NCBI GenBank assembly: GCA_022184915.1
Contig: JAGTJU010000008.1
Span: forward strand, 6,760-70,759
Source of the DNA: Myxococcales bacterium
GTDB lineage: Bacteria; Myxococcota_A; Polyangia; Fen-1088
Length of the DNA: 64,000 nucleotides
Direction of reading: 5' to 3'
Shown here: positions 1 through 64,000 of the stretch, piece by piece
Numbering within the stretch: the stretch's first letter is position 1
Layout of the letters: each line of letters begins with the position of its first letter
The notes under the pieces: generated by a model
What the model was told of the DNA's origin: nothing
Seen by the model: only the letters and a program-made list of their open reading frames with translations
The model's database searches: none
Translations under genes and position numbers: made by a program

Positions 1-441
1 TTCATCGGCACGAAGGACGTAGATGCCCGGCTCAAGGCCTTGCGCCGATACAGTTACGCGGAGGCCGTCGGTGGTGTCTTGAAAGTGCGCGAGCCCCAAG
101 GCGCGTGTTGCACCTTCAGGCGCAAGAAAGGCGGCAGTTCCGAATGGCTGAAGGTACTCCATCTCCTTAGGTGGGCGCTTGAACTGGCCTTCATTTGGAA
201 GCGAGGAGAGATCCGGACCGCGAAACCATTCGGGAGGCTCGGCTTCATTGGCAGGCTTTGGTGGGGCGGCGGGGTTGGATGTGCCAGACGCTTGTTCGCG
301 GGGGTTCGTCTTGCAGGCCACCCCTGCCGTGAGCCAGCAAGCGATTGACGCCGTTAGGGCTGTTGAAATTTTGATCGTCACTTCATCCACCAGTGCCAAG
401 ACTCGTACGGATGCTTCAGCGGCCCTACCAGCTTGGTCCCT

Positions 442-1161
442 TCACAGGCAGCAGCGAGCTTGTCTTCCCACCCTTCCTTCTTCCAGATCGGTTGAACGGC
501 GGAAGAGCGGATGGGCGCCACGATGGCGGTCCCTTTCATCACGACGAAGTCTACTGCCTTGCCGCGCCCGTGATCGGACGTGCCTGGAACAGCGTTTGTT
601 GGCTCCGGTGAGACTTTTTTTTTGCCGAAGAGCTTCGGCGAAGTCGAACGATTTCGCGGTCGTCGGAGCCGCGGGGTATTGGTCGGACGAAAGGACCTCC
701 TTCATTTCCGCCAGCAGCTTTGCTCCGGCCTCTCCAACGGTCGAGTTCCTGCCCCACAGGCGAACCTGGGCTTCGAGGCTGCGCACGGGTGACAGCACGA
801 GGTGGTAGTCGGGGTTGGCCTTCTTGAAGTTGGCTTGAACCTTCGCGGCCTCTTCGTATAGCGACTTCGTGGGTTCGAGCTTCTTTTGGGCATCGATGTC
901 GGCATCGGTCCACGACCAGATCGCTTCGAGGTTGGCGCCTCGCCGCTTGCTGCGTAGGTACTTCCTCACGGCCAAGAGCTGAGTGGCCAGCAGGCGATCG
1001 GGCGCGTGGCGCTTCATGTACGCGCTGATGCGCTCGAGCGCGTCGAGCACTTCGGTCTTGCCGCCACGGAGCGTGTCCACGGCCGCCAGCATGTAGGCGC
1101 GCACCTTCTCGTCGGACTCCGCCTCCTCCTTCGTGGGAGTGGCCTTGGCTGTTTTCTTCAT
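442..1161 (-). CDS. hypothetical protein; C-terminal ~45 aa probably out of frame
   Basis: 239-aa ORF. The first ~190 aa have balanced K/E-rich composition. The tail is R/S-rich nonsense directly after a T9 homopolymer (615-623), suggesting a frameshift or sequencing slip. Confidence 0.3.
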   Translation of the reverse strand: MKKTAKATPTKEEAESDEKVRAYMLAAVDTLRGGKTEVLDALERISAYMKRHAPDRLLATQLLAVRKYLRSKRRGANLEAIWSWTDADIDAQKKLEPTKSLYEEAAKVQANFKKANPDYHLVLSPVRSLEAQVRLWGRNSTVGEAGAKLLAEMKEVLSSDQYPAAPTTAKSFDFAEALRQKKSLTGANKRCSRHVRSRARQGSRLRRDERDRHRGAHPLFRRSTDLEEGRVGRQARCCL

Positions 1162-1391
1162 TAAGTGAACGCCGGATTTAGTCCGGCGCTCCTCACAGAA
1201 CCGTAGGTGCGATTAGGCATACGGCTCTTTGTTTTGTGTTTCCTCGGGGCACCATGCTCTGAGGAGAGGAAAAGAAGTTCTACACCGCGGGGAGGAGCCG
1301 GTAGAGGGTGAAAGTGTAACCTGCGCTTGAATTGTTCCCATGTGTAGGAGCGTTTCTGTGAGCGCCGGTTGAGCCATCTGAAGCGCCCGGG

Positions 1392-1811
1392 GTGGTCCGC
1401 ACGGGAGACATCGGACACTTCGACCGGAATGGCTTTTTGTATATTGACGGCCGCAGGCAGGAGATCATCGTGACGGCGAGCGGTCACAAGGTCCACCCCG
1501 AGCTGCTCGAAGCCATCCTGAACGACTGTCCTGCCATCGAGCGCGCAGCGGTGGTGCTGTCGGTTGACGGGGAGACTCTGACTGCGGCAATCGTCGTGCG
1601 CCGTCAAGCGCAAGGTGAACACCAGGAACCGGTGCGGGCCGCCATCGCGCGCGCGAACGCCCTGGCTCCGTCTGGCATCAGGATCGCGGATCACGTCGTC
1701 CTGGCCCAGCCGTTCAGCATGGATAACGGCATGCTGGCGCGTAACCTCAAACTGGATCGACGCGCCGTTCGGCGCGTGATCGTTCCGGATGCCGACTCCG
1801 CCCGTCCCTGA
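1392..1811 (+). pseudogene. 3' fragment of an AMP-dependent synthetase/ligase (ANL adenylation enzyme C-terminal subdomain)
   Basis: VRTGDIGHFDRNGFLYIDGRRQEIIVTASGHKVHPELLE matches the (Y/R)TGD…GxLYIxGR…II hinge and C-terminal-subdomain motifs. No N-terminal ~400-aa body lies upstream. Confidence 0.5.
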
Positions 1812-1845
1812 CGGTCTCATCGGCGAAACACCTGCCCAGGTCACC

Positions 1846-2250
1846 ATGCGAACCACTCCGCTCCTCGATCATGTGTCCATCGCGGTCGGCGATCTGTCGA
1901 GCGCTCGGCCGTTCTACGATGCCATCATGGCTGTGCTGGGAGCCCGCAAGGTGTACGACCACGAAGCCGCCATCGGCTACGGCGAACGGTGCAGCGGAGA
2001 GAGCAGTGGCGGATCGTACGTGACGGTCCGACGCTCGTCGGGAGTCGCGCCGGTCGATGGACTGCACTGGTGTTTCAAGGCCGTCAACCGACAGCAGGTT
2101 CGGGCGGCCTTCGCCGCCGGCATCGACGCGGGTGGGCGCGACGATGGCGGTCCGGGCTTGCGCGCCGAATACCATCCGACCTACTACGCCGCGTTCATGA
2201 AGGATCCGGACGGAAATCGGATCGAGATCGTCTGTCACCAGAGCGAGTGA
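1846..2250 (+). CDS. VOC (glyoxalase/bleomycin-resistance/dioxygenase) family protein
   Basis: Start moved to the internal Met (MRTTPLLDHVSIAVGDL…). The beta-alpha-beta-beta-beta VOC-like pattern with LDHVSIAV and DPDGNRIEIV is typical of glyoxalase-I-like proteins. Confidence 0.65.
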   Translation: MRTTPLLDHVSIAVGDLSSARPFYDAIMAVLGARKVYDHEAAIGYGERCSGESSGGSYVTVRRSSGVAPVDGLHWCFKAVNRQQVRAAFAAGIDAGGRDDGGPGLRAEYHPTYYAAFMKDPDGNRIEIVCHQSE

Positions 2251-2725
2251 GGCGCCTGACCGCTGGCTGGCGCAGGTAGCCCGGCTCCGGGAGTGAGCTG
2301 ATCCACGAGCGCGGCGAGGTAAGGGCGGGCCGCTCGAGAGGGATTTGGGGGACCGGGTCTCGTACACCCGGCCCCCGTGCACCGATGGATCGCGCGCCGG
2401 GACGATCGCCTGGCGAGCCTCCGGCGTCCAGTTACTCTGCTCGCGCGAGCAGATGGACGAAGAGATCGTATTCGAGGACCCGCGCTACGCCTGGTGTCTT
2501 CAGGCGGTCTTGATCTGCCTGCCGGGCTTCCATGGCCAGCTCTACTGCTCGGCCTCGTGCTCCGTGAAGGGCAAGGTGCCTGCGTCGGCGGGCTCGTCGA
2601 CCGCTTCGTCGAGCGCTGCCACATCATCGACATCGCCGCCGACTCTTGGCGCCAGAAGCGCGCCGCCGACCCCGCCGTCGACGGGCGTCGCGAACTTCCT
2701 GTACGCTCCCGCGCGGAGGCGGCCG

Positions 2726-3457
2726 TCACGGATCCGTTCGGTCCACGTCCTCGATGGCGTGGCCCAGAAGCGTGAAGAGCGCCTCGAGGGCGCCGGACGG
2801 GTTGTCGGACACGTGGGTGAGCGCATCGAGCGGTGCGGGCCAGCGCCTCGTCGCCGCCGCCAGGACCGTGCGCAACTTGGTGTCGGGCACGGTGAGGCCG
2901 CGCAGGCGAAGGAGAGCCAGCAGAGGGTAGCGGACCTGACGGAGCTTGTGTTCGAGCGCATTCACGAAGAATCGGCCCTGTTCCATCGCATCGATGGTTA
3001 GGCGGCGCAGCCGTGTGTTGATCTCGCGAAGCTCCTGCTCGATTCGCAAGCGCAAGTGCTCGTCCGAAACATCTACGCCTTCGAGGGGCGGGCGGCCCGC
3101 CAGCACGACGTGGCAGGCGGCGATCTCATCGTAGAACAGGGGAAAGACATCGGCGGAACGGGCGATTTCCCCGCGCAAGAGGAGCATGCTCTCAATGCGA
3201 GCGGCATCACGGGCCAGTCGCAATGGTTGCCGCAGTTCCGTCAACAGGGGAACCGACAGCGATTCGAGCACGATGATCAGATCCACGTCGCTGCTGCCCG
3301 GGCGGTACTCGCCGCGGGCCACGCTGCCGTGGACCGCCAGGGACACCAGGTTGTCCTGCAACATCGTCTGGAGTTGCTGACTGAGCTTTTCGAGCTGGGT
3401 TTTCGTGGGTGCCGGAAGCGGGAGTGCTTCGCCAGGCCAAACTGCCGTGACGGTCAT
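2726..3457 (-). CDS. nucleotidyltransferase-domain protein (pol-beta-like NTase)
   Basis: HGSVARGEYRPGSSDVDLIIVL matches the GSx9-13DxD NTase signature. The start was chosen at MTVTAVW, which gives an ATGA stop/start overlap with the upstream DUF692 gene. Confidence 0.6.
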   Translation of the reverse strand: MTVTAVWPGEALPLPAPTKTQLEKLSQQLQTMLQDNLVSLAVHGSVARGEYRPGSSDVDLIIVLESLSVPLLTELRQPLRLARDAARIESMLLLRGEIARSADVFPLFYDEIAACHVVLAGRPPLEGVDVSDEHLRLRIEQELREINTRLRRLTIDAMEQGRFFVNALEHKLRQVRYPLLALLRLRGLTVPDTKLRTVLAAATRRWPAPLDALTHVSDNPSGALEALFTLLGHAIEDVDRTDP

Positions 3458-4869
3458 CGTGTCATCCTCTCGAGCGGTGCTGCGGTGTTTTGCGTTGCCA
3501 GCCGGTGGAGTGCATGGGGCGGCAACCAGAGCCGTACGGGGCGGCCGAAGCCTGCGCCCTTGAATGCCCAGGCGCAATCGCCCCCGGGAAGGCGTGCGCG
3601 CCCGAAAAAGGGCGTCCACCGGGGGGCCCATCCGCGCCCGCCGCCAAGGGGCCGAAAGCGGGCCCGCAGGTTCAGAAGATCGAGCTGGGCCTCCGCCGCG
3701 AACGCCGGCTCAGCCGCGGCCGCGTGAGCCACGGTGAGGGCGTCATCGACGCTGGCCAATCGGCCGGCCCGAGGGCGACTCCTGAGCGCGTCGATGGCCA
3801 GATGGACGATGTTGTGGTCGGCGCGGCGAAGCCGGGGCAACAGCGGCAAGGCCGCGTCGACGCGCTTTCGCACGAGCAGCCTTCGGGTCCGGTCGACATG
3901 ACGAACCGAAACGTCGCCCCCGCCGGGCGGCGGCACGGCGGTGAGCAGAGCTGCGAGCCGTTCCTGGTCGATCGCCAAGTCGGTTTGCGAGCCCTCGAGC
4001 CAACCGGACCCCGGCCGCGTGGACGCGCAGCGCACCGGGACCTGCGGACCCTCGCGGGGTGTGGCCAGGCAACGGGCGAGTGTTGCCAGCTCGGCGCACA
4101 GCTCGTCAAACGGCGGGAAGTTGTCGTCCCGTTCGATGACGGCAGGCCGTGGGCCCACCGCGCGGGTGACCTGCTCGACGAGCGCAAACACCGCGGACGG
4201 AATGGGGTGCGCGTGGGTGTCTACGTAAAAGCCGTCCTCGCGCAGGCCGCCCGCCACATGCAACATGGCCACCCGGTCGAGCGGGAAGCGCGCCAGGCGC
4301 TGGGAAGGCTCTTCGCCTTCGTTGATCGCGTTGGCGTAAAGGTTTGCCACGTCCAGGAGGAGCGCACACCCGGTGGCCTCGGCAACCTCGAAGTAAAAAT
4401 CTTCCTCCCGCATCTGGTCGCCTGACCAGGGTACGGTCCAGACCACGTTCTCCAACAACAAGGGAATGTCGGGCAGATGTCGGCGGGCCCGCGCGACGTT
4501 GCGGGCGACCGTGGCCACGGCGGCGCGCGTGCGGGGCAGGGCTGTGAGGTGGCCGATCTCGTGGCCCCCTGCACGGACGAAGGCCACGTGCTCGGAGACG
4601 AAGGGGGCGTCGAGCTGTCGGGCCAGGCGACCCAGCCGGATGGCGCGGCCATCGTCGATGCCCTCTGCGCTTCCAAGCGACAGCTTCACGCCGTGAAGGG
4701 CCACAGGGAGGGCCTGAGCCACCGCCTGGACCTCGCGTGCGATGCGTGAATCAGCGAGGCAGTTTTCGGCCACGACCTCGACGAAGCCCACCGTGCCCGT
4801 CTGGGCCAGCAGATCCCCGGCCAGTTCTGGACGCCACCCGATTGCCACGGCGTTTGCCGCGAGAGTCAT
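3454..4869 (-). CDS. DUF692/MNIO-family enzyme (MbnB/TglH/BufB-like TIM-barrel) with a ~190-aa C-terminal extension of unknown family
   Basis: The N-terminal ~280 aa (VGFVEVVAEN… HGVKLSLGS… LLDVANLYAN… MLHVAGG) align motif-by-motif with the two other DUF692 ORFs in this window and with the xylose-isomerase-like DUF692 fold. The gene is ATGA-coupled to the downstream NTase. Confidence 0.65.
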   Translation of the reverse strand: MTLAANAVAIGWRPELAGDLLAQTGTVGFVEVVAENCLADSRIAREVQAVAQALPVALHGVKLSLGSAEGIDDGRAIRLGRLARQLDAPFVSEHVAFVRAGGHEIGHLTALPRTRAAVATVARNVARARRHLPDIPLLLENVVWTVPWSGDQMREEDFYFEVAEATGCALLLDVANLYANAINEGEEPSQRLARFPLDRVAMLHVAGGLREDGFYVDTHAHPIPSAVFALVEQVTRAVGPRPAVIERDDNFPPFDELCAELATLARCLATPREGPQVPVRCASTRPGSGWLEGSQTDLAIDQERLAALLTAVPPPGGGDVSVRHVDRTRRLLVRKRVDAALPLLPRLRRADHNIVHLAIDALRSRPRAGRLASVDDALTVAHAAAAEPAFAAEAQLDLLNLRARFRPLGGGRGWAPRWTPFFGRARLPGGDCAWAFKGAGFGRPVRLWLPPHALHRLATQNTAAPLERMTR

Positions 4870-5045
4870 CGGGGCGCATCTTATAGCGACACCCCGAAAG
4901 GGGGAATGATTCCAGGACGGGGCTCACCTGGAAGCACGTCACTCCGCGGCAGAAACGCCCGATAAAATATGTCTTGTGAGGTCGTCGTTGGAATTGTTCG
5001 ATCGGGGCGCACATCGCCGTAAACTGCGCTGCGAGAGACCCAACA
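4870..5045. promoter_or_regulatory. divergent intergenic (promoter) region between the DUF692 fusion gene and the Cys/Gly-tail membrane protein gene
   Basis: 176-bp gap between divergent start codons. It contains a partial copy (4944-4966) of the repeat-family motif ACATATTTTATCGGGCGTTTCTG. Confidence 0.3.
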
Positions 5046-6107
5046 ATGACTTGGCAGGGTGCCTTCCTTCAGGCCGTCGACTTTTACCCGCTCAACGTGT
5101 CCAGCGGGCCGCTCTTTCTCCTTGTCTACCCTGTGGCAGCATTCGTCCTGCTGCGCTTGGGCGCAGGGCTGGGGTGGTTGCTTGGTGACGTGCTCACCCG
5201 AGCCGCGCCTGCGCCTGCGCCTGCGCCTGCGCGTGCGTCAGCTCCCTACCGCGAGCCCGAGGCCTCACGTTTCGGCGACAGGCTCCAGATCGGTTTGCCA
5301 CCTGGACCCGCTTGGCACCTGGCCATCGCGTTTCTCAGAGGCGGAAGAGATGCGGTGGCCGAGACCCTGGTGGCTCGCGCGTTGGCCGCAAAGTGGCTGC
5401 TGAGCAGCGGCGAGGGCTTTCGTGTAGACGGCGAGCCCACGTCGCTCGATGCGGACCAGCGGGTGCTTCACCACGAACTGGCGGCGCTCGACCCCTTGAC
5501 CGGCGCGGACGTCGCCCGGATCGCCCGCTCCGTGGCGAACAGTCTCGAGTCCGAAGTGAAGGAGGACCTCGAACGCGCTGGCTTCCTGTTTTCGGGGGTG
5601 GGCGGCCGGGTGCGTGCCGGCCTGCATGCTCTGGCGCTGGGCCTCGTTTTGGCCCTGGGTTTGGCGCGCGCGGTTCGCGGTTCCTTGCTGGGACGCCCCT
5701 TCACGTTCTTGGTCATCGAGATGTTCGTGGTGGTGCCGCTCGGTTGGCGCTGGTTACGCCGGCGGCGGCGGGTCACGCGCAAGGGGAAAGCGTACCTGAA
5801 GTGGCTCGAAGACGTGACGGACAGCCTGCGCGAAGACGTGAACGAGGGCCGGCGCAACACGCCCTGGGACCTGTCGCTGGCGGTCGCCTGCGCAGGCGCC
5901 GTGCTCTTGCCAAGTTCGTTGGGATATCCTCTTGCGTCCTTCCAGTCGCTACCGCGCTCTGCCGGTTCGAGACAAAGCTGTGGGAGCAGCTCGACCAGCA
6001 GCTGCAGTTCCAGCACGAGTAGCTGTAGCTCGGGCTCCAGTTGCGGAGGCGGTGGCGGGTGCGGCGGTGGTGGTGGCTGTGGAGGGGGCGGGGGCTGTGG
6101 TGGGTAA
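5046..6107 (+). CDS. membrane protein with Cys/Ser/Gly-rich C-terminal tail (TIGR04222-like architecture)
   Basis: 353 aa with several predicted TM helices. The C-terminus is SRQSCGSSSTSSCSSSTSSCSSGSSCGGGGGCGGGGGCGGGGGCGG. The antisense ORF 5468-6223 is a Pro-rich artefact. Confidence 0.5.
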   Translation: MTWQGAFLQAVDFYPLNVSSGPLFLLVYPVAAFVLLRLGAGLGWLLGDVLTRAAPAPAPAPARASAPYREPEASRFGDRLQIGLPPGPAWHLAIAFLRGGRDAVAETLVARALAAKWLLSSGEGFRVDGEPTSLDADQRVLHHELAALDPLTGADVARIARSVANSLESEVKEDLERAGFLFSGVGGRVRAGLHALALGLVLALGLARAVRGSLLGRPFTFLVIEMFVVVPLGWRWLRRRRRVTRKGKAYLKWLEDVTDSLREDVNEGRRNTPWDLSLAVACAGAVLLPSSLGYPLASFQSLPRSAGSRQSCGSSSTSSCSSSTSSCSSGSSCGGGGGCGGGGGCGGGGGCGG

Positions 6108-6295
6108 CGGGGCGTGAAGACTCGAATCAGCGCCTGGGATCGGGGCCGTGGTACTTTCGGTATCCGGTGAGCACGCCCATACAACCTGCGATCTCTTCCA
6201 CGCGGTAGGCGAGGCCGGGCCACTTGTGCAGCAAGGCGCTTTACGCTCCTTCAGATCAGGTGAGTTTCGGGCCCAATAGAGCTCGGACGCCAGAA

Positions 6296-6350
6296 CCCGG
6301 CAGCAAGGCTGAGGATGCGAGGCGGCTTGCGTTAGTTGACAGAATACATT
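6296..6350 (+). repeat. repeat-family copy A (CCCGGCAGCAAGGCTGAGGATGCGAGGCGGCTTGCGTTAGTTGACAGAA…)
   Basis: One of at least 8 copies of the same ~65-bp unit in this window (see findings). Its CCCGGCAG end is a sharp boundary. Confidence 0.7.
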
Positions 6351-6830
6351 GCTCGAAATTGATCACTTTTTGACGCGAGTGGACTTCGTGCTTGAACTTC
6401 CTGTGCGCCACATTTTTTCGACGAAAGACTGAAGGGCGCTGTCGTACGTGGTGCCAGGCAGATCGTGCTTCTCTGCGCAGGGCTCGACAGCCGAGCGCAC
6501 TGGTTCCGGCAGATGCTTGAGGGTGTGACGGTGTTCGAGGTCGAGAAGGTGGCCGCCCTTTTTAAAATTTCACGCTCCATGCGCAGGGTCTTTACCTCGC
6601 GCCGAAGGGTCGAAAGTTCCTCACGCTCAGCCGTCGTCAGAGCGCCCTTGGGGCCTCGGCCTGCATCGGTATCTGCCTGACGGATCCACGTCCGCACGAG
6701 GCTCTCGGCGAGGCCCAAGTCCCGAGCCACCTCCGGTATCCCCCGCCGTCCGCTCTGGACGAGGGCGACTGTTTCACTCTTGAACTCCGGGGTATGGACC
6801 CGCCGGGTTCGTCTTTGCCTTGCTCATGTG
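6332..6830 (-). mobile_element. IS3-family transposase OrfA remnant (frameshifted, no OrfB)
   Basis: MSKAK then a +2 shift gives RRTRRVHTPEFKSETVALVQSGRRGIPEVARDLGLAESLVRTWIRQ… LTTAEREELSTLRREVKTLRMEREILKRAATF, the canonical IS3 OrfA HTH/leucine-zipper pattern. It degenerates after AATF and abuts repeat copy A. No integrase ORF follows. Confidence 0.55.
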
Positions 6831-7101
6831 GTCACCTTTCCACGCTCTTACAACTGAGCGCCGGTGTCCACTGAATCGGGTCAACCCCGTACGGTCCTTT
6901 CCCCGAAGCGGAAGCGTACCAAGCATGGGTTGATGCCTGGGCGGGCAGCACGGATCCGCTGTTCTTTTCCGTTTGCAACCATCAAGGACAAGCTTTGGGT
7001 GCGCTGCCTATCTTCGCATCGTGCCGGAGATAGGGTGCATTGAAGTGGGACACCTGAACTTCTCACCGCGCTTGCAGCGAACGCCCGCGGCCACGGAAGC
7101 G

Positions 7102-8397
7102 CTACCCCGCAAGCCCAGCCACCTTCCGCGCCGCCACACGCTGCTCATGCTCGAAGGCATCGGCGAACGCTTCCAGCTCCTGCTTCGTCATGCCCAGCGC
7201 TTTGCCTTCGGTCCGCCAGCGGCCAACCGCACTTTCAACCTCTGCGAGGATCTCGCGCGCCCGATTCGGCGATAGACGAAAATAAGCGCAGACGGACAAC
7301 AAGGCGTCGACGCTCGCATCGGGACCGGTCTCTTCGGAGATCCAGGTCTTGAGCTCGCGCACCCGTTCGGGAAATGGGTTTACGTCGAACGCGGGGGCGA
7401 GCCGCCACTGTCCGCGCTGAACATGCAGGAACCCGTGGTTCATGAGGTGATCGTCCACGTTGGTGATCAAGATCGAAAAAGCCATCCTCCGCCACAATTC
7501 TTCCGTGTCTGCCTGCGGCCGCACGCCCCATTGACGAAGGGCGTCGACGATCTCGGCGTAGGTATGTTCGGTAGAGTCGCTTAAATCAGCGCCAAGCATC
7601 GTAGCCGCCGAGACGTACATCAGACGACCGCCCGCCGGGTGCCGATCAAACCGTCGAATGAGAGCGACCGGCGCACCGTCGCTGTCGACCAGCCTGGCTA
7701 CGGCGGCGTCGATGCCAGCCAACCCAGCAAGTCGCAGGGCAAGCACTTCTCCTTTCGTGACGGCACGTTCGTCGCTCACGCTCGGAAACTTGCCGATCGC
7801 CAAGCCGCCGTCGTCGTCAATCACGGTGCACTTCGGCCGCAGCCCACCGAGCGAAGTTCCTCTTCCGCGCAAGTAAGCCAGGTCGGCAGACGTCTCCGTC
7901 TGCGTCTCCACGGCGCGGCTCGAGGCCAGAAGCGTGCCGAGCTCGATCAGGGGAGGAGCGGTGCGACGCCCTTCTTCGGGGGCCCTCTCGAAAATTCCGC
8001 GCTCGTCGCGAAACCGCAGGGCGCCCATCCGGCTCCCATCATCTACGGCCAGCAAGAAATCCAGCGCGTTCAGTGGCGCCGTCTGCACAGGTAAGCCTGC
8101 ATGTTTGGCTTGCTGCCGGCGCTTGGCATGATCGCGCGCAATCACCCTTCGCCCCCAGCCGTCTGGCTCCGTGTCCGCAATGGCGCGGTGAAACAGCGAT
8201 CCTCCTTCCGTCTTGCGGCGATACTGAGGACCTGCCACGAGCGGCAGCGCTGGATCAACCACGAAGGCTTCGCCGCTCGACAGCCAGAGCGGATCGTACT
8301 CGAACGCAGCGATCTCTCGCCCGCCTTCCTGCGCGTGCCGCAGAAGCCCGATGGGGCGCGCGCCATCGCCAAGATGGATCCACAACGTGCGCTTCAC
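7102..8397 (-). CDS. hipA: HipA-family toxin (Ser/Thr kinase)
   Basis: 431 aa. The C-terminal AFSILITNVDDHLMNHGFL matches the HipA catalytic motif. The N-terminal HipA_N-like region is present. ATGA overlap with the upstream HTH gene. Confidence 0.8.
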   Translation of the reverse strand: MKRTLWIHLGDGARPIGLLRHAQEGGREIAAFEYDPLWLSSGEAFVVDPALPLVAGPQYRRKTEGGSLFHRAIADTEPDGWGRRVIARDHAKRRQQAKHAGLPVQTAPLNALDFLLAVDDGSRMGALRFRDERGIFERAPEEGRRTAPPLIELGTLLASSRAVETQTETSADLAYLRGRGTSLGGLRPKCTVIDDDGGLAIGKFPSVSDERAVTKGEVLALRLAGLAGIDAAVARLVDSDGAPVALIRRFDRHPAGGRLMYVSAATMLGADLSDSTEHTYAEIVDALRQWGVRPQADTEELWRRMAFSILITNVDDHLMNHGFLHVQRGQWRLAPAFDVNPFPERVRELKTWISEETGPDASVDALLSVCAYFRLSPNRAREILAEVESAVGRWRTEGKALGMTKQELEAFADAFEHEQRVAARKVAGLAG

Positions 8398-8726
8398 AAC
8401 GGCTCGATCGCTTTCTTCGGGCGTATCCGCTTTGGCAAGCGTTCGAGATCCAGAAGCAACCCCTGGTCATCCCGCCGCGGGTCGATGATCTCGCTCAAGG
8501 CGTCGCCGAATCCCAGCACGAAGAGCGCCATCGCATAGACACCCAAGGAGACGGTGGGATCGCCTTTCTCGGCGCGACGATAGGTGCTTGTGGCGACCCC
8601 CATGCGCTCGGCCATCATCGCCGCGGTGAGGTGACGCTTCTTGCGAGCCACGCCAAGGTCGAAGCCAAACTTCGCAAGCCCCCGCCGAACCCGCGGCGGC
8701 AGTGTGTCAGTGACCCTGGAGCGCAT
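8394..8726 (-). CDS. hipB: HipB-like XRE-family HTH antitoxin
   Basis: 110 aa with an HTH (RKKRHLTAAMMAERMGVATSTYRRAEKG). It is overlap-coupled to hipA. Confidence 0.7.
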   Translation of the reverse strand: MRSRVTDTLPPRVRRGLAKFGFDLGVARKKRHLTAAMMAERMGVATSTYRRAEKGDPTVSLGVYAMALFVLGFGDALSEIIDPRRDDQGLLLDLERLPKRIRPKKAIEPL

Positions 8727-8754
8727 GATTACAACCTATATAGAGATTCCAGGA

Positions 8755-8880
8755 GGCCATTATAGCGCATATATGCTCAATTAGGTGCACAACAACAAGT
8801 CCGCCCTGCTGCGCGGACAATGTCGTTTATATATGAGCGAATTAGTTCAATTAATAGCTCATATATGAGCGTCTACTCTG
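8755..8880. promoter_or_regulatory. AT-rich promoter/operator region upstream of hipB with repeated palindromes
   Basis: A low-GC island in a 69 % GC background. It holds perfect palindromes GCATATATGC and GCTCATATATGAGC (the latter twice as CATATATGAGCG), as expected for HipB operator half-sites. Confidence 0.4.
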
Positions 8881-8960
8881 GTGGCCAGGAATGACCTTCG
8901 AGCCATGGGTTTTGCGCGCGGTGGAGTCAAAGAACACCACCTTCTGGTTGAACGATGTCA

Positions 8961-9200
8961 TCAGCGCGCGCGCCGGTAGTGCATGGCGAGCGCGCCGTTA
9001 CGGAGTGGCGTCGCCGAGACCAGGTCGAGCCGTCGCGTGCTGGGCAGCCCGCTTCCGTACAGGGTTGGGCCGTGGCCGGCGATCCTGGGGTGGACGAGAA
9101 ACTTGTACTCGTCGATCAAATCCAGCCGGTCCAGCTCGGTTGCGAGCTTGCCGCTACCGACGAGCACGCCGGCTGGGGTTGCGTCCTTGAGCTTCTGCAC
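8961..9200 (-). pseudogene. 3' fragment of a RibD-C/dihydrofolate-reductase-family gene
   Basis: The 79-aa C-terminal piece (LVGSGKLATELDRLDLIDEYKFLVHPRIAGHGPTLYGSG) resembles the RibD_C fold. The 5' part is replaced by an IS21 fragment. Confidence 0.45.
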
Positions 9201-9202
9201 GC

Positions 9203-9394
9203 CCGTGATCAGCTCACCAAGACAGTCCCGCCGTCTTCACGGCTGGTGGATGCGCTGCCCTCGTTGCGCGCGTGGCGTCCAGATCTCGGCACCGATCATC
9301 CACTTGCGCAACGCCTCCCGGGATACACGAACGCCATGTAGCTCAGCAGGTTTTTCGTGAGTTTTCACTTTGCGTCTACACGCCGCTGTTAGGC
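9203..9394 (-). mobile_element. internally deleted fragment of the type-2 IS21-family element (istA codons ~105-150 joined to its IRL)
   Basis: 9203-9360 is >90 % identical to 31130-31290 (istA of the 29852-31658 element). 9360-9394 (TTTTCACTTTGCGTCTACA) matches that element's terminus. Confidence 0.5.
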
Positions 9395-11196
9395 CCAAGT
9401 AGAAATGTCCCCATTCCTGCAAAGTAGGAATGTCCCCTTATGGGTATTGAGGGATGGTAGCACCTTGGGGGCGGCGGGTGCGGAGTCGGCCGATCAGCGG
9501 GCCCCCAATGGCCCGCAGGCCGGCGGACCCGTTGCCATTGAGTTGATGCTCATCGCCGCCCCCCGTCAGCGGCCCTCGCACTAGACTCGGCCGCCTTGGC
9601 TCGGGTTTGGATCTCCAATTGTTCGCGGTCGCGTTTGCGCTGCTTACTGGCGTCGTTGTATCGCTTTCGCCGTGCTTTCTGTTCGGCCTCGAACTTGGCG
9701 AAGAAGTTTGCCATTTCAGTCCCGCATTCAGGTGACCCTTGCGTGGCCGCAATGGCTGAAGCCAGTCGGTCAGTGTTGGGGACTGATGGGATCACATCAG
9801 CAGTACGATTGGTTTCTGCGCGCGACTCGCGTAAGTGCGTTTTTTGTCGAAGCGTAAGTTTTTTCGAGGCCAATCGACGCTGGTCGCGCTCCTCCTGGCC
9901 TGCTCGGATGGTTGAGAGCACGGCGCCAAGCCGCTTGTTCTCGACAATCGCACCGGGAGCCACCAGAGGTTGCTTGTCGAGCACGGTATAGGTCAGAAGA
10001 TGGTTGGCGCAGCGGATCTCGACCTGACCATCCGCCGCTTCGAAGAGGCGCACGCGACGTCCGGCGAGGCTGAGTGATTCTGGGCTGGGCACAATCAGGT
10101 ACGTACGCCGCTGATAATGCACGACCAGGTTGCGCGTCATCGTGCGCTCCTCTTGCCAGGTGAAAACCTCCGAAAGGACTTCGCCTGGTTGCACCGGGCG
10201 GTGCGCATCATGGGGGTTCATCGGCGCATGTGCAAAGCGGCGGTTGTAGTCGACCATGAACTCCGGTGCATACGCGTTTGCGTCCGCCATCGTGCTTATT
10301 TCACGCAGACGCATTTCCTTGACGAGCCGGTCCTGCAAGGTCTTGTTCATGCGCTCGACACGGCCTTTGGCCTGCGGCGTATTGGCGCAGATGATCTCGA
10401 TGTTGAGATCGCCCAGCGCGCGACCGAACTGTGTAACACCGGCGGAACGGCCGCTCGAGCCTTCCTGGTTCACGCGGAAGATGCTGTGTTTGTCGCTGTA
10501 AAACGCCACCGGTTTTCCGTAGTGACTTAGATACGACTGCGTGGCGGCAAAATAGTCGAAGGCCGATTCACTCACCACAAAACGCAGTTCCATCAACCGT
10601 CCCGTCGCATCGTCCACGTAGACCAATGCCGTGCAGCGATCAGCGCGCGCCTCGAACCACTCATGGTCGCAGCCATCAATTTGCACCAGCTCGCCAAGAC
10701 ATTGGCGGCGGTGCCGGGGCTGATGAACACGCCGTTTGCGCTCCCCACGGGTGAGCCACAGTCCGGCCTCAGCGAGCCACCCACGGACAGTCTCACGGCT
10801 CGCGTGTATGCCGTGGATCTCAACGAGCTTCTCGTGCGCCAGCTTCGGCCCGAAATCCGCGTAGCGCTCGCGTACGAGAGCCACAACCATTGCCTTCGTT
10901 TCAGCAGCGAGCTTGCGATTGCTCGGACGCCCTCGCAGCTGCGACGTAAGCCCAGCCAACCCTTGCGCTTTGAACTGCCGGCAAAGGCGCTTTACTTGGC
11001 GTACGCTGAGCCCCAGCAGGCCCGCGGCTTTGGACTGTGTCAGACGCTTCTCGAGTACCCGACGGATCATCTCGCCTCGATCGATCTCTCGGTTGGACAT
11101 GGTTACGAATCCCTTCGGCATGAGTCCACCCATGAGGACGCATAACGCGGCTCAAAGGGGACATTTCTACTTGGGCCGAAGGGGACATTTGAACTT
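9394..11196 (-). mobile_element. IS21-family element (type 1), istA only, no istB
   Basis: Ends are TGTTAGGCCCAAGTAGAAATGTCCCC and (rc) TGTAGCGCCCAAGTTCAAATGTCCCC, i.e. TGT… termini with GACATTT sub-repeats. Flanking CGCCGC direct repeat. Only ~150 bp remain between istA and the end, so an IstB ATPase gene cannot fit. Confidence 0.75.
9550..11133 (-). CDS. istA: IS21-family transposase IstA
   Basis: 527 aa with an N-terminal HTH and DDE core (…VQIDGCDHEWFE… DDATGRLMELRFV…). ~50 % identical to the second IstA at 30071-31606. Confidence 0.85.
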   Translation of the reverse strand: MGGLMPKGFVTMSNREIDRGEMIRRVLEKRLTQSKAAGLLGLSVRQVKRLCRQFKAQGLAGLTSQLRGRPSNRKLAAETKAMVVALVRERYADFGPKLAHEKLVEIHGIHASRETVRGWLAEAGLWLTRGERKRRVHQPRHRRQCLGELVQIDGCDHEWFEARADRCTALVYVDDATGRLMELRFVVSESAFDYFAATQSYLSHYGKPVAFYSDKHSIFRVNQEGSSGRSAGVTQFGRALGDLNIEIICANTPQAKGRVERMNKTLQDRLVKEMRLREISTMADANAYAPEFMVDYNRRFAHAPMNPHDAHRPVQPGEVLSEVFTWQEERTMTRNLVVHYQRRTYLIVPSPESLSLAGRRVRLFEAADGQVEIRCANHLLTYTVLDKQPLVAPGAIVENKRLGAVLSTIRAGQEERDQRRLASKKLTLRQKTHLRESRAETNRTADVIPSVPNTDRLASAIAATQGSPECGTEMANFFAKFEAEQKARRKRYNDASKQRKRDREQLEIQTRAKAAESSARAADGGRR

Positions 11197-11213
11197 GGGC
11201 GCTACACGCCGCT

Positions 11214-11278
11214 ACCCGATATATGAATGTTCTGTCAACTAACGTAAGCCGTCTCGCATCCTCAGCCTTGCTGCCGGG
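11214..11278 (-). repeat. repeat-family copy B
   Basis: The reverse complement reads CCCGGCAGCAAGGCTGAGGATGCGAGACGGCTTACGTTAGTTGACAGAACATTCATATATCGGGT. Confidence 0.7.
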
Positions 11279-11413
11279 ACTGCATCGCTGAGCTCCAAAA
11301 GGTGCTTGTCATGCAGAACATCCTGTCACCGCTCTTCCCGTGAATCTTCCGGCACCTTACATCCCCTGATTCGGCGGAGGTCTTGTGTTCCCGCAATCTC
11401 GGCCACCGGCGCC

Positions 11414-11818
11414 TCAACGCTCTTGCGAACAAGGAGATTCGACGGGGATCCGTAACGATCTCGCGGCTTCATCCAGGCGAACGTCATAAGTCACGAAGGC
11501 GCTGACATCAGACAGGTGCGTAAAGGCCGTCGCAAGGTGGATGGCGTCGAGGCTTCGCAGTACGTCCGGAGGCAGGTTCTCCGCGGTCTCAAGGATCCGA
11601 TCGTCGATTTTGAGTAGGGCAACGGCCGCTAGAACGCCGCGCGCACGATCAAGATGGTCCGGCGCTGCTCGCTTGACAGCTCGAACAAGCTCAACACGCG
11701 CAAGCTGCGACGAGAAGAACGTCTCGCCCGCGCGCAACCTGATCCAAGTTTGCAGCGCTACGGTTTCTGCCTCGCGCACCACGAGCTTCACCAGGGCAGA
11801 GGTGTCGAGATAGATCAC
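11414..11818 (-). CDS. vapC: PIN-domain toxin (VapC-like)
   Basis: 134 aa. MIYLDTSALV… and later D residues fit the PIN fold. ATGA-coupled to the upstream antitoxin. Confidence 0.7.
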   Translation of the reverse strand: MIYLDTSALVKLVVREAETVALQTWIRLRAGETFFSSQLARVELVRAVKRAAPDHLDRARGVLAAVALLKIDDRILETAENLPPDVLRSLDAIHLATAFTHLSDVSAFVTYDVRLDEAARSLRIPVESPCSQER

Positions 11819-12099
11819 GACCGCTCTGCCTGGCGCGCTTGATCGAGCACTTCAGAAAGCGACGGGCCAGTGCCCGAGGGCGGAGGAAGTGGTGTTAACA
11901 GAGCATCCGTAGAGCTGGTTGCAGCGATGGCCCGCCCCTCACTGACGAGCCGGTCGATGACCGATGCGTTGGAGAGAACGGGGACGATACGAGCGATGGG
12001 GCGGCCGTACTCTCGGACTTCAAGCGATTCACCAGCTTTGACCCGCTCAAGCACCTTGGCTGTTTGCTGGTTGAGTTCTGTAACCGAGACAATGGCCAT
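11815..12099 (-). CDS. Phd/YefM-family antitoxin
   Basis: 94 aa. MAIVSVTELNQQTAKVLERV… is the typical Phd/YefM N-terminus. Confidence 0.65.
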   Translation of the reverse strand: MAIVSVTELNQQTAKVLERVKAGESLEVREYGRPIARIVPVLSNASVIDRLVSEGRAIAATSSTDALLTPLPPPSGTGPSLSEVLDQARQAERS

Positions 12100-12162
12100 C
12101 TCGTCAAACTAGTACTTGCTACTAGTTTGGTCAAGAGGTCTGAAGATCGAGGCAGGAAATCA

Positions 12163-12203
12163 CATCGCCAGTGGATAGGAAGTTCAAGCGCGACGACGCC
12201 ATG
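12163..12203 (+). repeat. 5' part of the extended repeat unit (GTGGATAGGAAGTT…GAGTCAGA), interrupted by an IS21 end
   Basis: Matches 41693-41733 of copy G. The IS21 type-2 IRL starts immediately after GAGTCAGA. Confidence 0.4.
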
Positions 12204-12489
12204 AGTCAGATGTCAACGCAAAGTAGAAATGTCCGCTTCTGCAAAGTAGAAATGTCCCGTGCGGCGCGGCGTGGAGGGGGTAGCGGAGGCGGGGTTTTGG
12301 CCACAGATGCACGGCGGGCACGGCCCGCGCGCAGGCAGGTGACGACGTGCGGCTGTGGGCAAGTGCAGGGCCAAAAGCATGCCGCAGCGGGGGTGGTGAG
12401 CTAGGCAAAGGGGCGCGGCACGATAGCGACCGCCCCCCCTCTGCCTCACGGGACTGTTGTGGGGCTCAGCGCCGCCTCGCGGGCTGCAG
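12203..12489 (+). mobile_element. solo left-end fragment (~290 bp) of the type-2 IS21-family element
   Basis: TGTCAACGCAAAGTAGAAATGTCCGC… onward is collinear with 29852-30140, then joins repeat copy C. Confidence 0.55.
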
Positions 12490-12552
12490 CCCGGCAGCAA
12501 GGGAGGATGCAAGGCGGCTTACGTTAGTTGACAGAAGATATTATATCGGGCG
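12490..12552 (+). repeat. repeat-family copy C
   Basis: CCGGCAGCAAGGGAGGATGCAAGGCGGCTTACGTTAGTTGACAGAAGATATTATATCGGGCG. Confidence 0.7.
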
Positions 12553-12559
12553 TTTTTTG

Positions 12560-13822
12560 ATGCGGACGGATGTGGCGCTTAAACTTCCGGTACACTGCGC
12601 GCCCGTGACGTCTCCGATCCGCTCCCCAGGCGGCGAGCCCAAACGCACCGCCCTAGGCTCGCCGCGCACCCCGGTTTCTCTCTGCCTCCGCTCCTGGCGG
12701 GCCCCGTGGGACGCGCCCGGGGGACGCAGAGCTGGTACTCACGGGGGGGGGCGTGCCGGATCCGCGGCTGTTTCCCGACGTGCCGCTCGTGCGCGCCTAC
12801 CGGCGTGTGCTGGCGCGAACAGGGCCCCGATTGCTCGACTATGGCGACGCTCGCGGGGAGGCGCGGCTGCGTGAGGCGCTGGCCCGCATGTTGGCCGAGA
12901 CGCGCGGCCTGGCCGCCACGTCCGACGATGTGCTCCTCATGCGGGCAGCCAGCAGGCGATCTGGCTGGCGGCGCAGGCTCTCTTGCGCCCTGGCGATCGC
13001 GTGGGCGTCGAGACCTACGGCTATCCGCCGGCCATGCAGGCGCTTCTCTCGACGGGTGCCGTGCTCGTGCCCCTGCACGTAGATGCCGAAGGCGTGCGCC
13101 TCGACGAACTCGAACGGGCCCTGGCGGCGGGAGGCCTCGTGGCGGCGTACCTGATACCTCGCCACCAATACCCGACGACGGCCTCGCTCATCGCGCCTCG
13201 TCGCCTGGCCTTGCTCGCGCTCGCCCGGCGGCACCGCTTTGCCCTCATCGAGGATGACTAGTCACACGAGTTTCACTTCACGGGGCGTCCCCGCTTACCC
13301 CTGGCCAGCCAGGACGCGCACGGTGTGGTCATCTACGTCGGCAGCCTGCTGAAGGTTCTAGCCCCAGGGCTGCGCATTGGCTACGCGGTGGCACCCGTGC
13401 CCGTGCTCGAACGCATGGCGGCCCTGCGGACATCCATCGACCGACAGGGCGACAACGTGGCCGAAGCGGCGGTGGCGGAGCTTCTCGAAGATGGTGATCT
13501 GGCCCGCCGTTCGCGTCGCATGCGCCAGGTCTATCAGGCAAGGCGCGACGTGCTGATGACGGCGCTTCGAGACACGCTGGGTGAACGCGTTTCGTTCGAG
13601 GTGCCCCAGGGCGGCATGGCGTTATGGGTACAGGTTCATGGCGACGATCCGGTCGCGTGGGCGAAAAAGGCACGGGAGTGCGGTGTCACGTTCGGCGCGG
13701 GACGCGATTACCACGTGTTTCGCAAGCCCGTGCCGTTCGTTCGCATGGGCTTCACACGCCTCGACGAACGTGAACTGCGGCGGGCGGTACGGTTGGCTGA
13801 AACCGCCTGGGTCGAGGCCTGA
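12560..13822 (+). pseudogene. PLP-dependent aminotransferase (MocR/class-I-like), 5'-truncated, with two frameshifts and an in-frame TAG
   Basis: Three frames carry consecutive pieces of one aminotransferase: …ELVLTGGG / PDPRLFPDVPLVRAYRRVLAR… / GSQQAIWLAAQALLRPGDRVGVETYGYP…IEDD*SHEFHFTG…VIYVGSLLKVLAPGLRIGYAVAP…. The frame changes occur at the G9 run (12743-12751) and near 12945, and there is a TAG at 13259-13261. Confidence 0.6.
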
Positions 13823-13995
13823 ACCTGCCCGAGCTGGCTTCGGGGCAAGCCCTCGACACCCAGAAGCGGAGCCGTTGCGAGCCGGGCGTGCATCACGGGG
13901 CTCGTGCTTGCCGTGCTCGCGCTGCCAGCTTGCCGCCGCGACACCGCACCCTCACCGCCACCTCCTGCGACCAAAAGCGCGCCACCGGCGAACGT

Positions 13996-14037
13996 GAGGC
14001 CCCGAGATTCGTATTCTTTTTTGGCTCGGGGCCCCTC
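13996..14037. other. imperfect 11-bp-stem hairpin between convergent genes (possible bidirectional terminator)
   Basis: GAGGCCCCGAG-(18 nt, T-rich)-CTCGGGGCCCCTC. It lies between the aminotransferase pseudogene (+) and the DinB-family gene (-). Confidence 0.25.
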
Positions 14038-14153
14038 GAGGGCCCGATTTTCGAATTGCAATACCCCCGAAGGGGGCGGGTTGGCCTGTCTGGCTTATTT
14101 CAATTCACCCAGACATGCCGCGTCGCGTGCTGGGCGAATTCAAGATGCTTGCC

Positions 14154-14687
14154 TTACGAAACCGAGGCTGCCTCCTCGCGCAGCATCGCAAAAAGATCCG
14201 TGACGCCCGGGTCACAGCCCTGTTGCGTGAGCAGGGTGGTCACCTGGCCGCGATGGTGAGTTTGGTGGTTGAAGAGATGGGAGACGGCCCACCACAGTGG
14301 CGCCTCCTGCCGCTGTCCAAGCCGCAGGTAGACGAGTGGCCCCGTCAACCTCTCCGGAGTGAGCCCGGCGACCCATGCGGAAAGGGCCTCGTCCGTACGC
14401 CGCCGCTCGAGGCGCAGCTCTTCGAAGCTGCCGTAGAGCTCCTGGTCCAAAGAGCGGATGCCCCCAGGGCCGATGCAGCCGTCGGGCAGGGTCTTACCCT
14501 CAAACCGGGCGAGCCACACTCTATCGGTCAGCAAGAGATGGTTGAGCGTGCCGTGAATCGAGCGGAAGAACGCGCCTGCGTCCTTCTTGCGAACCTCGTC
14601 ACTGAGCGTGGAGGCGCGCTCGAAGAGCTTGTCGTTCATCCAGCGGCTGTATCGCGCAAGGGAACTCAACCATTCGGGGCTCGCCAT
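14154..14687 (-). CDS. DinB/YfiT-like (DinB_2) family protein
   Basis: HLFNHQTHHRGQVTTLL is the DinB-family His-triad helix. Start set at MASPEWLSS. Confidence 0.7.
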   Translation of the reverse strand: MASPEWLSSLARYSRWMNDKLFERASTLSDEVRKKDAGAFFRSIHGTLNHLLLTDRVWLARFEGKTLPDGCIGPGGIRSLDQELYGSFEELRLERRRTDEALSAWVAGLTPERLTGPLVYLRLGQRQEAPLWWAVSHLFNHQTHHRGQVTTLLTQQGCDPGVTDLFAMLREEAASVS

Positions 14688-15198
14688 GGGCACGAGTATA
14701 CCCAGCCTCAGTCGCAAGCGCCGAGACGCTTGAGGCTCCACTTGGGATTGCGCCCGTCGAGACCCGCGACGTTGTCCGGATAGTTCGAGTCTTGCAGCCA
14801 GATCCCCAGTTTCCCACCGGGGTGCTCGTACGTGACCGGCGGCAGGAGCTTGCTCGCGGTTACGCAGTCCTCGAACTCGGCGTAGGCACCGCTGCCCGCA
14901 AAGACCCCGACGTTGCCCGGCAAGCCCACCTTCTTGTCCGCGGTGGAGTCACCCACCAGCCACCAGTTGCAGCAGCCACCAGGTGCGAAGGCGTTGCCCG
15001 TCCAGCCCTGCCCGAGGTTCTATTTGTTGCACCCGTCCACGTAGGACAGCATGGCCGCCGAATGAGCCGCCCCCATCGAGCTTCCCTCCGGGGTCGCCCT
15101 CGTCACCACAACCAGCAGCCCGGGACAGCCTCGGAGAACGCCGAGCCGCCACGCAACGCCGCTGTTCGGCTCTGAGGGCCGGCGCTCATGACGAAGAT

Positions 15199-15909
15199 TC
15201 ACGGGCGTGAGCGCCGCACGCACACCAGGTTGCATCCCGAACCCAAGGGCGGATGCACGGTGCAGGCCCAGCTGCCATTGGCACACGTGCAAGCATTACC
15301 GATCTCGTTGCCACACACGTCGCCCGCCGTGCAGGCCGTCCCCGGTTGGTCGGCAGCGCCGCAGGTTCGCGGGCAGTTCGGCAGGACTTCTTCGGGGCAA
15401 GGATTGGCGCATTGGCTTTGGATGCAGTCGACAGGGGGCGCAGGCGCGCAGTCGCACACGGGCCCGCCGCAGCTGGCCTCCTGATACCCCGTGGCAAGGT
15501 CGTCGAGGGTCGCTTGCGTCAGGCTCTTGTTGACCAGGGCATAGCACCCGCCCAACCCGATTCCGCAGTGGCCGTAGAGCACATGGCAGTCGGCGGCCGC
15601 CTGACAGCTCTTGGCCGCTGAGATGACGGCTGTGTAGCCGTCCCTGCGATCAGTGCAGCTCAGGGTCATCGACCCGTCGACAGGGGCGTCACCGCCCGAT
15701 GAGGATCCATCGACCGCGGCGTCGGCGCCGCAGGCGGGCTCGTACTTGCAGTTCCTATCGAACTGCTGCGTGATCTCATTCCACTCGCAGATTCGGGTGG
15801 TGCGAGTGCAGGCTTTTTCTTCGCTGTCGTCGCAGGCGGGTCCAAGAGCTGAAAGAAGGGCCAGGCCGAGCAACCAAGACGTAGAACGGAGGGTCGACGC
15901 TACGTACAT
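15199..15909 (-). CDS. secreted Cys-rich protein; gene appears disrupted downstream
   Basis: Signal peptide MYVASTLRSTSWLLGLALLSALGPAC with >25 Cys. Downstream frames (15020-15292, 14708-14956) continue with protein-like sequence across one frame change and one in-frame TAG (…YVDGCNK*NLGQGW…), so this is probably a decayed longer gene. Confidence 0.4.
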   Translation of the reverse strand: MYVASTLRSTSWLLGLALLSALGPACDDSEEKACTRTTRICEWNEITQQFDRNCKYEPACGADAAVDGSSSGGDAPVDGSMTLSCTDRRDGYTAVISAAKSCQAAADCHVLYGHCGIGLGGCYALVNKSLTQATLDDLATGYQEASCGGPVCDCAPAPPVDCIQSQCANPCPEEVLPNCPRTCGAADQPGTACTAGDVCGNEIGNACTCANGSWACTVHPPLGSGCNLVCVRRSRP

Positions 15910-16197
15910 GATGACCCGAGGTTAGGCGGCTGCCAGCCGCAAAACAAGCGAGTACGCTCGAACGGTGCCAGGTGATGGTGGAGCGAAGGTCACCCTGTCG
16001 TACAGCGCGTTCGACCCCGACTCATGCCCCGAACGCACTGGCGTGGTTGCCTGGCCCGCCCCGCAAGATCCCGCTCTCGGAACGGTGCACCCCGGTCGAC
16101 TCGAGTGCGGCCAGCCGGTTCCGGGCGAGAGTAGGTTTCTTTACAACGTGCCCGCGCCGGGAGGGAACGCTGGCCAAGGGGCGCCTCCGTGCTCCGT

Positions 16198-17136
16198 TCA
16201 ACGGTGACTGCAAAGCGCGCTTCGAAGCCCGGGCTGTCGCCGAACATCCCCATGACCCCGCAACTCGACCAGTCCAAACGACCAGCGTCCACCTGGATGA
16301 AACCCGATCTCCACCTCGGCAACATCGCCTGGGTCCACGACTGTGCGAGGAAGCTTCGGAAACACGACTTGGCTCCAGTGAGTGGGAGGCGCATTCGGCG
16401 CCGTCGACAGCTCGACGCTGGGAGACAGCCTCGCCCAAAAGGTGCCCATGATGCCGTCCAGAACACCCGGCCTGTCAATTGGGCAGACAACCCTTCGAAG
16501 AAACCTGCCGCTGGTCGATTCGCCGAGCTCGAAGTGCATGAATGGAACGGTCGGTCCCAAGGCCCGGGCCTGTCGACAGGCTTCGACCACGTAGGGCGAT
16601 GCCTCGTTGACCAGCACCGCTTGCTGTAGGCGGCGAAGATCGAAACCAGCGACGTTGGTCCAGCACTGCCCATGCGTAGGCAGCAACCTGTGCCTCAGCC
16701 CTTCGTGCTCGATCGGGGTCAGCGCGAGCGCAAGTTCTTGCGGGATCATGCGGCCGCCAGGCTTGAGAAAACGGCGACGTGCATCGTGAAGGTACTCGAC
16801 GACGAACTCTTCGAGCGCAAACTGTCCGAATAGTTCCGAGACGACGACGTCAGCGCGTTCCGGCAGGTCGACGGCGAGGGAGTTTGCAGAGACCCACACG
16901 ATTCGATCGGCCAACTGGTTGTCTTGCGCGATGGCGCGCCCGAGCTCGCAGTAGGTGCCCTGCTCGATGGCGTAAACGCGTCGTGCCCCGGCCCGGGCAC
17001 AGAGCAGCGAGAGCAGTCCGAATCCGGCCCCCACGTCGACGACCACGTCGCCCTTTCTGACTTGCTCCCGGATCGCGCGGCCGTAAGCATCCGTCCGCTC
17101 GAGGTCGGCCACGTATCGTCCGAACTCACGCAGCAT
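16198..17136 (-). CDS. PRMT-like (protein arginine N-methyltransferase family) class-I SAM methyltransferase
   Basis: Start at internal Met MLREFGRY (TAATG junction with the kinase gene). Motif I VVDVGAGFGLLS, post-I VYAIEQG, double-E loop SELFGQFALEEF and THW-loop THWSQVVF are all in PRMT order. Confidence 0.65.
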   Translation of the reverse strand: MLREFGRYVADLERTDAYGRAIREQVRKGDVVVDVGAGFGLLSLLCARAGARRVYAIEQGTYCELGRAIAQDNQLADRIVWVSANSLAVDLPERADVVVSELFGQFALEEFVVEYLHDARRRFLKPGGRMIPQELALALTPIEHEGLRHRLLPTHGQCWTNVAGFDLRRLQQAVLVNEASPYVVEACRQARALGPTVPFMHFELGESTSGRFLRRVVCPIDRPGVLDGIMGTFWARLSPSVELSTAPNAPPTHWSQVVFPKLPRTVVDPGDVAEVEIGFHPGGRWSFGLVELRGHGDVRRQPGLRSALCSHR

Positions 17137-17756
17137 TACGTCCACTTGACAGCTCCTGGCGGTTTGACGAAGGCCTTGATCGCGCGTGCGTAACGGGACC
17201 AATCCTGGCGACGGGTATCTAGGTGCAAGAAGGGGAGGCGTGTCTTCTTTAGTCCGTCCCATCGGTGCGCCTGCGACCAGCGGACGGCTTCGATTGCAGC
17301 TTCTCGGGAGCCGTACCATGCGTCCATGTCTTGGGCCCACTCCAGCCTGTCGGGGCGCTCTATCGAACGTGTCTCCGCAAGCTCGGAAGGAAAGGTCAAC
17401 AGAACGAGAGAGGCGTCGAGCGCTTCGAGGCGCTCGTCGTATTGGTCGAGAAGTTCCCACCGAGGAAAGAGGGCGTAGGCCGTCAGGTGAAACCGCTCAA
17501 CCAAGAGCAGCCCCGCCGCCCCTTCGTCCCGGTGTCGTTCGATTCTGGCGAGGACCGCGTCGAGGGCCTCAAACCTGGGCCTCTCCCTCCAGGCGGGGTT
17601 GCGCACCTGGTTCATCAGGTCCCCAAGTGTGTCCTCCTCTGGGATGAGCGAGGGTCGATGGGAAAAGCAGCTCTCCATCGCGCGCAGAACCGACGTCTTT
17701 CCCGCCCCCGTGACGCCTTCCAGAATCAGAACGGAGCTCAATTGGGGGCACCCCAC
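17136..17756 (-). CDS. P-loop NTPase/kinase (nucleoside/nucleotide-kinase-like)
   Basis: Walker A ILEGVTGAGKTSVL near the N-terminus. 206 aa. Translationally coupled on both sides. Confidence 0.55.
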   Translation of the reverse strand: MGCPQLSSVLILEGVTGAGKTSVLRAMESCFSHRPSLIPEEDTLGDLMNQVRNPAWRERPRFEALDAVLARIERHRDEGAAGLLLVERFHLTAYALFPRWELLDQYDERLEALDASLVLLTFPSELAETRSIERPDRLEWAQDMDAWYGSREAAIEAVRWSQAHRWDGLKKTRLPFLHLDTRRQDWSRYARAIKAFVKPPGAVKWT

Positions 17757-18532
17757 AGCAGAACGTCGTTGAGACGCGGAACCGCTCGTTCCAGAACGGT
17801 GCGCTCGATCTCACTGAGCTCCGGATGCCAAAGATCCACCAGCATGAGCCCTCTCCAAACGTCGCTCGTGTTGACAGACTCGTGGTAGTAGCTGCTGTCG
17901 GCGGCCATGCATCGTCCATCGATCCAGGTGCGTCGTTGACCCCCGAAGCTGATCCAGGCTCCATCCGAGAACAGGGGCAAGTACAAAGTGACCACGAAAT
18001 TCACCTTGTCACTGTGTTCCTTGATCCGGGAGTGAGGCCCGAGGAAGGACATGAGCGCCTCGCGCGCGGGAGGAACCTCATCGAGGGTGCGCAGCGCAAC
18101 GGGTGCCTCCGCCGCTGTGGAGGGGACGCGGCGAAGGTGGCGTTGCAGGTAGTATCCCCTCCACTCACCCTCGAGCGGCGATTGCGGGTCTTTCGCCGGG
18201 CTGCTGCCAGATCGACCCGGATGTGAACGGAAGACCCACGGCTTGCTCAGAAGCCGCACCGCCTCTTCCCGAATGAGGGGGAACCGGCTCTCGAGACGTC
18301 TCGCGAGCGGAAAGGCATGCGCATCCCACCAAGGCCTCTCTGTGAGCCCTGGTACGTACAGGCGGGAATGCAAGGCGCGTTGAGGGCCTGGGTCGGGTGG
18401 GGTAGCCTCACCCCTGGCCACGGCGAAGAATACCTCGAGCCGCTCGAGTTCGCTCCCAGGATAGCGGGCGCACGACTCGGCCCAAAGTGCGTCGGCAGAG
18501 CGCTTCAATTCGCGGGCTTGATCTCTCATCAC
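17738..18532 (-). CDS. aspartyl/asparaginyl beta-hydroxylase-family Fe(II)/2OG oxygenase
   Basis: GYYLQRHL…HSDKVNFVVTLYLPL…GAWISFGGQRRTWIDGRCMAADSSYYHESVN…LVDLWHPEL follows the Asp_Arg_Hydrox (AspH/LpxO-like) cupin pattern. Confidence 0.7.
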   Translation of the reverse strand: MMRDQARELKRSADALWAESCARYPGSELERLEVFFAVARGEATPPDPGPQRALHSRLYVPGLTERPWWDAHAFPLARRLESRFPLIREEAVRLLSKPWVFRSHPGRSGSSPAKDPQSPLEGEWRGYYLQRHLRRVPSTAAEAPVALRTLDEVPPAREALMSFLGPHSRIKEHSDKVNFVVTLYLPLFSDGAWISFGGQRRTWIDGRCMAADSSYYHESVNTSDVWRGLMLVDLWHPELSEIERTVLERAVPRLNDVLLWGAPN

Positions 18533-18533
18533 A

Positions 18534-19382
18534 TCAAGCCTGTCGGATCAGGTGGTTCACCACGCCTGGACGCACGAGATTGGCATGGAAGGCTGCGTTT
18601 CGCACCTGGAGCCGCTCGCACGGGGGTACGAAGAGCGTGGTGTTGTAGGTAATCTTGTCGCCGCTGGAGGCCAACGCCGCCAGCGGCATCGAGATTCTGA
18701 CCTCCCGGTGAGGGGCACCCATTTCGCACTCGACCAGCTCGACCATGTGACCTGGAGGATAAAACCCCATGAGGTACTCGGCCAAAGGCCGCAGCCGTTC
18801 GGCATGGTTCGGCGTTACGCGGGTGATGAATCCCGACCCAAAGCAACCAACTTGGAAGATCAATAAAGGAACATTGCGCATTGGTTGCAGGGCGTAGGAG
18901 ACCATGCGGTTGGCGTCCAGAACCTGAAGGCCAGTGTTGGCGATGTCAAACGGCATCGTCGTGAGGAGCGTGTCGATGGCAGACAGCGCCGGAAGCACCC
19001 GAACCGAGACGCCGTACTGTGGGGCATGCTCGACGAGAAGATGTGTTGGTGAAACGTAGATGGACGGGTGACCCATCACGACGAGAACCACAGAGGCGTG
19101 GCGCAAACCCTCCCCGATCAGGAACGAAACGATCCGACCGTACACCTCGAGGTCGAGATCCCCTTCGCGATAGAAGTCGATCAAGCTTCGCGTGTTGGCG
19201 TTCAGACGCCGAAGGGCAGCGACAGCTTCCACGCCCGACACGAGGTGATAGACGACGTCAGCCTTCGCGACGACGTCAGCGGTCTCCAAAGTCGTATGGT
19301 GGCTGCCAAGCATCCCGGCGCCGCAAATGATGATCTCGTGCCGTTTGGACATGTTCTTGGTCTCAGTCTTCGGCTCAGGCAT
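18534..19382 (-). CDS. tetrapyrrole-methylase-family (TP_methylase fold) SAM methyltransferase
   Basis: HEIIICGAGMLGSHHTTLETADVVAKADVVYH (the GxGxG…T…A…ADVV opening) and the later VVMGHPSIY (GDP-loop equivalent). 282 aa. Confidence 0.6.
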   Translation of the reverse strand: MPEPKTETKNMSKRHEIIICGAGMLGSHHTTLETADVVAKADVVYHLVSGVEAVAALRRLNANTRSLIDFYREGDLDLEVYGRIVSFLIGEGLRHASVVLVVMGHPSIYVSPTHLLVEHAPQYGVSVRVLPALSAIDTLLTTMPFDIANTGLQVLDANRMVSYALQPMRNVPLLIFQVGCFGSGFITRVTPNHAERLRPLAEYLMGFYPPGHMVELVECEMGAPHREVRISMPLAALASSGDKITYNTTLFVPPCERLQVRNAAFHANLVRPGVVNHLIRQA

Positions 19383-21270
19383 TCACCACTTCCAGTCTTC
19401 GTTTCGAGACCGCTTTGGGCGCGATCTGCCGGTCCTCTGCTATCGCCCCCCAGGGCACCGCGAGCCCAAGGAGCTTGCCCTTCTCGACGAAAACGAGCTT
19501 GTTCTCCATCCAAGACGAGATCCACTCGTCCATGACAGCCGCTTCGATGCCGGGGAATCTGCGTCGCAGCTCGGCGATCGAGATGATCCTTTCACATTCC
19601 AAGTACACGTCCCGCTCAGGGCCCCTCAGCCAGTGAAAACGTGCATTCTTGCCGCGAAAGTCTCGGATCTTGAGATAGTCCCGTCCGTCTTGCATGGAAA
19701 GCAATAGGTTTCCCTCCACGTGAGGTCGCAGTGAGTCGTAGTGATTCCGCCACTCCCGCAGGGCCTCTTTCACCTTTCGCCAAAGGGGGCGAAGCGCGTC
19801 CAACTGGGCGCTGTCGAAAGACTTCTCGGTCAGGAAGAGCCGTTGGTTCAGGTCCGGCGGCAAGAGCATGCCATACATGTGATAGTTGCGGACGTTGCGG
19901 ATTCCGAACGTCTCTGGTGCCTTGTATGCTGGTGCCTGATACACCAGCGAGAAGTCGGCGATGTCAAGCGGTCTATAGCCTCGCGCGAACGCGATGTTCG
20001 TCAGTGTTTCGGCGATGTCTGCTTCGTCCATGCCCGGGTAGTCTACGATCAAGTTTGCCGTGTTCTTGATGCCGTATTGCTCACAGAACTTCATCGCCTG
20101 CAGATTCTGTAAGGTCGTCGTTCCCTTCACCATCTTCTCGAGAACAGACGTCGAGAGCGCTTCTATACCAAACTGCACCACACGGGCTCCAGCGCGGCTG
20201 AGTCGTCGAATCTGGTCGGGGTGTACAGACGCACGCGCTTCCATCCAGAAGTCGAGGCCGCCACCGATCGCGGTCAGTGCCTCGATGAACCCATCCGCTT
20301 CGCGGTGTCGAAGGATATTGTCGACGACGGTGAAATCGGGACACTCGTACTTTCTTGCGAGTTCGCGGATATCTTCGATCGACTGCTGGACGGGTTTCTC
20401 CCGATACCCATGCCATTGCAGGTTTAGATTGCAGAACGTGCAGCTCAGCATGGGGTCGACATGGCTTCGGTCCCACCAGCACCCCCTGCTGGTCTCTACC
20501 GGTATACGGATGCGGCCGATTTCCTCCTGGGAGTTGCCGCAGGAACGCAGAGTGCGAAAGTATCCGTCGTAGTTGGGTGGAGGTAGATCTGCCATGTTTG
20601 GGAGTTGGTCAACCTCGCCGAAGGCCGCCTCGGGTGAGTTGCGATGTACGACCGCCTTGACCTCCACAGTCTCGCCAGGGGCTGTCTTCTCCAAAGCCGA
20701 AGTCAGATTCAACAGGGGACTCTCGCCTTCACCGTTGACGACATAGTCCAAAAATGGGAACTCCTTTAGCAGAGTCTTCCCGATCAGGTTCGTGCAGCTT
20801 GGACCTCCCAGGACGATGTCCGTGGAGGGGGCTCTTCGCTTGACTTCGCGTGCGGCGAGCAGGCTTGGAATCATCTGGGCGAAAACCACGCTGAAACCCA
20901 CGAGCCGATATTGTGACCAATCAGTCCGGTCGAGCCTGTCGAGCAGGCTCGACCGTAGGGTCTCGATGACGCTTCCGAAGTCTAACTCACGGAAGGCTGG
21001 ATCGCTGTTTCGCGACGATTCGAGATAGTGGGCGATGGCGTTCGCGCGCTCGGGAAAGAAGATGTAGGCGAACAGGGCTTCGCCGACCCAGCTCACCGAG
21101 ATTCGCTTGGCCAAATGGATCCCGACAGCATCAGCCAACTCCAGGAACAGCTCATACGTGTCCACTTCGATGTCGGGACGGTGTCGCTCCATCCAGGCCT
21201 TGAGGGTTCCCAGTTGAATCGATGGGCTTAGCGGATCCTGCCAGGGCATCGAGATGAGGGCGATGCGCAT
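19375..21270 (-). CDS. B12-binding-domain radical SAM enzyme (class-B rSAM; RiPP-type C-methyltransferase-like) with non-canonical Cx12Cx2C cluster motif
   Basis: N-terminal Rossmann-like B12-binding region (MRIALISMP…). The rSAM core ETSRGCWWDRSHVDPMLSCTFCN is spaced Cx12CxxC instead of CxxxCxxC. 631 aa. Confidence 0.7.
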   Translation of the reverse strand: MRIALISMPWQDPLSPSIQLGTLKAWMERHRPDIEVDTYELFLELADAVGIHLAKRISVSWVGEALFAYIFFPERANAIAHYLESSRNSDPAFRELDFGSVIETLRSSLLDRLDRTDWSQYRLVGFSVVFAQMIPSLLAAREVKRRAPSTDIVLGGPSCTNLIGKTLLKEFPFLDYVVNGEGESPLLNLTSALEKTAPGETVEVKAVVHRNSPEAAFGEVDQLPNMADLPPPNYDGYFRTLRSCGNSQEEIGRIRIPVETSRGCWWDRSHVDPMLSCTFCNLNLQWHGYREKPVQQSIEDIRELARKYECPDFTVVDNILRHREADGFIEALTAIGGGLDFWMEARASVHPDQIRRLSRAGARVVQFGIEALSTSVLEKMVKGTTTLQNLQAMKFCEQYGIKNTANLIVDYPGMDEADIAETLTNIAFARGYRPLDIADFSLVYQAPAYKAPETFGIRNVRNYHMYGMLLPPDLNQRLFLTEKSFDSAQLDALRPLWRKVKEALREWRNHYDSLRPHVEGNLLLSMQDGRDYLKIRDFRGKNARFHWLRGPERDVYLECERIISIAELRRRFPGIEAAVMDEWISSWMENKLVFVEKGKLLGLAVPWGAIAEDRQIAPKAVSKRRLEVVNA

Positions 21271-21306
21271 GCGAATTGTTCCTTGGTTTGGGGTGTTTCG
21301 GTGGGC

Positions 21307-22008
21307 TCAATGACGTCGGGCGGGAACCAACAACATCGCATCCTCGATGTTCGCCCGTAGCCAAAGATCGTCCCGTGCCAGGGGCATGGCAAGTAGGGAA
21401 TCTCGTGGCGCCGCGGCTCCCGCGCGGTAGACGTGAACCGTCCAGTCGGCCCCCCACGTGTGGATGAGGCGCGTCGCCAGGGCAAGGCGGCCACCCGGAG
21501 GCACGTAAGCTGTGTTCCACAGCGCCAAAGACACGCGATGGTCGAGCTGGTAGCCATGATCGAGAACGTCGCGAGCGTCTGCGATCAGCGTGGCGGGTCG
21601 AAGAAGATCGTTGCCCAAAAGGCCTGCGTAGTTGTCGAGCGCCGAGGGCGCGGCGACCACCTCGAAGGTCACGTTCTGCTGCGCCGCCACAGCCGCGGCC
21701 ACAGGAGTGAAGGGGTTGCCGAAGCTAGGATTACCCAACACGGCGACCGCCGCTCGCTCGTGGGCCCGTGCTGCAGAGACCGCGAGCTGAGCGGCTTTCG
21801 CCGTCACTCCAAAGGGGCCGGCGTCTCGGAAGACAGCCTGGTCGAGGTTGATGGCCGTTGGCGCCAATCGATGAAGCCTTTGTGACAGAACGGGCGGCAA
21901 ACCGAAGTGTCCCACCCACCTGCATTCCGACAGCGTTCGCGCCCCTTGCAGAGTCAGCTGATCTCCGGAGCCAAATCCAAGGCCGATCACGGAGAGCATC
22001 GAGATCAC
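21307..22008 (-). CDS. second tetrapyrrole-methylase-family SAM methyltransferase
   Basis: GTG start. MLSVIGLGFGSGDQLTLQGARTLSECRWV and AVLGNPSFGNPF (GDP-loop) fit the TP_methylase fold. 233 aa. Confidence 0.6.
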   Translation of the reverse strand: MISMLSVIGLGFGSGDQLTLQGARTLSECRWVGHFGLPPVLSQRLHRLAPTAINLDQAVFRDAGPFGVTAKAAQLAVSAARAHERAAVAVLGNPSFGNPFTPVAAAVAAQQNVTFEVVAAPSALDNYAGLLGNDLLRPATLIADARDVLDHGYQLDHRVSLALWNTAYVPPGGRLALATRLIHTWGADWTVHVYRAGAAAPRDSLLAMPLARDDLWLRANIEDAMLLVPARRH

Positions 22009-22009
22009 G

Positions 22010-23005
22010 TCACTTCCACCTCACCCCGTCCAACTTGGCTCCGGTGAGGATGGCCCCATCGAGATTTGCACCACGGAGGTCCGAATTGCTCAGGTTGGCC
22101 TCCGTCAGGTCGGCGCCTGCCAGACTGGCGCCACGAAGATCCTGGTTCGAGAGGTCCGCACCTTTGAGGACAGCGCCGCGGAGCTGAATGACGGGGAAAC
22201 TGGGTGTCGCCATCGCTGCCTGGTAGGCCGCCGCAGCCGCGTAGAAGGACGGGTCGATGGCGGGTGCGCAGCGAACGGCGGCTGGGTTGTAGAAGGACGG
22301 GTCGATGGCGGGTGCGCAGCGAACGGCGGCTGGGTTGTAGAAGGACGGGTCGATGGCGGGTGCGCAGCGAACGGCGGCCGGGTTGTAGATGGACGGGTCG
22401 ATGGCGGGCGCGCAACGAACGGCGGCCGGGTTGTAGATGGACGGGTCGATGGCGGGTGCGCAACGAACGGCGGCCGGGTTGTAGAAGGACGGGTCGATGG
22501 CGGGCGCGCAACGAACGGCGGCCGGGTTGTAAATGGACGGGTCGATGGCGGGCGCGCAACGAACGGCGGCCGGGTTGTAAATGGACGGGTCGATGGCGGG
22601 TGCGCAACGGACGGCCGCGGGGTTGTAGGCGTCCTGGGGCGGGTATCTCGTAGGTTGCTCCAGAGCACCTAGGTGTGGATCTACTTTGAATTCCTTTTCC
22701 TGACTCATCACGTTCTCCTGAGCGGCAATGGGATTTGGGTAGGGATATTCGGCATGCAGAAGCTTGCCCGTCTGCGGATCACGGACGTATCGGGTTCGGG
22801 AGGTGGTCTCGACGATGCGACGGTGTGCGTCCAGCGCGCGACGAGCCACTTCCCAGTCGATCGCGCGCAATGAGGCCAGTTCGCGACCCGTGAGGCCAGC
22901 CCTGCCGGCCGCGTTTTCGGTCCTCGCCAAGCGCTCGAGGGTGTCGAGGTCGATGCGCTCCAACGTCAGCTCACTGAAGAGCCGCTGCAGATTCTCCAGG
23001 CTCAT
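22010..23005 (-). CDS. repeat protein / candidate multi-core RiPP precursor: ~100-aa N-terminal domain, 8 tandem 16-aa repeats [15 protein letters not shown](I/F), C-terminal pentapeptide-repeat domain
   Basis: 331-aa ORF. There is an internal SD-like AGGAGAACGTG-ATG (Met at ~22703) just before the repeats. The repeats occupy ~22241-22630. The C-terminus [45 protein letters not shown] forms A(D/N)LxG pentapeptide repeats. Confidence 0.6.
22241..22630 (-). repeat. tandem array of 8 near-identical 48-bp repeats (coding)
   Basis: GTAGAAGGACGGGTCGATGGCGGGTGCGCAGCGAACGGCGGCTGGGTT repeated 8 times with 0-3 substitutions. The three long alternative-frame ORFs over it (22005-22607, 22105-22668, 22204-22653) are artefacts of the repeat. 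Confidence 0.9.
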
Positions 23006-23020
23006 GGCGTGGCCTCAGCG

Positions 23021-23917
23021 TCAGGCGGCGCGGGCGCGGGTCGCCGCCGGGAAGAGATCGTTTAGGATCTCGAGGTTGTGGAAAAGGACCCAGGGCTCTG
23101 CCCCGATTGTCTCGGTGTATACGGCGCGAAGGTTTGTACAACGTGGAATCACGTGTTGGAGGGCTTCGACGGTGATGGGGTTGAGGGGACCCGTGTAGTC
23201 GTCGACCCAGGTGAGGTGGGCGGGATCTCCGAACATGCCGCCGGCGGTGTTGATCTCTCCGACGTGACTCAAGGGGAATTCGTCGATGCGATCGAGGAGA
23301 GGGCGTCGATGAAGCAGGTTGTAGCTGAAGAAGTGGCCCACATCGAAGTTGAGCGTTGCGCCCGTGGCTTCCACGAACGAACGGAAGAACGTGGAAAGGT
23401 GCATCTCGTCCGGTCCGGGCATGTAGAAGTGCGGAACCTCTGGGAAGAGCGACACCGGTACTCGTTCGCTCACCTCGCGCATCCGTCGAATACAAACCGA
23501 GAGGCATTCCTCCGTGAGGAAGGGCTGCACGTAGTTGGGGTGGCCTTGCGGACGAGAGCGAGCGAAGTTGGTGACTATGACGTCTTCGGTGGCCCACTCT
23601 GGCCGCCAGATGTCGACGATCTCATGGATTCTGCTCCAGTTCGCCGTGATCGTCGTACCATCGAAGGGAAGCTCGAAGTCCCCGCTGGCGTGCCAAACGT
23701 ACTTCAATCCTGCGGGAAGTTGGGCCTTTAGCCGCTCCATGAAACCGCGGGAGTAGTTCTCGTAGGCGTAGACCGTCAGATACTGACAAAGGCCGCGCCG
23801 GTAACACTCGGTTACCACGTCAATGACCCCTGGCTCGCACAAATCGTTCGCCACACCCACGCCAAGCGCTCCCGCTTGGATCCGACTCGAATCTGACACT
23901 CCAAACACCTCCGGCAT
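23021..23917 (-). CDS. DUF692/MNIO-family enzyme, first gene of the tailoring operon
   Basis: 298 aa. GVGVANDL…VIDVVTECY… YVWHASGDF… TLNFDVGHFFSYNLL… LSHVGEINT align block-by-block with the DUF692 domains at 3454-4869 and 40012-40956 and with the MbnB pattern. Confidence 0.65.
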   Translation of the reverse strand: MPEVFGVSDSSRIQAGALGVGVANDLCEPGVIDVVTECYRRGLCQYLTVYAYENYSRGFMERLKAQLPAGLKYVWHASGDFELPFDGTTITANWSRIHEIVDIWRPEWATEDVIVTNFARSRPQGHPNYVQPFLTEECLSVCIRRMREVSERVPVSLFPEVPHFYMPGPDEMHLSTFFRSFVEATGATLNFDVGHFFSYNLLHRRPLLDRIDEFPLSHVGEINTAGGMFGDPAHLTWVDDYTGPLNPITVEALQHVIPRCTNLRAVYTETIGAEPWVLFHNLEILNDLFPAATRARAA

Positions 23918-24037
23918 CCAGTGACGATGCTATCCGCGCCGGATAATATCTGCGGCTTCGCGCCATGGCAACAGGAAACACGGGCGCGCTTTGCTTGTAG
24001 AACCTCTGGGTGACTCGAAACTAGGAGGGTCCCGAGG

Positions 24038-24214
24038 ATGCGCAAGAGCAGATTCACTGAAGACCAGATGGTCAAGATGCTGCGAGACGCCGACCGGACA
24101 CGCAGGCGGGTCCCAAGATCAGGGCGGTGGCCGCCGACGAAAGCCATCGCCTCAACGACGCCTATGCCCGCATCGCCGCACACGTCGCACAGGGCAACGT
24201 GCCGAAGGTCTAAA
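24038..24214 (+). mobile_element. IS3-family OrfA N-terminal scrap
   Basis: MRKSRFTEDQMVKMLRDADRT… is the standard IS3/IS407-type OrfA start. A frameshift follows after ~20 codons and then a stop. Confidence 0.45.
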
Positions 24215-24349
24215 CGAGCCGCGGGCGGCGAGCGCCCCGATGCACGGGACGAGCCCAGGAGGATCGCGAGCGCCGGACGGAACCTCGGTCACCGGCGAAG
24301 GTGGAGCCTTGGCCCACCACGCCGGTGATCCGTTTTATCTCGTTGCCTC

Positions 24350-26950
24350 TCAGGGCAGCAGCCGACCCAGGTTGATGAGCTGGGTCTCGCCGCTGTTGTC
24401 GTCGACGCCATCGTTGTCGTTGACGATCCAGACATCGCCGGTGCGGGTCACCGCGCTGCCTTCGATCTTCTCGTAGACGGGGCCCGCCGGCCGCTTGAGA
24501 TCAGGCACCAGGTCGCGAACCAGCGTCTTGGTCACGGTGGCGCCGTCGGCCACGCCTGCCAGCGTCACCCGGTAGAGCCGCTTGATGACGGCGTCGGGAC
24601 CGCCCTGATTGTCGCGTTCCACCACCAGGAAGCTGCCGTCACCCAGGCTGCTGATATCGGAGAGGCCCACCCAGCCGCCGTTGGCCGAAGCCGGTGCCTC
24701 GAGCGGGTAGAAGGCGAAGGTCCAGGTGTCCGACACCACATCGTAGATGCCGATGCGCGCGTTGGCATCGCCCTGCCAGACCCGCTGGAAGGCCACGTAC
24801 ACCTTGCCAGCGTGTTCCGACACGCCTTCGTAGCCGAAGCGGATCTGCTTGGCGTTGATGGCATCCGGCAGCTTCACCACCTTCTCGATGACGCCATTGG
24901 CGTTCGTCTTGAACAGGAAGTTCAGGGTGTTGACCGGCCGCGCGGCTTCGCCGACCGTGCCCGCCCCTTCCGATGCGATCCAGAAGCCACCATCGCCCGC
25001 CACGGCAATGCCTTCGGGATCGATGTTCACCGTCTTGTCTGGGTTGATCATGGCCGCCAGATCCGCCTCATCGAAGACGTCTTTGCGGGTGGCGTCGTTC
25101 GCCGGAACGGTGGCATCAGCCAAATCCACGGCCGCCACCGCCTTGAACACGTCGTTCGTGTCGCGAATCGCAATTTCGCGAACGATGCGCGCAGGCCGGA
25201 AGCCCGTGTCGATGGCGAAGATGCGGTTCGCCTCGAAGGCGCTGTCCTCGATGGCGTAGAGCATGTTTCCGTGAATCGGATCGGCTGCCAGGCCCGACAT
25301 GGCTGCCCACGGGATGGGGTTTCCGTTCAACCGGTCGTTCGAGATCAGCGTGGGGTAGGCCGCGGGCGCGGTTTCGTAGGCGTAAATGTTGATGACCGAC
25401 CGCACGAGATCTTCGCGGCTATCCTCTTCGCTGGCCACGACCAGCAGGTTGCGCGATGGGATCGCCAGGGCGCCTTCGGGACCGATCCCGGCAGGCACCG
25501 CCTGCTTGAACACCGGCTTCCTCAGATCGGCCACGTCGTACACGAACACCAGGCTCGAACGCTCGGAGTTCACGAACAAGTAGCGATTGTTCCCGAACAC
25601 CGCGAATTCCACGTTCTCAGGTTCGTTGCCTTTGTTGTCCGATCGGCCATCAGGATAATGCCCGAGGCGCGAAGCCATCACGTCCATCTCGCGACCAGAG
25701 CTGTAGACGACGTTGCCGTTGGTATCGAAAATGGTGAAACCACGGCTGCCGCCAGCCAGGTCGCCCTCGTCCGCCGTCGCGAAGAGATCCTTCGAAAGCC
25801 AGGCCACACCATCGGGCTCTCGGGGCACGTCCATCTTCGTCTCTGTCAACGAGATGATGCCGTCGTCCCTCGTGTCCACGCCCGTGAGGTTCACCTTGCC
25901 GGCGCTGAAGCTGCGCACGATGCTGCCATCGCTCAGCTTCACCAACACGATGCCGTTGTTCTCCTGCAGGCTGACCACGGCGATGTTGTCGCTGTTGATG
26001 TCCACGAACTCGGGTTCGGGATCCGTGGGGGTTTCGATGCCAGCGAGACCGGTGAGCACCACGTCTCGGGTGGTCCAGGCACTGGGCATACCCTCCAGGC
26101 TCACCACCACCAGCTTGCCCGCGGGCAGCTGAGGGATGGCGCCATCGTTCAGGTCTTCGTCACGCTGGTTCTCGATCACGACCGCGGCGTACTTGCCATC
26201 GGGGCTCACGGCCACCGAGTCGGGCTGCCCCCCAAGATCGATCTTGCGCACGGACATCTTCGTCGTCACGTCGACGACGTCCAGCTCGCCCGATACGTTC
26301 ATGAAGCCGGCGCTCTTGTTTACTCCCACGAGGGCGTAGTTGCCCACCACGGCCACCGACGTGGGTTCCCCCGCCAGATCCAGGGTGCCCGCCGCTTTGG
26401 GAGCCCGCGGATCCGTGATGTCCACGAAGCCCACGACCTTGCGGGGGCTGTCCGAGTAGATGAGGGTCATGCCGTCGGCGGAGGCGGCCACGATTTCGGC
26501 GGCGGTCTGCGTATCGTCATCGCAGTTTGCGTCGATCTGGCTGCACACCGGCAGCACGGCGATGCGGTTGAAGTTCTTGCCGGTGTCGACGCTGGTGGGA
26601 GCGCAAAGGAAGGACGTGGAAACGATCTCGGTCGCCTCGAGCTGTCCGTTGCCGTTGGCATCGGCGCCGCTGTCGAAGCGGATGCCGCCGTCGAAGCAGT
26701 GTGCGTCCCCCGTGGCGAGAACGGTCTGCACGGTCAAACCGGAGTGTCCGCTGGCGCCCATGGCACCGGAAGGTCCAGCGGCGCCCGGCGCCCCCATGTC
26801 ACCCGGAGGTCCGGCTTGCCCCGCACCACCAACGGGTCCTGCGGGGCCCGCGGGACCGTTCATTCCGTCTTCTCCATCGGATCCCGAGCATCCCACCAGC
26901 GGGGACAGCAGCAGGGGCACCGCAAGCACGATCTGTTTCAGCCGAAGCAT
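24350..26950 (-). CDS. large lipoprotein with collagen-like G-x-y repeat segment and beta-propeller-like body (phytase-like/choice-of-anchor-type domains)
   Basis: Lipobox LVGCSGS, then GPAGPAGPVGGAGQAGPPGDMGAPGAAGPSGAMGASG, then ~780 aa rich in D/G/N/T beta-strand repeats. The antisense ORFs 24812-26980, 24849-25259 and others are artefacts. Confidence 0.55.
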   Translation of the reverse strand: MLRLKQIVLAVPLLLSPLVGCSGSDGEDGMNGPAGPAGPVGGAGQAGPPGDMGAPGAAGPSGAMGASGHSGLTVQTVLATGDAHCFDGGIRFDSGADANGNGQLEATEIVSTSFLCAPTSVDTGKNFNRIAVLPVCSQIDANCDDDTQTAAEIVAASADGMTLIYSDSPRKVVGFVDITDPRAPKAAGTLDLAGEPTSVAVVGNYALVGVNKSAGFMNVSGELDVVDVTTKMSVRKIDLGGQPDSVAVSPDGKYAAVVIENQRDEDLNDGAIPQLPAGKLVVVSLEGMPSAWTTRDVVLTGLAGIETPTDPEPEFVDINSDNIAVVSLQENNGIVLVKLSDGSIVRSFSAGKVNLTGVDTRDDGIISLTETKMDVPREPDGVAWLSKDLFATADEGDLAGGSRGFTIFDTNGNVVYSSGREMDVMASRLGHYPDGRSDNKGNEPENVEFAVFGNNRYLFVNSERSSLVFVYDVADLRKPVFKQAVPAGIGPEGALAIPSRNLLVVASEEDSREDLVRSVINIYAYETAPAAYPTLISNDRLNGNPIPWAAMSGLAADPIHGNMLYAIEDSAFEANRIFAIDTGFRPARIVREIAIRDTNDVFKAVAAVDLADATVPANDATRKDVFDEADLAAMINPDKTVNIDPEGIAVAGDGGFWIASEGAGTVGEAARPVNTLNFLFKTNANGVIEKVVKLPDAINAKQIRFGYEGVSEHAGKVYVAFQRVWQGDANARIGIYDVVSDTWTFAFYPLEAPASANGGWVGLSDISSLGDGSFLVVERDNQGGPDAVIKRLYRVTLAGVADGATVTKTLVRDLVPDLKRPAGPVYEKIEGSAVTRTGDVWIVNDNDGVDDNSGETQLINLGRLLP

Positions 26951-27255
26951 TCTGTAACCTTTCCTGACGTCGTTTCGTGATCGCTCCCCAAGGGGAAGGC
27001 GCGGCGACCTTAACAGCGATGATCTTTCTTACGTCCGGGTGCGACAAAGTGTTTCCTGTCTGACAAGAACCTGTAGAAAAATTCGCGAGGTTACCGCTTG
27101 CGGTCGGCTCAACGAGCGGTCCGGTCGAACGCCGGCCGATTGGCTCCGAAGGGTTACTTCGGCTATCAGAGGCGCCTCCCCATGTCCACGCTCGTGCAGA
27201 TCCGCCGCCCCTCCGAGGCCGCGGCGCCCGCGTCCTCTGGTGAGCCGCCGGCTGG

Positions 27256-27338
27256 CGTCCGTGGAGACCTACGGGTGCCAGATGAACGTGGCCGACACCG
27301 GGATGGTGCTTGGCATGCTGGCGGGCGCAGGCTACGGC
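27256..27338 (+). pseudogene. 5' stub (~28 codons) of a MiaB/RimO-like radical SAM methylthiotransferase
   Basis: (V)ETYGCQMNVADTGMVLGMLAGAGY is the invariant MiaB-family N-terminus (xYGCQMN…). It is cut exactly where repeat copy D begins. Confidence 0.45.
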
Positions 27339-27376
27339 CCGGCAGCAAGGCAGAGGATGCGAGGCGGCTTACGTTA
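27338..27376 (+). repeat. repeat-family copy D (5' 39 bp only, ends …CTTACGTTAG)
   Basis: CCCGGCAGCAAGGCAGAGGATGCGAGGCGGCTTACGTTAG directly abutting the ISAzo13-like element. Confidence 0.7.
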
Positions 27377-28707
27377 GGGGCTGCCGCGAAAAAAGTCGAT
27401 CGTCTCGTCATGTCGGTACGGTCGGGTGGATGGTGTAGTTCCACTCGCCGTGGAAGACGTTGGGATCGAGATTCACGAGTGCGAGGTCCTTGTCCGAGAC
27501 GCGGCGACCCTTGGCGTAAGTGCGACTGTCGACTCGGCTCTTCACGAGCAGTCCGGTCGTCGTCGTCGTCGCTGCGATTAGATTGACGATGACTTGATGG
27601 GTGACCAGAGGCTTTCCGCGCCAGTTCTGGGTGATGAAGGAAAACAAGCGGTGCTCGATCTTGTTCCACTTGCTCGTTCCCGGAGGCAGATGACAGACGG
27701 TGATGGGGAAGCGCAGGTCGTCGACGAGCTTTTGTAGCTCGAGCTTCCATAGGCGCAGCCTATAGCCGTTGCTTCCACCTCCGTCCGCCGTGATCACGAG
27801 CGAGGTCGCGTTTGGATACCTCGAGGCGCCCATCTCGCTCCACCAGGTGCGGATGCTCTGCACCGCGAATTCCCCCGTGTCGTGGCTCACGCCAACGCTG
27901 ACCCACGCCTCGTTCTTCTGGAGGTCGTAGATGCCGTACGGTGTGGCGCGTCCCTTTTCGTCGTCGACGAAGTCGTGCACGTTGACATCGACCGGATCTT
28001 CCTTCCCGCTGAGCTCGCGGCCGCCGTTCTTGTACGGTCCGACAAGCTCTCGTTTCTTCGTGTCCACAGAGATCGCCGGCTCGTTCGTTTCGAGCTGTCG
28101 ACGGAGTGTCTCGTTGATGTGCTCAAACTGAGCGTTTCGATCTGGATGCTGCGCGCCCTCAAGCCGCTTGCGATTCGCCTGGAGACTGTAGCCGAGCTCC
28201 TTGAGCAGTCTTGAGACCATCTTCATGCTCGTTTGGTGCCCCTGCTTCTTGAGCGCCTCCACGAGATTGCGCTGGCTACGAGCTGTCCACAGAAGCGGCG
28301 ACTCGGGATCTCCGCGTGTCGTCGATTCTACAAGCTTCTTCAGATCCGGAATCAATCTCGGATCCTTCTCGGTTGCCTTCTTGCGCCCGGCGCCTGGTCG
28401 ACGGCTTCGCGTTGGCGGTAAATGCCTCGCCGTCCCGTTTTCGATCGCCCGTACTTCGGCGATCCCGCGCCCCACCACGCTCGGTGCCATACCCGTCGCA
28501 CGAGATGCAGCGACAATGCCGCCGTAGCCAAAAGCGATCGCCTCGTTCGCCACGAATAGCCGCCGAGCTCTCTCTGTCAGACTCCCCTTTATCTTGCCGT
28601 AGCGATCCCGTATCTCGGATTCACGCCGCGATCGTTCCTTGGTCATGCACCTCCAATGGAGATCCTCCTCGCAGATAAAGTCAACCTATTTATTTCGCGG
28701 CAGGCCC
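27377..28707 (-). mobile_element. ISAzo13-family insertion sequence, copy 1 (1331 bp)
   Basis: Terminal inverted repeats GGGGCTGCCGCGAAAAAAGTCGATCG / (rc) GGGCCTGCCGCGAAATAAATAGGTTGAC. It contains a single 412-aa DDE transposase gene. Identical in length and ORF to the copy at 41814-43144. Confidence 0.75.
27408..28646 (-). CDS. ISAzo13-family (DDE_Tnp_ISAZ013-type) transposase
   Basis: 412 aa. N-terminus MTKERSRRESEIRDRYGKIKGSLTERARRLFVANEAIAFGYGGI… and a DDE region. 100 % identical to the protein of ORF 41875-43113. Confidence 0.75.
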   Translation of the reverse strand: MTKERSRRESEIRDRYGKIKGSLTERARRLFVANEAIAFGYGGIVAASRATGMAPSVVGRGIAEVRAIENGTARHLPPTRSRRPGAGRKKATEKDPRLIPDLKKLVESTTRGDPESPLLWTARSQRNLVEALKKQGHQTSMKMVSRLLKELGYSLQANRKRLEGAQHPDRNAQFEHINETLRRQLETNEPAISVDTKKRELVGPYKNGGRELSGKEDPVDVNVHDFVDDEKGRATPYGIYDLQKNEAWVSVGVSHDTGEFAVQSIRTWWSEMGASRYPNATSLVITADGGGSNGYRLRLWKLELQKLVDDLRFPITVCHLPPGTSKWNKIEHRLFSFITQNWRGKPLVTHQVIVNLIAATTTTTGLLVKSRVDSRTYAKGRRVSDKDLALVNLDPNVFHGEWNYTIHPTVPT

Positions 28708-28744
28708 TAACGTAAGCCGCCTTGCGCCCTAAGCTTGCTGCCGG
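28708..28744 (-). repeat. repeat-family copy E (inverted, 5' 37 bp only)
   Basis: The reverse complement is CCGGCAGCAAGCTTAGGGCGCAAGGCGGCTTACGTTAG. Together with copy D it forms an inverted pair around the IS. Confidence 0.7.
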
Positions 28745-28848
28745 CTCTACGAAATCGTGCAGCGCCGCAAAGAATTGTCGCTGCGCTGGATTGCCGCCCA
28801 CTCGGGCAACCGTTGGAACGAATACGCCGACGCGCTGGCCACGGCCTA
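28730..28848 (+). pseudogene. 3' fragment of an RNase H (rnhA-like) gene
   Basis: YEIVQRRKELSLRWIAAHSGNRWNEYADALATAYRRSVR* resembles the RNase HI C-terminus (…W.KGHAG…NE.AD.LA). No upstream body is present. Confidence 0.4.
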
Positions 28849-29128
28849 TCGCCGTAGCGTGCGTTGAGACAACCGAGAAGCTTCGCAGTGAGTCAGGCGT
28901 GGCAAGGTAGCCTGTGCTTCGATCCAAGCGAATATGAGAATCAAATTCAATTGCCAAGGCTTTTTGGCGATAGAACTCACGCAGCTCGGCGGTCACGTGG
29001 CGAGGCAAGCAGCGACCATTAGCATCGTCCTGCCAGCTTTGCGGGAAGCTGCCGAGGTGCGCCTGCATCACCTGTTCGTGGTGCCGGGGCTTTATCGGCG
29101 GTCAGGCTCACATGTTCGTCCCAGCCGC

Positions 29129-29500
29129 CTAACGGCCGATCGCAATGATCTGCTCCAGCGTGTCGCAGGCCGCATCGAAGGGCTCCTGTGCAACCCGCTT
29201 TAAGGGATGCGGTTTGGCATTGCGTGCGCGCCAATCGAACGACTTAGGCTGATGCCCCAAAATGTAGCTTGTCACACCCGTCGCGCCCTTGAATCGCACG
29301 GCGAACGGGTTTGTCTCATTGAACGCAGCCGTGGTCATCGGCAATCCTATGACGATCCCGGTGCGCAGGTTGAACTCGCGCGGAGAAAGCACCACAAGAG
29401 GATGAATATCCTTCATTTCTCTTCCCGCCTGCGGATTGCAATCGATCCAAATCATGTCTCGTCTATCCGGACACCAGGACGCTTTGGGCGTAGCCACTAC
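29129..29500 (-). CDS. mazF: MazF/PemK-family toxin (endoribonuclease)
   Basis: Probable GTG start overlapping the antitoxin TAG. RRDMIWIDCNPQAGREMKDIHPLVVLS…GIVIGLPMTT follows the RGDIV.VDF.P..G.E…RPALVLS…PITS MazF pattern. Confidence 0.7.
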   Translation of the reverse strand, partial: VVATPKASWCPDRRDMIWIDCNPQAGREMKDIHPLVVLSPREFNLRTGIVIGLPMTTAAFNETNPFAVRFKGATGVTSYILGHQPKSFDWRARNAKPHPLKRVAQEPFDAACDTLEQIIAIGR

Positions 29501-29757
29501 AATGCTTCTTTCCCGCGTGGCACCGTAGCCATCACCTCGCCCCCGTGTTTGACTGGATCGAAGGCAGCTAGCTTCTGTGCGAGGGTGAGCTTGGCTTTCC
29601 CCAAAGACCGCACCACAACTGTTGATTCTTCCGCAACAACTTCCACTGGCTGGCCAATCTCGAAGTGCGCCGAGCGCGCCACTGCAGCGGGAATCCGAAC
29701 CGCCAAGCTGTTCCCCCACTGCTGGACTGTTGAGGTTGATCGCTTTGCGTTGGCCAT
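29497..29757 (-). CDS. mazE: MazE/AbrB-fold antitoxin
   Basis: 86 aa. VQQWGNSLAVRIPAAVARSAHFEIGQPVEV is the SpoVT/AbrB swapped-hairpin motif. Confidence 0.7.
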   Translation of the reverse strand: MANAKRSTSTVQQWGNSLAVRIPAAVARSAHFEIGQPVEVVAEESTVVVRSLGKAKLTLAQKLAAFDPVKHGGEVMATVPRGKEAL

Positions 29758-29851
29758 GTAGATACAAGTATATACACCAAAGCCGGCCGCGGCAAGGGTC
29801 GCACCTAGATGGGGATAGGACGGACAAACACTGCGTCCTATCGCATCAAAA

Positions 29852-31658
29852 ATGTCAACGCAAAGTAGAAATGTCCGCTTTTCTGCAAGTTAGAAATGTC
29901 CTCCATGCGGCGCGTCAGGGGGTATTAGCGGAGGCGGGGTTTTGGCCACTTGTCCATAGATGCACGGCGGGCACGGCCCATGCCCAGGGCAGGTGGCGAC
30001 GTGCAGCTGTGGGCAAGTGCAGGGCCAAAAGCATGCCGCAGCGGCTGGTGAGCTACGCCAGCCGCTACGGCTACGTGGCGCCGTTGGTGCCCCGGTCCAG
30101 GGGGGGGGTCGACGCCTCGCGGGCTGCGGCTCTGCGGGCGCGTGCGGCTTCGGTGTAGCGACGCTGCTTGGCTTTTTGTTCCCGGTCAAACTCTTGCAAA
30201 TAGCTGGCGAAGGCTTCCGCTGCGCCAGGGTTAATGCCCGTGGGCGTTGGTCCCGCTGATTCAGCCTCCGCGCGTTGGGCACGCAATCGTTCCTTTTGTC
30301 GAAGCGTGAGCTTCTTGGACCTAAGACGGGCTTCATCTCGAACCTGCTGCTGCTGCTGAATGACCGCCAGCGCAGTGCCCAATCGATTGTTCTCGACAAT
30401 CTCACCCTGGTTCACGTGGGGACTCTTGTCGAAGAGTGCAAAGGAAAGCGGCTGGTTGTTGTGGCGCAATTGCACTTGGCCGTCTTTCCACAAGTGCACG
30501 CGCACGGTCTTTCCCGCAAGCTTGCTCGTTTCTGTCGTTGGTTCGACCAGATATGAGTTTCTCTGAAACTGCACCACCAGACTCTGCGACAGCTTTCGGT
30601 CCTCTTGCCACGTGAAGATGAGATTCAAGTCCTCGCCCTCAAGCAAGGGACGGTGGGCATTATGAAGACTGCGAGGAGCACGCTCGAAGCGGTTGTTGTA
30701 GGCGTCCATAAAGGCAGGGACGAAGGCATTCGCATCTTCCGCATTGCTGATACCATGAAGCCGCAGCTCCTTGACCAAACGGTCTTGCAGCGTCTTGTTC
30801 ATGCGCTCTACACGACCTTTGGCCTGCGCTGTGTTCGCACAAATGATGTCTATGTTTAGTTCTCCCAATGCGCGACCATACTGCGTGACACCCTTTGCCG
30901 CACCTGTTGAACCTTCCTGGTTTACTCGGAAGATGCTGTGTTTGTCGCTATAGAAGGCCGCTGGCTTTCCATGCTTCCGTACGTAGCTTGCAGTCGCATC
31001 GAAGTAGTCGAAGGCCGATTCCACTTCCACAAAGCGCAGCTCCATCAGCCTTCCCGTGGCATCGTCGATGAACACCAACAGGGTGCATCTTTGTCCGCGG
31101 CCCTCGAACCATTCGTGATCGCTCCCATCTATCTGAACCAGCTCACCAAGACAGTCCCGCCGTCTTCGCGGCTGGTGGATGCGCGGCCCTCGTTGCGCCC
31201 GCGGCGTCCAGATCTCGGCGCCGATCATCCACTTGCGCAACGTCTCCCGGGATACACGAACGCCATGTAGCTCAGTAAGTTTCTCGTGAGCCAACGTCGG
31301 CCCGAAGTCCCTGTAGCGCTCACTGATGAGACCTACGGCGTACTCTTGCACCACCTCCGGCAACTGACGGTTGCTGGGGCGTCCGCGCTTTCGCGACACG
31401 AGAGCCCGAGGCCCTTGACACCTCATGGACTGGCACAATCGGCGCACCTGGCGCTGACTAAGTCCCAGAACCATGGCGGCTTCTGCTTGCGTCAGCCGCT
31501 TTTCCAACACTCGCTGGACGACCTGCATTCGGTCCATTTCCAGCGCGCTCATCGTGACAAGATCCCTGGCCATTGCGGCCCGAGGCTGCCAGGCAGCGGC
31601 GCCCAAAAGAGGACATTTCTAAGTTGCACAAAGCGGACATTTTCACTTTGCGTCTACA
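29852..31658 (-). mobile_element. IS21-family element (type 2), istA only, no istB
   Basis: Ends are TGTCAACGCAAAGTAGAAATGTCCGC and (rc) TGTAGACGCAAAGTGAAAATGTCCGC. Only ~220 bp remain beyond the istA stop. Fragments of this element also occur at 9203-9394 and 12203-12489. Confidence 0.75.
30071..31606 (-). CDS. istA: IS21-family transposase IstA
   Basis: 511 aa, HTH plus DDE. A paralogue of 9550-11133. Confidence 0.85.
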   Translation of the reverse strand: MGAAAWQPRAAMARDLVTMSALEMDRMQVVQRVLEKRLTQAEAAMVLGLSQRQVRRLCQSMRCQGPRALVSRKRGRPSNRQLPEVVQEYAVGLISERYRDFGPTLAHEKLTELHGVRVSRETLRKWMIGAEIWTPRAQRGPRIHQPRRRRDCLGELVQIDGSDHEWFEGRGQRCTLLVFIDDATGRLMELRFVEVESAFDYFDATASYVRKHGKPAAFYSDKHSIFRVNQEGSTGAAKGVTQYGRALGELNIDIICANTAQAKGRVERMNKTLQDRLVKELRLHGISNAEDANAFVPAFMDAYNNRFERAPRSLHNAHRPLLEGEDLNLIFTWQEDRKLSQSLVVQFQRNSYLVEPTTETSKLAGKTVRVHLWKDGQVQLRHNNQPLSFALFDKSPHVNQGEIVENNRLGTALAVIQQQQQVRDEARLRSKKLTLRQKERLRAQRAEAESAGPTPTGINPGAAEAFASYLQEFDREQKAKQRRYTEAARARRAAAREASTPPLDRGTNGAT

Positions 31659-31728
31659 TCAGAAAGCCCGATAAAATATGTTCTGTCAACTAACGTAAGC
31701 CGCCTTGCGCCCTAAGCTGGCTGCCGGG
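31659..31728 (-). repeat. repeat-family copy F (full ~70 bp)
   Basis: The reverse complement is CCCGGCAGCCAGCTTAGGGCGCAAGGCGGCTTACGTTAGTTGACAGAACATATTTTATCGGGCTTTCTGA. It directly follows the IS21 terminus. Confidence 0.7.
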
Positions 31729-31783
31729 CGCCTCGGCGTCAGACCAGACGGGGTTTTTCTTTTCTTCCGGGCGCAAGATACTC

Positions 31784-34330
31784 ATGGATGCCGAGACTCC
31801 GAATTCTATGACCCCACCGCGCACGTCTGTGCCCTTCGCCGCTGCGCTGGCGCTTGCGTTGACGAGCGGCGCTGCGGCGCTGGGTCACGAGCTGCTGTGG
31901 ACGCGGCGGTTGCTGGATGTCACGGGAAGCAGCGCCGCGTCGGGTACGCGCGTGTTTGGCGCGTTTTTCCTTGGTCTTTCGCTTGGCGCTCTCGTGATCG
32001 CGCGGCACTCTGTCTTCACGAGGCGGCCCTGGCTTTGGCTTGCACTGGCCGAGCTCGCGATCGCCGCGCTCAGCGCTCCTCTACTTTTCCTACCAGAATT
32101 CACAGACTGGATTTGGCCCTGGCTCGGCCGCGCGCCTCTGACGGGCGCGGCGGGAGGGGCCATCAAGCTCCTGGTGTCTATCGTGTTCGTCTGCCCACCC
32201 GCCGTGATGATGGGCACCACGCTGCCGCTGTTGGCCGCTGCCGCGGTGGATGCGCAGCCCAATATGGCACGCCATGGGATTTGGCTCTACGGCGCAAACA
32301 CGGCGGGAGGCGTGCTTGGTCTCATCCTGGTGCTGCTCGTGCTCATGCCCGTGCTAGGGGTGCGGGGCGCGATGACGATGATCCTCCTCAATGCGATCGT
32401 GGCGGGGGTGGCCTTTGGGTTCGCGCGTTCCCGCCCGCGGGCGGCTGCGGCGCGGCCCCTTCCACGCGGCGACGTGGCCGAGGGAACACGCCCCCCTCGT
32501 TGGGTCATCGCGCTGGCGGCCTTTTCGGGCTTCGGAATTCTCGCCGCTGAGGTGATCGCGCTACGCCTCCTCATGCTCCTGGCCACCACTTCCTTGCACG
32601 CTCCGTTCGGGGTGCTGGTCGCTGTGATCCTCGCGCTGGCCGCGGCCGCCTTTGCAACGCCGCTCGTGCGTACGTCCCTGTCCCTGCAGGCGGTGACGGC
32701 GTTCGCGCTGGTTGCCGCGGGCCTGTGCTTCGCGCTTGCGCCCTTTCTCTTCGTCCAAGTGGCGGCCCATCCCGATTGGCTCAGCGCCGCGGGGGCGGGC
32801 GCTTTCGTTGCGCGGTTGGCTCTGCTCACGCTCGCGGTGATCGGCCCTGGCGTGTTGTTTGCGGGAACGGTGTTTCCAAACCTGTTTCGTTTGGCACGTG
32901 GTCGCAACGGTCATGCCTCGGCTCTCGCGTGGTTGCTCGCGGCCAACGGTCTGGGCGGTCTGATTGGCGCCGAAGTGGCGTATCGAGGGCTGTTGCCCTG
33001 GCTCGGACCACACGTCGCGTTGGGCGCTGTCGGGCTGCTCTACGTCGTGGCCGGTGCCTTGATGGCGGCGTTGGCAAAGTCGATGCGGCACGTATTTCTG
33101 GCGGCCCCGGTGCTCGCTGGGGTCGTGGCGCTCGTGTTCGTGCCCTTGAGGAATCTGCCCATCGTGAACCCCCACATGAACTTCGCCATCATCGCGCAGG
33201 AAAGTGGACGTGAGGGCACGCTGGTGGTGGCCGACCACCCGCAGATGGGGCGCCTGATGCTGGTCGACAACCAGTATGTGCTCGGAAGCACGAGCGCTCG
33301 CCACGATCAAGAACGCCAGGCCCACCTCGCGTTGCTGCTGCATCCGCTCCCGCGGCGTGTGGCCTTCATCGGGGTAGCCACTGGCATGACGCCCGGGGCG
33401 GCGCTGATGCATCCCGAGGTGCAAGCCATCGAGGCGATCGAGCTCTCCGAAGTGGTGACACGTATGGCCCGCCAGCACTTCGGCGATGTCAATCATCACG
33501 TGCTGGATCACGAAAAGGTGACGGTAGCCGTTGAGGACGGACGCAGCTATCTGGCCGCTGCACAGGACGCCTTCGACGTCGTTGCGGGGGATCTGTTTTT
33601 GCCGTGGGGCGCGGGGGCGGGAAGCCTTTACAGCCTTGAACACTTTCGCGCCGTCAAGCGTGCCCTTCGGGAGGGAGGGCTGTTTTGCCAGTGGTTGCCG
33701 GCCTACCAGCTGACGAGCGATCAGCTCACCCTCATCATCAACACCTTCCTTCAGGTGTTCCCCGAGGCGGAGCTGTTTCGCGGCGGGTTTCATCCCGACC
33801 GGCCAACGCTTGCGCTGATCGGCCTCAAGGGGCCCGGCCTCGATTGGAACGTTGTGCGCCAGCGCGCCGACGCCTTGCGCGCGCGTGATGACGTCAAGGA
33901 CCCGAGCGTGCGTTCACAAGAGGCCCTGGCGCTGCTTCACCTTGGCCCTGCAGCGCCGCTGGTGCAGCCCGCGACGCCTGTGAACACGCTGGCCAACATG
34001 CTGTTCGAGCGCGATGCCAGCAAGGTCCGTCTTTCCGGGGGCGGCCAGGGACTCTATCTCTACAATCGCAACTGGACCACGTTCCTCGAAGGCCGCTACC
34101 GACATTTGGGCTCGGGCGCGGCTGAACTCACTCGGTCAGAGGCCGTGCGAAGGTGGGCCCGTCTCGGCATCATGCTCACCAACTGGGAGATAGCCCGTCG
34201 CACAGGGCATGCATCGGCCCCGGATCTGCAGCGGCAGATTGCGCAGGCGTTTCCGCGCTCGGTGGCCGCCGACCATGGCGCGGACTGGTCACATTGGCCC
34301 GGACTCGGCCGATGGCAACTCGAGCGCTGA
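31784..34330 (+). CDS. fused polytopic membrane domain + spermidine-synthase-like (aminopropyltransferase-fold) protein
   Basis: 848 aa. About 12 TM helices in the first ~500 aa. The C-terminal HPLPRRVAFIGVATGMTPGAALMHPEVQAIEAIELSEVV…VAVEDGRSYL…DVVAGDLFLPWG… is a SpeE-like SAM-binding fold. Confidence 0.6.
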   Translation: MDAETPNSMTPPRTSVPFAAALALALTSGAAALGHELLWTRRLLDVTGSSAASGTRVFGAFFLGLSLGALVIARHSVFTRRPWLWLALAELAIAALSAPLLFLPEFTDWIWPWLGRAPLTGAAGGAIKLLVSIVFVCPPAVMMGTTLPLLAAAAVDAQPNMARHGIWLYGANTAGGVLGLILVLLVLMPVLGVRGAMTMILLNAIVAGVAFGFARSRPRAAAARPLPRGDVAEGTRPPRWVIALAAFSGFGILAAEVIALRLLMLLATTSLHAPFGVLVAVILALAAAAFATPLVRTSLSLQAVTAFALVAAGLCFALAPFLFVQVAAHPDWLSAAGAGAFVARLALLTLAVIGPGVLFAGTVFPNLFRLARGRNGHASALAWLLAANGLGGLIGAEVAYRGLLPWLGPHVALGAVGLLYVVAGALMAALAKSMRHVFLAAPVLAGVVALVFVPLRNLPIVNPHMNFAIIAQESGREGTLVVADHPQMGRLMLVDNQYVLGSTSARHDQERQAHLALLLHPLPRRVAFIGVATGMTPGAALMHPEVQAIEAIELSEVVTRMARQHFGDVNHHVLDHEKVTVAVEDGRSYLAAAQDAFDVVAGDLFLPWGAGAGSLYSLEHFRAVKRALREGGLFCQWLPAYQLTSDQLTLIINTFLQVFPEAELFRGGFHPDRPTLALIGLKGPGLDWNVVRQRADALRARDDVKDPSVRSQEALALLHLGPAAPLVQPATPVNTLANMLFERDASKVRLSGGGQGLYLYNRNWTTFLEGRYRHLGSGAAELTRSEAVRRWARLGIMLTNWEIARRTGHASAPDLQRQIAQAFPRSVAADHGADWSHWPGLGRWQLER

Positions 34331-34622
34331 GACGGAAGTGGTTCGAGGCGAAGGAGCGACTGCACGCGGCCGAAGTCCCTGTGTCGAACCGTTCTTACGC
34401 AATTGACTTGCAGAATATAAATAAAATGCAGAAATGAATGAGTTGCATTAATTCGGGCTGCGGGCTAGGGTACATGAGCGTCGGGCGGCAGGGGCGGGTC
34501 AGCCAGGGTTCGTGAAAAGTCCGTGGCGGGGTGTGGGGCCACTCCCGGCGCAGTTTCCTTCCCCAGCAGGAGGGGGACCCTCTACGTGTGCGTCCCGGCG
34601 CCGCCCATGGCCGTGATGGCGG

Positions 34623-35244
34623 CTAGCCACCGATTACAAAGCCGAACCGCGCCTGATCAGTGCGGCCATCGGCCAACTCCACGTTCACGGTCGTAAGCCA
34701 GTACCCTGGCATGAACAAATTCACGGGCGCGGCCTGATACTGACCTGACTGAGGCCCCGACGTCACGACGACCGTCGTTCCGGACCCATGTCCATGGTCC
34801 GGCATGCGAGGCACCACCGTAACTCTCGCCCCCTCGGGCCGCGTGCCGTCGATTGGCCTCACGAGCAACGACCACTGGCTTTGTCCCTTCAGGGGTGGCG
34901 GAGGCGTCGCCTCGAGAAGGGTGACCTCAATGAGGCCTCTTTCACCTGTTGCCACCATGCCGGGAACGAAGACCAGCGCCCGCGCGTCGCGTGGGTCCAC
35001 CTGAAGCGGGGGGGGCCGCGTCCCCCGGCGGACTTTGCCCCAGGCCTTCGTCGTTCCTTTCCCCTGCGTCCTCGGTTGGTCCTTGGCCGAGAGGCGCAGG
35101 GCCAGCCGCATCCGTCGGGGAGGGGGCCGGGTCATCGCAGCCGGCCAGGACGAGCAGGGCCCAGAGCGGCGCCAGAGCGAGGAACTCCCCCCGGCGGATG
35201 CGGCTTCCGGGCCTTCCTCTGCGAATCAAGGCGCGCAGCAACAT
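34623..35244 (-). CDS. lipoprotein, reading frame broken at a G/C8 homopolymer (35008-35015)
   Basis: The signal/lipobox MLLRALIRRG…LLVLAGCDD lies in one frame (TGATG-coupled to the upstream cytochrome gene). The conserved-looking body …VFVPGMVATGERGLIEVTLLEAT… lies in the -1 frame. The switch maps to the C8 run. Confidence 0.4.
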
Positions 35245-36122
35245 CAATCCGAGACCTTGATGGTCGCGGCTACGGGTTGCAACTGGGTCCGCACATACTG
35301 GACCGCCCGCTCGATCTCCGCCCGCGAAAACACCTTGTGGTACGGCGACATGTGGGAGAAAGCTGAACCATCGGGCAGGCGACCGATGGACCCGAAGGCT
35401 ACCATGCGCGCCTGTTCCGCGGCAGAACGCTTTTCGAGCCAGTTCGCGATGGTGCGACCGCCGGCCTGCTCCTGCTCGCCGGGCATGAAGTAGACTTTGA
35501 ACTTGGTCAGGTCGACAGCTTGGCCAGACCAATCCGCATGGCAATTCGTGCAGGCGCGGGGCCCGGTCTCGGGCAGCATCGCCTCGTAGACCTCTTTACC
35601 CGTTTTTCCCGCGTCGGCAGGCAACACGACGCAGCTAATCCCGTTGCAGCCATTCGTTCCCGCACAGGTGTGTTCGGTCGTGACGCCGGGATCCCAGTCC
35701 CCGTAGGAAAAGCCCGCGCAGCTGTTGACGCCCGCGCAGGCGGCGTGCACCTGCGTGTAGCCTGCGCGCTGATCACAGGCTTGCTTGATCTCCGCGAAGG
35801 TGCGGGTGCCTTCCGTTTCCAGAGTGACCATGGGTCCCACGGGAGCTGCCGCGTCCGCAGGGGCAGGGGCCGCGTCGGGAAGCGAACAAACTCCCCCATC
35901 GCTTGGCCCGGCATCGGCTTGCGGGGGAGGGCAGGAGCACATCGACGACGCGTCGAGGACCACGGGGTCGGGTTCCATGGTCGCATCGTCACTGCATCCC
36001 AGAGCCCCGACGCCCAGCAAGCCGGTCAGGGCGCTGGTCATCAGGGCACGCGTGGGCGTGCTCGCGACGTTCGAGGGAAGGGCCGGTGCGATGAGGCTGA
36101 AGAGGCGAGCTCTACGGGACAT
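35244..36122 (-). CDS. lipoprotein with a single CxxCH haem-c-binding motif (cytochrome-c-like)
   Basis: Lipobox LLGVGALGCSDD, Cys-rich, with CTNCH at about residue 205. Confidence 0.5.
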   Translation of the reverse strand: MSRRARLFSLIAPALPSNVASTPTRALMTSALTGLLGVGALGCSDDATMEPDPVVLDASSMCSCPPPQADAGPSDGGVCSLPDAAPAPADAAAPVGPMVTLETEGTRTFAEIKQACDQRAGYTQVHAACAGVNSCAGFSYGDWDPGVTTEHTCAGTNGCNGISCVVLPADAGKTGKEVYEAMLPETGPRACTNCHADWSGQAVDLTKFKVYFMPGEQEQAGGRTIANWLEKRSAAEQARMVAFGSIGRLPDGSAFSHMSPYHKVFSRAEIERAVQYVRTQLQPVAATIKVSD

Positions 36123-36253
36123 GGTTTCCTCTGTAGTCGTTGACGGCCCGGAAGGCCCAAGTTACGTGAAGTGCGCATCCTCTCCGCGATGGCGGTTCGT
36201 GGGAATGCGACACTTTGTCGCAGGGAGCTTTTTCCGCTGCGGATCGTAGGAAC

Positions 36254-36880
36254 TCACTTCAAGATGGCGCGCATGTCTCGAAAACCCGCCGTATCGGGCG
36301 GAGACACATCGAACCCCTCGGTCCCGATATCGACCGAAACCGTGTGGTTAGCCCCCGCGCCGTTGCGATCGGTGAGCTCCATTCTCAGTGCGTAACCCCC
36401 TGCAGCGATCTCACACCCGTGCAAATCCCGAAGGTCCCAAACAACCTCGTGAACCGTGTGTCCCGTCAAGGTAGCACCCGTGATGGCATCCACCTCGTTG
36501 CCCCCCGAGACGGCGAGCCAGGCCGAGAGCCACTTGGCGCGCACGTTGCCCCACGAAGCGAGCGTACGGACGAACTGCCCTTGGCTCGTCTCCATCCAAA
36601 TGGCGCCCACGTTCTTGGGTGCGAAGCGGCCTCCCAGGGGAGCCGTGCGGACCGTGAAGGTGAGCGTGCGTTCAGATCGTGGAACCGCGCACGCCGGATT
36701 GTTGTCCGGAGCGTCCGCAGACCCTGCATCTCGGACGAACAGCTCGGTAGGCAGGGTAAGCGCGTCGGTGTCAAGGAAGTCTTTGGCTGGGTCTGTCGGG
36801 TAGCAGGCCGTGAGGCAAACCAGGACGAGAGCCGAAAGCCACGACGCGCGAGCGGGTGCGCCCTGTTTCTGGGTTCGTTC
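36254..36880 (-). CDS. lipoprotein, hypothetical (start codon not identified)
   Basis: The C-terminal ~200 aa of ORF 36254-37999 are protein-like (signal …WLSALVLVCLTACYP, then a beta-rich domain ending DMRAILK). The upstream 380 aa of that ORF are an antisense artefact. No ATG is present near the signal peptide. Confidence 0.4.
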   Translation of the reverse strand, partial: ERTQKQGAPARASWLSALVLVCLTACYPTDPAKDFLDTDALTLPTELFVRDAGSADAPDNNPACAVPRSERTLTFTVRTAPLGGRFAPKNVGAIWMETSQGQFVRTLASWGNVRAKWLSAWLAVSGGNEVDAITGATLTGHTVHEVVWDLRDLHGCEIAAGGYALRMELTDRNGAGANHTVSVDIGTEGFDVSPPDTAGFRDMRAILK

Positions 36881-37954
36881 GTCGTGGGGGCGTTCTCCTG
36901 CGGGGGGCCTGCTCGGACCACGTTGGCCTCGTCCTCCGTCTACGTGCGGGCGGATACCGACCGCACCACCGTCGTCTCCCCGGAGATTCGCGCCGCGGCC
37001 GCGGTGGGAGAGAGGGTCACCGTCGAGGCCTCCGAGGTCGTGGATGCGTGGACGGGCGCCTCGATCGACGTCATCACGGCTGCCACCGGCACCATCCGCG
37101 AGCGGCGCTTCGAGACGAACGCCCAGGTGGGCTACAGGGGTGACCTCTGGGCGTTCGCCCTGGGGCTTCGGCACTCTTTCGAGAACGACTACGGGTCTTT
37201 GGGGGGCTCGCTGCGGCTGGCGGCTGACGTCTTCCAGCGCAACACCACCTTGGCTTTGGTGGGTTTTGGAAGCACGGATGCAGTGGGACGTGCGGGAGAT
37301 CCAGGCTTCCGCCGCGGGGTCGTGCAGCTGGGGGGGCGTGTCTCCGTCACGCAGGTGTTGACGCGTTCGACGCTGGCCGAGTTGCAGTGGGAGAGCGTTC
37401 GCCTCGAAGGATATCAAGCGAGTCCCTATCGCTTCGTGGGCGTTGGTGGCGATGGCGTGTGTGGGGGGCGAGCGGTGTTCTGTCTGCCCGAACATGTACC
37501 GGACGGTCGTCTGCGCAACGCACCCTCGATCCGGTTGCGCCAGGCGCTCTCCACCCGCGCCTCTTTGGGTTGCGATTATCGCTTCTACTTCGATTCTTGG
37601 GGCTTGCAGTCCCACACCATCGAACCTGACCTTGCCTGGCTGATGGGGCGGTCGGGAACGTTGAGCGTAAGCTTTCGCCATCACACGCAAGGACGGGCTG
37701 ACTTTTACCGCGCTCGTTACCTTGGTCTCGACGGCAGTGAAGGATTTTTTACGCGTGATCGCAAGCTCTCGACGTTCTCGTACCATGGTGTGGGACTCTC
37801 CTACGTTCACGATCTGAGGCTTCGCGACGAGGGTACGGTCCTGCAACTGGGGGCTCGTGCCGCCTTTACACGATTTCATTATCTGGAGTTCCTTGGGCTT
37901 GAACGGGTATCGGTGCTCGAGACCACGGCGTACGTCGCCTTGCGCTTCGAGTGA
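36810..37954 (+). CDS. outer-membrane beta-barrel-like protein (DUF3570-like pattern), 5' end uncertain/frameshifted
   Basis: From ~36840: RRASGCALFLGSFVVGAFSC (signal-like), then alternating-hydrophobic beta-strand sequence through …TAYVALRFE. The ATG at 36810 is in a different frame, so either a frameshift or a non-ATG start is needed. Confidence 0.4.
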
Positions 37955-38679
37955 CGTCGGCGCAGGTGACGACCCGCAACGAGGGCGAGACAAGCCCATG
38001 GCACAGACGGGATGCTCCCCCCGGCGGCGGACAGTGAACAGCCCGCCAGGGGTGTGCCTTCGGCGCGCAGTTCGTGACGAACTTCGAGCACACCGTCACC
38101 TTGGCTGTCGCCTGCGCTGTTTGAAAGCACCACCCCGAGTGCGAAGGTCAGCGACTTCGTCGGGGGCGCTGTAAAGGAGAGCGAGACCTCGCTGGCGCCG
38201 CAGTCGAGAACACCCACCACGCGCCGGAAACCAAGGTCATGCGCGTAAAACGCAGGTGGCGCGCTACCGACTTCGTCGCAGCGGGATGCTGGGTTCGCCT
38301 CGGCAGCAGGGGGCAATGTCACGGGAGGTGAACGGCCGAGGTCATCCATCAGTTCCATTTGCAGTGCGTGAGAGCCCCGATCCGGTGGCCAGCTCAGAGT
38401 GAGATTGTAGGTGGCGCCGGGAATGAAGGTGCGGGGCAGGGCGCTCTCGACGGGGGCGTCGTTCGTGAGGTTCCGCCAGGCGATGGCCACGACCGGCTCG
38501 GGGCCTCCCTCGTGGCATACACCGCAGCCAAACCCATCACCTGGCGCTCCCGTGAATTGTCTGCCCCCGCCACCGCCCTCCAGCGCCGGCAGCGCGAAGC
38601 GCCCGGGGTCCGAGAACGCCTGCGCAGATGAAGGAGCTGCAAGACCTGCGAGGCAGAACGCGGCCATCAGTGGCTTCAT
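37879..38679 (-). CDS. secreted CxxCH-motif protein with MYXO-CTERM-like C-terminal sorting tail
   Basis: Signal MKPLMAAFCLAGLAAPSSAQA, CGVCHEG, and a C-terminal …GCSLSAAGGSIPSVPWACLALVAGRHLRRRH (GCS, hydrophobic stretch, RRR). Confidence 0.5.
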   Translation of the reverse strand: MKPLMAAFCLAGLAAPSSAQAFSDPGRFALPALEGGGGGRQFTGAPGDGFGCGVCHEGGPEPVVAIAWRNLTNDAPVESALPRTFIPGATYNLTLSWPPDRGSHALQMELMDDLGRSPPVTLPPAAEANPASRCDEVGSAPPAFYAHDLGFRRVVGVLDCGASEVSLSFTAPPTKSLTFALGVVLSNSAGDSQGDGVLEVRHELRAEGTPLAGCSLSAAGGSIPSVPWACLALVAGRHLRRRHSKRKATYAVVSSTDTRSSPRNSR

Positions 38680-39137
38680 CGAAGAGTCTCCGCGGTCACG
38701 GCCCAGAAAAAGAGCGCCTCCCATCGGGGATCCCTCTTTGTCAGATAGATGCTTTGGCCCCAGGGGTCGTCACCCGCGTGACCTGCACCGCCTGCCTCCA
38801 CGGCCAACGGTTTTCGAAGGAGGGGGCCGCGCCGGACGCCGGATTCGCCCGCCAGCATGGAGGCCGCTCGTGTATACGCGAGGGCCAGCTCCTCAGCCGT
38901 GGGAGGATCGAAGAGGGCCGTCGCTGGGTCGAGCCGGGTGCGCCCGGGGCCGTGCACGCGAAAGAAGCGCTGTTCGTTTCCGTGACAACCCGAGAACGCG
39001 CAGTCGGCGAGCAGAATCGGATAGACGGTGGACGCAAACGCCGCAGGGTCGGGGCGGGGGGGGGACGCCTCCTCGGGAGGGGGTGCGCAGGCCCACAGGA
39101 TCGAGCCGACGAAGCACGCGCCCCATCGCCTCAGCAT
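38676..39137 (-). CDS. small secreted protein with CAFSGCH motif
   Basis: Signal MLRRWGACFVGSILWACA, 153 aa. It is overlap-coupled between the DUF2063 gene and the CxxCH-protein gene. Confidence 0.45.
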   Translation of the reverse strand: MLRRWGACFVGSILWACAPPPEEASPPRPDPAAFASTVYPILLADCAFSGCHGNEQRFFRVHGPGRTRLDPATALFDPPTAEELALAYTRAASMLAGESGVRRGPLLRKPLAVEAGGAGHAGDDPWGQSIYLTKRDPRWEALFFWAVTAETLR

Positions 39138-40015
39138 GGGTCTACGCCCTCCCAGAAGCCGAACTTCACCGACTCGGCAAGCCAGGCCTTCACAAGGTGC
39201 GAAAGACGAGTGGGGGGCAAAGCGATGGCTTCACGCTCGAGAGCCGCCAGGGCCTCGGCCAGCGGCAATTCCGACAAGCGTTCGTAGAGACGTGCCTGCA
39301 ATTCGTCGATCAGCCACAGGCGAGGCCCGGTTTCGCCCCTTACGAGGGCGGCGTGAACCCGCCGGGGGTGTTGCGGGGGTAGGGGCACGGGGGCTTCTGG
39401 AGGGAGTGAGGTCAAGCGGCTGCGCAACGCGAGCAGGGGCCAGTCTTCCTCGACCAAAAAGAACCGACCCGAGGGACGAAGGCGGCCCGTGGCCAGCTGG
39501 TCCGTGCCGACTCGCTGAAACGCACGCGACGTCTCCGCCCGGGGTTCCGGGGCCCAAAAAGCTGCACGGTACGCAGCATCGATGCGAGCGGCCTGGACGA
39601 GCGCCGTGGCGGATACGGCCGCACCCTCGAACGGCGGGAGTCCTGCGTTGTGACCTTGCGCGAGCCAATCGTCGAAGCCGAGGGCAACCTCCCCGAGGTC
39701 GTGCCCCCGGGGTGGGTGCTTTTCCAGGAAGCCTGCGACCAAACCGTTGAAGCCCCAAGCCCCCGCCAGTGCCGCGACCAGGCGATACTCGTTTTGCATG
39801 ACCGCGAACAAACGAAACCAGTACTGTCGCTGGTAGACCGCCAGCCTTTCGCCGGGACTGAGCCCATGGCCCGCTTTGGCCTCGTTCAACAGTCGACGAG
39901 GATAGTCTTCAGGACGGGCTCGCAGCGTCCGCGACCTGCGGTCCAGGGGCGTTCTCAGGACGTCAGAGAAGTCTCTCTGAAACTGCGCGAGCCAGGCAGG
40001 GCCTGCCAGGGTCAT
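39131..40015 (-). CDS. DUF2063-family protein (MNIO partner; BufC/HvfC-like)
   Basis: Start at MTLAGPAWLAQFQRDF (ATGA overlap with the DUF692 stop). RLAVYQRQYWFRLFAVMQNEYRLVAALAGAWGFNGLVAGFLEKHPPRGHDLGEV matches the DUF2063 core (vYrnn…FP…G…F…HPP…L). Confidence 0.6.
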   Translation of the reverse strand: MTLAGPAWLAQFQRDFSDVLRTPLDRRSRTLRARPEDYPRRLLNEAKAGHGLSPGERLAVYQRQYWFRLFAVMQNEYRLVAALAGAWGFNGLVAGFLEKHPPRGHDLGEVALGFDDWLAQGHNAGLPPFEGAAVSATALVQAARIDAAYRAAFWAPEPRAETSRAFQRVGTDQLATGRLRPSGRFFLVEEDWPLLALRSRLTSLPPEAPVPLPPQHPRRVHAALVRGETGPRLWLIDELQARLYERLSELPLAEALAALEREAIALPPTRLSHLVKAWLAESVKFGFWEGVDPC

Positions 40016-40956
40016 GCGCGGACCTTTCGTGCCTCGGCGAGTTCCTCGATGACGACCTCGAGGGGTGGTATCGCTGCGTCCCACTCGACGAGCGTAGGAA
40101 AGGGCCCCCCCAAAGCCCAGGCGAAGCGATAGAGCTCCCAAACCTCCCGAATGATGGGTTGGTCGTGGGTGTCGATGATCGTTCCATCCGGCTGTTTCGT
40201 GTGGCCAGCGAGGTGCACCTGCAGCACGCGCGAGTAGTCGATCGCCTCGAGGTACACCCGTGGGTCGAAGCCGTGGTTGACGCTCGAAACGTACACGTTG
40301 TTGATGTCCAACATGAACCAGCAGCCTGAGTCTTTGACGACGCGGGAGTAAAACTCCCACTCCGGCATGGAGGAGCGCTCGAATGCGACGTAGGTGGACA
40401 GGTTCTCGATGCCAAAGGGCCGGTCAAGCCGGCGCTGCACTTCACAAGCACGCTCTGCAGCCAGCTCGACGAGCTCGGGGACATAAGGGGTGGGCAGCAG
40501 GTCGTGGTGCGAGACGCCTTCGGCCCCCGACCAGCACAGGTGATCGGTGACGAAAGGCACCGCGAGAGCATTGGCCAGATCGGTGACCTTCTGCAGGTAC
40601 TCTTCGTCGAGAGGCGCGTGTCCCAGGAGGTTCAGCGTCACCCCGTGCATGACCACGGGATAGAGGGCACGAATCCGTGCCAGATGCCGGTTGGGTGGTG
40701 AGTCTGGACGAAGATAGTTCTCCGTAATGATCTCGACGTAATCAACGGGTGGTTTGGTCGTCTGGAGTGCGTCGTAAAACGGGGGCCGGAGCCCAACGCC
40801 CAGGGCGTCGCGGGCGAGGGCAGGCCTGGCGGTGTCTTTGGCCTTTGGAGACACGAGCCCGGGAGGGTACCTCAGGATCGTTCTGCCTCCCCTGCGGCAA
40901 TAGGTCGCACCCCCTGACCTTGCCCCCGGGGCTGGCTGGCGGCACCCTCGTGGCAT
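40012..40956 (-). CDS. DUF692/MNIO-family enzyme (BufB/HvfB-like)
   Basis: LGVGLRPPFYDALQTTKPPVDYVEIITENYL… HGVTLNLLG… FMLDINNVYVSSVNHG… LQVHLAGH is a canonical DUF692 domain. The true start may be a GTG near 40851 rather than the first ATG. Confidence 0.7.
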   Translation of the reverse strand: MPRGCRQPAPGARSGGATYCRRGGRTILRYPPGLVSPKAKDTARPALARDALGVGLRPPFYDALQTTKPPVDYVEIITENYLRPDSPPNRHLARIRALYPVVMHGVTLNLLGHAPLDEEYLQKVTDLANALAVPFVTDHLCWSGAEGVSHHDLLPTPYVPELVELAAERACEVQRRLDRPFGIENLSTYVAFERSSMPEWEFYSRVVKDSGCWFMLDINNVYVSSVNHGFDPRVYLEAIDYSRVLQVHLAGHTKQPDGTIIDTHDQPIIREVWELYRFAWALGGPFPTLVEWDAAIPPLEVVIEELAEARKVRA

Positions 40957-41185
40957 GCAGGATCGCAGTTTGCGCACACGTCTCGGCCTTCTTGCCTGCG
41001 CGCTTCTTTCGTTCCTCACGGGCTGCCTGCGTGTTCCGCCCTACCTGCGAGAGACCCTGGCCCGACGCGACATGACCCTGGGGCGGGAGGCCGCCCTTCG
41101 AGCGGGGGAACGCCACGCGCAGGCCTACCGAGAAGGTGCGAGTGGGGGAGGAGAGGTCCGAAGTGGAGGTTGCGGGTGCAACTGA
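40955..41185 (+). CDS. 76-aa lipoprotein ending in GGCGCN (candidate MNIO substrate/precursor)
   Basis: Lipoprotein signal MQDRSLRTRLGLLACALLSFLTGC, then a 52-aa mature peptide ending …GGGEVRSGGCGCN*. It is divergent from the DUF692-DUF2063 operon. Confidence 0.4.
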   Translation: MQDRSLRTRLGLLACALLSFLTGCLRVPPYLRETLARRDMTLGREAALRAGERHAQAYREGASGGGEVRSGGCGCN

Positions 41186-41689
41186 CGCGCCGGGCGCATC
41201 GCACGTTCGAGCGGTCTCACGGCCGCATGCGTCACGCTGGGCGGAGACGTCAACAGTGTTCAGCTTGACCTGAGGGCGCTCTTCGATACCGTCTCCGCGG
41301 AGACTACGATGACCATGGTCATGGTCATGTGCCGACCGTGTGATCGTTGCCACCGCTCTGGGAAAGGGCCTCCCCTTGTTGACCAAAGATGAGAGGATCC
41401 ACGGGTTCGCTGACGTCACCTCTATCTGGTGATGGCCATGCCACGGGGCTCGCGCCAACGTGAAATGGTGTTCAGCACCAGGCCGCCCACACGCCGTCGC
41501 AAAGGCGTTTGGCCTCCAAGTGTGCTTGTGAATCCGTCCGTTTCGGGCGACGCTCGGGTTCCGAGGGAACTGCGTGGTGTGGACGTGTCGATGAGTGGCG
41601 AGCCGATCATCCGAGAGCGCCTGCAGAGGTTCGTGGAGCTCATGCAACGCGTGGTTTCCCTGCGTTTCCACGTCACCGATGCGCAGGGG

Positions 41690-41795
41690 GGTGGATAGGA
41701 AGTTTAAAGGAGACAACGCGTCGAGTCAGAAAGCCCGATAAAATATGTTCTGTCAACTAACGTAAGCCGCCTTGCGCCCTAAGCTGGCTGCCGGG
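41690..41795 (-). repeat. repeat-family copy G (longest, ~106 bp, includes the GTGGATAGGAAGTTTAAAGGAGACAACGCGTCGAGTCAGA extension)
   Basis: …GGTGGATAGGAAGTTTAAAGGAGACAACGCGTCGAGTCAGAAAGCCCGATAAAATATGTTCTGTCAACTAACGTAAGCCGCCTTGCGCCCTAAGCTGGCTGCCGGG. Confidence 0.7.
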
Positions 41796-41813
41796 CAAAG
41801 GAATCGTCAGAAA

Positions 41814-43144
41814 GGGCCTGCCGCGAAATAAATAGGTTGACTTTATCTGCGAGGAGGATCTCCATTGGAGGTGCATGACCAAGGAACGATCGCGGCGTGA
41901 ATCCGAGATACGGGATCGCTACGGCAAGATAAAGGGGAGTCTGACAGAGAGAGCTCGGCGGCTATTCGTGGCGAACGAGGCGATCGCTTTTGGCTACGGC
42001 GGCATTGTCGCTGCATCTCGTGCGACGGGTATGGCACCGAGCGTGGTGGGGCGCGGGATCGCCGAAGTACGGGCGATCGAAAACGGGACGGCGAGGCATT
42101 TACCGCCAACGCGAAGCCGTCGACCAGGCGCCGGGCGCAAGAAGGCAACCGAGAAGGATCCGAGATTGATTCCGGATCTGAAGAAGCTTGTAGAATCGAC
42201 GACACGCGGAGATCCCGAGTCGCCGCTTCTGTGGACAGCTCGTAGCCAGCGCAATCTCGTGGAGGCGCTCAAGAAGCAGGGGCACCAAACGAGCATGAAG
42301 ATGGTCTCAAGACTGCTCAAGGAGCTCGGCTACAGTCTCCAGGCGAATCGCAAGCGGCTTGAGGGCGCGCAGCATCCAGATCGAAACGCTCAGTTTGAGC
42401 ACATCAACGAGACACTCCGTCGACAGCTCGAAACGAACGAGCCGGCGATCTCTGTGGACACGAAGAAACGAGAGCTTGTCGGACCGTACAAGAACGGCGG
42501 CCGCGAGCTCAGCGGGAAGGAAGATCCGGTCGATGTCAACGTGCACGACTTCGTCGACGACGAAAAGGGACGCGCCACACCGTACGGCATCTACGACCTC
42601 CAGAAGAACGAGGCGTGGGTCAGCGTTGGCGTGAGCCACGACACGGGGGAATTCGCGGTGCAGAGCATCCGCACCTGGTGGAGCGAGATGGGCGCCTCGA
42701 GGTATCCAAACGCGACCTCGCTCGTGATCACGGCGGACGGAGGTGGAAGCAACGGCTATAGGCTGCGCCTATGGAAGCTCGAGCTACAAAAGCTCGTCGA
42801 CGACCTGCGCTTCCCCATCACCGTCTGTCATCTGCCTCCGGGAACGAGCAAGTGGAACAAGATCGAGCACCGCTTGTTTTCCTTCATCACCCAGAACTGG
42901 CGCGGAAAGCCTCTGGTCACCCATCAAGTCATCGTCAATCTAATCGCAGCGACGACGACGACGACCGGACTGCTCGTGAAGAGCCGAGTCGACAGTCGCA
43001 CTTACGCCAAGGGTCGCCGCGTCTCGGACAAGGACCTCGCACTCGTGAATCTCGATCCCAACGTCTTCCACGGCGAGTGGAACTACACCATCCACCCGAC
43101 CGTACCGACATGACGAGACGATCGACTTTTTTCGCGGCAGCCCC
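41814..43144 (+). mobile_element. ISAzo13-family insertion sequence, copy 2 (inverted relative to copy 1)
   Basis: Same 1331-bp element as 27377-28707 with the same termini. Only the flanks differ. Confidence 0.75.
41875..43113 (+). CDS. ISAzo13-family transposase (identical to 27408-28646)
   Basis: 412 aa identical. The ORFs nested on the opposite strand (41843-42205 and others) mirror those of copy 1. Confidence 0.75.
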   Translation: MTKERSRRESEIRDRYGKIKGSLTERARRLFVANEAIAFGYGGIVAASRATGMAPSVVGRGIAEVRAIENGTARHLPPTRSRRPGAGRKKATEKDPRLIPDLKKLVESTTRGDPESPLLWTARSQRNLVEALKKQGHQTSMKMVSRLLKELGYSLQANRKRLEGAQHPDRNAQFEHINETLRRQLETNEPAISVDTKKRELVGPYKNGGRELSGKEDPVDVNVHDFVDDEKGRATPYGIYDLQKNEAWVSVGVSHDTGEFAVQSIRTWWSEMGASRYPNATSLVITADGGGSNGYRLRLWKLELQKLVDDLRFPITVCHLPPGTSKWNKIEHRLFSFITQNWRGKPLVTHQVIVNLIAATTTTTGLLVKSRVDSRTYAKGRRVSDKDLALVNLDPNVFHGEWNYTIHPTVPT

Positions 43145-43430
43145 TTAGTCTCAGGGGTAAAGCACTCAAGGAGGCCGCGGCCACTCTTGACATAAGCGTG
43201 AAAACAGTTGAGCAGTATTGGGCGCGGATCTACGTCAAGATTGGCTGCAATAGCCGGGAAGCTGTTGTAGGCCAGCTTGTTGAAATGATGACTGAAAGCC
43301 CAGATAACTATTTATCAGACCCACGCACAAGCGGCCGTGCCTAGGACGTTCCAAGCGCGAGACGTCCATGTGTCCTATTTTGGCGTGCGTACAGGAACTA
43401 CAAGCGCCACGTCCCTCCGCGGCAAATTTG

Positions 43431-43493
43431 TCTGATAAAACATGTTCTATCAACTAACGTAAGCCGCCTTGCGTCCTTAGCCTTACTGCCGGG
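43431..43493 (-). repeat. repeat-family copy H (diverged)
   Basis: The reverse complement is CCCGGCAGTAAGGCTAAGGACGCAAGGCGGCTTACGTTAGTTGATAGAACATGTTTTATCAGAC. Confidence 0.65.
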
Positions 43494-43608
43494 CGAAAAC
43501 AAGGACCACGCGAGAATCAAGCCGTATTGAATCAGTATTTCACAATACATTTGCATGGCGCGGTCAGATCTCCCCCCTCCAGCCCCACCCTCGGCTCCCT
43601 ACAGAACC

Positions 43609-45111
43609 TCAAGCCGGCCACAGATCCGAATCACATCCCGTCTCGCCCGTGCCTCCGGGCGGTCCCCTCGCCGGTGACCACGTGGGCACCTCCGCTGAGA
43701 GGCCCTTGTAGGCCAGGATCGTCTCGATAGCCCCCCGCTCTTGCACAGGGCCCAGCACCTTCATCGGCCCCGCGCAGCGCGGGCACACCAGCACCTCGTG
43801 AGCGAACACGCGCCGCATGAGCTCGGCCCAGCTCATCGCCGCTGCGTCGCCTCGCTCCCGTAGCTCCGTGACGTGGTCCTCACCCCCATCACCTTCGCCC
43901 TCGCGCTTGCCACACCCTCGTCGCGCCTTGCGCCCTGCCCCTCCCGGCACGATGCGGGCCCGATCCGCCGCCGCAGGCGCGAACACCCCGTGGTAGCGAA
44001 CCAGTTGGGCGCGCGGACGTGGCACCAACGCAACCAGCTTCTCGATGAACTCCTCGGGCGTAAACGCAACGTGCGTGGTGCCGTCGCGCCACGGCCGTTT
44101 GAGCCTGACGGCCACTCGCCCGTCGGGCAACTCCGAAAGCCTATCTTCGCTCAGCGGTGGCCGTGCGATGTAGCGAATCAGCCGCTCCAGGCCGTCCCTG
44201 TCGTTGGCTGCGATGCGCGTGCTGGCGTGCAGGTTGAAGCCCTCCACGAACGCGCACTGCTTCCCCAACACGTAGGGTTCCCACGACGCGATCGGATCGT
44301 TGCCGAGCCGCATGACCGCTTGTCCTCGGCGCCTTCCCGTGGCGATGAGGGCTTTGACCGAAGCGCCTGCGATCACGGAGAGCGCCTCGGCGTCGGCAGC
44401 GTCTCGTTCCTCTGACGAGGCAAGCGCCCGCGTTACACCCTCCCAGATCCGCGCGGTCACCTCGGCCACCTCCTCATCGCGCGGAGGTGGCGTGGCGAAG
44501 AACGCGGGCCGCCCGGGCGTGTCGACACGGAACACGCCGTCGGTCACAACGGAATGAAAGTGAACGTTCAGCGCAAGGCCCGAGCCGAAGCGCTGAATCA
44601 CCGTCACGGCGCCCGTGGCGAGCGCGCCGCGCACTCCGGCCTTGCGCGCACGCTTTCGGTACCACCGGCTCACCTCGCGCAGAAAGACCCTCAGCACCAC
44701 GCTGGCCAGGTGTGGCTCGCGCGCCATGCGGTAGCGAAGCGCGTGCGGCACCGTCAGCACCCACTGGCGTGCTGGGACCGCCGGAAACACGTTGTCCACC
44801 ACGTGCGCGGCCGTCTCGGCCATGCGCCGCCCAAGGCAGCTGGGGCAAAAGCCTCTTCGTTTGCACGAAAACGCCACGAGCCGCGTCTCGGCGCAGGCTT
44901 CGCAACGAACGTTGACGAACCCCTTGCCCAGAATCCCGCAACCCAGATACGCCTCGAACTCCGCCGCCACGAAGGCGGGCAGAAAACCACCCTCGCCTTG
45001 CAGATTGTCGCGGAACGTGAGCCAGGTGTCCTGCACCACGCGGTGAAGCTGCGTCTTTTCAGGCTCCCGGCGCCGATACCCCGAGACTTTCCCTGCGGCT
45101 CTGTCGACCAC
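43609..45111 (-). CDS. IS91-family (Y2 HUH rolling-circle) transposase
   Basis: The N-terminal zinc-ribbon is CEACAETRLVAFSCKRRGFCPSCLGRRM. The HUH-like motif is NVHFHSVVTDGVF. The C-terminal …RYIARPPLSEDRL…VRYHGVF is the tyrosine region. Confidence 0.7.
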   Translation of the reverse strand: MVDRAAGKVSGYRRREPEKTQLHRVVQDTWLTFRDNLQGEGGFLPAFVAAEFEAYLGCGILGKGFVNVRCEACAETRLVAFSCKRRGFCPSCLGRRMAETAAHVVDNVFPAVPARQWVLTVPHALRYRMAREPHLASVVLRVFLREVSRWYRKRARKAGVRGALATGAVTVIQRFGSGLALNVHFHSVVTDGVFRVDTPGRPAFFATPPPRDEEVAEVTARIWEGVTRALASSEERDAADAEALSVIAGASVKALIATGRRRGQAVMRLGNDPIASWEPYVLGKQCAFVEGFNLHASTRIAANDRDGLERLIRYIARPPLSEDRLSELPDGRVAVRLKRPWRDGTTHVAFTPEEFIEKLVALVPRPRAQLVRYHGVFAPAAADRARIVPGGAGRKARRGCGKREGEGDGGEDHVTELRERGDAAAMSWAELMRRVFAHEVLVCPRCAGPMKVLGPVQERGAIETILAYKGLSAEVPTWSPARGPPGGTGETGCDSDLWPA

Positions 45112-45285
45112 CCGGGCTTATCGCGCCCGCAAACGAGACCCGCCCCCCTGGAGCCCCGAAGAGGCTAGCCTGACAGGAGACGGAAGGGTGTACCCGGTCT
45201 GCCGGGCGGCCAAACGAAGCCTCTGGCCCCCCAACAGGAGAACGCCTGTTTCCAGGACCGGCCGGCACCTGATAGAAAGGCCGCC

Positions 45286-46038
45286 ATGTGGACGCAGACG
45301 CTTGCCCAAGTCCTCTGCCGAGGTGGGTGGGCAACCGCGTTCGCGATGAGCGTGGCGGCCTGCTCGGTCGTGACCTACCAGCCTGTTTCGGGCCTTTCAC
45401 GCCCCACGGCCATCAGCGCCGAGCGGAGAAACTTCGAGGGCCGGCGGATGGTGCTGCGCTGCTTGCCCGGCGGCTACCTCGACCCGCGCGACACCCAGCG
45501 CCTCTGCGCGCGCGTGCAAGCGTTGTTTGCGGGGCAAGGCGCCGAGGTGCAGATGGCGCTCACCCGCGCCGGCACCCAGCTTGGTGGGCCGCCCGCGCAG
45601 GCGGGGGCGGTCGACCTCGTGCTCGAGCTGCGGAGCCACTTGATTCACAAAGAAAGCAACGTCTGGCTGAGCATCCTGTCCGGCCTCTCGCTCACGCTGA
45701 TTCCCGCGATCAGCAGCTTTTCGTTCGCGCAGGACGTGGTCGTGCTCGACGCGGATGGCTTTCAACTGGCTTCGGAGACCCTCGAGGGACGCTTCGTCAC
45801 GTACTTCGGGGCGGGCGTGTGGAGCGTCAACAAAGTGCTGGACCTGCTGGTCCGCGAAGAGGACGAACACCTCACAGGCGACACGGCCAAGACTGACTTC
45901 TCGAAGGATTTTTATCGGCAGTTGAGTCAAATCGCGCTGAACGCGCACCTGCGCGCCCGGGTGATGCGTGCGTTCGACGAACCCCCGCGGCCGAACGCCC
46001 CTCCCCGGCCCCCCCTGTCATCGGCGGCACCACGATGA
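45286..46038 (+). CDS. lipoprotein, hypothetical; first gene of a 13-gene envelope operon
   Basis: Signal/lipobox AFAMSVAACS, 250 aa. ATGA overlap with the next gene. Confidence 0.5.
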   Translation: MWTQTLAQVLCRGGWATAFAMSVAACSVVTYQPVSGLSRPTAISAERRNFEGRRMVLRCLPGGYLDPRDTQRLCARVQALFAGQGAEVQMALTRAGTQLGGPPAQAGAVDLVLELRSHLIHKESNVWLSILSGLSLTLIPAISSFSFAQDVVVLDADGFQLASETLEGRFVTYFGAGVWSVNKVLDLLVREEDEHLTGDTAKTDFSKDFYRQLSQIALNAHLRARVMRAFDEPPRPNAPPRPPLSSAAPR

Positions 46039-46673
46039 CCACGTACTTTTTGTTGTTCCTGCTCGATCACTTTCTGTCGGGCCGCCACGCCGATCCCTCG
46101 CCCGGGGTGGTCCATGGCAAGGCGGATGTCAGGAACCTCGAATGCACGCGGCTCAGTCAGGCCGTGGCGCACGACCGCCGGCCTGGCGAAGTGGCAGAGC
46201 CCTCACCCCGGGTCACCTGGGACCGGGGCTCGGCGCTCGTCTGCCGGCAGCGCTACGTGCGCCTTGGCGAGCGGGACCCGCGCGACGAAGCGGTGCTGTC
46301 TTCGCTCGGGCGCCACGTGGGTGACATCACCCGCGAAGCCAGCGCCGCCGTGGCGGGTGACGTCGTTTGGCACGTCGACGCCTTTTACCCGGACCTGTTG
46401 GTCTCGGCGAAGATAGCGGTGGCCGCAAAAACGAACCTCGTCGAGACCGGCCGTTCGGTGTCGGACCGGGTGCCCCTGCTCGCCGCGGGCGACTTGGCGG
46501 TGTTCGGCAAGCTGTCCCCCGTGCGGTCCTTGCCGATGGCGTGCGTCCGCTACTTTGCGGAGGGCTCCCTGGGTCCGCGGGACGTGCTGCTTGCGATCGC
46601 CTTGCTGGACGAGCAGGAGACGCAGCTCCACGGTGGCCTTTGCCAGCAAGGCACCTGGAGGTGGCTGAGGTGA
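46035..46673 (+). CDS. hypothetical protein
   Basis: 212 aa with a hydrophobic N-terminus (MTTYFLLFLLDHFLSG). Overlap-coupled on both sides. Confidence 0.4.
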   Translation: MTTYFLLFLLDHFLSGRHADPSPGVVHGKADVRNLECTRLSQAVAHDRRPGEVAEPSPRVTWDRGSALVCRQRYVRLGERDPRDEAVLSSLGRHVGDITREASAAVAGDVVWHVDAFYPDLLVSAKIAVAAKTNLVETGRSVSDRVPLLAAGDLAVFGKLSPVRSLPMACVRYFAEGSLGPRDVLLAIALLDEQETQLHGGLCQQGTWRWLR

Positions 46674-47866
46674 AACGCCCTCGTCTCCTCGCAGCCTGGG
46701 CGCTCGCCTTCGTGGCATCCACCGCGCACGCCAACGACGCGGAGCTCTCGCCGGCGCAGCGGACGGAGATGGAGGCGTTGCGCGGAGAGATTGCCGCCGG
46801 AATCCAGCTGCAAGCCTACGACCTGCTCGACGAACTGGTCCACGGCTGGCTCCAGCGCCCCGTGTTCGACCAGCAGACGCCCGTCGTGCTGGGAGACATT
46901 GGGGTGCCCGTGGGCTTCGGCAGCGGCATGAAGGCGCTCGTCGAGACCCATCTCGCGGGCCTTTTGGTGGACAACCCGCGCACGAACGCCGTGCTCGTGC
47001 ACTGCCCACGCTGCACGGCGGTCGTGATTCACTCGGGCGCCCAAGGCACCGTCATCTCCCGCGGTGTGGACAATCCAGCGGCCCTCGCCGAGGCGGGAGC
47101 TTCGCTGGGCAGCCACCACGCGCTCTTCGTGGACTTCGAGGCCGAGGGCACGGCGCTGGTCCTGCGCGCACGCATCACGCGGCTCGAGCCGACCCTGCCC
47201 ATCGTTTACGCGAAGACCCTCTCCACCACCACCTCCGCCCCGGCGCTCCTCCGGACGGGCGAACGCCTCAAGAGCGCCCGGGAAGCGCGCCAGGAGTTCG
47301 ACGATGCCCTGCGAGGCCGCAGCTGGTACCTGGTGCCGTTGCGCATGGGTCTGCGCGCTTATGCCGCGGCAGAGGACGTGCCCGTGGTGGCACAACCCTT
47401 CGGTTGGATCCAGATGGGGGTGGAGGGCGCGCTCAGCCAGGCCCGTTTGTGGACGGCGGGCTTTGCGCTTGGCTTTTCGTGGGCGCCGGAGTCCCACTGG
47501 GGGTGGTTGGCGCAGGCGCGGATCTCACGGCTTTTGAGCGGCGCCGCCACGTCGCTCACGCGCCCTGACCTTTACGCGTTCGTGGGCGCTTCGATCATCT
47601 CCGTTCACGGCGATGGCTCCTCGATCTTTCGCAACCGCGTTCCCTCGCTGGAAACCCTGCTGGGACAAGTCAACCGGGTCGAACCCAAGGAAACGTTCGC
47701 TGCGTTCCCGCTGGGGCTCGAGCTGCGGGTCAAAAACCGCATCGGCGTGGGCGTGTATCTCGAGTCGGCGCCCGCGTTGAGTGACGCCGACGCGATCGGA
47801 ACGTATCTGGATCTCGGCATCGTGGCGTTTCAGTCGTACGGCGTGGAGGTGTCCTTTTGCTTCTGA
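46670..47866 (+). CDS. secreted protein, outer-membrane beta-barrel-like (C-terminal …VEVSFCF)
   Basis: GTG start overlapping the previous stop. Signal VKRPRLLAAWALAFVASTAHA. The C-terminal aromatic residue is typical of OM beta-barrels. Confidence 0.5.
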   Translation: MKRPRLLAAWALAFVASTAHANDAELSPAQRTEMEALRGEIAAGIQLQAYDLLDELVHGWLQRPVFDQQTPVVLGDIGVPVGFGSGMKALVETHLAGLLVDNPRTNAVLVHCPRCTAVVIHSGAQGTVISRGVDNPAALAEAGASLGSHHALFVDFEAEGTALVLRARITRLEPTLPIVYAKTLSTTTSAPALLRTGERLKSAREARQEFDDALRGRSWYLVPLRMGLRAYAAAEDVPVVAQPFGWIQMGVEGALSQARLWTAGFALGFSWAPESHWGWLAQARISRLLSGAATSLTRPDLYAFVGASIISVHGDGSSIFRNRVPSLETLLGQVNRVEPKETFAAFPLGLELRVKNRIGVGVYLESAPALSDADAIGTYLDLGIVAFQSYGVEVSFCF

Positions 47867-48846
47867 GGCGGGGCCGAGCCCCGGGCCGCGTGGCGTACGT
47901 GCTCACGCTGCTGGCGGCGCTGTGTCCGAAGGCCGCGTCCGCCGCCACCGAGACCACGCGCGAGGCGTTGGCGCGCATGGAAGAGACACTGGTCATGAAG
48001 TTCACGGATGAGGGGCTCGCCCCACAGGAGCTGACGCCCGCCATCGTCGTGAGCGTGACCCCCGCGTGGGAGGCCAGCGCCACCTGGTATCCCAACGCGG
48101 CGCTTTCGTCGCTGGCGCGTGTGTTCGGCAGCGCGGCGTTGCGCGCCTGCGAGGCTTGCATGTCCCCGCGCACCTACGTGGAGCCGGGCCGGGTGGAGCA
48201 AGTGTCCACCGCGCCCAGCCTGGACGAGATCGTGCGCCTCGATGAAGGCAGCCGCGGGCAGGCGGCCCCGGCCCGCACGGCGATTTGGCTCGATGAAACG
48301 CCCGAGGGTGTGTCCCTGCGGATCGTGAACCTCGCAAACGGGCGCATCATCCTGGCCGCGAACATCGACCCCCTGCTGACGCGCACCGCCCGCACGCGGC
48401 GCTCGTTCACGCTGGCCCAGGAGCTCGACCGCCGATCGCGCGGCGACAGCATCACCCACACCTTTGTCGACCTCGCCGTTTACCCCGGCCAACACCTGTC
48501 GCTCGATTGGGCGGAGCAGTGGGGCACCACCAACAGCAACCTGTCCGGGTTTTCTCTCTCTTTTTTCGATCCGGTTTTGGGACTGGGTGGCGCTTACTAC
48601 CGCGCCCTGCCGGATGCGATGAACATCTCCGTGGGCGCCAAAGTTCTCATGGCCTTTCCCACCGCCCTGGTGCGCGCCTTCGGGGGCGAAGACGACGTCG
48701 TCGATCCCCTGTTGACGGGCGTGTTCCTCGCCCGCGTGCCCTTCGGACGTTCCAACTACGGCGTCATTTTGTCGGCCTCCACCAACGGACGCATCGGCAT
48801 CGGAATCTCACTCATGAACACCTCGCTGCTCCCCTTCGTGCCATGA
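47857..48846 (+). CDS. secreted/periplasmic protein, hypothetical
   Basis: TTG start overlapping the upstream stop. Signal …VAYVLTLLAALCPKAASAAT. 329 aa. Confidence 0.45.
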   Translation: MLLRRGRAPGRVAYVLTLLAALCPKAASAATETTREALARMEETLVMKFTDEGLAPQELTPAIVVSVTPAWEASATWYPNAALSSLARVFGSAALRACEACMSPRTYVEPGRVEQVSTAPSLDEIVRLDEGSRGQAAPARTAIWLDETPEGVSLRIVNLANGRIILAANIDPLLTRTARTRRSFTLAQELDRRSRGDSITHTFVDLAVYPGQHLSLDWAEQWGTTNSNLSGFSLSFFDPVLGLGGAYYRALPDAMNISVGAKVLMAFPTALVRAFGGEDDVVDPLLTGVFLARVPFGRSNYGVILSASTNGRIGIGISLMNTSLLPFVP

Positions 48847-49478
48847 CCAACGCGCGTATCGCCTTGCTCGTTGTCTTTGTCCTGTGCGGCTGCGCGGGGC
48901 GCAACTACACCTACTATCTGCTCGATCCCCCGCCCGCCACGCATCCGGCGCTGACCGAGGGCGGCGTGCTGACGCGTCCCCTGGGATTCGGAAGCACCAC
49001 CGTGATGAAGGTGCGGTGGAATGACGGCAACGTCATCACGGAGGTGGACGTTCCGGTGCTCGCCACCGGCCAGCGCATCGTGATCGAACACGGCGCCGGC
49101 AGCCCGGACGTCAAGACCATCCCCGCGACCCGCGTGGTCCCGCCGCCGCCCACGCGTGCGGACGAAGCGCTCGTGGAGGCGTACCGCGCCCGCGGCCTGC
49201 GGGTGGACGAGGACGCGCCCGAGGTCAGCATCGTGCGCGCCCGCGCCTTGATGCAGGATGCGATCAAGGGCGGCAACTATCACGTGGCGCTCGAGTGGTG
49301 CGAAACGGTGCTCGCACGGTATAAATTGCACCCCGAGTTTCTCCGCGCCAAGGCCTCCTTGCTGCTGATGATGGGCGAACGTGACAAGGCCATCGAGATT
49401 TACGAGCAGGTCGAAGCGATCGAAAGCGACCCGGCGGTCCGCAGGAAGCTGGAAGAGCTTCAACGTCAACAAAGATAG
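48843..49478 (+). CDS. lipoprotein with helical (TPR-like) C-terminus
   Basis: Lipobox LCGCAG. ATGA overlap with the upstream gene. The C-terminal …ALEWCETVLARYKLHPEFLRAKASLLLMMGERDKAIEIYEQVEAIE is TPR-like. Confidence 0.5.
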   Translation: MTNARIALLVVFVLCGCAGRNYTYYLLDPPPATHPALTEGGVLTRPLGFGSTTVMKVRWNDGNVITEVDVPVLATGQRIVIEHGAGSPDVKTIPATRVVPPPPTRADEALVEAYRARGLRVDEDAPEVSIVRARALMQDAIKGGNYHVALEWCETVLARYKLHPEFLRAKASLLLMMGERDKAIEIYEQVEAIESDPAVRRKLEELQRQQR

Positions 49479-49486
49479 GAAGAGAC

Positions 49487-50221
49487 ATGCAGCTTCTTGG
49501 ATTGGCCCTTTTGGGTTTCATCGTTTGGTTCGGGTTTCGGGATCGCAGCAGCGACCAGGCGATCTCGGCCTTCGACGCACACGCGCTGGTCATGGTCCTC
49601 GTGGGCTCGGGCGCCGCGGTGCTCGTCAGCTCGCGGGGGCGCGATGCGCTGAGCACGCTCACGTCGCTGCGCGAATTGGTGCCCGGGCTCCGCGGCTACG
49701 GCGCCGCGAGCGCCGCCATGGAAGCGGAACGCAGCGAAGCGAGCGCTGCGTGGGAGGGAGCGCGGCGGCGCGAGGCGCTGGCCCTGGCCGAGCGCACCCG
49801 CTTTGCACCGGTCAAGCGGATGATCGAGCTGCTCATCGGCCGGGCCTCGGAAGGCGAGGCCACCAAGACCTTCATGGAGCTGCGGCACGCCGAGATCGCG
49901 CGGCTGCAACCGGCCATCAACAACTGGGAGATGTTGTCGAAGCTCGGCCCCGCCTTCGGCATGGTGGGCACCATCACGGGCATGATCCGTCTGTTTCAGA
50001 ACATGAGCGCCGAGAACCTGAACATCGGCGCCGCGATGTCCCTGGCGCTTCTGGCCACGCTGTACGGAGTGGCCTTCGGCGCCGGCGTGGCGGGGCCCAT
50101 CGCGCAGCACCTGAACCGGCTGCTCGACGAGCGGCTGGGGGTTCTCGAGCGTTGTGAAAAAAGCGCCATCGACTCGGGTTCTCGGGCCACCGTGGCGGCG
50201 CTCGAAGCGAGGGTAGGCTGA
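49487..50221 (+). CDS. MotA/PomA-like four-TM proton-channel stator subunit (MotA/TolQ/ExbB superfamily)
   Basis: TM1/TM2 close together at the N-terminus, a ~100-aa cytoplasmic loop, then FGMVGTITGMIRLF and AMSLALLATLYGVAFGAGVAGPIAQ as the TM3/TM4 signature. Confidence 0.7.
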   Translation: MQLLGLALLGFIVWFGFRDRSSDQAISAFDAHALVMVLVGSGAAVLVSSRGRDALSTLTSLRELVPGLRGYGAASAAMEAERSEASAAWEGARRREALALAERTRFAPVKRMIELLIGRASEGEATKTFMELRHAEIARLQPAINNWEMLSKLGPAFGMVGTITGMIRLFQNMSAENLNIGAAMSLALLATLYGVAFGAGVAGPIAQHLNRLLDERLGVLERCEKSAIDSGSRATVAALEARVG

Positions 50222-50224
50222 GCC

Positions 50225-50848
50225 ATGCAGCGGCGCCCCCTGCAGCACGAAGAGAGCTGGCTGCTCAGCTACGCCGACCTCATCACCAACTTGCTGCTGT
50301 TCTTCGTGGTGCTGCTGACGGCGGCGAACCTGAGCCGCGGCAAAATGCAGCAGATCGCCAAGAGCATCTCGGGCAGCGAAAGCCCGGCCAGCCTGGCCTC
50401 GATTCAAAAAGAGATAGAGGCGCAGATCGCAAGCAAGCAGCTCGAAAACATGGTTCGCACCAGCATGTCCGAGGCGGGGCTCGAGATCTCGATGAACTCA
50501 GGGCTGGTGTTCGATTCGGGCAAAGCCGTGATCCGGCCTGACCTGGAGAACACGCTGATGGCCATGTTGCAAGTGCTCGAACCCTATGCCCGAAAGTACG
50601 GCTTCGCCGTCGAGGGCCACACCGACGCCACCCCCATCACCGGCGGCGCGTTCGCCAGCAACTGGGAGCTGTCGAGCGCGCGCGCGATCGTGGTGCGGCA
50701 TCGGCTGGAAGCCGTGGGCATTCCCCGCGACCGCATCCGCGTCGAAGGCTATGCGGACACCAAGCCGCTTGCCGCAGACGAGCTTGCCGGTCTCAGTGTC
50801 GAAGAAACCCTGGCGCGCCACCGGCGCGTGGTCGTGAGGATATTCTGA
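50225..50848 (+). CDS. MotB-like stator subunit with OmpA-type peptidoglycan-binding domain
   Basis: N-terminal SWLLSYADLITNLLLFFVVLL has the MotB plug/TM with the conserved Asp. The C-terminal GHTDATPITGGAFASNWELSSARAIVVRHRL is the OmpA-family PG-binding motif. Confidence 0.75.
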   Translation: MQRRPLQHEESWLLSYADLITNLLLFFVVLLTAANLSRGKMQQIAKSISGSESPASLASIQKEIEAQIASKQLENMVRTSMSEAGLEISMNSGLVFDSGKAVIRPDLENTLMAMLQVLEPYARKYGFAVEGHTDATPITGGAFASNWELSSARAIVVRHRLEAVGIPRDRIRVEGYADTKPLAADELAGLSVEETLARHRRVVVRIF

Positions 50849-52644
50849 TGCGCATCTGGCTTGCCTTCGTAACCCTCCTGTGTGCGGCGCCTGCGGCGGC
50901 ACAAACACTCGTGCCCCAAAAGCACGTTCCCGCTGCGGTCCTGGAGCAACTGCGGGCTGTGGAGGCGCAGTTCGAGGCGGCCTTGGCGCGCGACTGTGCG
51001 CCCGAGCGCTGCCTGCCCAAGGGCTGCATCTACCGAGACCATACGGTGGTGGATCTGCCGCGGGCCCGGTCGTTGCCGGGTTTCGACGAAGAGGAAGGTC
51101 CCGGCAGCGTGCCGCTGCAGGAGTACCTCACCAGCGCACAGTGCGAGTTCGTGCACGAAAAGAACGTGAATGCACGTGACCTTCAGGCGCTGGCGCGGCG
51201 GCTCGAACAGAAGCTCTCGCGGGGCTGGCTGAAGGTCAGCATCGCCCGCCAGGCCTTAGAGCCCCTCTCGAGCGCGCTGGCCCAGCCGCCCGCGGACGAC
51301 GAGGGCGCGGCGCAGACACCCGAGACACAGAGCACGCCTTCCCCCACGGCGGCGACGCCCCCGCGGGAACAGGAAGCGCCTGCGCGCGAGTTGTGGCTCA
51401 CCTTGCTCCCACACTTTGCGTGGATGATCGCGCTCGTTCTGGTGACGGCGTCGGCCATGACGCTGATCTGGTCGCTGCGGCGGCTCGGTCGCGAGAGTCT
51501 CGAGGAGCGCGCCCTCCTGGCCGAACTCGGCGCCCAAGCGTCGCACGACAGCAAAAACTCGACGGAGGCCGACACGGAGGCAGAGGACAAAACGCCTCTG
51601 CGAGACGACCCCGCCTTCGTGGCCGCTGCCCACGGCTTGTGGAGCGACCGCATCGCCCAGATCCAGCTGGGCAAGGACAACGGCGTCATCGTCGAGCTGC
51701 TCCGACAGTGGCTCAAGCAAGGAAACTTTGCCTTGCTGGCCAAGGCCATCGTGGTGTTCGGCGATCGCCTGTCGCTGGCGTTCCCGGCCGATGGCGACCT
51801 GGCGGTGCGCAAGGTCGAGTTCGCGGACTACCTGCGCCAGCTGGATGAGACCACCTTGCCCTCGGACGCGGAGTTTTTCCGTAAGCTCGGCCATCACGCG
51901 GTGTCATCGACCTTGCTGTCACAGACCGATGCCGCCGTTTACCATAGCCTGCGCGACGAGTTCGGGATGGCCGGCGTGGCGGCGCTCATGGCACGCCTGC
52001 CACCTCGCTTCGCAGCGCTGCTCTTTGCGCTTTCACCCACCGAGTTCCATCAAGACCTGGCGCGCGCCTTGGCGCCCGCCGCGCGCGCGCTGGTGGCGGG
52101 GCAGCTGCTCCTTTCGAACCGCATGGCGCCCGAGGAGCAGACGTATCTGTTTGCCGCGTTGGCGGCGGCGCGCGCCGGCGGCACCTTGCCCGCGGCCCCC
52201 CCCGAAGGCGTGCTGGATCGTGGCCGTGAGATCGACGCGGCAGGGCCGATGGCGCTGCTGCTGCAGGAGCTCACGCCCGACGAGCGCCGGCGCTTGTTTG
52301 CCGAGGCGGTCGCGCGCTGGCGCGGCGGCCTGCCCCCGTGGTGCCAAACCATCGTGGCGCCCGCCCTGTTGCTAAACCTGCCCGCCCACACGCAGGCTGA
52401 GCTGCTGCTGGAGGTGGACGTGCGGGAGCTGGCGGCGTGGCTGTGGACGTTTCCCGCAGCGGCACGGCAACCGCTGGTCGACACACTGCCGACGGCGCTG
52501 CAGAACGCCCTGCGCGCCCACACCGATTTTGGATCGCGCGCCGAACAGGTCGCGCTGGCGGCGCGGGGGCGAAGCGCACTGGCCGCGGCTGTGCAGCGCG
52601 CGGCCGCAGCCGGCAAGCTCAGCTTCGAGACGCTCTGGGCTTGA
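50848..52644 (+). CDS. signal-peptide + single-TM membrane protein with ~370-aa cytoplasmic FliG-like (armadillo-repeat) domain (hypothesis)
   Basis: Signal MRIWLAFVTLLCAAPAAAQ, TM WLTLLPHFAWMIALVLVTASAMTLIW. The C-terminal helical repeats, especially VDVRELAAWLWTFPAAARQPLVDTLPTALQNALRAHTDFGSRAEQVALAARGRSALAAAVQRAAAAGKL, parallel the FliG C-terminal/MgtE-N pattern. Confidence 0.45.
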   Translation: MRIWLAFVTLLCAAPAAAQTLVPQKHVPAAVLEQLRAVEAQFEAALARDCAPERCLPKGCIYRDHTVVDLPRARSLPGFDEEEGPGSVPLQEYLTSAQCEFVHEKNVNARDLQALARRLEQKLSRGWLKVSIARQALEPLSSALAQPPADDEGAAQTPETQSTPSPTAATPPREQEAPARELWLTLLPHFAWMIALVLVTASAMTLIWSLRRLGRESLEERALLAELGAQASHDSKNSTEADTEAEDKTPLRDDPAFVAAAHGLWSDRIAQIQLGKDNGVIVELLRQWLKQGNFALLAKAIVVFGDRLSLAFPADGDLAVRKVEFADYLRQLDETTLPSDAEFFRKLGHHAVSSTLLSQTDAAVYHSLRDEFGMAGVAALMARLPPRFAALLFALSPTEFHQDLARALAPAARALVAGQLLLSNRMAPEEQTYLFAALAAARAGGTLPAAPPEGVLDRGREIDAAGPMALLLQELTPDERRRLFAEAVARWRGGLPPWCQTIVAPALLLNLPAHTQAELLLEVDVRELAAWLWTFPAAARQPLVDTLPTALQNALRAHTDFGSRAEQVALAARGRSALAAAVQRAAAAGKLSFETLWA

Positions 52645-52650
52645 GACCCC

Positions 52651-54654
52651 ATGCCGCGCCTCGCGCTTTTTGGCTTGTGCCTGTGGGCAGCGACCACCGC
52701 GTGCAGCAAGGTGCCGCTCACCAACGTCGACGCCGGCTTCGAGCTGGCCGACGCCGTGTGGTTCGAGGACGAGCACACGCTCTTCGTATTTTACAAGTTG
52801 CAGGCAGCGCAGGGCCTGGGGGCCGAGAGCCAGGTCGAGCTGGGATTTCGCACCGATGAGCTCACGCAGGCCTTCGCCTCCGTCAGCAGTTTCCCCACCG
52901 TGCATCAACACGTGGCCGTGGATTGTGGGCAGAACGCGCGCTGCGGAAGCACCAGCCTCAGGCTGGCAGAGCGACCCCGGCAGGTGACGCTGCGGCTCCG
53001 CTATCATCGAGAGGGCAATGTGTTTTTGGCAACGGACACGCTGCTCACCATCGTGGGCGCAGGCCAGCGCTACAACCACCGCAGCCTCATCGTCTACGGC
53101 GTGTTCGATGAAACCAACACGCGCGTGTTCTGGCGGGCGCGCCACCAGTTCCCGAATTTGCGCAACCAAGAGGTCGAGGCGCTGGGACTCAGGCGCCGGG
53201 TCAGCATTGCCGGCCGTCGTTTCGGTGACCCAGGGGCCCTCCCCGACGACAATCCCTACGGCTACGGAGCCTTCGACACCTGTCCCCCGTCGCTGCAGGC
53301 GCTCGACGCCAACGAACTCGAGACGCGCGCCCGGTCGGCGCTCGACCGAGAGCCGCTGCCTGCCGAGGCCGCTGCGGCCCCGCTCGTGTGCGCCACCGCG
53401 ACCGTGGACGATGCAAAAGGCCGCTTTGCCGCCACGGCGCTCGCACGGAAGAACCCTCAGACCCGGCCGGCGTTCCCCGCGTTGCGTAGCCCCATTCGCC
53501 CGAACCGGGCGCTGGGCTACGTGCTTCGGCCCTGCACCCGTGTGATCTCCGACGTGCACGCCGCCATGCAAAGTCAACGGCTGCTCTTCGTGGACGCCCC
53601 CGAGGTGTGCATCGATGACTGGATGATGCCCGGCTTCGCCGAGCAGCTCGCGGCGCGTATCCGTACGCGCATCGACGAAGAACGCACGAGGGGAGAGGAC
53701 ATGGTGCTGACCTTGGCGCTCCATCACGACGATCCCACGGGGGCCCTGGCGGACAGGGTGGAAGACGCTTTGTCGATCGCGCTGGCCCCCGAGCGGGAAA
53801 AGACGACGCCCCGGCTGACGGGCGCGTTCGTGTTCGACAGCTTCGGGCATGGCATCACGCGAGAGCCCGTGCGACAGATGGTGCTGTGGTGCCCCGCCCG
53901 GGCCGGCAGCGTCCTGGATGAGCTCCCCGAAGGGGCCCCCCGGGCGTGCCCTCTTTTGCCCGACTTGCCGCAGCTGACCTTCGGTGCGTTGCGGGCGAGC
54001 GTGCTGCCGATCCTGCCCACGCGCGCGCAGTACCTGCGGTTTCTCGAGACCTACGGCGAAGCGCAAGCGGGGCGCATGCGTGCGCTCACCTTCTTGGCGC
54101 CCGAACGCACCCCGCTGTCCCGGAACGTGCAGGTGGGCGACTTCGGGGTGGCCACGTTCTTCAACGACGAGGCGATCTCGGCCTTGCCGGGTGATGTGTT
54201 CTCCCACTGCCCCACCGAAGATCCACGCACGGCCGCCGTGGTGTTTTTCGACGAAGCCGAGGCCACGACGCGGCTCCTCGCGGAGCTGCCGCTCGTTCAC
54301 GAGACGGCGCCGCAACCGAGCTACGCGCTTGGCATCGCGTGGGATTTCCCTTACCTCACACGGCTCGACTACCAAGTGACCGTGGCGGGCGCCGTGAGCG
54401 CCTTTTCGTTGTCGGTCCCCTTCGGCATTTCGGGCACCAACACCTCGTACTTCGGCACCGAGCTGTGGCGCACGGGGGAATTTCCCCTGCGCGAAGCGCT
54501 TCTGCAGTGTGAGCGCTTCTGCGATCATCCCACCTTTGATTCCGCGGGGGTCTACAACGTGCTGGCAACGTTCGCTTCGACATACAAGCAAGAGTGCTAC
54601 CGGCCGCGGTATCCGTCCGTCCTGCCGGAGGAGGCGTTTCCCCTTGATCCGTAG
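52651..54654 (+). CDS. large lipoprotein, hypothetical
   Basis: Lipobox LWAATTACS. 667 aa with many Cys pairs. Confidence 0.5.
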   Translation: MPRLALFGLCLWAATTACSKVPLTNVDAGFELADAVWFEDEHTLFVFYKLQAAQGLGAESQVELGFRTDELTQAFASVSSFPTVHQHVAVDCGQNARCGSTSLRLAERPRQVTLRLRYHREGNVFLATDTLLTIVGAGQRYNHRSLIVYGVFDETNTRVFWRARHQFPNLRNQEVEALGLRRRVSIAGRRFGDPGALPDDNPYGYGAFDTCPPSLQALDANELETRARSALDREPLPAEAAAAPLVCATATVDDAKGRFAATALARKNPQTRPAFPALRSPIRPNRALGYVLRPCTRVISDVHAAMQSQRLLFVDAPEVCIDDWMMPGFAEQLAARIRTRIDEERTRGEDMVLTLALHHDDPTGALADRVEDALSIALAPEREKTTPRLTGAFVFDSFGHGITREPVRQMVLWCPARAGSVLDELPEGAPRACPLLPDLPQLTFGALRASVLPILPTRAQYLRFLETYGEAQAGRMRALTFLAPERTPLSRNVQVGDFGVATFFNDEAISALPGDVFSHCPTEDPRTAAVVFFDEAEATTRLLAELPLVHETAPQPSYALGIAWDFPYLTRLDYQVTVAGAVSAFSLSVPFGISGTNTSYFGTELWRTGEFPLREALLQCERFCDHPTFDSAGVYNVLATFASTYKQECYRPRYPSVLPEEAFPLDP

Positions 54655-55462
54655 GCCAGGATCGGTGGGTTTCGCGCTGGCGCTCGCCCTGGCGTTGCCC
54701 GCGGGAGCACGAGGGCAAACGTCTGCTGTGGTCACACCGCCCGTATCATCCCCTCTGCGTGCAGCCGATGGCGCTGCGCTCGCACCTTACCGTCTGCCGC
54801 TCGATGCGCTCATCGAGCGCACGTTGGGCAGCACCTCCCGGGCCGTGCGTTTCGATTGGCGAAGCAAAGCCATCGGCGTGGGCGCGTTCGGCAGCCAGGT
54901 GCTCGAGCTCAACAACTTCGGGAGCGCGCGCTTCGGGCTCCTGGCCCGCCGCCCCTGGGGCAGTCTGATGACGGAGCTTTCGCTTGCCCGCGTCGAGACC
55001 TGGGGCAGCACGAGCGCCACGCGCTTGTCGCTCACGCCCTACCGGCAAGCCGGACGGCCGAGCCGGTTCGAGCTGGGGCTGAACGTGGGCTATCCTTTGG
55101 CCGAGGGTGTGGCCACGGCGCGCCCTGGGTTTTTCCCGGCCACCGAGCTCGTGTTCTCGGTGAACGCGGAGCTCCGCTACCTTTACTATCCCGGCGCGCT
55201 CAGCGGCGCCACCTTCGGGCAAGTGGCCCGCGCGGCCCTGTCACCGCGGCTGTCGGCGCGCGAAATGCGCAACCTCGAGGACGACCGTTTGCCCGCCATG
55301 GACGTGGACCGCGGCCGTTACGGCCTTCTCGTGGGCTTTACCTTCGACATCTATTTCGCAAAGGGCGGATTTGTCTCCCCGCGCGTGATGATGGCTCCGT
55401 TTGGCAGCGCGGCCCTGGGGTGGTGGTGGGATCTGGCGTTCGCGGCCGGGTGGATGTTTTGA
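54640..55462 (+). CDS. secreted outer-membrane beta-barrel-like protein (C-terminal …AAGWMF)
   Basis: The TTG or GTG start overlaps the upstream gene. Signal …GFALALALALPAGARGQ. Alternating beta-strand pattern with a terminal Phe. Confidence 0.45.
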
Positions 55463-57369
55463 ACGTGCGTCTGCTCTGTCTGGGCGTCAGCGTGGCGCTG
55501 GCCTCGGCGGCACAGGCCGAGCCGAAGGCGCCCCGCGTTCCGCCACAAACGCTCGTATTCTGGAACGCGCGGCTCGCCTTGCGCGAGGGCCGCCCCACCG
55601 ACGCCCTCAAGCTGTGGATGCTTCACAATGGCCTGCGCCAGGCGGGGCAGCCTGCGGCAGAAGAAGGTGATTTTTCGTCGGTCGTGTGGGCCGCGCTGGG
55701 AGAGCTTGGCCTTTGCCAACAGACGTTCCCGCGCGATCAAGACCAGGGCGCGGGCCTGTGGCCCCTGGCGTTGCACAACTACGTGGTGCGCGCCGCCTTT
55801 GCGCCCGAGCCTCCCCCGCGCGCGCCGCCGTTCGCCGCCTTCCAGATGGCACGCCAGGCCCGCACATTCTCGCTGCACGATGTGCTCGACGCCGAAGAGC
55901 TTCGTTCTGTCCGCTTTCACCCCACGGCATGCACGCTGCCGGGCTTGCCAGGGGGCTTCATGGGCCGCGATCGCGGCCGCATGGGTGATCGCATCGAGAT
56001 GATGCGCTACCTGCGGCACACCCTGTCGACAGCGCTCGAAACGGTGACGCCGGGCAAAACCCGGGGCATGGAGGCCGTCGAGGCGCGGCTTTTCGATCTC
56101 GACCTGGCCCTCATCGACGCCGAAACGCGCCGCCTGCGCCTCGCGGGAGTGGAAGCGCGCACGAGGGCGCGTGAGCTAGGGCTGTCGCCGGAGGCGGTGT
56201 TGCGCGCGCGGGTCGCGGACACGGCGTGGCCGCCCACGTCGGCCGAGGGGCGTTTTCTCCGCAGAACGCTGACCTGGCGTGCCGACGCGTGGCTGACGCT
56301 CGAGCGCGAGCGGCGTGTGTTTTTGTTTTCGCTGGCGCGCGCGTACGCCCCGGATGACGCCGCGGCCGAAAGGGTGGCCCTCGCGGTCATCGACGCGCTC
56401 GTCGTGCGGGGCCTCGGCGCGGAGGTGCAGCAGTGGGTGGGCGCCACAGGGACGTCACCGCGTTTTCGTGACGCCCTCACGCAGGGTGAGCGGGGCCTGC
56501 GCCTTCTCACCTTGGACAACGCCTCTGGCTTTCGCGAGCGGAGCGCGGTGGCGCTTCATCGGGCCGTGGCCTTCCTCGAAGCCGGCCAGCTCAAAGACGC
56601 CCTCCGCGCGTTTGCCTACGCGCTGGCGGAGGCCGAGACCTCGCGGGAAGCCGCCGCCCTCTCGGCGCTGTGCCGTCGCTGGCTGGCCTACGTGCTCGCG
56701 CAGTTTCAGGCCGACGCCGAGGTCATCCGCATTCTCGAGACCGTGCTGCCGAAGCCGGATTATCGGATCGTGGCCGCCGACCTGGTATGGCGGGCGGCCC
56801 TGAGGCGGGATGCCGCCTCGTTCGAGGCGCTCATGGCCACACTGCCGCGCGGGAGCGCCTTCGACACCGACGCAGCGGATCTGCGCAAGCTGGCCCACGG
56901 CCGCATCCCCGAGATGCTGAGCGCGCTCGCGCAGCGAAGCCAAGCCGAACCCCACCTCACGTTGCGCCTGTGCGCGCGCCTGCTCGACAACCTGGAGGCA
57001 GAGGCCACGGACGTTCGTCGTAGCCACCTGCCCACGCTGCGCGGCCTGCTAAGCCTTTTCGACGAGATCGCCGCGCGCACGACGAGCGCCGGCGCTCAGA
57101 AGCGCAGGGCCGAAGAGCTCGGGGCACGCAGCCGCGCCCTGCTCGAGGGCCTGCGGGCGCCCCTGGCCGACGACGCCGCGCACGCGCTGTCCCCACGGGC
57201 AGAGACGTTTGCAGGCAACATACGCGTGGCACCGAGCGATCCTTTGCCCTGGCCCTTCCCCGCACCCGACCCGAAGCCCACGTCGGTGTTCGTTCCGCTG
57301 CGTCTGCAGCCGCTCGAGTGGCGGGATGAGACCGGAGCCCTGATCTTCGGCTGGAGTGTGAGCGATTGA
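55459..57369 (+). CDS. large secreted protein, hypothetical (Arg/Ala/Leu-rich helical)
   Basis: The TTG or GTG start overlaps the upstream stop. Signal MNVRLLCLGVSVALASAAQA. About 636 aa. Confidence 0.5.
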   Translation: MNVRLLCLGVSVALASAAQAEPKAPRVPPQTLVFWNARLALREGRPTDALKLWMLHNGLRQAGQPAAEEGDFSSVVWAALGELGLCQQTFPRDQDQGAGLWPLALHNYVVRAAFAPEPPPRAPPFAAFQMARQARTFSLHDVLDAEELRSVRFHPTACTLPGLPGGFMGRDRGRMGDRIEMMRYLRHTLSTALETVTPGKTRGMEAVEARLFDLDLALIDAETRRLRLAGVEARTRARELGLSPEAVLRARVADTAWPPTSAEGRFLRRTLTWRADAWLTLERERRVFLFSLARAYAPDDAAAERVALAVIDALVVRGLGAEVQQWVGATGTSPRFRDALTQGERGLRLLTLDNASGFRERSAVALHRAVAFLEAGQLKDALRAFAYALAEAETSREAAALSALCRRWLAYVLAQFQADAEVIRILETVLPKPDYRIVAADLVWRAALRRDAASFEALMATLPRGSAFDTDAADLRKLAHGRIPEMLSALAQRSQAEPHLTLRLCARLLDNLEAEATDVRRSHLPTLRGLLSLFDEIAARTTSAGAQKRRAEELGARSRALLEGLRAPLADDAAHALSPRAETFAGNIRVAPSDPLPWPFPAPDPKPTSVFVPLRLQPLEWRDETGALIFGWSVSD

Positions 57370-57974
57370 GCGATCCCCTGCGCCGCCGCCAATTCGCCGC
57401 ACGCCGGGCCGCCCTCCGGCACGCCCTGACGGCCGCACGGCAGCGGGCGCACAGCCGCTTGCCGCAGCCTCGGCGGCGGCGAGGCGCCCGTGCCCTCGCC
57501 ATCGCCCTGCTCCTCGCGCTCGTCGCCCTGGCCCGCTGCCTCGCGGAGGCGCCCCCGCCCTCGCCCCCGCCCCCGCCGCAAGACGCCGCGCCCGTCAGCG
57601 CCCCGCAGCCCCCGGCCCCGGCCGCGTCCCCCCCCCGCTCGGCCCCCCTGCCTCCCCGCCCCCGGCTGCGTGTGGCCAGCGCCCCGACGCCTGATTGGAT
57701 CGATGAGTTCAGGCTGCAGGTGGGCGCCCGCAGCCCGCGCCTCGCCCGCTGCCTCACGGGCGCTGCGCTTCCCGGACGTCTGCGTTTTTCTGCCACGGTC
57801 GATCGCAACGCGGGGATCGTCTCCGATGCCGAGATCGAGGTGGCCTCTGGGGGCGGCCCGAGCCGCGACCAAAGCCGCTGCCTCGTGGACGTGCTCCGCC
57901 ACCCGGCTTACGACCTGCGGCGCGGGCAGGCCCCGGCCGTGCCCGAGCGCGTGAGCCTGGTGATCGAGTTCTGA
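57366..57974 (+). CDS. TonB/TolA-like topology protein: cytoplasmic N-terminus, one TM, Pro-rich spacer, C-terminal globular domain (GltG/AgmX-like)
   Basis: TTG start overlapping the previous stop. TM ALAIALLLALVALARCLA, Pro-rich linker PPPSPPPPPQDAAPVSAPQPPAPAASPPRSAPLPPRP, and a ~100-aa C-terminal domain. Confidence 0.5.
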   Translation: MSDPLRRRQFAARRAALRHALTAARQRAHSRLPQPRRRRGARALAIALLLALVALARCLAEAPPPSPPPPPQDAAPVSAPQPPAPAASPPRSAPLPPRPRLRVASAPTPDWIDEFRLQVGARSPRLARCLTGAALPGRLRFSATVDRNAGIVSDAEIEVASGGGPSRDQSRCLVDVLRHPAYDLRRGQAPAVPERVSLVIEF

Positions 57975-58023
57975 CGGGGCCCACCGCCCCCACCGAGCCC
58001 GCCCTTGCGGTCCCCCGGCAAAC

Positions 58024-59103
58024 TTGATAGCCGCTGCCTTTCCCATGAGCGCCTCTGGCACCTTCACGGCCTATCTGGTCGAGCCCGCGTTCGAGGCGGC
58101 GCTCGAAGCGGAGCTGGGGAGCGCGCCGGGCCGCAGCCCCCGGTGGCCGGCCGTGCTCACGCGCCCCCGCGGTCACGACGGGCCCGAGGATCCGATGTTC
58201 GCGCGCCAGGTGTTGCCCGAGGCGCAGCTCATCAAGGCGCCTGCGCCGGAAGCGCTCGTCGAGCAGGTCCTCGAGGCGAGCCTCGCGCGGGTGCAGGGCG
58301 CGGTGGCGGGGCCTTTCGTGTTCACCCCCGACGCCTCACGGTACCGGGCGCTCGCGGCCGCCGTGGGGCCCTGCACGCAGCGCCTCAAAGCGGGTTTGAA
58401 AGCGGCGGGGCACAAAGGGCTTCCCCCCAATCCACAAGCGCTGCGGGCGGCGTTTCGGCAGGGCCGGCAGGTGCTGCAAGTGGCTTTGGTCGGACACACG
58501 TCCGCCCTCGTATCGTGCAGCGTGCCCCGCGCGTGCGTTGGCGGCGGCTTCGACATCTCGCCCTGGCCCGCGGGTCTGGCCCCCGTGGCTCAGGATCGGC
58601 AAGCCCCGTCCCGGGCGTACAAGAAGCTCGAGGAAACCTTCGCGTGGCTCGGCCGCGCTCCCAGGGCTCACGAAACCGTGGTGGATCTCGGCGGCGCTCC
58701 CGGGGGGTGGGCGTGGACGGCGCTCAAGCGCGGCGCCCAGGTGACCGCGATCGATCGCGCGCCGCTGTCTCCGCCCGCGGCGGGGCACCCGGCCCTCGTG
58801 CAAGTGCAGGGCGATGCCTTTGCGTTTTCGCCCCCGGCCCCCGTCGACTGGTTGCTCTGCGACGTCATCTGCGAGCCCGCGCGCTCGCTGGCGCTCATCA
58901 CCCGCTGGGCGCGCGAGGGCTGGTGCCGTCACCTGGTGGTAACGGTGAAGTTCAAGGGCGCCACCGGCAATCATCTCGCCGTGTCTCCGATCGTGTCCGT
59001 GCTGACCACGGCGGGCTTCAGGGTTGCGCGGGTCAAGCACCTGCACAACAACCAGAACGAGGTGGAAGTGTTCGCCTCCCGCGAGGGCGATCAACACGGC
59101 TGA
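58024..59103 (+). CDS. rlmM: RlmM-like 23S rRNA 2'-O-methyltransferase (THUMP-like N-terminus + FtsJ-type MTase)
   Basis: SRAYKKLEETFAW, VVDLGGAPGGWAWTAL (SAM motif I) and DWLLCDV fit the RlmM/FtsJ pattern. 359 aa. Confidence 0.6.
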   Translation: MIAAAFPMSASGTFTAYLVEPAFEAALEAELGSAPGRSPRWPAVLTRPRGHDGPEDPMFARQVLPEAQLIKAPAPEALVEQVLEASLARVQGAVAGPFVFTPDASRYRALAAAVGPCTQRLKAGLKAAGHKGLPPNPQALRAAFRQGRQVLQVALVGHTSALVSCSVPRACVGGGFDISPWPAGLAPVAQDRQAPSRAYKKLEETFAWLGRAPRAHETVVDLGGAPGGWAWTALKRGAQVTAIDRAPLSPPAAGHPALVQVQGDAFAFSPPAPVDWLLCDVICEPARSLALITRWAREGWCRHLVVTVKFKGATGNHLAVSPIVSVLTTAGFRVARVKHLHNNQNEVEVFASREGDQHG

Positions 59104-59195
59104 CACGTAAAGTCGTGTGAACGTCACGTTTGGCTTTGGCCGACATCCGACCCAAATGCTAACGTCTGGCCGCCCCGGCCACGACGGCCGCCTGG

Positions 59196-59855
59196 ATGGT
59201 CATGAATCAGAACTCTCGCTTCGTTCAAACTCTCCTCGAGTTGCCCATCTTCGAGTCCGAATGGGTGCTCTATTTGCTGATCCTGCTGTCCGCGGCCTCC
59301 ATCGCCGTGATGATCGAGCGGGCGGCGTTTTACCGCAGCCGGCGCGTCGACACCGATGGCCTGCGCAAAATGCTCTCGGAGCGCCTTGCGAAGGGCGACT
59401 ACGCCGGCGCCCTCGGCGAGATGCAAAAGCAGGATTCGCTGGAGACGAACGTGGTGCTCGTGGGTTTGCAAGCGTCGGCCAAGGGGCCCGAGTCCGTGGA
59501 GGATCTCATCTCGGGCGCCCTCGGGCGTGAAAAGACCCGCTACGAAAAGCGCCTCAGCTTCCTGGCCACGCTGGCCAGCAACGCGCCCTACATCGGGCTC
59601 TTCGGCACCGTGCTCGGCATCATCCGCGCCTTCCGCGATCTGGCCGCCAACATGGCGGATGCCAGCACCTCGGTGATGGCCGGCATCGCCGAAGCGCTGA
59701 TCGCCACGGCGGTGGGCCTTTTGGTCGCGATACCGGCCGTCATCGCCTACAACGTGTTCAAGGGCCGCGTGAAAGAATCCGTGACCGACTGCCAGATGTT
59801 GTCACGCGTGGTGCTGGCACAGCTCAAGTCCACCGATCTCGGCAAAGCCGACTGA
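59196..59855 (+). CDS. exbB: ExbB/TolQ-family proton channel
   Basis: Three-TM pattern with a large cytoplasmic loop and the signature LATLASNAPYIGLFGTVLGII…AGIAEALIATAVGLLVAIPAV. Confidence 0.8.
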   Translation: MVMNQNSRFVQTLLELPIFESEWVLYLLILLSAASIAVMIERAAFYRSRRVDTDGLRKMLSERLAKGDYAGALGEMQKQDSLETNVVLVGLQASAKGPESVEDLISGALGREKTRYEKRLSFLATLASNAPYIGLFGTVLGIIRAFRDLAANMADASTSVMAGIAEALIATAVGLLVAIPAVIAYNVFKGRVKESVTDCQMLSRVVLAQLKSTDLGKAD

Positions 59856-59882
59856 CCTTCGACGTTTCCTCGGAGACCCTCC

Positions 59883-60323
59883 ATGGCCTCTCTCGACGAT
59901 GGCGCTGACGAAGACGGACCTCTCGCTTCGATCAACATCATTCCCTTCGTGGACATCGTGCTGGTGCTGCTGGTCATCTTCATGCTGACCTCCGCCACGA
60001 TCGTGCGGGCCAGCTTGAAGGTCGAGCTGCCCCGTGCGGCCTCGGGCGGTGCCCGCGTGGAATCCACGTTGAATCTGGTGGTGCCGAAGGAAGGCCCGTT
60101 TTTGGTCAACGGAGAGCCTGCCGCGAACCTCGAGGCCGTGGGCCGCCTGGTGAAAGCGGCGGCGGCAGCCGATCCGAAGACTCAAGCCGTGATCGCGGGC
60201 GACAAGGGAGCGGAGTACGGTCGGGTGGTGGAGATGATCGACGTGGTGAAGCAAAACGGCATCAAGGCCTTCGCCCTCGACATCGAGAAGGGCAACGCCC
60301 CCACCGCGGCCGCCACCCCCTGA
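59883..60323 (+). CDS. exbD: ExbD/TolR-family protein
   Basis: INIIPFVDIVLVLLVIFM TM helix with the conserved Asp. 146 aa. Confidence 0.8.
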   Translation: MASLDDGADEDGPLASINIIPFVDIVLVLLVIFMLTSATIVRASLKVELPRAASGGARVESTLNLVVPKEGPFLVNGEPAANLEAVGRLVKAAAAADPKTQAVIAGDKGAEYGRVVEMIDVVKQNGIKAFALDIEKGNAPTAAATP

Positions 60324-60338
60324 ACCCGCCCCGCACCG

Positions 60339-61304
60339 ATGATGGACCTCGAAAGCCGCGCCCGCGCCCGCCCGCAACCTCTGCGGCGCGCGCCTCTGCC
60401 CGTCAGGCGCGCAGAGGCGCGTCGGGCCGCGCGGGAGCGCATCGCGGTGGCTGCCACCCGGCCCGTCACACGGGAGCAGCTGGCACTCGATCCGCTCACG
60501 CACGAATCCCGCGCGCCTGCCGCCAGGGCCATCGGGTTCTTTGCCGCGGCGCTGGCCCTCCACGCGCTGGTGGTGGGGCTTGGCGTCTGGCTGGGTGACG
60601 GCGCCCACGAGTTCGTCCGCGACGAGCAGCAGGTGAAGATCGAGGTGCGGGAGCCGCCCCCCCCACCACCGCCCCCGCCCGAACCCGAACCCGAGCCCGA
60701 GCCGGTGGAAACGCCCCCCCAAACACCACCCCCGAAACCTCAGCCGAAGGTCGAGCGGGCACCGGCGCCGCCGCCTCCCAAGGCCGAAACACCCCCCCCG
60801 CCGCCGGAAGCCAAGCCTCCACCGCGCGTGGTGGGCTTGAGCCTCGACTCCACGACCGAAGGCGGCAGTGGCCCCTCCTTCGCCGTGGGCAACACGCGCG
60901 AGGGCGAGACCGGCAAACGCGCCGCGGACCCCAACAAAGTGGCGCCCGTGGGCGTGGGCCCCATCGTGGAGCAGCCCACGGAATCGCCGAACCGGGCGGC
61001 CTCGCGCATCCCCACCGTGGGCCTTCAATACACGCCCGCCAAACGCAAGCAGGTCATCAAGCCCCCCTACCCCGAAGCCCTCAAGGCCCAAGGCATCGAG
61101 GGCGACGTCACCGTGATGGTGACCATCGACGCCACGGGAAAGGTGAGCAACGTCAAGGTCGTCAAAGAGGCGGCCTATGCCGAGTTCAACGAGTCGGCGC
61201 GCAAGACCGCGCTTGCGGAAGAGTTCGAGCCCGCCCAAAAAAACGGGGCGGCCGTTCCCGCCACCATCACCTTCACGTACCGTTTTCGCTTGGAAGAATC
61301 TTGA
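60339..61304 (+). CDS. tonB: TonB energy transducer
   Basis: TM helix, (E/K)P-rich spacer PEPEPEPEPVETPPQTPPPKPQPK, and a C-terminal TonB_C domain YPEALKAQGIEGDVTVMVTIDATGKVSNVKVVK. Confidence 0.75.
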   Translation: MMDLESRARARPQPLRRAPLPVRRAEARRAARERIAVAATRPVTREQLALDPLTHESRAPAARAIGFFAAALALHALVVGLGVWLGDGAHEFVRDEQQVKIEVREPPPPPPPPPEPEPEPEPVETPPQTPPPKPQPKVERAPAPPPPKAETPPPPPEAKPPPRVVGLSLDSTTEGGSGPSFAVGNTREGETGKRAADPNKVAPVGVGPIVEQPTESPNRAASRIPTVGLQYTPAKRKQVIKPPYPEALKAQGIEGDVTVMVTIDATGKVSNVKVVKEAAYAEFNESARKTALAEEFEPAQKNGAAVPATITFTYRFRLEES

Positions 61305-61365
61305 ACGGTTTCCGGCCCAGCGCCGGCCCGGCCCATTCGGGCCTTGCGACCCACGAGCTTTTCGC

Positions 61366-62352
61366 ATGATACGCACGATCAGGATGACAGCCCTCGAAGG
61401 CCTCTGTCTCGCGGCGCTCGCGCTCGGAGGCGCGGCCTGCACCGAAGACTTCCCTCCTTACAACCGCCTCGAAGCCTTGCGCGTGCTGGCCATCCAGAGT
61501 GAACCGGTGGCCCCGGCCTTTGGTGAAACCACCACCCTGACCCCGCTCGTTCACACCGCCGCAGGCGAAGCCGTGACGTACGCCTGGTCGTGGTGCCCCT
61601 TCGCCGGCGGCGCCAACGACGGCTATCCCTGTCTGGTTTCCGAAGAGCAGCTCCGGGCCCAGCTGGGTGCCGCTGGCGCCAACCTGCCCCCCTTCGATCT
61701 CGGCACGGGCCCCACCGCCAGCTTCACGCACACGCTCGACCCCGCCGCGCTGGCTCCGCTGTGCGCCGCCACCCTGCCGCCGGGGTTGGCGCCCTTTCCC
61801 CTCTCGCTCGACTGCAAGGAGGGGTTCCCCATCTCGATCAAGCTCGTGGTCAGCACACCCACCGATACCATCACCTCCGTGCGCAGCCTCGACCTGCGCC
61901 TGGATCCCAGCACGCCACCCAACACAAACCCGCGCATGACGAATTTGGTCGCCCTGTTGCCGGTCCCCGGTTTCCCGGAACGCAGGACCACAGCACCCTT
62001 CGACGCCGTTGGCACCGTGGTGTTGCCGCGCAGGGTGGAGACGACGATCCAGGTCACGGTGGATCCCACGAGCTCCGAGCCTTTCGTGGACAAAAACGAA
62101 CGGAATGAAGACATTCCGGCCAACGAGCGCTTGTTTTTGACCTGGTTCGTCGAGTCGGGCAGCACGGACGACGAACGAACCAGCTTTTTGCCCGGGCTCA
62201 CCAATCTTCTGGAGGCAACGATCAACGGGTGGCGCCCCGCCTCCGTTGAGGACTATGCCCCCGCCACCTCGCGCATCTACGTGGTGGTGCGCGACAACCG
62301 AGGCGGCGTGAGCTGGCTTTCGGGCCTTGCCACCTTGGGAGCGGAACCATGA
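61366..62352 (+). CDS. lipoprotein, hypothetical
   Basis: Lipobox LALGGAAC. 328 aa. ATGA overlap with the receptor gene. Confidence 0.5.
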   Translation: MIRTIRMTALEGLCLAALALGGAACTEDFPPYNRLEALRVLAIQSEPVAPAFGETTTLTPLVHTAAGEAVTYAWSWCPFAGGANDGYPCLVSEEQLRAQLGAAGANLPPFDLGTGPTASFTHTLDPAALAPLCAATLPPGLAPFPLSLDCKEGFPISIKLVVSTPTDTITSVRSLDLRLDPSTPPNTNPRMTNLVALLPVPGFPERRTTAPFDAVGTVVLPRRVETTIQVTVDPTSSEPFVDKNERNEDIPANERLFLTWFVESGSTDDERTSFLPGLTNLLEATINGWRPASVEDYAPATSRIYVVVRDNRGGVSWLSGLATLGAEP

Positions 62353-64000
62353 AGCGCAGTCTGCACGGCAGCGTGGCGCTGCTCCTGGGTCTCTTCGCCA
62401 GCGTTCCCACCGGGGCGCGGGCCCAGGGCGTGTCCGCAAAGAGCGGTGCCGCAACGGCCCCCGGCGGCGACGGGGCCGATGCGGGGCGTGAGACGCTCGA
62501 GGCCTCGAAGCTCAGCAAAGTCCCCAAGCAAAAGACCTTCGTGAAAGCGGACTATCCGCCCGAAGCCAAGGCGCAGGGGCTCGAGGGCGAAGTGACCTTG
62601 CTGCTCGACATCAACGCCGAGGGCACCATCGACGCCGTGAGCGTGGTCGAGGCCACCCCACCGGACGTGGGCTTCGAGGAGGCCGCGTCGATCGCGGCCC
62701 AAGGCTTCGAGTTCGAGCCGGCCGAGGTGGAGGGAAAGCCCATCGCCGTTCAGCTGTCATACAGGTACCGCTTTACCCTCGAACCCGAAGCGCCCGCCAG
62801 CGCGCCCCCCCCGGGACCTGAGTCACCCGGGCCAAACGACGCCCCGGCCGCCGCCCCCAAGCCTGCCAAGGCTCCCGTGGCCAACTTCACCGGGCTGCTG
62901 CTCGAACGAGGCACCCGTTCCCCCTTGCCGGGCGTGATCGTCACGGTGTTCCGCGACGACGGAGACGCTCCCGTGGGCTACGAAGCCACTACCAGCGAAC
63001 AGGGACGTTTTGAGTTCTTCGATCTGCCCGCGGGCCCCTGGAAGGTCCTCATCGAGGCGCCCGGCTTTTACCCCTTCCGAACCACGGAGGAGTTGGCAGA
63101 GAACGAGGCGATCGACGCGACCTACTACGAAGAGCGGCAATCGTATAACCCCTACGACGTGACGGTCACGGCCGATCGGCCCCGCAAAGAGGTGAGCCGC
63201 ACCGTGATCTCGGCGAAGGAGATCGACAAAATTCCCGGCACGGCCGGCGATCCCTTGGCCGTCATCCAAAACTTCGCAGGCGTGGCCCGCACGCCGGTGG
63301 GCAGCGGCCAGATCATCGTGCGCGGCTCGGCCCCCGAAGACACCCGGGTGTTCGTGGACGGCGTCGAGGTTCCGATCATCTACCACTTCGGGGGGCTGCG
63401 CAGCGTGCTCCCGATCGGCATGCTGGATGGGATCGATTTTTACCCGGGCAACTTCGCCCCCAGCTACGGCCGCGCCACCGGCGGCGTCATCGACGTGCGT
63501 ACGAAGAAGCCCGAGGCCAAGCAGCTGCGCGGCTACGCCGACGTGAGCCTGCTCGACACGGGCGTGTTCCTCGAGATTCCCCTCGGGACCAAGGGCTCAC
63601 TGTCGCTGTCCGGGCGGCGCAGCTACATCGACTTCATCCTCAACGCCGTGGTCCCCGAAGACGCCGACGTGAACCTGGTGGCGGCGCCGCGCTACTACGA
63701 CTACCAGCTGCTCGCGACCTACCGCCCGGCGCCTGCGCACGACATCCGGTTCTTTTTCTTCGGCTCCGATGACCGGCTCGAGCTGCTCTTCACCAACCCG
63801 GCCGATCTCGACACGGCCGTCACCGGCAACAGCCTGTCGGCCTCCACCACGTTCTACCGCTCGGCCACGACCTACCGCTACGTGCCGAGCCCGAACTTCT
63901 CGAACACGCTGCGCATCTCTCAGGGGCGCAACTGGTTCAACTTCTCGGTGGGCAACCTGGTCTTCGACCTCAACGTGTACGTCAGCCAAATTCGCGACAC
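62350..64000 (+). CDS. TonB-dependent outer-membrane receptor with N-terminal TonB_C-like domain and carboxypeptidase-regulatory-like domain (3' end beyond window)
   Basis: Signal peptide, then ADYPPEAKAQGLEGEVTLLLDINAEGTIDAVSVVE (TonB_C-like), then TGLLLERGTRSPLPGVIVTVF…GRFEFFDLPAGPWKVLIEAPGFYPF (CarbopepD_reg-like), then the plug motif ISAKEIDKIPGTAGDPLAVIQNFAGV…VFVDGVEVP. Confidence 0.7.

Follow-up and report, generated by a model that had tools for sequence, protein, structure and literature searches.

Among the described systems closest to this locus is the buf2 cluster of Caulobacter vibrioides (bufA2-bufB2-bufC2, CCNA_02999-03001), which lacks a DoxX gene and combines an MNIO and its DUF2063 partner with a precursor that carries a Sec-type signal and six conserved Cys residues (PMC11626156). 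Published Buf2 precursors are 51-367 residues long, and 16% of them are lipoproteins. Fusion of a bufferin domain to a c-type cytochrome domain has been described in a survey of the MNIO landscape for the Buf1|Cytochrom_C proteins, which carry a DUF2282 (Buf1) domain; the survey makes no mention of a Buf2-like/cytochrome c fusion or of a link to a DUF4266/DUF3570 module, and its table of assembled genomes gives Sorangium cellulosum five MNIO and three DUF2063 genes with no recognised precursor (PMC12452194). DUF4266 is the small secreted CXC protein of the ApbE/DUF3570/thioredoxin-like/DUF4266(/DsbD) clusters (221 + 316 clusters), its classical setting being ApbE-DUF4266-DUF3570 with thioredoxin, and the same study defined the [S/T]GA[S/T] flavinylation motif (Meheust et al. 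2021, 10.1101/2021.01.07.425746). A further MNIO-modified product with a lipoprotein signal peptide is found in the DAG-RiPPs of ChrH-related MNIOs, protein-size substrates included (PMC13056109). We found no paper in the literature reporting linkage of DUF4266 to cytochrome-fusion bufferin loci.

The locus described here lies in a 64,000-nucleotide stretch of DNA from a Myxococcales bacterium that was analyzed as a whole (the window). It probably marks the place where two gene sets that tend to occur together in Myxococcota meet, namely a bufferin-type maturation pair acting on a 292-aa lipoprotein, termed Buf2cyt, and a redox module (Table 1).

Table 1. Features of the locus and of a second MNIO locus in the window
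Feature	Position	Strand	Evidence
YtkA-like lipoprotein	34623..35243	-	PF13115 E 5.4e-7
Buf2cyt, 292-aa lipoprotein	35244..36122	-	NCBIfam BufA2 E 1.1e-3, below cutoff
DUF2271 lipoprotein, predicted ApbE flavinylation substrate, start codon not placed	36254..36850	-	PF10029 E 6.1e-9
DUF3570, predicted flavinylated outer-envelope protein, convergent with p281	36890..37954	+	PF12094 E 2.1e-38
p281, secreted, CGVCH, MYXO-CTERM-like tail, 266 aa from Met16	37879..38679	-	motif conservation
p153, lipoprotein with CX4CH (CAFSGCH)	38676..39137	-	no Pfam family
DUF2063/HvfC_N partner (BufC-like), 294 aa	39131..40015	-	PF09836 E 3.6e-14
MNIO (DUF692), BufB-like, 280 aa from GTG 40854	40012..40854	-	PF05114 E 1.3e-92
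Divergent intergenic region, DUF4266/MNIO operon	40855..40954		sequence reading, 100 bp
DUF4266 lipoprotein	40955..41185	+	PF14086 E 5.7e-15, 56.4 bits
Second-locus MNIO	3454-4869	-
Second-locus TIGR04222 membrane protein, ends (G5C)n	5046-6107	+

By sequence, the window pair is an MNIO with a DUF2063 partner of the bufferin type, BufB/BufC-like. Membership of the MNIO in PF05114 is clear, and BufB is its top-scoring subfamily, as it is for the C. vibrioides enzyme, with a score of 301.2 bits against NCBIfam MNIO_BufB (NF050167) that falls 9 bits short of the cutoff of 310. The score against the ChrH model is 46.6 bits (cutoff 600), and the DAG-RiPP systems differ in MNIO subfamily, partner protein and chemistry. 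The longest MNIO ORF spans 40012-41019(-), with the Pfam match beginning at residue 73, and homologues align from about the GTG at 40854; this start places the gene exactly 100 bp from the small ORF on the opposite strand. The DUF2063 start overlaps the MNIO stop as ATGA, the p153 start overlaps the DUF2063 stop (ATGCTGA), and the p281 start, taken from the signal-peptide Met (38679), overlaps the p153 stop as ATGA. The overlaps at these three junctions indicate that all four genes are translationally coupled, so that, in contrast to the C. vibrioides cluster, the maturase genes share one operon with two putative haem proteins. The original prediction was thus correct as to the ATGA-coupled pair, the two co-transcribed secreted proteins with Cys/haem motifs, and the small ORF about 100 bp from the DUF692 start.

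The MNIO has 80 relatives in Myxococcota, with identity up to 69%, and a DUF2063 gene follows in 76 of these loci by tblastn. A 6-Cys protein, a BufA2-like lipoprotein, is encoded beside the pair in 69/80 of these MNIO-ascertained loci, whereas DUF4266 is present in only 13 (within the fetched DNA). The 11 loci without a 6-Cys protein include six distant outgroups, in five of which other small Cys-rich ORFs with signal peptides lie directly upstream, and four short or truncated contigs. The constant partner of the MNIO-DUF2063 pair is therefore the 6-Cys BufA2-like lipoprotein and not DUF4266; association of the pair with a different precursor family was the outcome that the original prediction had named as contrary to its own choice of substrate.

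The window copy of this lipoprotein, Buf2cyt, falls outside the interval first singled out and is, on gene neighborhood, the most likely candidate substrate of the MNIO. Besides a low-complexity linker, it has a 6-Cys BufA2-like domain and, after it, a putative class I cytochrome c domain (CTNCH ... Met). Unlike the C. vibrioides precursor, the window protein is a lipoprotein of 292 aa that includes a long linker and, at its C-terminus, a putative cytochrome c domain; its gene is not next to that of the MNIO but about 3 kb downstream of the end of the DUF2063 gene, and belongs to another transcription unit. In one related locus (L072), Buf2cyt is positioned directly upstream of the MNIO despite an adjacent redox module. 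Against the BufA2 model, the window protein scores 19.1 bits, far below the cutoff of 60, making it BufA2-like and not a curated member; across the family, NCBIfam BufA2 is matched weakly by 34/76 members (best E 5.9e-6) and ccoP by 8/76 (best E 2.7e-9), the window protein itself having no ccoP match. A family profile searched against the PDB returned cytochromes c6 and CcoP, weakly (E 0.03-0.07 only), and the AlphaFold model is unusable (pLDDT 33). The six Cys residues, the CXXCH and Met238 are invariant in 21/21 long forms of the family, and lipoprotein signals are present. The likelier precursor thus belongs to a myxobacterial family of 6-Cys BufA2-like lipoproteins that current models miss.

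The two proteins encoded downstream of the maturation pair also carry conserved Cys motifs. p153 is a putative divergent monohaem cytochrome whose CX4CH motif is invariant. p281 contains the conserved motif GGGGR.FTG.P.DG..C.VCH, and its CXXCH and three further Cys residues are conserved at at least 90% in 15 homologues. Its tail consists of a Cys, a hydrophobic stretch and an Arg-rich segment (GC..hydrophobic..RRRR in the homologue form), a Gly-Cys/hydrophobic/Arg-rich pattern found in window p281 and at least seven homologues; no NCBIfam match to the curated C-terminal sorting-signal model (MYXO-CTERM) was obtained at E <= 0.1, and there is a weak match to 'choice-of-anchor V' (E 2e-4, below cutoff). 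We consider it improbable that p153 and/or p281 are themselves the MNIO substrates, with the Cys residues of CX4CH or CXXCH modified instead of binding haem. The ATGA-type coupling of the four genes and their identical order in L022, L058, L073, L087 and L089 would fit such a role, as would the invariant Cys residues, the Sec or lipoprotein signals and the reported putative precursor family with a signal peptide and 'CxxxxC', but the published CxxxxC clusters hold DoxX and Lactamase_B_2 genes, which we did not see here, and p153-p281 occurs without an adjacent MNIO in L001, L088, L090, L093 and L096.

p153 and p281 are predicted to form, together with DUF4266, DUF3570 and DUF2271, a flavinylation-type extracytoplasmic redox module, which is also found without any MNIO. 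DUF3570, encoded about 3 kb from DUF4266, has the flavinylation-type motif TGAS (in DAWTGASID) and a degenerate second site (TAAT); no canonical start codon was found near its signal peptide. DUF2271 has a TGAT motif (in DAITGATLTGH) and the lipobox LTAC. In the window, one extra C near 35015 causes a frameshift in the YtkA-like gene, whose start overlaps the Buf2cyt stop; the gene is intact, encoding 206 aa, in the independent assembly L085 (99.99% identical, single gap). The DUF4266 CXC protein, DUF3570, DUF2271 and the [S/T]GA[S/T] motifs are shared with the clusters of Meheust et al. 2021, but a scan of the ten cluster genes and 20 further large window ORFs detected no gene for ApbE, DsbD or thioredoxin, and the window has p153, p281, the YtkA-like protein and the bufferin system instead.

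Comparison across loci shows how the two gene sets are joined. In the window and six other loci, DUF4266 and p153 are separated by the MNIO-DUF2063 pair; the architecture is window-like in L022 (an isolate genome), L058, L073, L087 and L089, and L016, a short partial contig, shows only the DUF4266-MNIO-DUF2063 part. In L049, L088, L090, L093 and L096, DUF4266 is divergent from p153-p281 with no MNIO between them, and in L049 MNIO-DUF2063-Buf2cyt is contiguous and stands by itself, 5 kb away from a module that otherwise resembles that of the window. The pair looks to have been inserted into the divergent spacer between DUF4266 and p153. Redox modules without an adjacent MNIO could be served in trans, and the genome holding L088 has an MNIO locus elsewhere (L064). 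In L087 and L089, pairs of MbnP/MbnH copper proteins are encoded downstream of the cluster, 0.1-1.2 kb from its last gene.

Linkage between the two gene sets is strong: of the loci encoding the cytochrome fusion, 10/19 have DUF4266, compared with 1/50 loci encoding the short form (Fisher p 2.6e-6, calculated with shared ancestry ignored). There is little chance, in our judgment, that they became neighbors by rearrangement and have no functional link. Two identical inverted ISAzo13 copies bracket a 13-kb region, with IS21 and IS91 nearby, and each set also exists alone, as rearrangement would allow; however, independent genomes of several families share the window-like architecture (by contig title Nannocystaceae, Kofleriaceae, Polyangiaceae, Sorangium and Labilithrix), the loci L011, L018, L019, L026 and L067 (Polyangiaceae, Sorangium, Labilithrix) have another, equally tight arrangement, translational coupling crosses the boundary of the two sets, and the module is specifically tied to the cytochrome-fusion form. 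Bufferin maturation genes and a flavinylation-type extracytoplasmic redox module are thus recurrently found side by side, with coupling that extends to translation.

The small ORF that faces the MNIO, with its GGCGCN terminus, had been proposed as a candidate substrate of the pair. It is a genuine conserved lipoprotein of 76 aa (71 aa from the NCBI start, TTG 40970), with the lipobox L-T-G-C and the C-terminus RSGGCGCN (CXC). In the Pfam search it was covered by PF14086 over model positions 1-50/50, with a score well above the gathering cutoff of 27 bits, so the match is not due to chance, and it is 99% identical to P0001, 'DUF4266 domain-containing protein [Myxococcales bacterium]', which makes it an annotated gene. 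The GGCGCN end is the signature of the DUF4266 family: a C-terminal CGC is present in 24/24 distinct sequences in the fetched loci (GCGCN in 22, GCGCG and GCGCSN in one each), and this terminus hardly differs between loci that have an MNIO and loci that lack one, being unchanged where none is nearby (L001, L088, L090, L093, L094, L096). Loci ascertained via DUF4266 (L001, L094, L095, L096) contain DUF3570 in 4/4 cases and an MNIO in 0/4, and the constant partners of DUF4266 are DUF3570, DUF2271, p153 and p281, rather than the MNIO. The ORF is therefore a regular representative of an already known family of redox proteins and most likely not a new peptide substrate; conservation of the gene and its terminus beside DUF692-DUF2063 pairs is borne out, but the redox module explains it and the MNIO does not. 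The divergent spacer is also short in L022, L058, L073, L087 and L089, at roughly 130-225 bp measured between matched or called gene ends, and the 100-bp spacer of the window gave no match when searched for sigma-70-like promoters and intrinsic terminators. It is improbable that DUF4266 is nonetheless a sole or additional substrate of the pair, its Cys-Gly-Cys becoming thiooxazole-type copper ligands: the divergent position beside the MNIO that it has in the window and six loci, at a distance of roughly 100-225 bp, its occurrence within 10 kb in the 13 MNIO loci, far above random expectation, the Cys followed by Gly that is typical of MNIO target motifs, the precedent of lipoprotein-type substrates such as the DAG-RiPPs and the tandem precursors that suggest more than one substrate for some MNIOs are outweighed by the family-wide CGC end, the classical setting of DUF4266, the presence of a 6-Cys protein in each MNIO locus that has DUF4266 and enough sequence, and L049, where the sets are apart and DUF4266 stays with p153-p281 and the MNIO with Buf2cyt. 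A short Cys-terminal lipoprotein beside an MNIO is thus not automatically its precursor, and a tempting misassignment is corrected here.

With Buf2cyt as the likelier substrate, the MNIO/DUF2063 pair would, by analogy with BufB/BufC, convert some of its Cys residues to copper-binding 5-thiooxazoles, presumably in the cytoplasm, ahead of Sec export and lipidation. The second set would comprise the DUF4266 lipoprotein, with its C-terminal Cys-Gly-Cys as a dithiol/disulfide, p153, p281, DUF3570 and DUF2271 with their ApbE flavinylation motifs, and the YtkA-like lipoprotein; in the window, MNIO-DUF2063 occupies the position of the DUF4266/p153 spacer of other loci and is translationally coupled to p153-p281. 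Electrons may be relayed by this module from thiol to flavin to haem, to or from the haem/thiooxazole-copper lipoprotein, and the two sets together might then handle the redox chemistry of copper in the periplasm instead of buffering the metal passively. Should the link be functional, the orphan DUF4266/DUF3570 system gains a testable copper-related role, with the further suggestion that thiooxazole-copper sites can take part in electron transfer. More tentatively, and with the balance against it, Buf2cyt may be a new redox protein in which an MNIO-made thiooxazole-copper center is fused to a c-type haem and wired to an envelope electron-transfer chain formed by the DUF4266 CGC dithiol, flavinylated DUF3570/DUF2271 and two novel haem proteins. 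Were this so, some 'bufferins' would use their copper for catalysis or electron transfer, as a periplasmic Cu(II)/Cu(I) reductase or oxidase might, instead of buffering it passively, and the orphan DUF4266/DUF3570 system would be copper-linked.

A second locus in the window had been put forward as a parallel case, in which a DUF692 gene faces a gene whose product ends in a Gly/Cys motif. The locus is real and the MNIO does face such a gene, but the resemblance is superficial, the arrangement being the known MNIO-TIGR04222 pairing without a DUF2063 partner.

The MNIO (DUF692) gene, its DUF2063 partner, p153 (a lipoprotein with a CX4CH motif) and p281 (a CXXCH protein with a MYXO-CTERM-like tail) are arranged as one operon. 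The gene junctions read, in order, cgcgcATGAccc, ccATGCTGAgg and cgATGAagc in the sequence, and these overlapping start and stop codons make all four genes translationally coupled. The MNIO gene and the small lipoprotein ORF are divergent across a spacer of 100 bp, around which a scan for promoters and terminators gave no match. All of the features that the original prediction had listed at 37879-41185 are present in the sequence. The window has a G+C content of ~65%, and the closest database matches to its proteins are annotated Myxococcales MAG proteins.

Genes of the MNIO operon and its neighbors in the window
Feature	Coordinates	Strand	Description
Buf2cyt	35244-36122	-	292-aa lipoprotein; linker, 6-Cys BufA2-like domain (residues ~95-185) and predicted class I cytochrome c domain
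DUF2271	~36254-36850	-	flavinylation-type motif TGAT ([S/T]GA[S/T])
DUF3570	~36890-37954	+	flavinylation-type motif TGAS ([S/T]GA[S/T])
p281	37879-38679	-	CGVCH and Cys/hydrophobic/Arg tail
p153	38676-39137	-	carries CAFSGCH
DUF2063	39131-40015	-	second gene of the operon
MNIO	40012-40854	-	start inferred from the point where homologues begin aligning
Small ORF (DUF4266)	40955-41185	+	76 aa; lipobox LTGC; C-terminal GGCGCN

The small ORF encodes a full-length member of the Pfam family DUF4266 (PF14086, 56.4 bits against a cutoff of 27), and the NCBI annotation of the protein already carries this name (P0001). A previous survey found DUF4266 in 221 clusters linked to DsbD and in 316 others, with ApbE, DUF3570 and a thioredoxin-like protein as companions, and showed that ApbE flavinylates DUF3570 and DUF2271 (Meheust et al. 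2021, 10.1101/2021.01.07.425746). DUF3570 and DUF2271 both adjoin in the window as well; genes for ApbE, DsbD or thioredoxin were not found among the cluster genes and 20 further large ORFs of the window. Four comparison loci were ascertained through DUF4266 itself, with the gene orders thioredoxin-ApbE-DUF4266-DUF3570 (L094), DUF2271-DUF4266-DUF3570 (L095) and a grouping of DUF4266, p153, p281 and DUF3570 (L096 and L001), and none of the four (0/4) contains an MNIO gene. Among loci reached through p153, three (L088, L090 and L093) have DUF4266 and p153-p281 in divergent orientation, DUF3570 close by and no MNIO, and two (L087 and L089) repeat the gene order of the window exactly. The C-terminal CGC is found in 24/24 distinct DUF4266 sequences, 22 of which end in GCGCN, whether or not an MNIO gene lies nearby, and the Gly/Cys terminus that had suggested a modification substrate is therefore a signature of the DUF4266 family. 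The proposal that the small ORF is the MNIO substrate is unsupported; DUF4266 is a component of an extracytoplasmic redox module (DUF4266, p153, p281, DUF3570, DUF2271 and a YtkA-like lipoprotein) rather than the conserved MNIO partner. Two other loci (L091/L092, 9838-18197) carry DUF4266-p153-p281 on one strand and, ~6 kb downstream and behind three genes that have no Pfam match, a different, 417-aa MNIO, which may be a second kind of association between an MNIO and the module.

A scan with the MNIO, limited to one genome per species, yielded 80 loci, nearly all from Myxococcota and with 42-69% identity; their six-frame ORFs were searched with HMMs built from the window proteins. DUF2063 lies downstream of MNIO in 76/80 loci (tblastn), and a lipoprotein with an invariant 6-Cys domain (consensus F..C...GG.VE.H.HCGG.N.C.G.SYD......EH.C.G.N.C.G..C) adjoins the MNIO-DUF2063 pair in 69/80. 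In 50 loci this protein stops right after the 6-Cys domain (short form), its gene usually being convergent with and just downstream of DUF2063, while in 19 loci a C-terminal domain with an invariant CXXCH and Met is added (long form). The 11 loci without a 6-Cys protein comprise six distant outgroups, four short or truncated contigs and one unexplained case (L071); five of the six outgroups have small Cys/Lys/Gly-rich signal-peptide ORFs directly upstream. The window copy, Buf2cyt, is of the long form and lies outside the region originally described. NCBIfam scans of 76 locus-derived sequences matched 34 of them individually to BufA2 (best E 5.9e-6), and Buf2cyt itself reaches 19 bits (cutoff 60), so that by sequence similarity the 6-Cys domain is BufA2-like, though under the curated threshold. 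The best subfamily model for the window MNIO is BufB (301 bits against a cutoff of 310). The buf2 cluster of C. vibrioides (PMC11626156) likewise has a six-Cys precursor and lacks DoxX. Among published Buf2 precursors, 16% are lipoproteins and lengths extend up to 367 residues. An AlphaFold prediction of the 292-aa protein from a two-sequence alignment gave an unusable model (pLDDT 33).

The maturation pair and the module are linked in several arrangements. The window order, in which DUF4266 points away from MNIO-DUF2063-p153-p281, followed by DUF3570 on the opposite strand and then DUF2271, Buf2cyt and the YtkA-like gene in the orientation of the operon, is also found in L022 (the isolate Nannocystaceae bacterium ST9), L058, L073, L087 and L089, and only the DUF4266-MNIO-DUF2063 part is visible on the short contig of L016. 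In L049 the internal order of the module is kept, but DUF4266 directly faces p153, and MNIO-DUF2063-Buf2cyt is a contiguous unit of its own 5 kb from the module; with the two sets naturally apart in this locus, DUF4266 is assigned to the module and MNIO to Buf2cyt. Loci of Polyangiaceae, Sorangium and Labilithrix show the order p153, DUF3570, DUF4266, Buf2cyt, MNIO, DUF2063 (L018, L026 and L067) or resemble it, either with DUF3570 and p153 flanking DUF4266 on opposite sides (L011) or with Buf2cyt downstream of DUF2063 and no DUF4266 detected (L019). DUF4266 occurs within the fetched DNA of 10/19 long-form loci versus 1/50 short-form loci (Fisher p 2.6e-6, a value that ignores shared ancestry). 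A neighbor-joining tree places the window MNIO among long-form, module-associated loci (L049, L073, L022, L058, L016 and L007) in a near-basal position within the myxobacterial group, and the majority of short-form loci form a large derived portion of the tree. The module and the cytochrome-fusion bufferin-type system show a real and recurrent linkage; chance juxtaposition through insertion sequences is rejected because identical gene order recurs in independent genomes. The window does contain such elements: two 100% identical inverted ISAzo13 copies (27376-28708 and 41813-43145) bracket the whole 13.1-kb cluster, with an IS21-like transposase (30071-31606) between the two copies and an IS91/ISCR-like transposase (43609-45117) just outside them. 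A 71-nt repeat adjoining IS ends is identical at 31659-31729 and 41726-41796; related copies are located at 28676 and 43423.

The 197 homologues of p153 are each annotated as hypothetical, and a Pfam scan of 120 members found no family match. The lipobox Cys is nearly invariant, and C46, C51 and H52 of the CX4CH motif and H120 are invariant. The AlphaFold model is confident and all-alpha (pLDDT 93), and neither Foldseek against the PDB nor a profile search of PDB sequences found a match. With moderate confidence, we consider p153 to be a divergent monoheme lipoprotein. Membership in the published 'CxxxxC' precursor family, compared by description only, is disfavored, as the described clusters have DoxX and Lactamase_B_2, neither of which is seen here. 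In p281, the motif GGGGR.FTG.P.DG..C.VCH and three further Cys residues are conserved, and the tail is of MYXO-CTERM type in most homologues. DUF3570 and DUF2271 stand back to back: the two signal peptides share ~100 bp of DNA (36790-36900), one being encoded on each strand. No ATG, GTG or TTG start was found near either signal peptide, and either the two 5' ends overlap or unusual start codons must be in use. This tight junction is also observed in L089 and L090.

By analogy with characterized BufB/BufC, the MNIO-DUF2063 pair would turn Cys residues in the 6-Cys domain into 5-thiooxazoles ahead of Sec export, and the product would be a membrane-anchored copper-binding domain tethered to heme c. 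The composition of the module suggests that the CGC dithiol of DUF4266, the two flavinylation substrates and the two putative heme proteins could form an electron relay to or from Buf2cyt. The disulfide potentials of Cys-Gly-Cys peptides are similar to that of protein disulfide isomerase, consistent with a redox-shuttle role.

DUF4266 clusters and bufferin clusters are each already known; the point of interest here is a bufferin-like system whose putative precursor is fused to a predicted cytochrome domain and whose genes lie within a flavinylation-type redox module. A survey of the MNIO landscape reports Buf1/cytochrome c fusions and is silent on Buf2-like fusions, DUF4266, DUF3570, DUF2271 and ApbE (PMC12452194). 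In the literature searched, we found neither a paper treating DUF3570 together with copper nor a mention of DUF3570 among MNIO/bufferin papers. The assembled-genome table of that survey lists five MNIO and three DUF2063 genes with zero recognized precursors for Sorangium cellulosum (PMC12452194), an entry suggesting that the published Buf_6/12Cys model misses the myxobacterial 6-Cys lipoproteins.

The YtkA-like lipoprotein gene comes after Buf2cyt. Compared with an independent assembly (L085, 99.99% identical over 9.9 kb), the window carries an additional C at ~35015 that frameshifts the gene, while the L085 copy is intact (206 aa); the frameshift either reflects a sequencing error or marks a pseudogene. 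MbnP/MbnH pairs (PF20243/CCP_MauG) follow the last cluster gene at a distance of 0.1-1.2 kb in L087 (one pair, 14480-16659) and L089 (two pairs, 14963-19066), and this copper-associated context is absent from the IS-bounded window copy.

At 3454-6107, the other locus where a DUF692 gene had been noted to face a Gly/Cys-terminated product, a C-terminally extended MNIO of 471 aa and a TIGR04222 membrane protein (64 bits; cutoff 43) that terminates in (G5C)n repeats are encoded divergently. The pair is the MNIO-TIGR04222 combination known from the literature, which lacks a DUF2063 partner. A third MNIO-like gene (23021-23929; weak PF05114 match, 34 bits) heads a minus-strand operon (17136-23929) that also encodes pentapeptide-repeat, B12-binding radical SAM, TP_methylase-like, Asp/Asn beta-hydroxylase and kinase-like proteins and looks like a separate RiPP-type cluster. 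Two sets of MotA/ExbB-type and OmpA/MotB-type genes (49385-50848 and 59163-60323) sit within a long series of large plus-strand ORFs that lack a Pfam match.

Follow-up and report, generated by a model that had tools for sequence, protein, structure and literature searches.

What does a flagellar-type stator pair do when its genes sit among those of secreted and membrane-anchored envelope proteins? The question is raised by a block of 12 plus-strand genes at 45286-57974 of the window, the 64,000-nt stretch of DNA analysed here, whose products are as follows.

G01, 45286-46038, plus strand: lipoprotein of 250 aa, without known family
G02, 46035-46673, plus strand: 212 aa, hydrophobic N-terminus, probably exported, without known family
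G03, 46670-47866, plus strand: secreted protein of 398 aa ending in EVSFCF; putative outer-membrane beta-barrel
G04, 47857-48846, plus strand: secreted protein of 329 aa ending in LLPFVP, without known family
G05, 48843-49478, plus strand: lipoprotein whose unfamiliar N-terminal domain is joined by a PPPP linker to a C-terminal TPR
G06, 49487-50221, plus strand: MotA-type stator A subunit, 244 aa, four TM segments
G07, 50225-50848, plus strand: MotB-type stator B subunit, 207 aa
G08, 50848-52644, plus strand: bitopic inner-membrane protein with a FliG/MgtE_N-like cytoplasmic domain
G09, 52651-54654, plus strand: 667-aa lipoprotein with several beta-sandwich (Ig/FN3-like) domains, one alpha/beta domain and many invariant Cys
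G10, 54644-55462, plus strand: secreted protein of 272 aa ending in GWMF; putative outer-membrane beta-barrel
G11, 55459-57369, plus strand: secreted, largely helical protein of about 636 aa; weak TPR-like signal
G12, 57366-57974, plus strand: bitopic protein; Arg-rich tail in the cytoplasm, then TM, RCxC, Pro-rich spacer and about 95 aa of C-terminal domain

The first-pass annotation had counted 13 genes and described twelve of thirteen junctions as tight; the gene models give 12 genes and hence 11 junctions in all, eight of which are start/stop overlaps (ATGA, at the G01/G02 junction, GTGA, a 10-nt TTG overlap, ATGA, TGATG, an 11-nt TTG overlap, TTGA and TTGA) and three of which are gaps of 8, 3 and 6 nt, with that at 49478/49487 the widest (8 nt), as had been said. 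On two Logan contigs with identical DNA, genes called independently agree with these models (329, 211, 244, 207, 598, 667 and 272 aa), and an alternative start for G11 at 55465 would shorten its product to 634 aa.

The block is inherited as a unit. The synteny search suggested in the first-pass annotation returned 76 related loci in other genomes, all of them collinear, with every detectable gene on one strand and in the same order, which is far beyond chance; the complete 12-gene set is present in 41 of the 76, and loci with fewer genes are cut by contig ends, save for one frameshifted assembly. The carriers are Myxococcota (Archangium, Hyalangium, and Polyangia and Bradymonadia MAGs) and one Bdellovibrionota MAG, and across these two phyla all 12 ORFs are intact and keep their lengths at 28-85% identity. 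Of the 12 proteins G05 is conserved best, its median orthologue identity (77%) exceeding that of MotB. Even the junctions are shared: the modal overlaps in related loci (-4, -10, -4, -1, -11) are those of the window, including the 10-nt TTG overlap at the G04 start (42 of 59 loci) and the 11-nt TTG overlap at the G10 start (34 of 64 loci, in agreement with an independent gene call). G01 opens the module in every complete locus, and the flanking genes are unrelated from taxon to taxon; the block is therefore a self-contained module.

At its centre lies a flagellar-type MotA/MotB stator, identified by profile searches, as the first reading of this DNA had proposed. G06 matches PF01618 in Pfam (3.7e-16), and its best NCBIfam models are PomA, MotA and MotP, with TolQ at only 0.009. 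Over positions 3-220 the profile of its family aligns to flagellar MotA and PomA structures (E 4.7e-14), and no ExbB, TolQ, ZorA or GldL structure in the PDB was matched at E<=1. The cytoplasmic domain is full-length, and K/R93-R94 and E102 are conserved among orthologues, at a spacing that we take to be that of R90 and E98 in Escherichia coli MotA. G07 carries MotB_plug (2.6e-14) and OmpA (4.3e-16) domains and no match to the ExbD/TolR family PF02472 in Pfam, its best NCBIfam models are MotD and MotB, and Asp18 (in SYADLITNLL) and the peptidoglycan-binding motif NWELSxxRA are kept in all orthologues compared. The plug and the OmpA domain are listed as specific to flagellar stators and missing from Exb/Tol/Agl-type units (PMC12505986).

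Upon what, then, might this stator act? The gene always found directly 3′ of motAB encodes G08, in which a signal peptide, a Cys-rich periplasmic αββαβ domain, a Pro-rich linker and a TM helix precede an all-helical FliG/MgtE_N-like cytoplasmic domain (approximately residues 255-598). Distant family members retain this architecture, and the invariant residues include C50, C55, C60 and C99 on the periplasmic side and the motif LLPHFxWM. MgtE_N, the only Pfam family exceeding its cut-off in G08 (28.6 versus 25.9 bits), is detected in 31 of 34 orthologues, and FliG_C weakly in 9 of 34. With an AlphaFold2 model (pLDDT 73.9 overall, 85-90 in the C-terminal half) as the query, the top eight Foldseek matches are all FliG (best 3ajc, E 3.9e-4, prob 1.0) and the FliG matches include full-length FliG over about 330 columns, at E-values ranging from 4e-4 to 0.07 and low TM-scores; MgtE cytoplasmic domains also appear, at ranks 9, 42 and 43. 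At the sequence level G08 matches no FliG in the PDB, the FliG EHPQR motif is not seen, and no mapping of the FliG "torque-helix" charges onto G08 was obtained. Profile and model together thus place the cytoplasmic domain in the FliG/MgtE_N superfamily as a predicted, remote likeness of FliG, in keeping with the FliG-like inner-membrane protein of the first-pass annotation. Because of the signal peptide, the four invariant periplasmic Cys and the positive residues after the TM, this part is predicted to face the cytoplasm, on the same side as the MotA loop. By analogy, the overall layout resembles a FliF–FliG fusion, a natural instance of which is known from the non-flagellated Chlamydiaceae (PMC4768692), and the periplasmic domain may be a ring-building motif, as suggested by its αββαβ topology and by Foldseek matches that are themselves non-significant (E 0.6-0.9).

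The other nine proteins all carry a signal peptide, lipobox or TM segment, and no curated family beyond TPR was matched among them. The lipoboxes of G01, G05 and G09 and the signal peptides of G03, G04, G10 and G11 are conserved across orthologues, which supports the lipoproteins and secreted proteins originally described. G01 also conserves the motif C-V-T-V-Y-Q-P and has no significant match in Pfam or NCBIfam; G02, a lipoprotein in the orthologous locus L014, conserves Cys residues and a C-terminal GxWRWL and has no relative in Pfam, NCBIfam or the PDB. The large lipoprotein G09 offered no hint of its function. The aromatic C-termini previously pointed out in G03 (FCF) and G10 (WMF) are present. 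In G03 they form a hydrophobic-x-hydrophobic-x-F signature whose final F is kept in all ten representative orthologues, and in G10 they belong to LGW(A/M)(F/L), most orthologues ending in an aromatic or hydrophobic residue; on this C-terminal signature both are putative outer-membrane beta-barrels, with no match in Pfam or, by profile, in the PDB for G03 and no family or PDB match for G10. G04 conserves a C-terminal LP(F/V/I)(L/V/I)P and has no family match by Pfam or PDB profile. G05 scores 24.8 bits with TPR_19, and its family profile matches consensus TPR proteins at 8.8e-8. In G11, which conserves many Trp and a C-terminal FGW, TPR_2 scores only 0.05, and its profile found no relatives in the PDB but designed helical bundles.

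G12 had been called TonB/TolA-like, a description that holds for its topology (basic tail, TM, Pro-rich spacer, C-terminal domain) and fails for the TonB_C domain. An alignment of 20 orthologues shows two invariant Cys and a terminal VIEF in the C-terminal domain of about 95 aa and no conserved SHLS-type His or Ser in the TM; TonB_C, AgmX/PglI and FHA matched none of the 20, and G12 has no PDB relative. Nearby, at 60339-61304, a genuine TonB_C protein reaches 2e-18 with the same library. It belongs to a canonical TolQ/ExbB-ExbD-TonB_C set at 59196-61304, separate from the block.

Taking these features together, we find it somewhat better than an even chance that the 12 genes encode one self-contained, envelope-spanning, non-flagellar machine driven by ion-motive force. 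In the likeliest scheme MotAB, driven by the proton-motive force, works on G08 and powers a complex that crosses the envelope. MotB would anchor a MotA5B2 unit onto peptidoglycan, ion flow would rotate the MotA ring, and the charged cytoplasmic helix of MotA (K/R93-R94...E102) would push the FliG-like domain of G08, which may assemble into a ring or track. Through its periplasmic domain G08 would then relay movement to the Pro-rich G12, to the TPR-type G05 and G11 and the lipoproteins G01 and G09, with the putative outer-membrane proteins G03, G04 and G10 as further recipients. The output would most likely be to move or remodel a component of the outer membrane or of the surface, for surface motility, adhesion, secretion or predation.

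Other readings merit consideration. In one, the stator energises G12 as a TonB/TolA-like transducer that opens or stabilises G03 and G10, either to take up or export material or to tether the outer membrane, leaving G08 an accessory or scaffold. G12 does have the TonB/TolA/GltG topology of tail, TM, Pro-rich spacer and small C-terminal domain, a TPR protein and lipoproteins lie beside the stator much as CpoB and Pal lie beside TolQR, and the Agl–Glt motor talks to the TonB-like GltG (PMC3169522). However, G07 is of the MotB type with plug and OmpA domains rather than PF02472, the structures matched by G06 are flagellar MotA and PomA only, TonB_C is found in 0 of 20 G12 orthologues as against 2e-18 for its neighbour, the TM lacks a conserved SHLS-type His or Ser, and the conserved FliG-like G08 stays unexplained; we regard this transduction as unlikely, yet as the foremost of the alternatives. 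Next in rank, and also unlikely, is that G08 is a sensor, regulator or stator scaffold whose MgtE_N-like domain senses a cytoplasmic signal such as Mg2+, the module then being an envelope-homeostasis or peptidoglycan/outer-membrane remodelling complex with MotAB acting elsewhere. The MgtE_N fold is also a regulatory domain in Mg2+ channels, MgtE_N alone exceeds its Pfam cut-off, and the MgtE cytoplasmic domains in the Foldseek list speak for it; yet FliG fills the first eight places among the structural matches, the full-length protein included, G08 lacks a CBS domain or channel part, and the module encodes no other cytoplasm-facing partner for the conserved charged loop of MotA.

The remaining readings trace the block to a known machine. 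A divergent Agl–Glt/Nfs-family gliding or spore-coat machine with a swapped motor would account for small outer-membrane proteins (about 270 aa, versus 256 aa for GltA and 275 aa for GltB), for a protein of about 640 aa with faint TPR character (GltC, 673 aa), and for the lipoproteins and Pro-rich bitopic protein of the parts list, within a lineage common to both; M. xanthus, moreover, carries Glt-like paralogue clusters of unassigned function (PMC3169522). Even so, the motor B subunit is from another family, the block has no GltD-like large TPR protein, G12 has neither FHA nor TonB_C, Glt and Nfs lack a FliG-like component, and no internal paralogy was found among the 12 families. Furthermore, none of the matches in a G08 scan of one genome per species was labelled Myxococcus xanthus, Corallococcus or Stigmatella, although relatives at 34-35% identity were recovered; such kinship seems to us quite improbable. 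The slightest chance of all goes to a decaying flagellar remnant or a Zorya-like anti-phage system on a MotAB-type unit. A flagellated ancestor of myxobacteria has been proposed (PMC2330069) and G07 scores against ZorB models (best 9e-19), but the remnant is largely refuted because the 12 ORFs are conserved, and other flagellar genes are absent: as first noted, no flagellar structural genes were found by Pfam in the flanks of the window cluster and of two distant loci. Against Zorya stand the lack of ZorA, ZorC and ZorD matches and of a long ZorA tail, and nine envelope proteins ill-suited to a defence system.

How, finally, does the non-flagellar motor favoured here relate to known systems? 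The earlier view that none is matched gene for gene stands: the B subunit is not ExbD/TolR, G12 lacks FHA and TonB_C, and ZorA/C/D are absent. By the features tested, the block is distinct from Glt/Nfs (compared by domains and parts list), Tol/Ton, Zorya and a flagellar remnant, and none of the papers covered by a literature search describes this 12-gene cluster; the motor looks undescribed. With the Agl–Glt/Nfs complexes of Myxococcus xanthus it shares a Myxococcota trans-envelope plan powered by a MotA/TolQ-family proton channel, in which small proteins of the outer membrane are combined with lipoproteins, TPR proteins and a bitopic, Pro-rich protein of the inner membrane. Unlike it, Agl has B subunits of the ExbD/TolR family (PF02472), which carry neither plug nor OmpA domain, and in GltG both FHA and TonB_C are present; Glt/Nfs include the large TPR proteins GltD and GltI, lack a FliG-like protein, and have their structural genes at a separate place from the motor genes. 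The block itself yielded no Glt-type domain. Tol-Pal and TonB-ExbBD likewise combine an ion-driven 5:2-type inner-membrane unit, a Pro-rich periplasm-spanning protein, outer-membrane partners (putative here) and a TPR protein, but the stator here is MotAB-type and G12 lacks TonB_C, TolA domain III and the SHLS TM motif. The Bacteroidota T9SS/gliding motor (GldLM with GldK/N rings) is an analogy only: in concept, an ion-driven motor that reaches across the peptidoglycan to move lipoprotein and periplasmic ring components fixed to the outer membrane, with no sequence or fold kinship to the block through GldL, GldM, GldK or GldN, no cytoplasmic FliG-like partner, and a periplasmic output via GldM. 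The Chlamydiaceae FliF–FliG protein also comes from a non-flagellated lineage; in its single polypeptide a signal/TM segment is joined to one or more RBM-type domains in the periplasm, to a TM helix and, in the cytosol, to a FliG-like region. It differs in its recognisable FliF, two TM segments and length of about 330 aa; a role alongside the injectisome has been proposed for it, and no MotAB lies next to it (Bergeron 2016, PMC4768692), whereas G08 has about 600 aa, about 345 of them in a cytoplasmic region the size of FliG, and always follows motAB directly. With the flagellar motor core (MotA5B2 on FliG on the FliF MS-ring) the block has in common a 4-TM A subunit having a full-length cytoplasmic domain and conserved R...E pair, a B subunit with plug, channel Asp and OmpA peptidoglycan-binding domain, a FliG/MgtE_N-fold domain at the inner face of the membrane, and a periplasmic αββαβ order that is that of the ring-building motif. 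In contrast to the flagellum, genes for FliM/N, an export apparatus, rod, hook, filament or P/L-rings are missing from the block, and what resembles FliG in G08 is remote from it, without a visible EHPQR, and fused to its own membrane anchor; nine unrelated envelope proteins replace the axial structure. Myxobacteria, including the hosts Archangium and Hyalangium, are described as lacking flagellar motility (PMC2330069), and the flagellar torque-generating pair appears to have been reused outside a flagellum, in non-flagellated predatory soil bacteria.

What is inherited at this locus is one tight block that joins a flagellar-type stator, a membrane-anchored protein of FliG fold and nine further envelope proteins. 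The first-pass annotation had counted thirteen genes; only twelve open reading frames (G01-G12, in order) are present, they tile the whole interval, and there is no thirteenth. Read directly from the sequence, the junctions comprise eight start/stop overlaps (ATGA, GTGA, a 10-nt TTG overlap, ATGA, TGATG, an 11-nt TTG overlap, TTGA and TTGA) and three gaps of 8, 3 and 6 nt. Identical DNA occurs on two Logan contigs, where the gene calls of another pipeline agree, with the same products of 329, 211, 244, 207, 598, 667 and 272 aa. A promoter/terminator scan was uninformative, and an Rfam scan was empty. The block and its immediate neighbors are as follows.

43609-45111, - strand: IS91-family transposase (Y2_Tnp, Zn_Tnp_IS91), ending 175 nt upstream of G01
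45286-57974, + strand: the twelve-gene block, G01-G12
58024-59103, downstream of the block: RlmM-like methyltransferase
59196-61304, just downstream of the RlmM-like gene: TolQ/ExbB (219 aa), ExbD/TolR (146 aa) and a TonB_C protein (321 aa)

Because the IS91 element ends so close to G01, the cluster may have had its native promoter interrupted or exchanged in this genome. An ISAzo13-family transposase also lies upstream, and the window overall is rich in insertion sequences. Two inverted, 100%-identical 1333-nt copies (27376-28708 and 41813-43145), each coding for a 412-aa DDE_Tnp_ISAZ013 transposase, surround about 13.1 kb; the pair, possibly a composite transposon, is a sign of recent insertion-sequence activity. 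On the - strand are two transposase-like reading frames with HTH and rve_3 integrase-core domains (9550-11133 and 30071-31606), which have in common a repeat (10191-10440 and 30643-30892) with copies about 71% identical, and an 866-aa protein (24350-26950) carrying collagen triple-helix repeats, DUF7151, a choice-of-anchor I domain and a phytase-like esterase.

The extent of the block was defined by comparison among genomes. G08, the FliG-like protein, has about 280 homologues, every one annotated as hypothetical. A search with the G08 alignment against one genome per species, which rests on two peptide patterns, yielded 76 loci, in which gene order was established by tblastn with all 12 window proteins. 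In all 76, spanning Myxococcota and Bdellovibrionota, each detectable gene keeps the same strand and order, so that the synteny check suggested in the first-pass annotation came out in favor of a conserved unit. All twelve genes are present in 41 loci; the remainder are cut by contig ends, bar one frameshifted assembly. Protein lengths are kept, and the modal overlaps across loci (-4, -10, -4, -1 and -11) match the window exactly. Compared with the window proteins, the median identity runs from 41% (G01) to 77% (G05), with 70% for MotB and 64% for MotA; the TPR lipoprotein G05 is thus the most conserved product of the module, above both stator subunits, and retains 54% identity even in Bdellovibrionota. 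The neighbors are not shared: RlmM and TolQ occur in none of the 76 loci, the canonical TolQ/ExbB-ExbD-TonB_C set is linked to the module in no other genome, flank families recur only within one clade of close relatives (about 10) with no further conserved neighbors, and the Silvanigrellaceae and Bradymonadia loci are flanked by unrelated housekeeping genes. Since the block is collinear and its flanks are not conserved, the unit of inheritance is exactly G01-G12.

The hosts include several species of Archangium (complete genomes among them), Hyalangium, a Cystobacter MAG, many Myxococcaceae and Archangiaceae MAGs and, elsewhere in Myxococcota, Polyangia, Polyangiaceae and Bradymonadia MAGs; the one Bdellovibrionota record is a Silvanigrellaceae MAG. 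No record titled as a Myxococcus xanthus, Corallococcus or Stigmatella genome was among the returns of the G08 scan, an absence that is suggestive only, as the scan depends on two peptide patterns. One typical high-GC twelve-gene module (CALQBK020000155.1) sits inside a MAG labeled Bifidobacterium breve, almost certainly a binning error. In an Archangium MAG (locus L020, 8664-10001), the MotA frame runs without a stop into MotB as a 447-aa reading frame; this reflects a natural fusion of the two or else a misassembly. All-against-all hhalign revealed no internal paralogy among the twelve families; its sole strong match is an artefact, because the MotA reading frame of L020 continues into MotB.

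The stator identity proposed in the first-pass annotation is borne out by both subunits, a four-TM MotA-type G06 and a plug- and OmpA-bearing G07, on Pfam and PDB matches. G06 matches PF01618 (MotA_ExbB) at 3.7e-16, its best NCBIfam models are PomA, MotA and MotP with TolQ marginal, and its hydrophobic segments at 3-17, 32-48, 153-175 and 186-210 can be read as four TM helices. Searched against all PDB sequences, alone or as a 22-sequence profile, it retrieves only flagellar MotA and PomA chains; the profile reaches E-values down to 4.7e-14 over positions 3-220, the whole cytoplasmic domain included, and no ExbB, TolQ, ZorA or GldL appears at E<=1. The cytoplasmic region (about 50-150) aligns nearly gap-free with that of C. 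sporogenes MotA, and across the family basic K/R93-R94 and acidic E102 are retained at a spacing of eight, in a register uncertain by one residue. That spacing, read with the same one-residue uncertainty, is like that of the charged pair of E. coli MotA, whose R90 and E98 are reported to touch FliG (PMC7564593). G07 matches MotB_plug (2.6e-14) and OmpA (4.3e-16), and all orthologues compared keep Asp18 within SYADLITNLL and the peptidoglycan-binding motif NWELSxxRA. In a 2025 survey of MotAB homologues, flagellar stators (the FIT clade) are told apart from Exb, Tol and Agl units by their plug with linker, their OmpA-type anchor, a TM bundle of four helices and a cytoplasmic interface enlarged to at least 4 helices; the plug, the anchor and the large interface are regarded as specializations for flagellar rotation (PMC12505986). 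G06/G07 carry the plug and the OmpA domain and, by alignment, appear to have the full-length cytoplasmic domain. In line with the first-pass annotation, no flagellar gene was found in the module or in the Pfam-scanned flanks of the window cluster and two distant loci, and the flanks of the remaining loci have no conserved gene family. Characterized myxobacteria lack flagellar motility (PMC2330069).

A candidate partner for this stator is G08 (50848-52644, + strand). Its model (mean pLDDT 73.9, with 85-90 in the C-terminal half) and alignments give a layout of cleavable signal peptide, periplasmic domain, disordered proline-rich linker, a single TM helix followed by Arg/Lys residues, and a wholly helical cytoplasmic part some 345 residues long. 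Conserved charges in its last helical domain are R480, R490 and D524. Described at first pass as a FliG-like membrane protein, with a Foldseek check recommended, G08 finds FliG as its eight best matches in the PDB (3ajc at E 3.9e-4, probability 1.0), full-length FliG aligning over about 330 columns and MgtE N-domains coming next. Pfam MgtE_N scores above gathering in the window protein and is present in 31 of 34 orthologues, with FliG_C weak in 9 and FliG_M in 3 of the same 34; on these matches G08 has the armadillo-like helical fold of the clan that unites FliG_N, FliG_M, FliG_C and MgtE_N. At the level of sequence, the similarity to FliG is remote and does not amount to orthology: no FliG among PDB sequences matches the G08 profile even at E<=10, the EHPQ of FliG, whose FliM-binding motifs are EHPQR and GGxG, is not seen in the G08 sequence, and the charges of the torque helix could not be placed on it. 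A search of 1.84 billion representatives returned 170 relatives in all. Among the matches listed, the full-length ones are about 530-650 aa with the same architecture, the shorter ones are fragments of the same protein, and canonical FliG (about 330 aa) is not seen; a weak MgtE_N signal is present in 6 of 10 distant relatives scanned. G08 thus forms a separate small family with a cytoplasmic domain of FliG/MgtE_N fold.

G08 also differs from FliG in its membrane attachment. FliG is soluble and docks on the FliF C-terminus, whereas G08 is anchored by a TM helix of its own, preceded by a signal peptide and a periplasmic domain. In the model, the periplasmic domain (29-136; helix 29-49, strands 55-68 and 91-103, helix 109-123, strand 129-136) appears to have the αββαβ topology of the ring-building motif of FliF/SctJ, for which Foldseek matches to PrgK, PrgH and FliF fall short of significance (E 0.6-0.9), with comparable scores for OsmC-like folds. 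Four cysteines in this domain are invariant. The overall layout resembles that of a FliF-FliG fusion, of which a natural example exists in the non-flagellated Chlamydiaceae (PMC4768692).

All nine other products are predicted to be exported or membrane-anchored, by features that are conserved in their orthologues:

G01, G05 (48843-49478, + strand) and G09: lipoproteins
G02: hydrophobic N-terminus; lipoprotein in one orthologue
G03, G04, G10 and G11: signal peptides
G12 (57366-57974, + strand): Arg-rich cytoplasmic tail, TM segment, RCxC motif, proline-rich spacer and, at the C-terminus, a domain of about 95 residues in which two Cys are invariant

The aromatic C-termini reported for G03 (...FCF) and G10 (...WMF) are indeed there and resemble outer-membrane beta-signals; the barrels themselves are putative, a test of amphipathic beta-strand periodicity being too weak for use. 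The C-terminal TPR of G05 is genuine, no relative is known for the domain of some 90 residues at its N-terminus, and G11 (636 aa) is weakly TPR-like (TPR_2, E 0.05). Searched against Pfam, NCBIfam and PDB sequences, the nine proteins show no family beyond TPR, and PDB-sequence profiles of G03, G05, G08, G09, G10, G11 and G12 return nothing but TPR in G05. Across the whole module, MotA, MotB, MgtE_N and TPR are the only Pfam/NCBIfam families, from scans of all twelve proteins plus divergent orthologues of G02, G03, G04, G10 and G12.

Considering these parts together, we read the cluster as a probable ion-driven trans-envelope machine. MotB would hold a MotA5B2 unit to peptidoglycan, and ion flow would turn MotA, whose charged cytoplasmic helix would engage the FliG-like domain of G08, the only module product with a folded domain on the cytoplasmic side. 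G08 may build a ring or a track, and force or motion would then pass via its periplasmic domain to G12, G05, G11, the lipoproteins and the putative outer-membrane proteins. Stators elsewhere are surrounded by periplasmic scaffolds rich in TPRs (PflA/B, MotX), which offers a lead. We lean, by a modest margin of belief, toward the coupling of MotAB to G08 as proposed. A bolder extension, less likely than not but with an appreciable chance, is that a G08 ring, assembled through the periplasmic RBM-like domain and with a FliG-like cytoplasmic face, is rotated by peptidoglycan-anchored MotAB, constituting a second, non-flagellar rotary motor that drives a new periplasmic/outer-membrane apparatus in predatory Myxococcota and Bdellovibrionota. 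Candidate outputs are surface motility or adhesion, secretion, and a role in predation; the last is a candidate because each of the two phyla, Myxococcota and Bdellovibrionota, has well-known predators, which is a correlation only.

Other accounts of the module can be weighed against this coupling. It is possible that G08 acts as an MgtE_N-type sensor or scaffold, in keeping with its Pfam matches, yet FliG ranks above MgtE structurally, and the module encodes no other cytoplasmic partner for MotA. A flagellar relic is ruled out by conservation across two phyla. A Zorya-like or other defense system was also rejected: PADLOC gives ZorB-model matches to G07 only, reflecting generic MotB homology, with no match to ZorA, ZorC, ZorD or ZorE among ten module proteins (G01, G03 and G05-G12), and ZorA carries a long C-terminal tail whereas G06, at 244 aa, has none.

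Were the cluster a divergent Glt/Nfs machine, its stator should resemble AglR/Q/S, which combine PF01618 and PF02472 domains, that is, a TolQ-type A with an ExbD/TolR-type B subunit (PMC3169522, Table 1). G06 does carry PF01618, but G07 has MotB_plug and OmpA with no PF02472 match, G12 and 19 orthologues have no FHA, TonB_C or AgmX/PglI match that would mark a GltG-type transducer, and in place of a large GltD-type TPR protein, the largest weakly TPR-like product is only 636 aa. The distinction from Glt/Nfs is drawn on these domain features (PMC3169522). A Tol/Ton-like system acting through G12 fares similarly. The first-pass annotation had called this protein TonB-like; no TonB_C was detected in any of 20 G12 members, the neighboring true TonB_C protein (60339-61304) scoring 2e-18 as a positive control. 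Its TM segment is poly-Leu with no conserved His/Ser and no SHLS-type motif, and the B subunit is of MotB type. The earlier view that the cluster matches no characterized system holds for the distinguishing features of Glt/Nfs, TonB/TolA and Zorya considered above, which were looked for and not found. A description of the cluster was not found in the full-text literature searched, which covers few subscription journals and leaves a prior account possible; it included the 2025 MotAB survey and a 2026 review of gliding motors, in which AglRQS is the only motor named for Myxococcota.

The module pairs a stator of flagellar type with a FliF-FliG-fusion-like protein in lineages whose cultured members are non-flagellated. 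If MotAB is coupled to G08, the module would add a new machine to those known from the envelopes of Myxococcota and Bdellovibrionota, offer an independent system for how MotA engages a FliG fold, and bear on the origin or re-use of the flagellar rotor-stator pair. The question is testable, as the hosts include the cultured, genetically approachable Archangium gephyra, A. violaceum, A. minus and Hyalangium. Ion-driven 5:2 motors are at work in flagella, Tol-Pal, TonB transport, myxobacterial gliding, the T9SS and Zorya defense; to our knowledge, no torque interface between MotA and FliG is known outside the flagellum. Should the second rotary motor prove real, it would stand beside the flagellar MS/C-ring rotor as a sister lineage or derive from it by radical re-use, and plug- and OmpA-bearing stators with a large cytoplasmic interface would no longer be exclusive to flagella.

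Follow-up and report, generated by a model that had tools for sequence, protein, structure and literature searches.

FliG and MotAB stators of the plug/OmpA type are regarded as specific to the flagellum. Flagellar-type (FIT) MotAB stators have been defined by a B subunit with a plug/linker and a peptidoglycan-binding OmpA domain and by an A subunit with an expanded cytoplasmic, torque-generating loop that bears the conserved charged pair, and a 2025 survey considers such features to be flagellar innovations (PMC12505986). FlgY, FlbB and MotE are associated with stators, being anchored in the membrane and carrying a C-terminal MgtE_N domain (PMC13023049). The AglRQS-Glt/Nfs, TolQRA, ExbBD-TonB and GldLM systems encode an ion-driven, stator-like unit together with inner-membrane, periplasmic and outer-membrane partners, with a single-pass inner-membrane protein as the likely force receiver. 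However, their motors, of the TolQR/ExbBD/GldL type, lack the MotB plug and the OmpA anchor and act by transmembrane (TM) or periplasmic contacts, and none of these systems has a FliG-like cytoplasmic partner. In the searchable literature we found no FliG-like protein linked to MotAB outside flagella.

The locus described here lies in a 64-kb window, by which we mean the whole stretch of DNA analysed, from a Myxococcales bacterium. MotA and MotB genes are found directly upstream of a gene (hereafter the target) for a membrane-anchored protein with a FliG-like cytoplasmic region. Apart from motAB, the window and the gene clusters of the family contain no flagellar genes; fliF, fliM and fliN are absent from the vicinity and from the cluster, which unlike flagella also has no export apparatus, rod or hook. 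To our knowledge Archangium, Hyalangium and myxobacteria generally are without flagella.

The anchored protein and its stator neighbours

The ORF at 50848-52644 on the + strand is the sole long ORF at this place with homologues, of which there are more than 284 clusters, none annotated. Its layout is as follows.

50848..52644, + strand: target gene, 598 aa; signal peptide, periplasmic domain, TM helix and FliG-like cytoplasmic region
50848..50904, + strand: signal peptide, aa 1-19, with AAAQ end; from hydropathy and the family alignment (conserved A-x-A-Q end)
50905..51267, + strand: periplasmic alpha-beta-beta-alpha-beta domain, aa 20-140; from AF2 secondary structure
51268..51378, + strand: Pro-rich, disordered periplasmic linker, aa 141-177; pLDDT <50, variable in the alignment
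51388..51477, + strand: TM helix, aa 181-210, followed by RRLGRE; from hydropathy and near-invariant columns
51610..51918, + strand: helical region in the FliG_N position, aa 255-357; from fold alignment, with no independent sequence signal
51919..52227, + strand: FliG_M-like region, aa 358-460, with ARM_M motif at aa 377-409; from hhalign
52228..52641, + strand: FliG_C-like region, aa 461-598; from Pfam MgtE_N, FliG_C in distant members and residue mapping

The N-terminus (MRIWLAFVTLLCAAPAAAQ) is a Sec-type signal. Residues 181-210 form a single strongly hydrophobic segment with a conserved LLPHFxWMIA, and the RRLGRE that follows agrees with the positive-inside rule. In the AF2 model (mean pLDDT 76, rising to 80-93 in the cytoplasmic part) a long helix, residues 178-235, spans this segment. 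The target is thus predicted from its sequence to be a single-pass inner-membrane protein whose C-terminal part, 340 aa and all-helical, is cytoplasmic. The original prediction of a signal-peptide/TM-anchored protein beside MotA/MotB is borne out as regards both adjacency and predicted topology, which are kept over deep divergence.

The N-terminal part is a small periplasmic domain of disulfide type. Its four invariant cysteines (C50, C55, C60 and C99) are the only invariant ones in the protein and, together with F42, P77 and G78, are kept at 15-28% identity; moreover, many columns are invariant across ~100 family sequences. The alpha-beta-beta-alpha-beta order of this domain in the AF2 model fits that of ring-building motifs (RBMs). 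However, the target offers a single small domain and a single TM helix against the three RBMs and two TM helices of FliF, and neither sequence nor fold comparison gave a significant match to FliF or SctJ. When the domain was modelled alone, Foldseek returned a mixed list of OsmC, PrgK, FliF, EscJ and CDF C-terminal domains with no significant fold match (best E 0.01, TM-scores <=0.46), and hhalign against E. coli FliF detected no similarity (P 0.26). We therefore do not claim that the domain is an RBM.

Two genes upstream of the target encode the stator, the motB stop codon overlapping the target start codon in TGATG.

49487..50221, + strand: MotA-like stator A subunit, 244 aa; PF01618 (MotA_ExbB), 3.7e-16
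50225..50848, + strand: MotB-like stator B subunit, 207 aa; TM with D18, MotB_plug 2.6e-14, OmpA 4.3e-16

The only PDB sequences matched at E<=0.01 were flagellar MotA/PomA for the MotA-like protein and flagellar MotB/PomB for the MotB-like protein, the best being Bacillus subtilis MotB (4.8e-23). By hhalign the MotB-like protein resembles E. coli MotB with P 3e-16, compared with P 0.3 for TolR, and for the MotA-like family E. coli MotA is a closer match than TolQ. The MotB-like protein possesses both the plug and the OmpA domain by which FIT B subunits are defined. The cytoplasmic loop of the MotA-like protein is ~100 aa long, and its conserved R94/E102 align with RREGLLSLED of the solved Clostridium sporogenes MotA; this conserved K/R-R...E would be the pair of basic and acidic residues on the helix that contacts the rotor. 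Taken together, plug, OmpA anchor, channel Asp and charged loop pair resemble those of MotAB/PomAB, and on sequence criteria the neighbouring stator is most probably of the flagellar type, MotA5B2-class.

Homology of the cytoplasmic region to FliG

The original prediction held that the last ~70 residues of the target resemble the FliG C-terminal region. The resemblance is real, yet its extent had been set too small, since it covers the middle and C-terminal domains of FliG. The C-terminal string from which that prediction was made is aa 523-591, and the helical repeat noted upstream of it (AALMARLPPRFAALLFALSPTEF) is aa 378-400; such repeats prove to be the ARM-like motifs of FliG. Using the target family against an alignment of 11 FliG sequences, hhalign gave a score of 38.8, compared with 11.5-18.3 for 20 column-shuffled controls and the same range for reversed controls. 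A more diverse family alignment raised the score to 83.7 (P 4.5e-11, probability 97%), aligning target aa 357-594 with E. coli FliG 97-324, and hhalign places the homologous ARM_M at target 377-409 and FliG 130-162. Moreover, a purpose-built FliG HMM scored 35 bits on one family member (P0230), covering FliG 106-327.

Pfam and fold searches point the same way. The MgtE_N model, which belongs to the same Pfam clan, matches target aa 468-556 with 28.6 bits, above the gathering score of 25.9, and matches 42 of 46 family members (28/40 in the distant set). FliG_C (PF01706) is matched by 19 of the 40 distant members, with a best E of 2.3e-10, although the target protein of the window by itself falls below the Pfam FliG_C threshold; some family members also show weak Pfam FliG_M matches. 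A Foldseek search of the PDB placed FliG at each of ranks 1-9, and its alignments to full-length FliG extend over 327-347 columns. Thus the profile check for FliG or MgtE_N proposed with the original prediction came out in its favour, in that profile-profile, Pfam and fold searches all indicate the FliG/MgtE_N clan, and FliG in particular. A reading of the region as generic HEAT/TPR repeats was rejected, since the top fold and profile matches are FliG-specific.

Several searches were negative within their scope. HMMER of the target against PDB sequences, both as a single sequence and as a family profile, gave no match. A close-family profile searched against 1.84 billion representative proteins gave 169 matches, all to its own family and none to FliG or MgtE, and when the distant alignment was used in a second, word-indexed search, the 284 proteins already known came back and no taxa were added. 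The homology of the middle and C-terminal domains to FliG is certain. For aa 255-357, the fold alignment of the model suggests a FliG N-like region; low-stringency hhalign is colinear with FliG from residue 21 onward, and this region gives no sequence signal against FliG (hhalign P 0.67).

In its FliG_C-like region the target has an EVD motif (aa 522-524) and a C-terminal helical bundle with a torque-helix equivalent (aa 546-561, nt 52483-52530), as do the FliG partners of MotAB/PomAB. The charges of E. coli FliG which we take to be implicated in stator contact, K264, R281, D288, D289 and R297, are replaced in the target family by S, S/T/A, A/S, N/S and Q, respectively. Charge is retained only by R556, which occupies the R287 position and is basic in 78%, and by R564, adjacent to R297. 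The proposed analysis of charge pairs in the torque helix therefore went against conservation of the classical set, and the interface cannot simply copy the flagellar one. Moreover, the FliM-binding EHPQ motif is replaced by EFGM or EFGS. The target further departs from FliG, a soluble protein encoded in flagellar clusters, in carrying a signal peptide, a periplasmic domain and a TM helix of its own, in neighbours that apart from motAB are non-flagellar, and in its non-flagellated Myxococcota hosts.

The gene cluster and its conservation

The cluster comprises 12 genes, namely those for MotA, MotB and the target, and nine envelope genes.

45286..46038, + strand: g1, first gene of the cluster, predicted lipoprotein (VAAC lipobox); synteny in at least 12 loci
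46035..46673, + strand: g1b, secreted protein; 54% identity to a called Archangium violaceum gene
46670..47866, + strand: g2, signal peptide and C-terminal ...VSFCF, putative outer-membrane (OM) barrel; from synteny and termini
47857..48846, + strand: g3, secreted protein, ~320 aa; from synteny and signal peptide
48843..49478, + strand: g4, TPR lipoprotein (VLCGC lipobox); TPR_19/TPR_14 matches
52651..54654, + strand: g8, Cys-rich lipoprotein, 667 aa; from synteny, with 10 invariant Cys columns
54665..55462, + strand: g9, signal peptide and C-terminal ...AGWMF, putative OM barrel; from synteny and termini
55465..57369, + strand: g10, secreted helical protein, ~630 aa; from synteny
57366..57974, + strand: g11, Arg-rich N-terminus in the cytoplasm, then TM, Pro-rich linker and a small domain at the C-terminus; from family alignment and synteny

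Genes g1, g1b, g2, g3, g8, g9, g10 and g11 have no Pfam or NCBIfam match, and family profiles of g8 and g10 found no matches in the PDB. For g11, hhalign against TonB and TolA covers only 3-10 columns and there is no TonB_C or TolA_C Pfam match; its likeness to TonB and TolA is one of architecture only. The g8 ATG lies 6 nt past the target stop codon. Transposases are found just upstream of the cluster in the window.

Seventeen genome loci, with identities as low as 40%, share this gene order. The linkage extends to members at 15-28% identity whose contigs have 31-56% GC; there motAB lies beside the target or divergently within the same cluster, and g4 adjoins the target in distant loci too. 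The cluster genes co-occur in Myxococcota and in lineages with 31-56% GC, the 12-gene synteny extending from lineages of 70% to those of 31% GC. Two of the distant loci have motAB in divergent orientation and not directly upstream, and in a third, on a short contig, it is absent from view. The target is thus linked more tightly to the g-genes than to motAB.

A possible trans-envelope machine and its alternatives

On balance we favour a view in which the FliG-like anchored protein, co-translated with the stator, serves it as rotor, or as the partner that receives its force, within a new machine spanning the envelope. Against this view stand the lost torque-helix charges and EHPQ motif, the N-like region with support from fold only, the lack of a significant RBM match for the periplasmic domain, and the looser tie to motAB in distant loci. 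Ion flow would turn the MotA pentamer around a peptidoglycan-anchored MotB, and the MotA cytoplasmic loops would push on the FliG_C-like domain. As this domain is joined via the TM helix to the periplasmic domain, the movement would pass the inner membrane along that helix and might then reach the lipoproteins, TPR proteins and putative OM barrels encoded by the nine other genes. It may consist of the rotation of a FliG-like ring or of the displacement of single units. Physical contact with MotA, the oligomeric state, the direction of force and the biological output are what we infer here. The target would merge two roles that are split in flagella, those of FliF (membrane and periplasmic part) and FliG (stator contact), and its membrane/periplasmic module joined 1:1 to a FliG module recalls the FliF-FliG junction and engineered FliF-FliG fusions. 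The locus shares with AglRQS-Glt/Nfs and the Tol, Ton and Gld systems a stator-like unit encoded beside partners from across the envelope and a single-pass inner-membrane protein as likely force receiver, as well as the myxobacterial setting. With less confidence, and as a suggestion we would not ourselves bet on, the whole cluster may encode an unrecognised rotary or rack-and-pinion nanomachine across the envelope, in which peptidoglycan-anchored stators of the flagellar type drive the RBM-like/TM/FliG-like protein, arranged in rings or arrays, and the motion is passed on to partners in the periplasm and outer membrane. This would put the FliG-MotAB torque module to a use outside flagella. 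Depending on its branching point, such a machine could have arisen by exaptation from flagella or could be a relative of a pre-flagellar rotor-stator ancestor.

The FliG/MgtE_N-like region might instead be a cytoplasmic scaffold or sensor only, such as a platform for assembly or a superhelix that senses Mg2+ or a ligand like that of MgtE, and MotAB would then energise g11 or the target TM helix much as ExbBD does TonB or TolQR does TolA. The best single-sequence Pfam match is indeed MgtE_N and not FliG_C, and the loss of the classical torque-helix charges fits this reading. Moreover g11, with its N-in TM, Pro-rich linker and C-terminal domain, could be the transducer of the stator, and the composition of the cluster (lipoproteins, TPR, putative OM barrels) is like that of Ton/Tol/Glt-type trans-envelope systems. 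However, the stator, with its plug, OmpA domain and long loop bearing a conserved charged pair, resembles the flagellar type and not the TolQR/ExbBD type, g11 has no similarity to TonB or TolA, and the homologous stretch runs colinear with the M and C domains of FliG, including the six-helix C-terminal subdomain. The target also lacks the CBS pair and the channel (TM) domain of MgtE, and its sole TM helix is N-terminal to the MgtE_N-like domain. We regard this alternative as unlikely, though it is the most probable of the three.

Far less probable is that the MgtE_N-like domain is periplasmic and that the target is a stator accessory of the E-ring type, a group whose MgtE_N head sits in the periplasm on a membrane anchor. 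FlgY, FlbB and MotE do combine a membrane anchor and an MgtE_N domain with stator association (PMC13023049). In the target, however, two hydrophobic segments, the signal peptide and the TM helix with RRLGRE after it, predict a cytoplasmic location for the C-terminal part, and the invariant cysteines stay within the N-domain. The region is 340 aa long, ~3x the length of an MgtE_N head, and colinear with FliG M and C instead of being a single head domain. The hosts moreover have no flagellar collar to bind, and this reading was rejected on predicted topology. We give marginally less credence still to the cluster being a decaying and functionless relic, a fliF-fliG fusion with motAB left after loss of flagella. 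Myxobacteria without flagella, the loss of EHPQ and of the acidic pair, and the transposases just upstream would all suit such decay, but the ORFs are intact, starts and stops overlap, dozens of residues are invariant and the synteny of 12 genes is conserved, while the nine partner genes are non-flagellar. Conservation and synteny led us to reject it.

In summary, the homology, predicted topology, stator type and co-occurrence suggest that a flagellar rotor-stator pair also operates in a non-flagellar machine, with the anchored FliG-like protein as the probable receiver of force. If this is real, the torque-generating interface would be a portable module, and the pair described here would provide a new outgroup for the origin of the flagellar rotor and stator. 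As Archangium and Hyalangium are culturable, it would also offer a simple system, open to genetics, for stator-rotor coupling without the C-ring switch or export apparatus. The cluster would then represent an unexplored envelope machine of myxobacteria, for which gliding, secretion, sporulation and predation are candidate roles.

Topology and FliG homology of the membrane-anchored protein

The FliG-like protein was predicted to possess a signal peptide and a TM anchor, and both were found. Its N-terminus, MRIWLAFVTLLCAAPAAAQ, is a Sec-type signal, and the sole further strongly hydrophobic segment (aa 181-210), the one TM helix, is succeeded by RRLGRE. An AlphaFold2 model from 46 homologues (mean pLDDT 76) gave the following layout:

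50848-52644, +, ORF of the FliG-like protein, 598 aa
aa 29-136, alpha-beta-beta-alpha-beta periplasmic domain
after the periplasmic domain, Pro-rich disordered linker
aa 178-235, single long TM helix
after the TM helix, short acidic disordered linker
aa 255-598, all-helical cytoplasmic region (pLDDT 80-93)

The four invariant Cys of the family (C50, C55, C60 and C99) all fall in the N-domain, as expected if the N-domain is periplasmic and the C-terminal part cytoplasmic.

The cytoplasmic part is FliG-like. Pfam MgtE_N, of the FliG clan, matched the protein at 28.6 bits (gathering score 25.9) and also matched 42/46 close family members. Foldseek against the PDB returned FliG at all of ranks 1-9, led by the FliG MC domain 3ajc (E 3.4e-4), and MgtE first at rank 12; 327-347 columns were aligned with full-length FliG chains. 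The close-family profile was compared by hhalign with 11 annotated FliG (E. coli and chromids/plasmids of ten other taxa) and scored 38.8 (P 1.8e-4), against 11.5-18.3 for 20 column-shuffled controls and 12.6 for the reversed one. HMMER, run exhaustively over 1.84 billion representatives, recovered only 169 relatives; among them are full-length proteins of 15-28% identity in which the periplasmic invariants persist. Pfam FliG_C was matched by 19/40 distant members (best E 2.3e-10), and a custom FliG HMM aligned two distant members across FliG 99-327 (~35 bits). With distant members added, the hhalign comparison with FliG reached P 4.5e-11 at a probability of 97%, bearing out the predicted relationship, and placed aa 357-594 on E. 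coli FliG 97-324, i.e. the middle and C-terminal domains. The original prediction had drawn on aa 523-591 and aa 378-400; the FliG likeness that it assigned to the last 70 residues stands, but its extent was understated, as it spans the M and C domains. At the position of FliG_N (aa 255-357) the likeness is at the level of fold only (hhalign sequence comparison P 0.67). The protein belongs to the FliG/MgtE_N clan and is homologous to FliG over M+C.

A recognisable ARM_M motif (aa 377-409) and the EVD motif (E522-V523-D524, equivalent to E. coli E253-V254-D255) are retained. EFGM or EFGS stands in place of the FliM-binding EHPQ. Residue mapping found 0/5 of the E. coli FliG stator-contact charges kept at aligned positions in the family: K264 is replaced by S, R281 by S/T/A (16% of members being basic here), D288 by A/S, D289 by N/S and R297 by Q. 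The family instead conserves a basic residue at R556 (78%), R564 in the next loop and D/E566. The nearest relative of the window protein is just 66% identical, and we therefore place the latter in a divergent branch. It is uncharged at aa 293, 506, 514, 577 and 583 (N, A, H, A, Q), positions where a charged residue (E, D, E, E, K, respectively) is common to 79-92% of members.

The operon and its stator pair

The gene lies within a tightly packed 12-gene operon with overlaps of 1-4 nt at most junctions (45286-57974), in the order:

g1, lipoprotein
g1b, gene between g1 and g2
g2, signal peptide and C-terminal Phe
g3, gene between g2 and g4
g4, TPR lipoprotein
49487-50221, motA, MotA_ExbB protein, directly upstream of motB and the FliG-like gene
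50225-50848, motB, with both MotB_plug and OmpA domains
FliG-like gene
52651-54654, g8, 667-aa Cys-rich predicted lipoprotein starting 6 nt past the FliG-like gene
g9, signal peptide and C-terminal Phe
g10, gene between g9 and g11
57366-57974, g11, last gene; Arg-rich cytoplasmic N-terminus, one TM helix, Pro-rich spacer and small Cys-containing C-domain ending LVIEF

The predicted adjacency to MotA/MotB is exact, the motB stop overlapping the ATG of the FliG-like gene (TGATG). At E<=0.01, the MotA-like protein and its family matched only flagellar MotA and PomA among PDB sequences, and the best PDB matches of the MotB-like protein were flagellar MotB/PomB chains. Judged by sequence profiles, both families are closer to E. 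coli MotA/MotB (P 7e-5 and 3e-16) than to TolQ/TolR (P 3e-3 and 0.3). The channel Asp is retained in the MotB-like protein (D18 in SYADLIT). In the cytoplasmic loop of the MotA-like protein, a conserved basic R94 (with K/R frequently just before it) is followed eight positions on by an acidic E102; HMMER places both on RREGLLSLED in the solved MotA from Clostridium sporogenes. An alignment to Vibrio PomA, which serves as a lead only, puts them at K89/E97, beside R88/E96. Since the stator charges are kept and the partner surface is changed, any interface would be a variant of the flagellar one rather than a copy. The plug, OmpA-type anchor and long charged loop are flagellar-stator features by published criteria (PMC12505986).

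Apart from TPR repeats, the nine other cluster proteins matched nothing in Pfam, NCBIfam or the PDB sequences; among them, g8 has ten invariant Cys columns across 13 homologues. No flagellar genes were seen within the window or the clusters. These myxobacterial genera are not known to have flagella.

Upstream of the cluster, the window carries an HTH/rve integrase-like ORF (30071-31606, -), an ISAzo13-type DDE transposase (41875-43113, +) and a Y2 transposase of the IS91 type that includes a zinc-binding domain (43609-45111, -). With these three transposase genes the left flank is a mobile-element zone, which the Archangium locus is not. Also present are a large secreted protein with collagen triple-helix repeats, DUF7151, choice-of-anchor I and phytase-like esterase domains (24350-26950, -) and three proteins without bearing on the present finding: a B12-binding radical SAM enzyme (19375-21270, -), a spermidine-synthase-domain protein of 848 aa (31784-34330, +) and a DUF2271 periplasmic protein (36254-37999, -). 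Downstream, a region of 67-73% GC (58005-62454) holds several long ORFs in overlapping frames that lack a Pfam match (58005-59120, +; 59802-61442, -; 61177-62352, +).

Conservation of the cluster

Cluster order is identical in 17 genome loci of Myxococcota, e.g. Hyalangium versicolor and many MAGs, and likewise in Archangium violaceum; it is maintained at identities of the FliG-like protein as low as 40%. Distant members, on contigs of 31%, 41%, 45-48% and 56% GC, retain motA-motB-FliG-like or the full order. In two distant cases a divergent motB-motA heads the same cluster (locus L033, 894-2272, and a 400-kb JGI/NCBI contig), and motAB is absent from the short contig L034, whilst g8 is the constant downstream neighbour. 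Linkage of the FliG-like gene to motAB is thus looser than its linkage to the gene of the TPR lipoprotein and to the one downstream. A called 450-aa gene without Pfam match at another locus (L037, 8633-9985) was rejected as a natural fusion; it is motA and motB joined over an N run in the scaffold.

A putative stator-driven envelope system

FliG proper is soluble and belongs to a flagellar cluster, whereas this protein fails on both counts and lacks EHPQ and the torque charges. On this basis we class it not as FliG but as a new, membrane-anchored paralogue. Its nearest counterparts in function are the FliF-FliG/MotAB assembly of flagella and the 5:2 motors outside flagella (AglRQS-Glt, TolQRA, ExbBD-TonB and GldLM), none of the latter having a FliG-like partner. 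Full-text literature searches turned up no account of such a system, nor do recent reviews and surveys describe one (PMC12505986, PMC13104615). In UniRef, a Hyalangium rubrum homologue carries the automatic name 'FliG C-terminal...'.

The periplasmic domain shares its alpha-beta-beta-alpha-beta order with the FliF, SctJ and SctD ring-building motifs, and its Foldseek matches include PrgK, EscJ and FliF (best E 0.01, TM-scores <=0.46); OsmC and CDF-transporter C-terminal domains rank equally, and hhalign detected no significant likeness to E. coli FliF (P 0.26). The data are at most compatible with a ring-building motif. That the protein is of the periplasmic E-ring type is very improbable, being contradicted by its predicted topology, and a relic is likewise very improbable, being contradicted by the conservation. 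A scaffold or sensor, with g11 as the real transducer, is a somewhat unlikely alternative; g11 is like TonB/TolA in layout, but has no detectable similarity to either.

We consider it probable that the protein is the partner acted on by the MotA pentamer, its FliG_C-like domain being pushed and the movement relayed to the envelope. In flagella, FliG polymerises through ARM_M and ARM_C segments; both are retained here, making a FliG-type ring plausible. The protein may form a rotating ring or be moved as a unit. Rotating MotA loops would push the FliG_C-like domain, and the movement would reach envelope partners via the TM helix and periplasmic domain.
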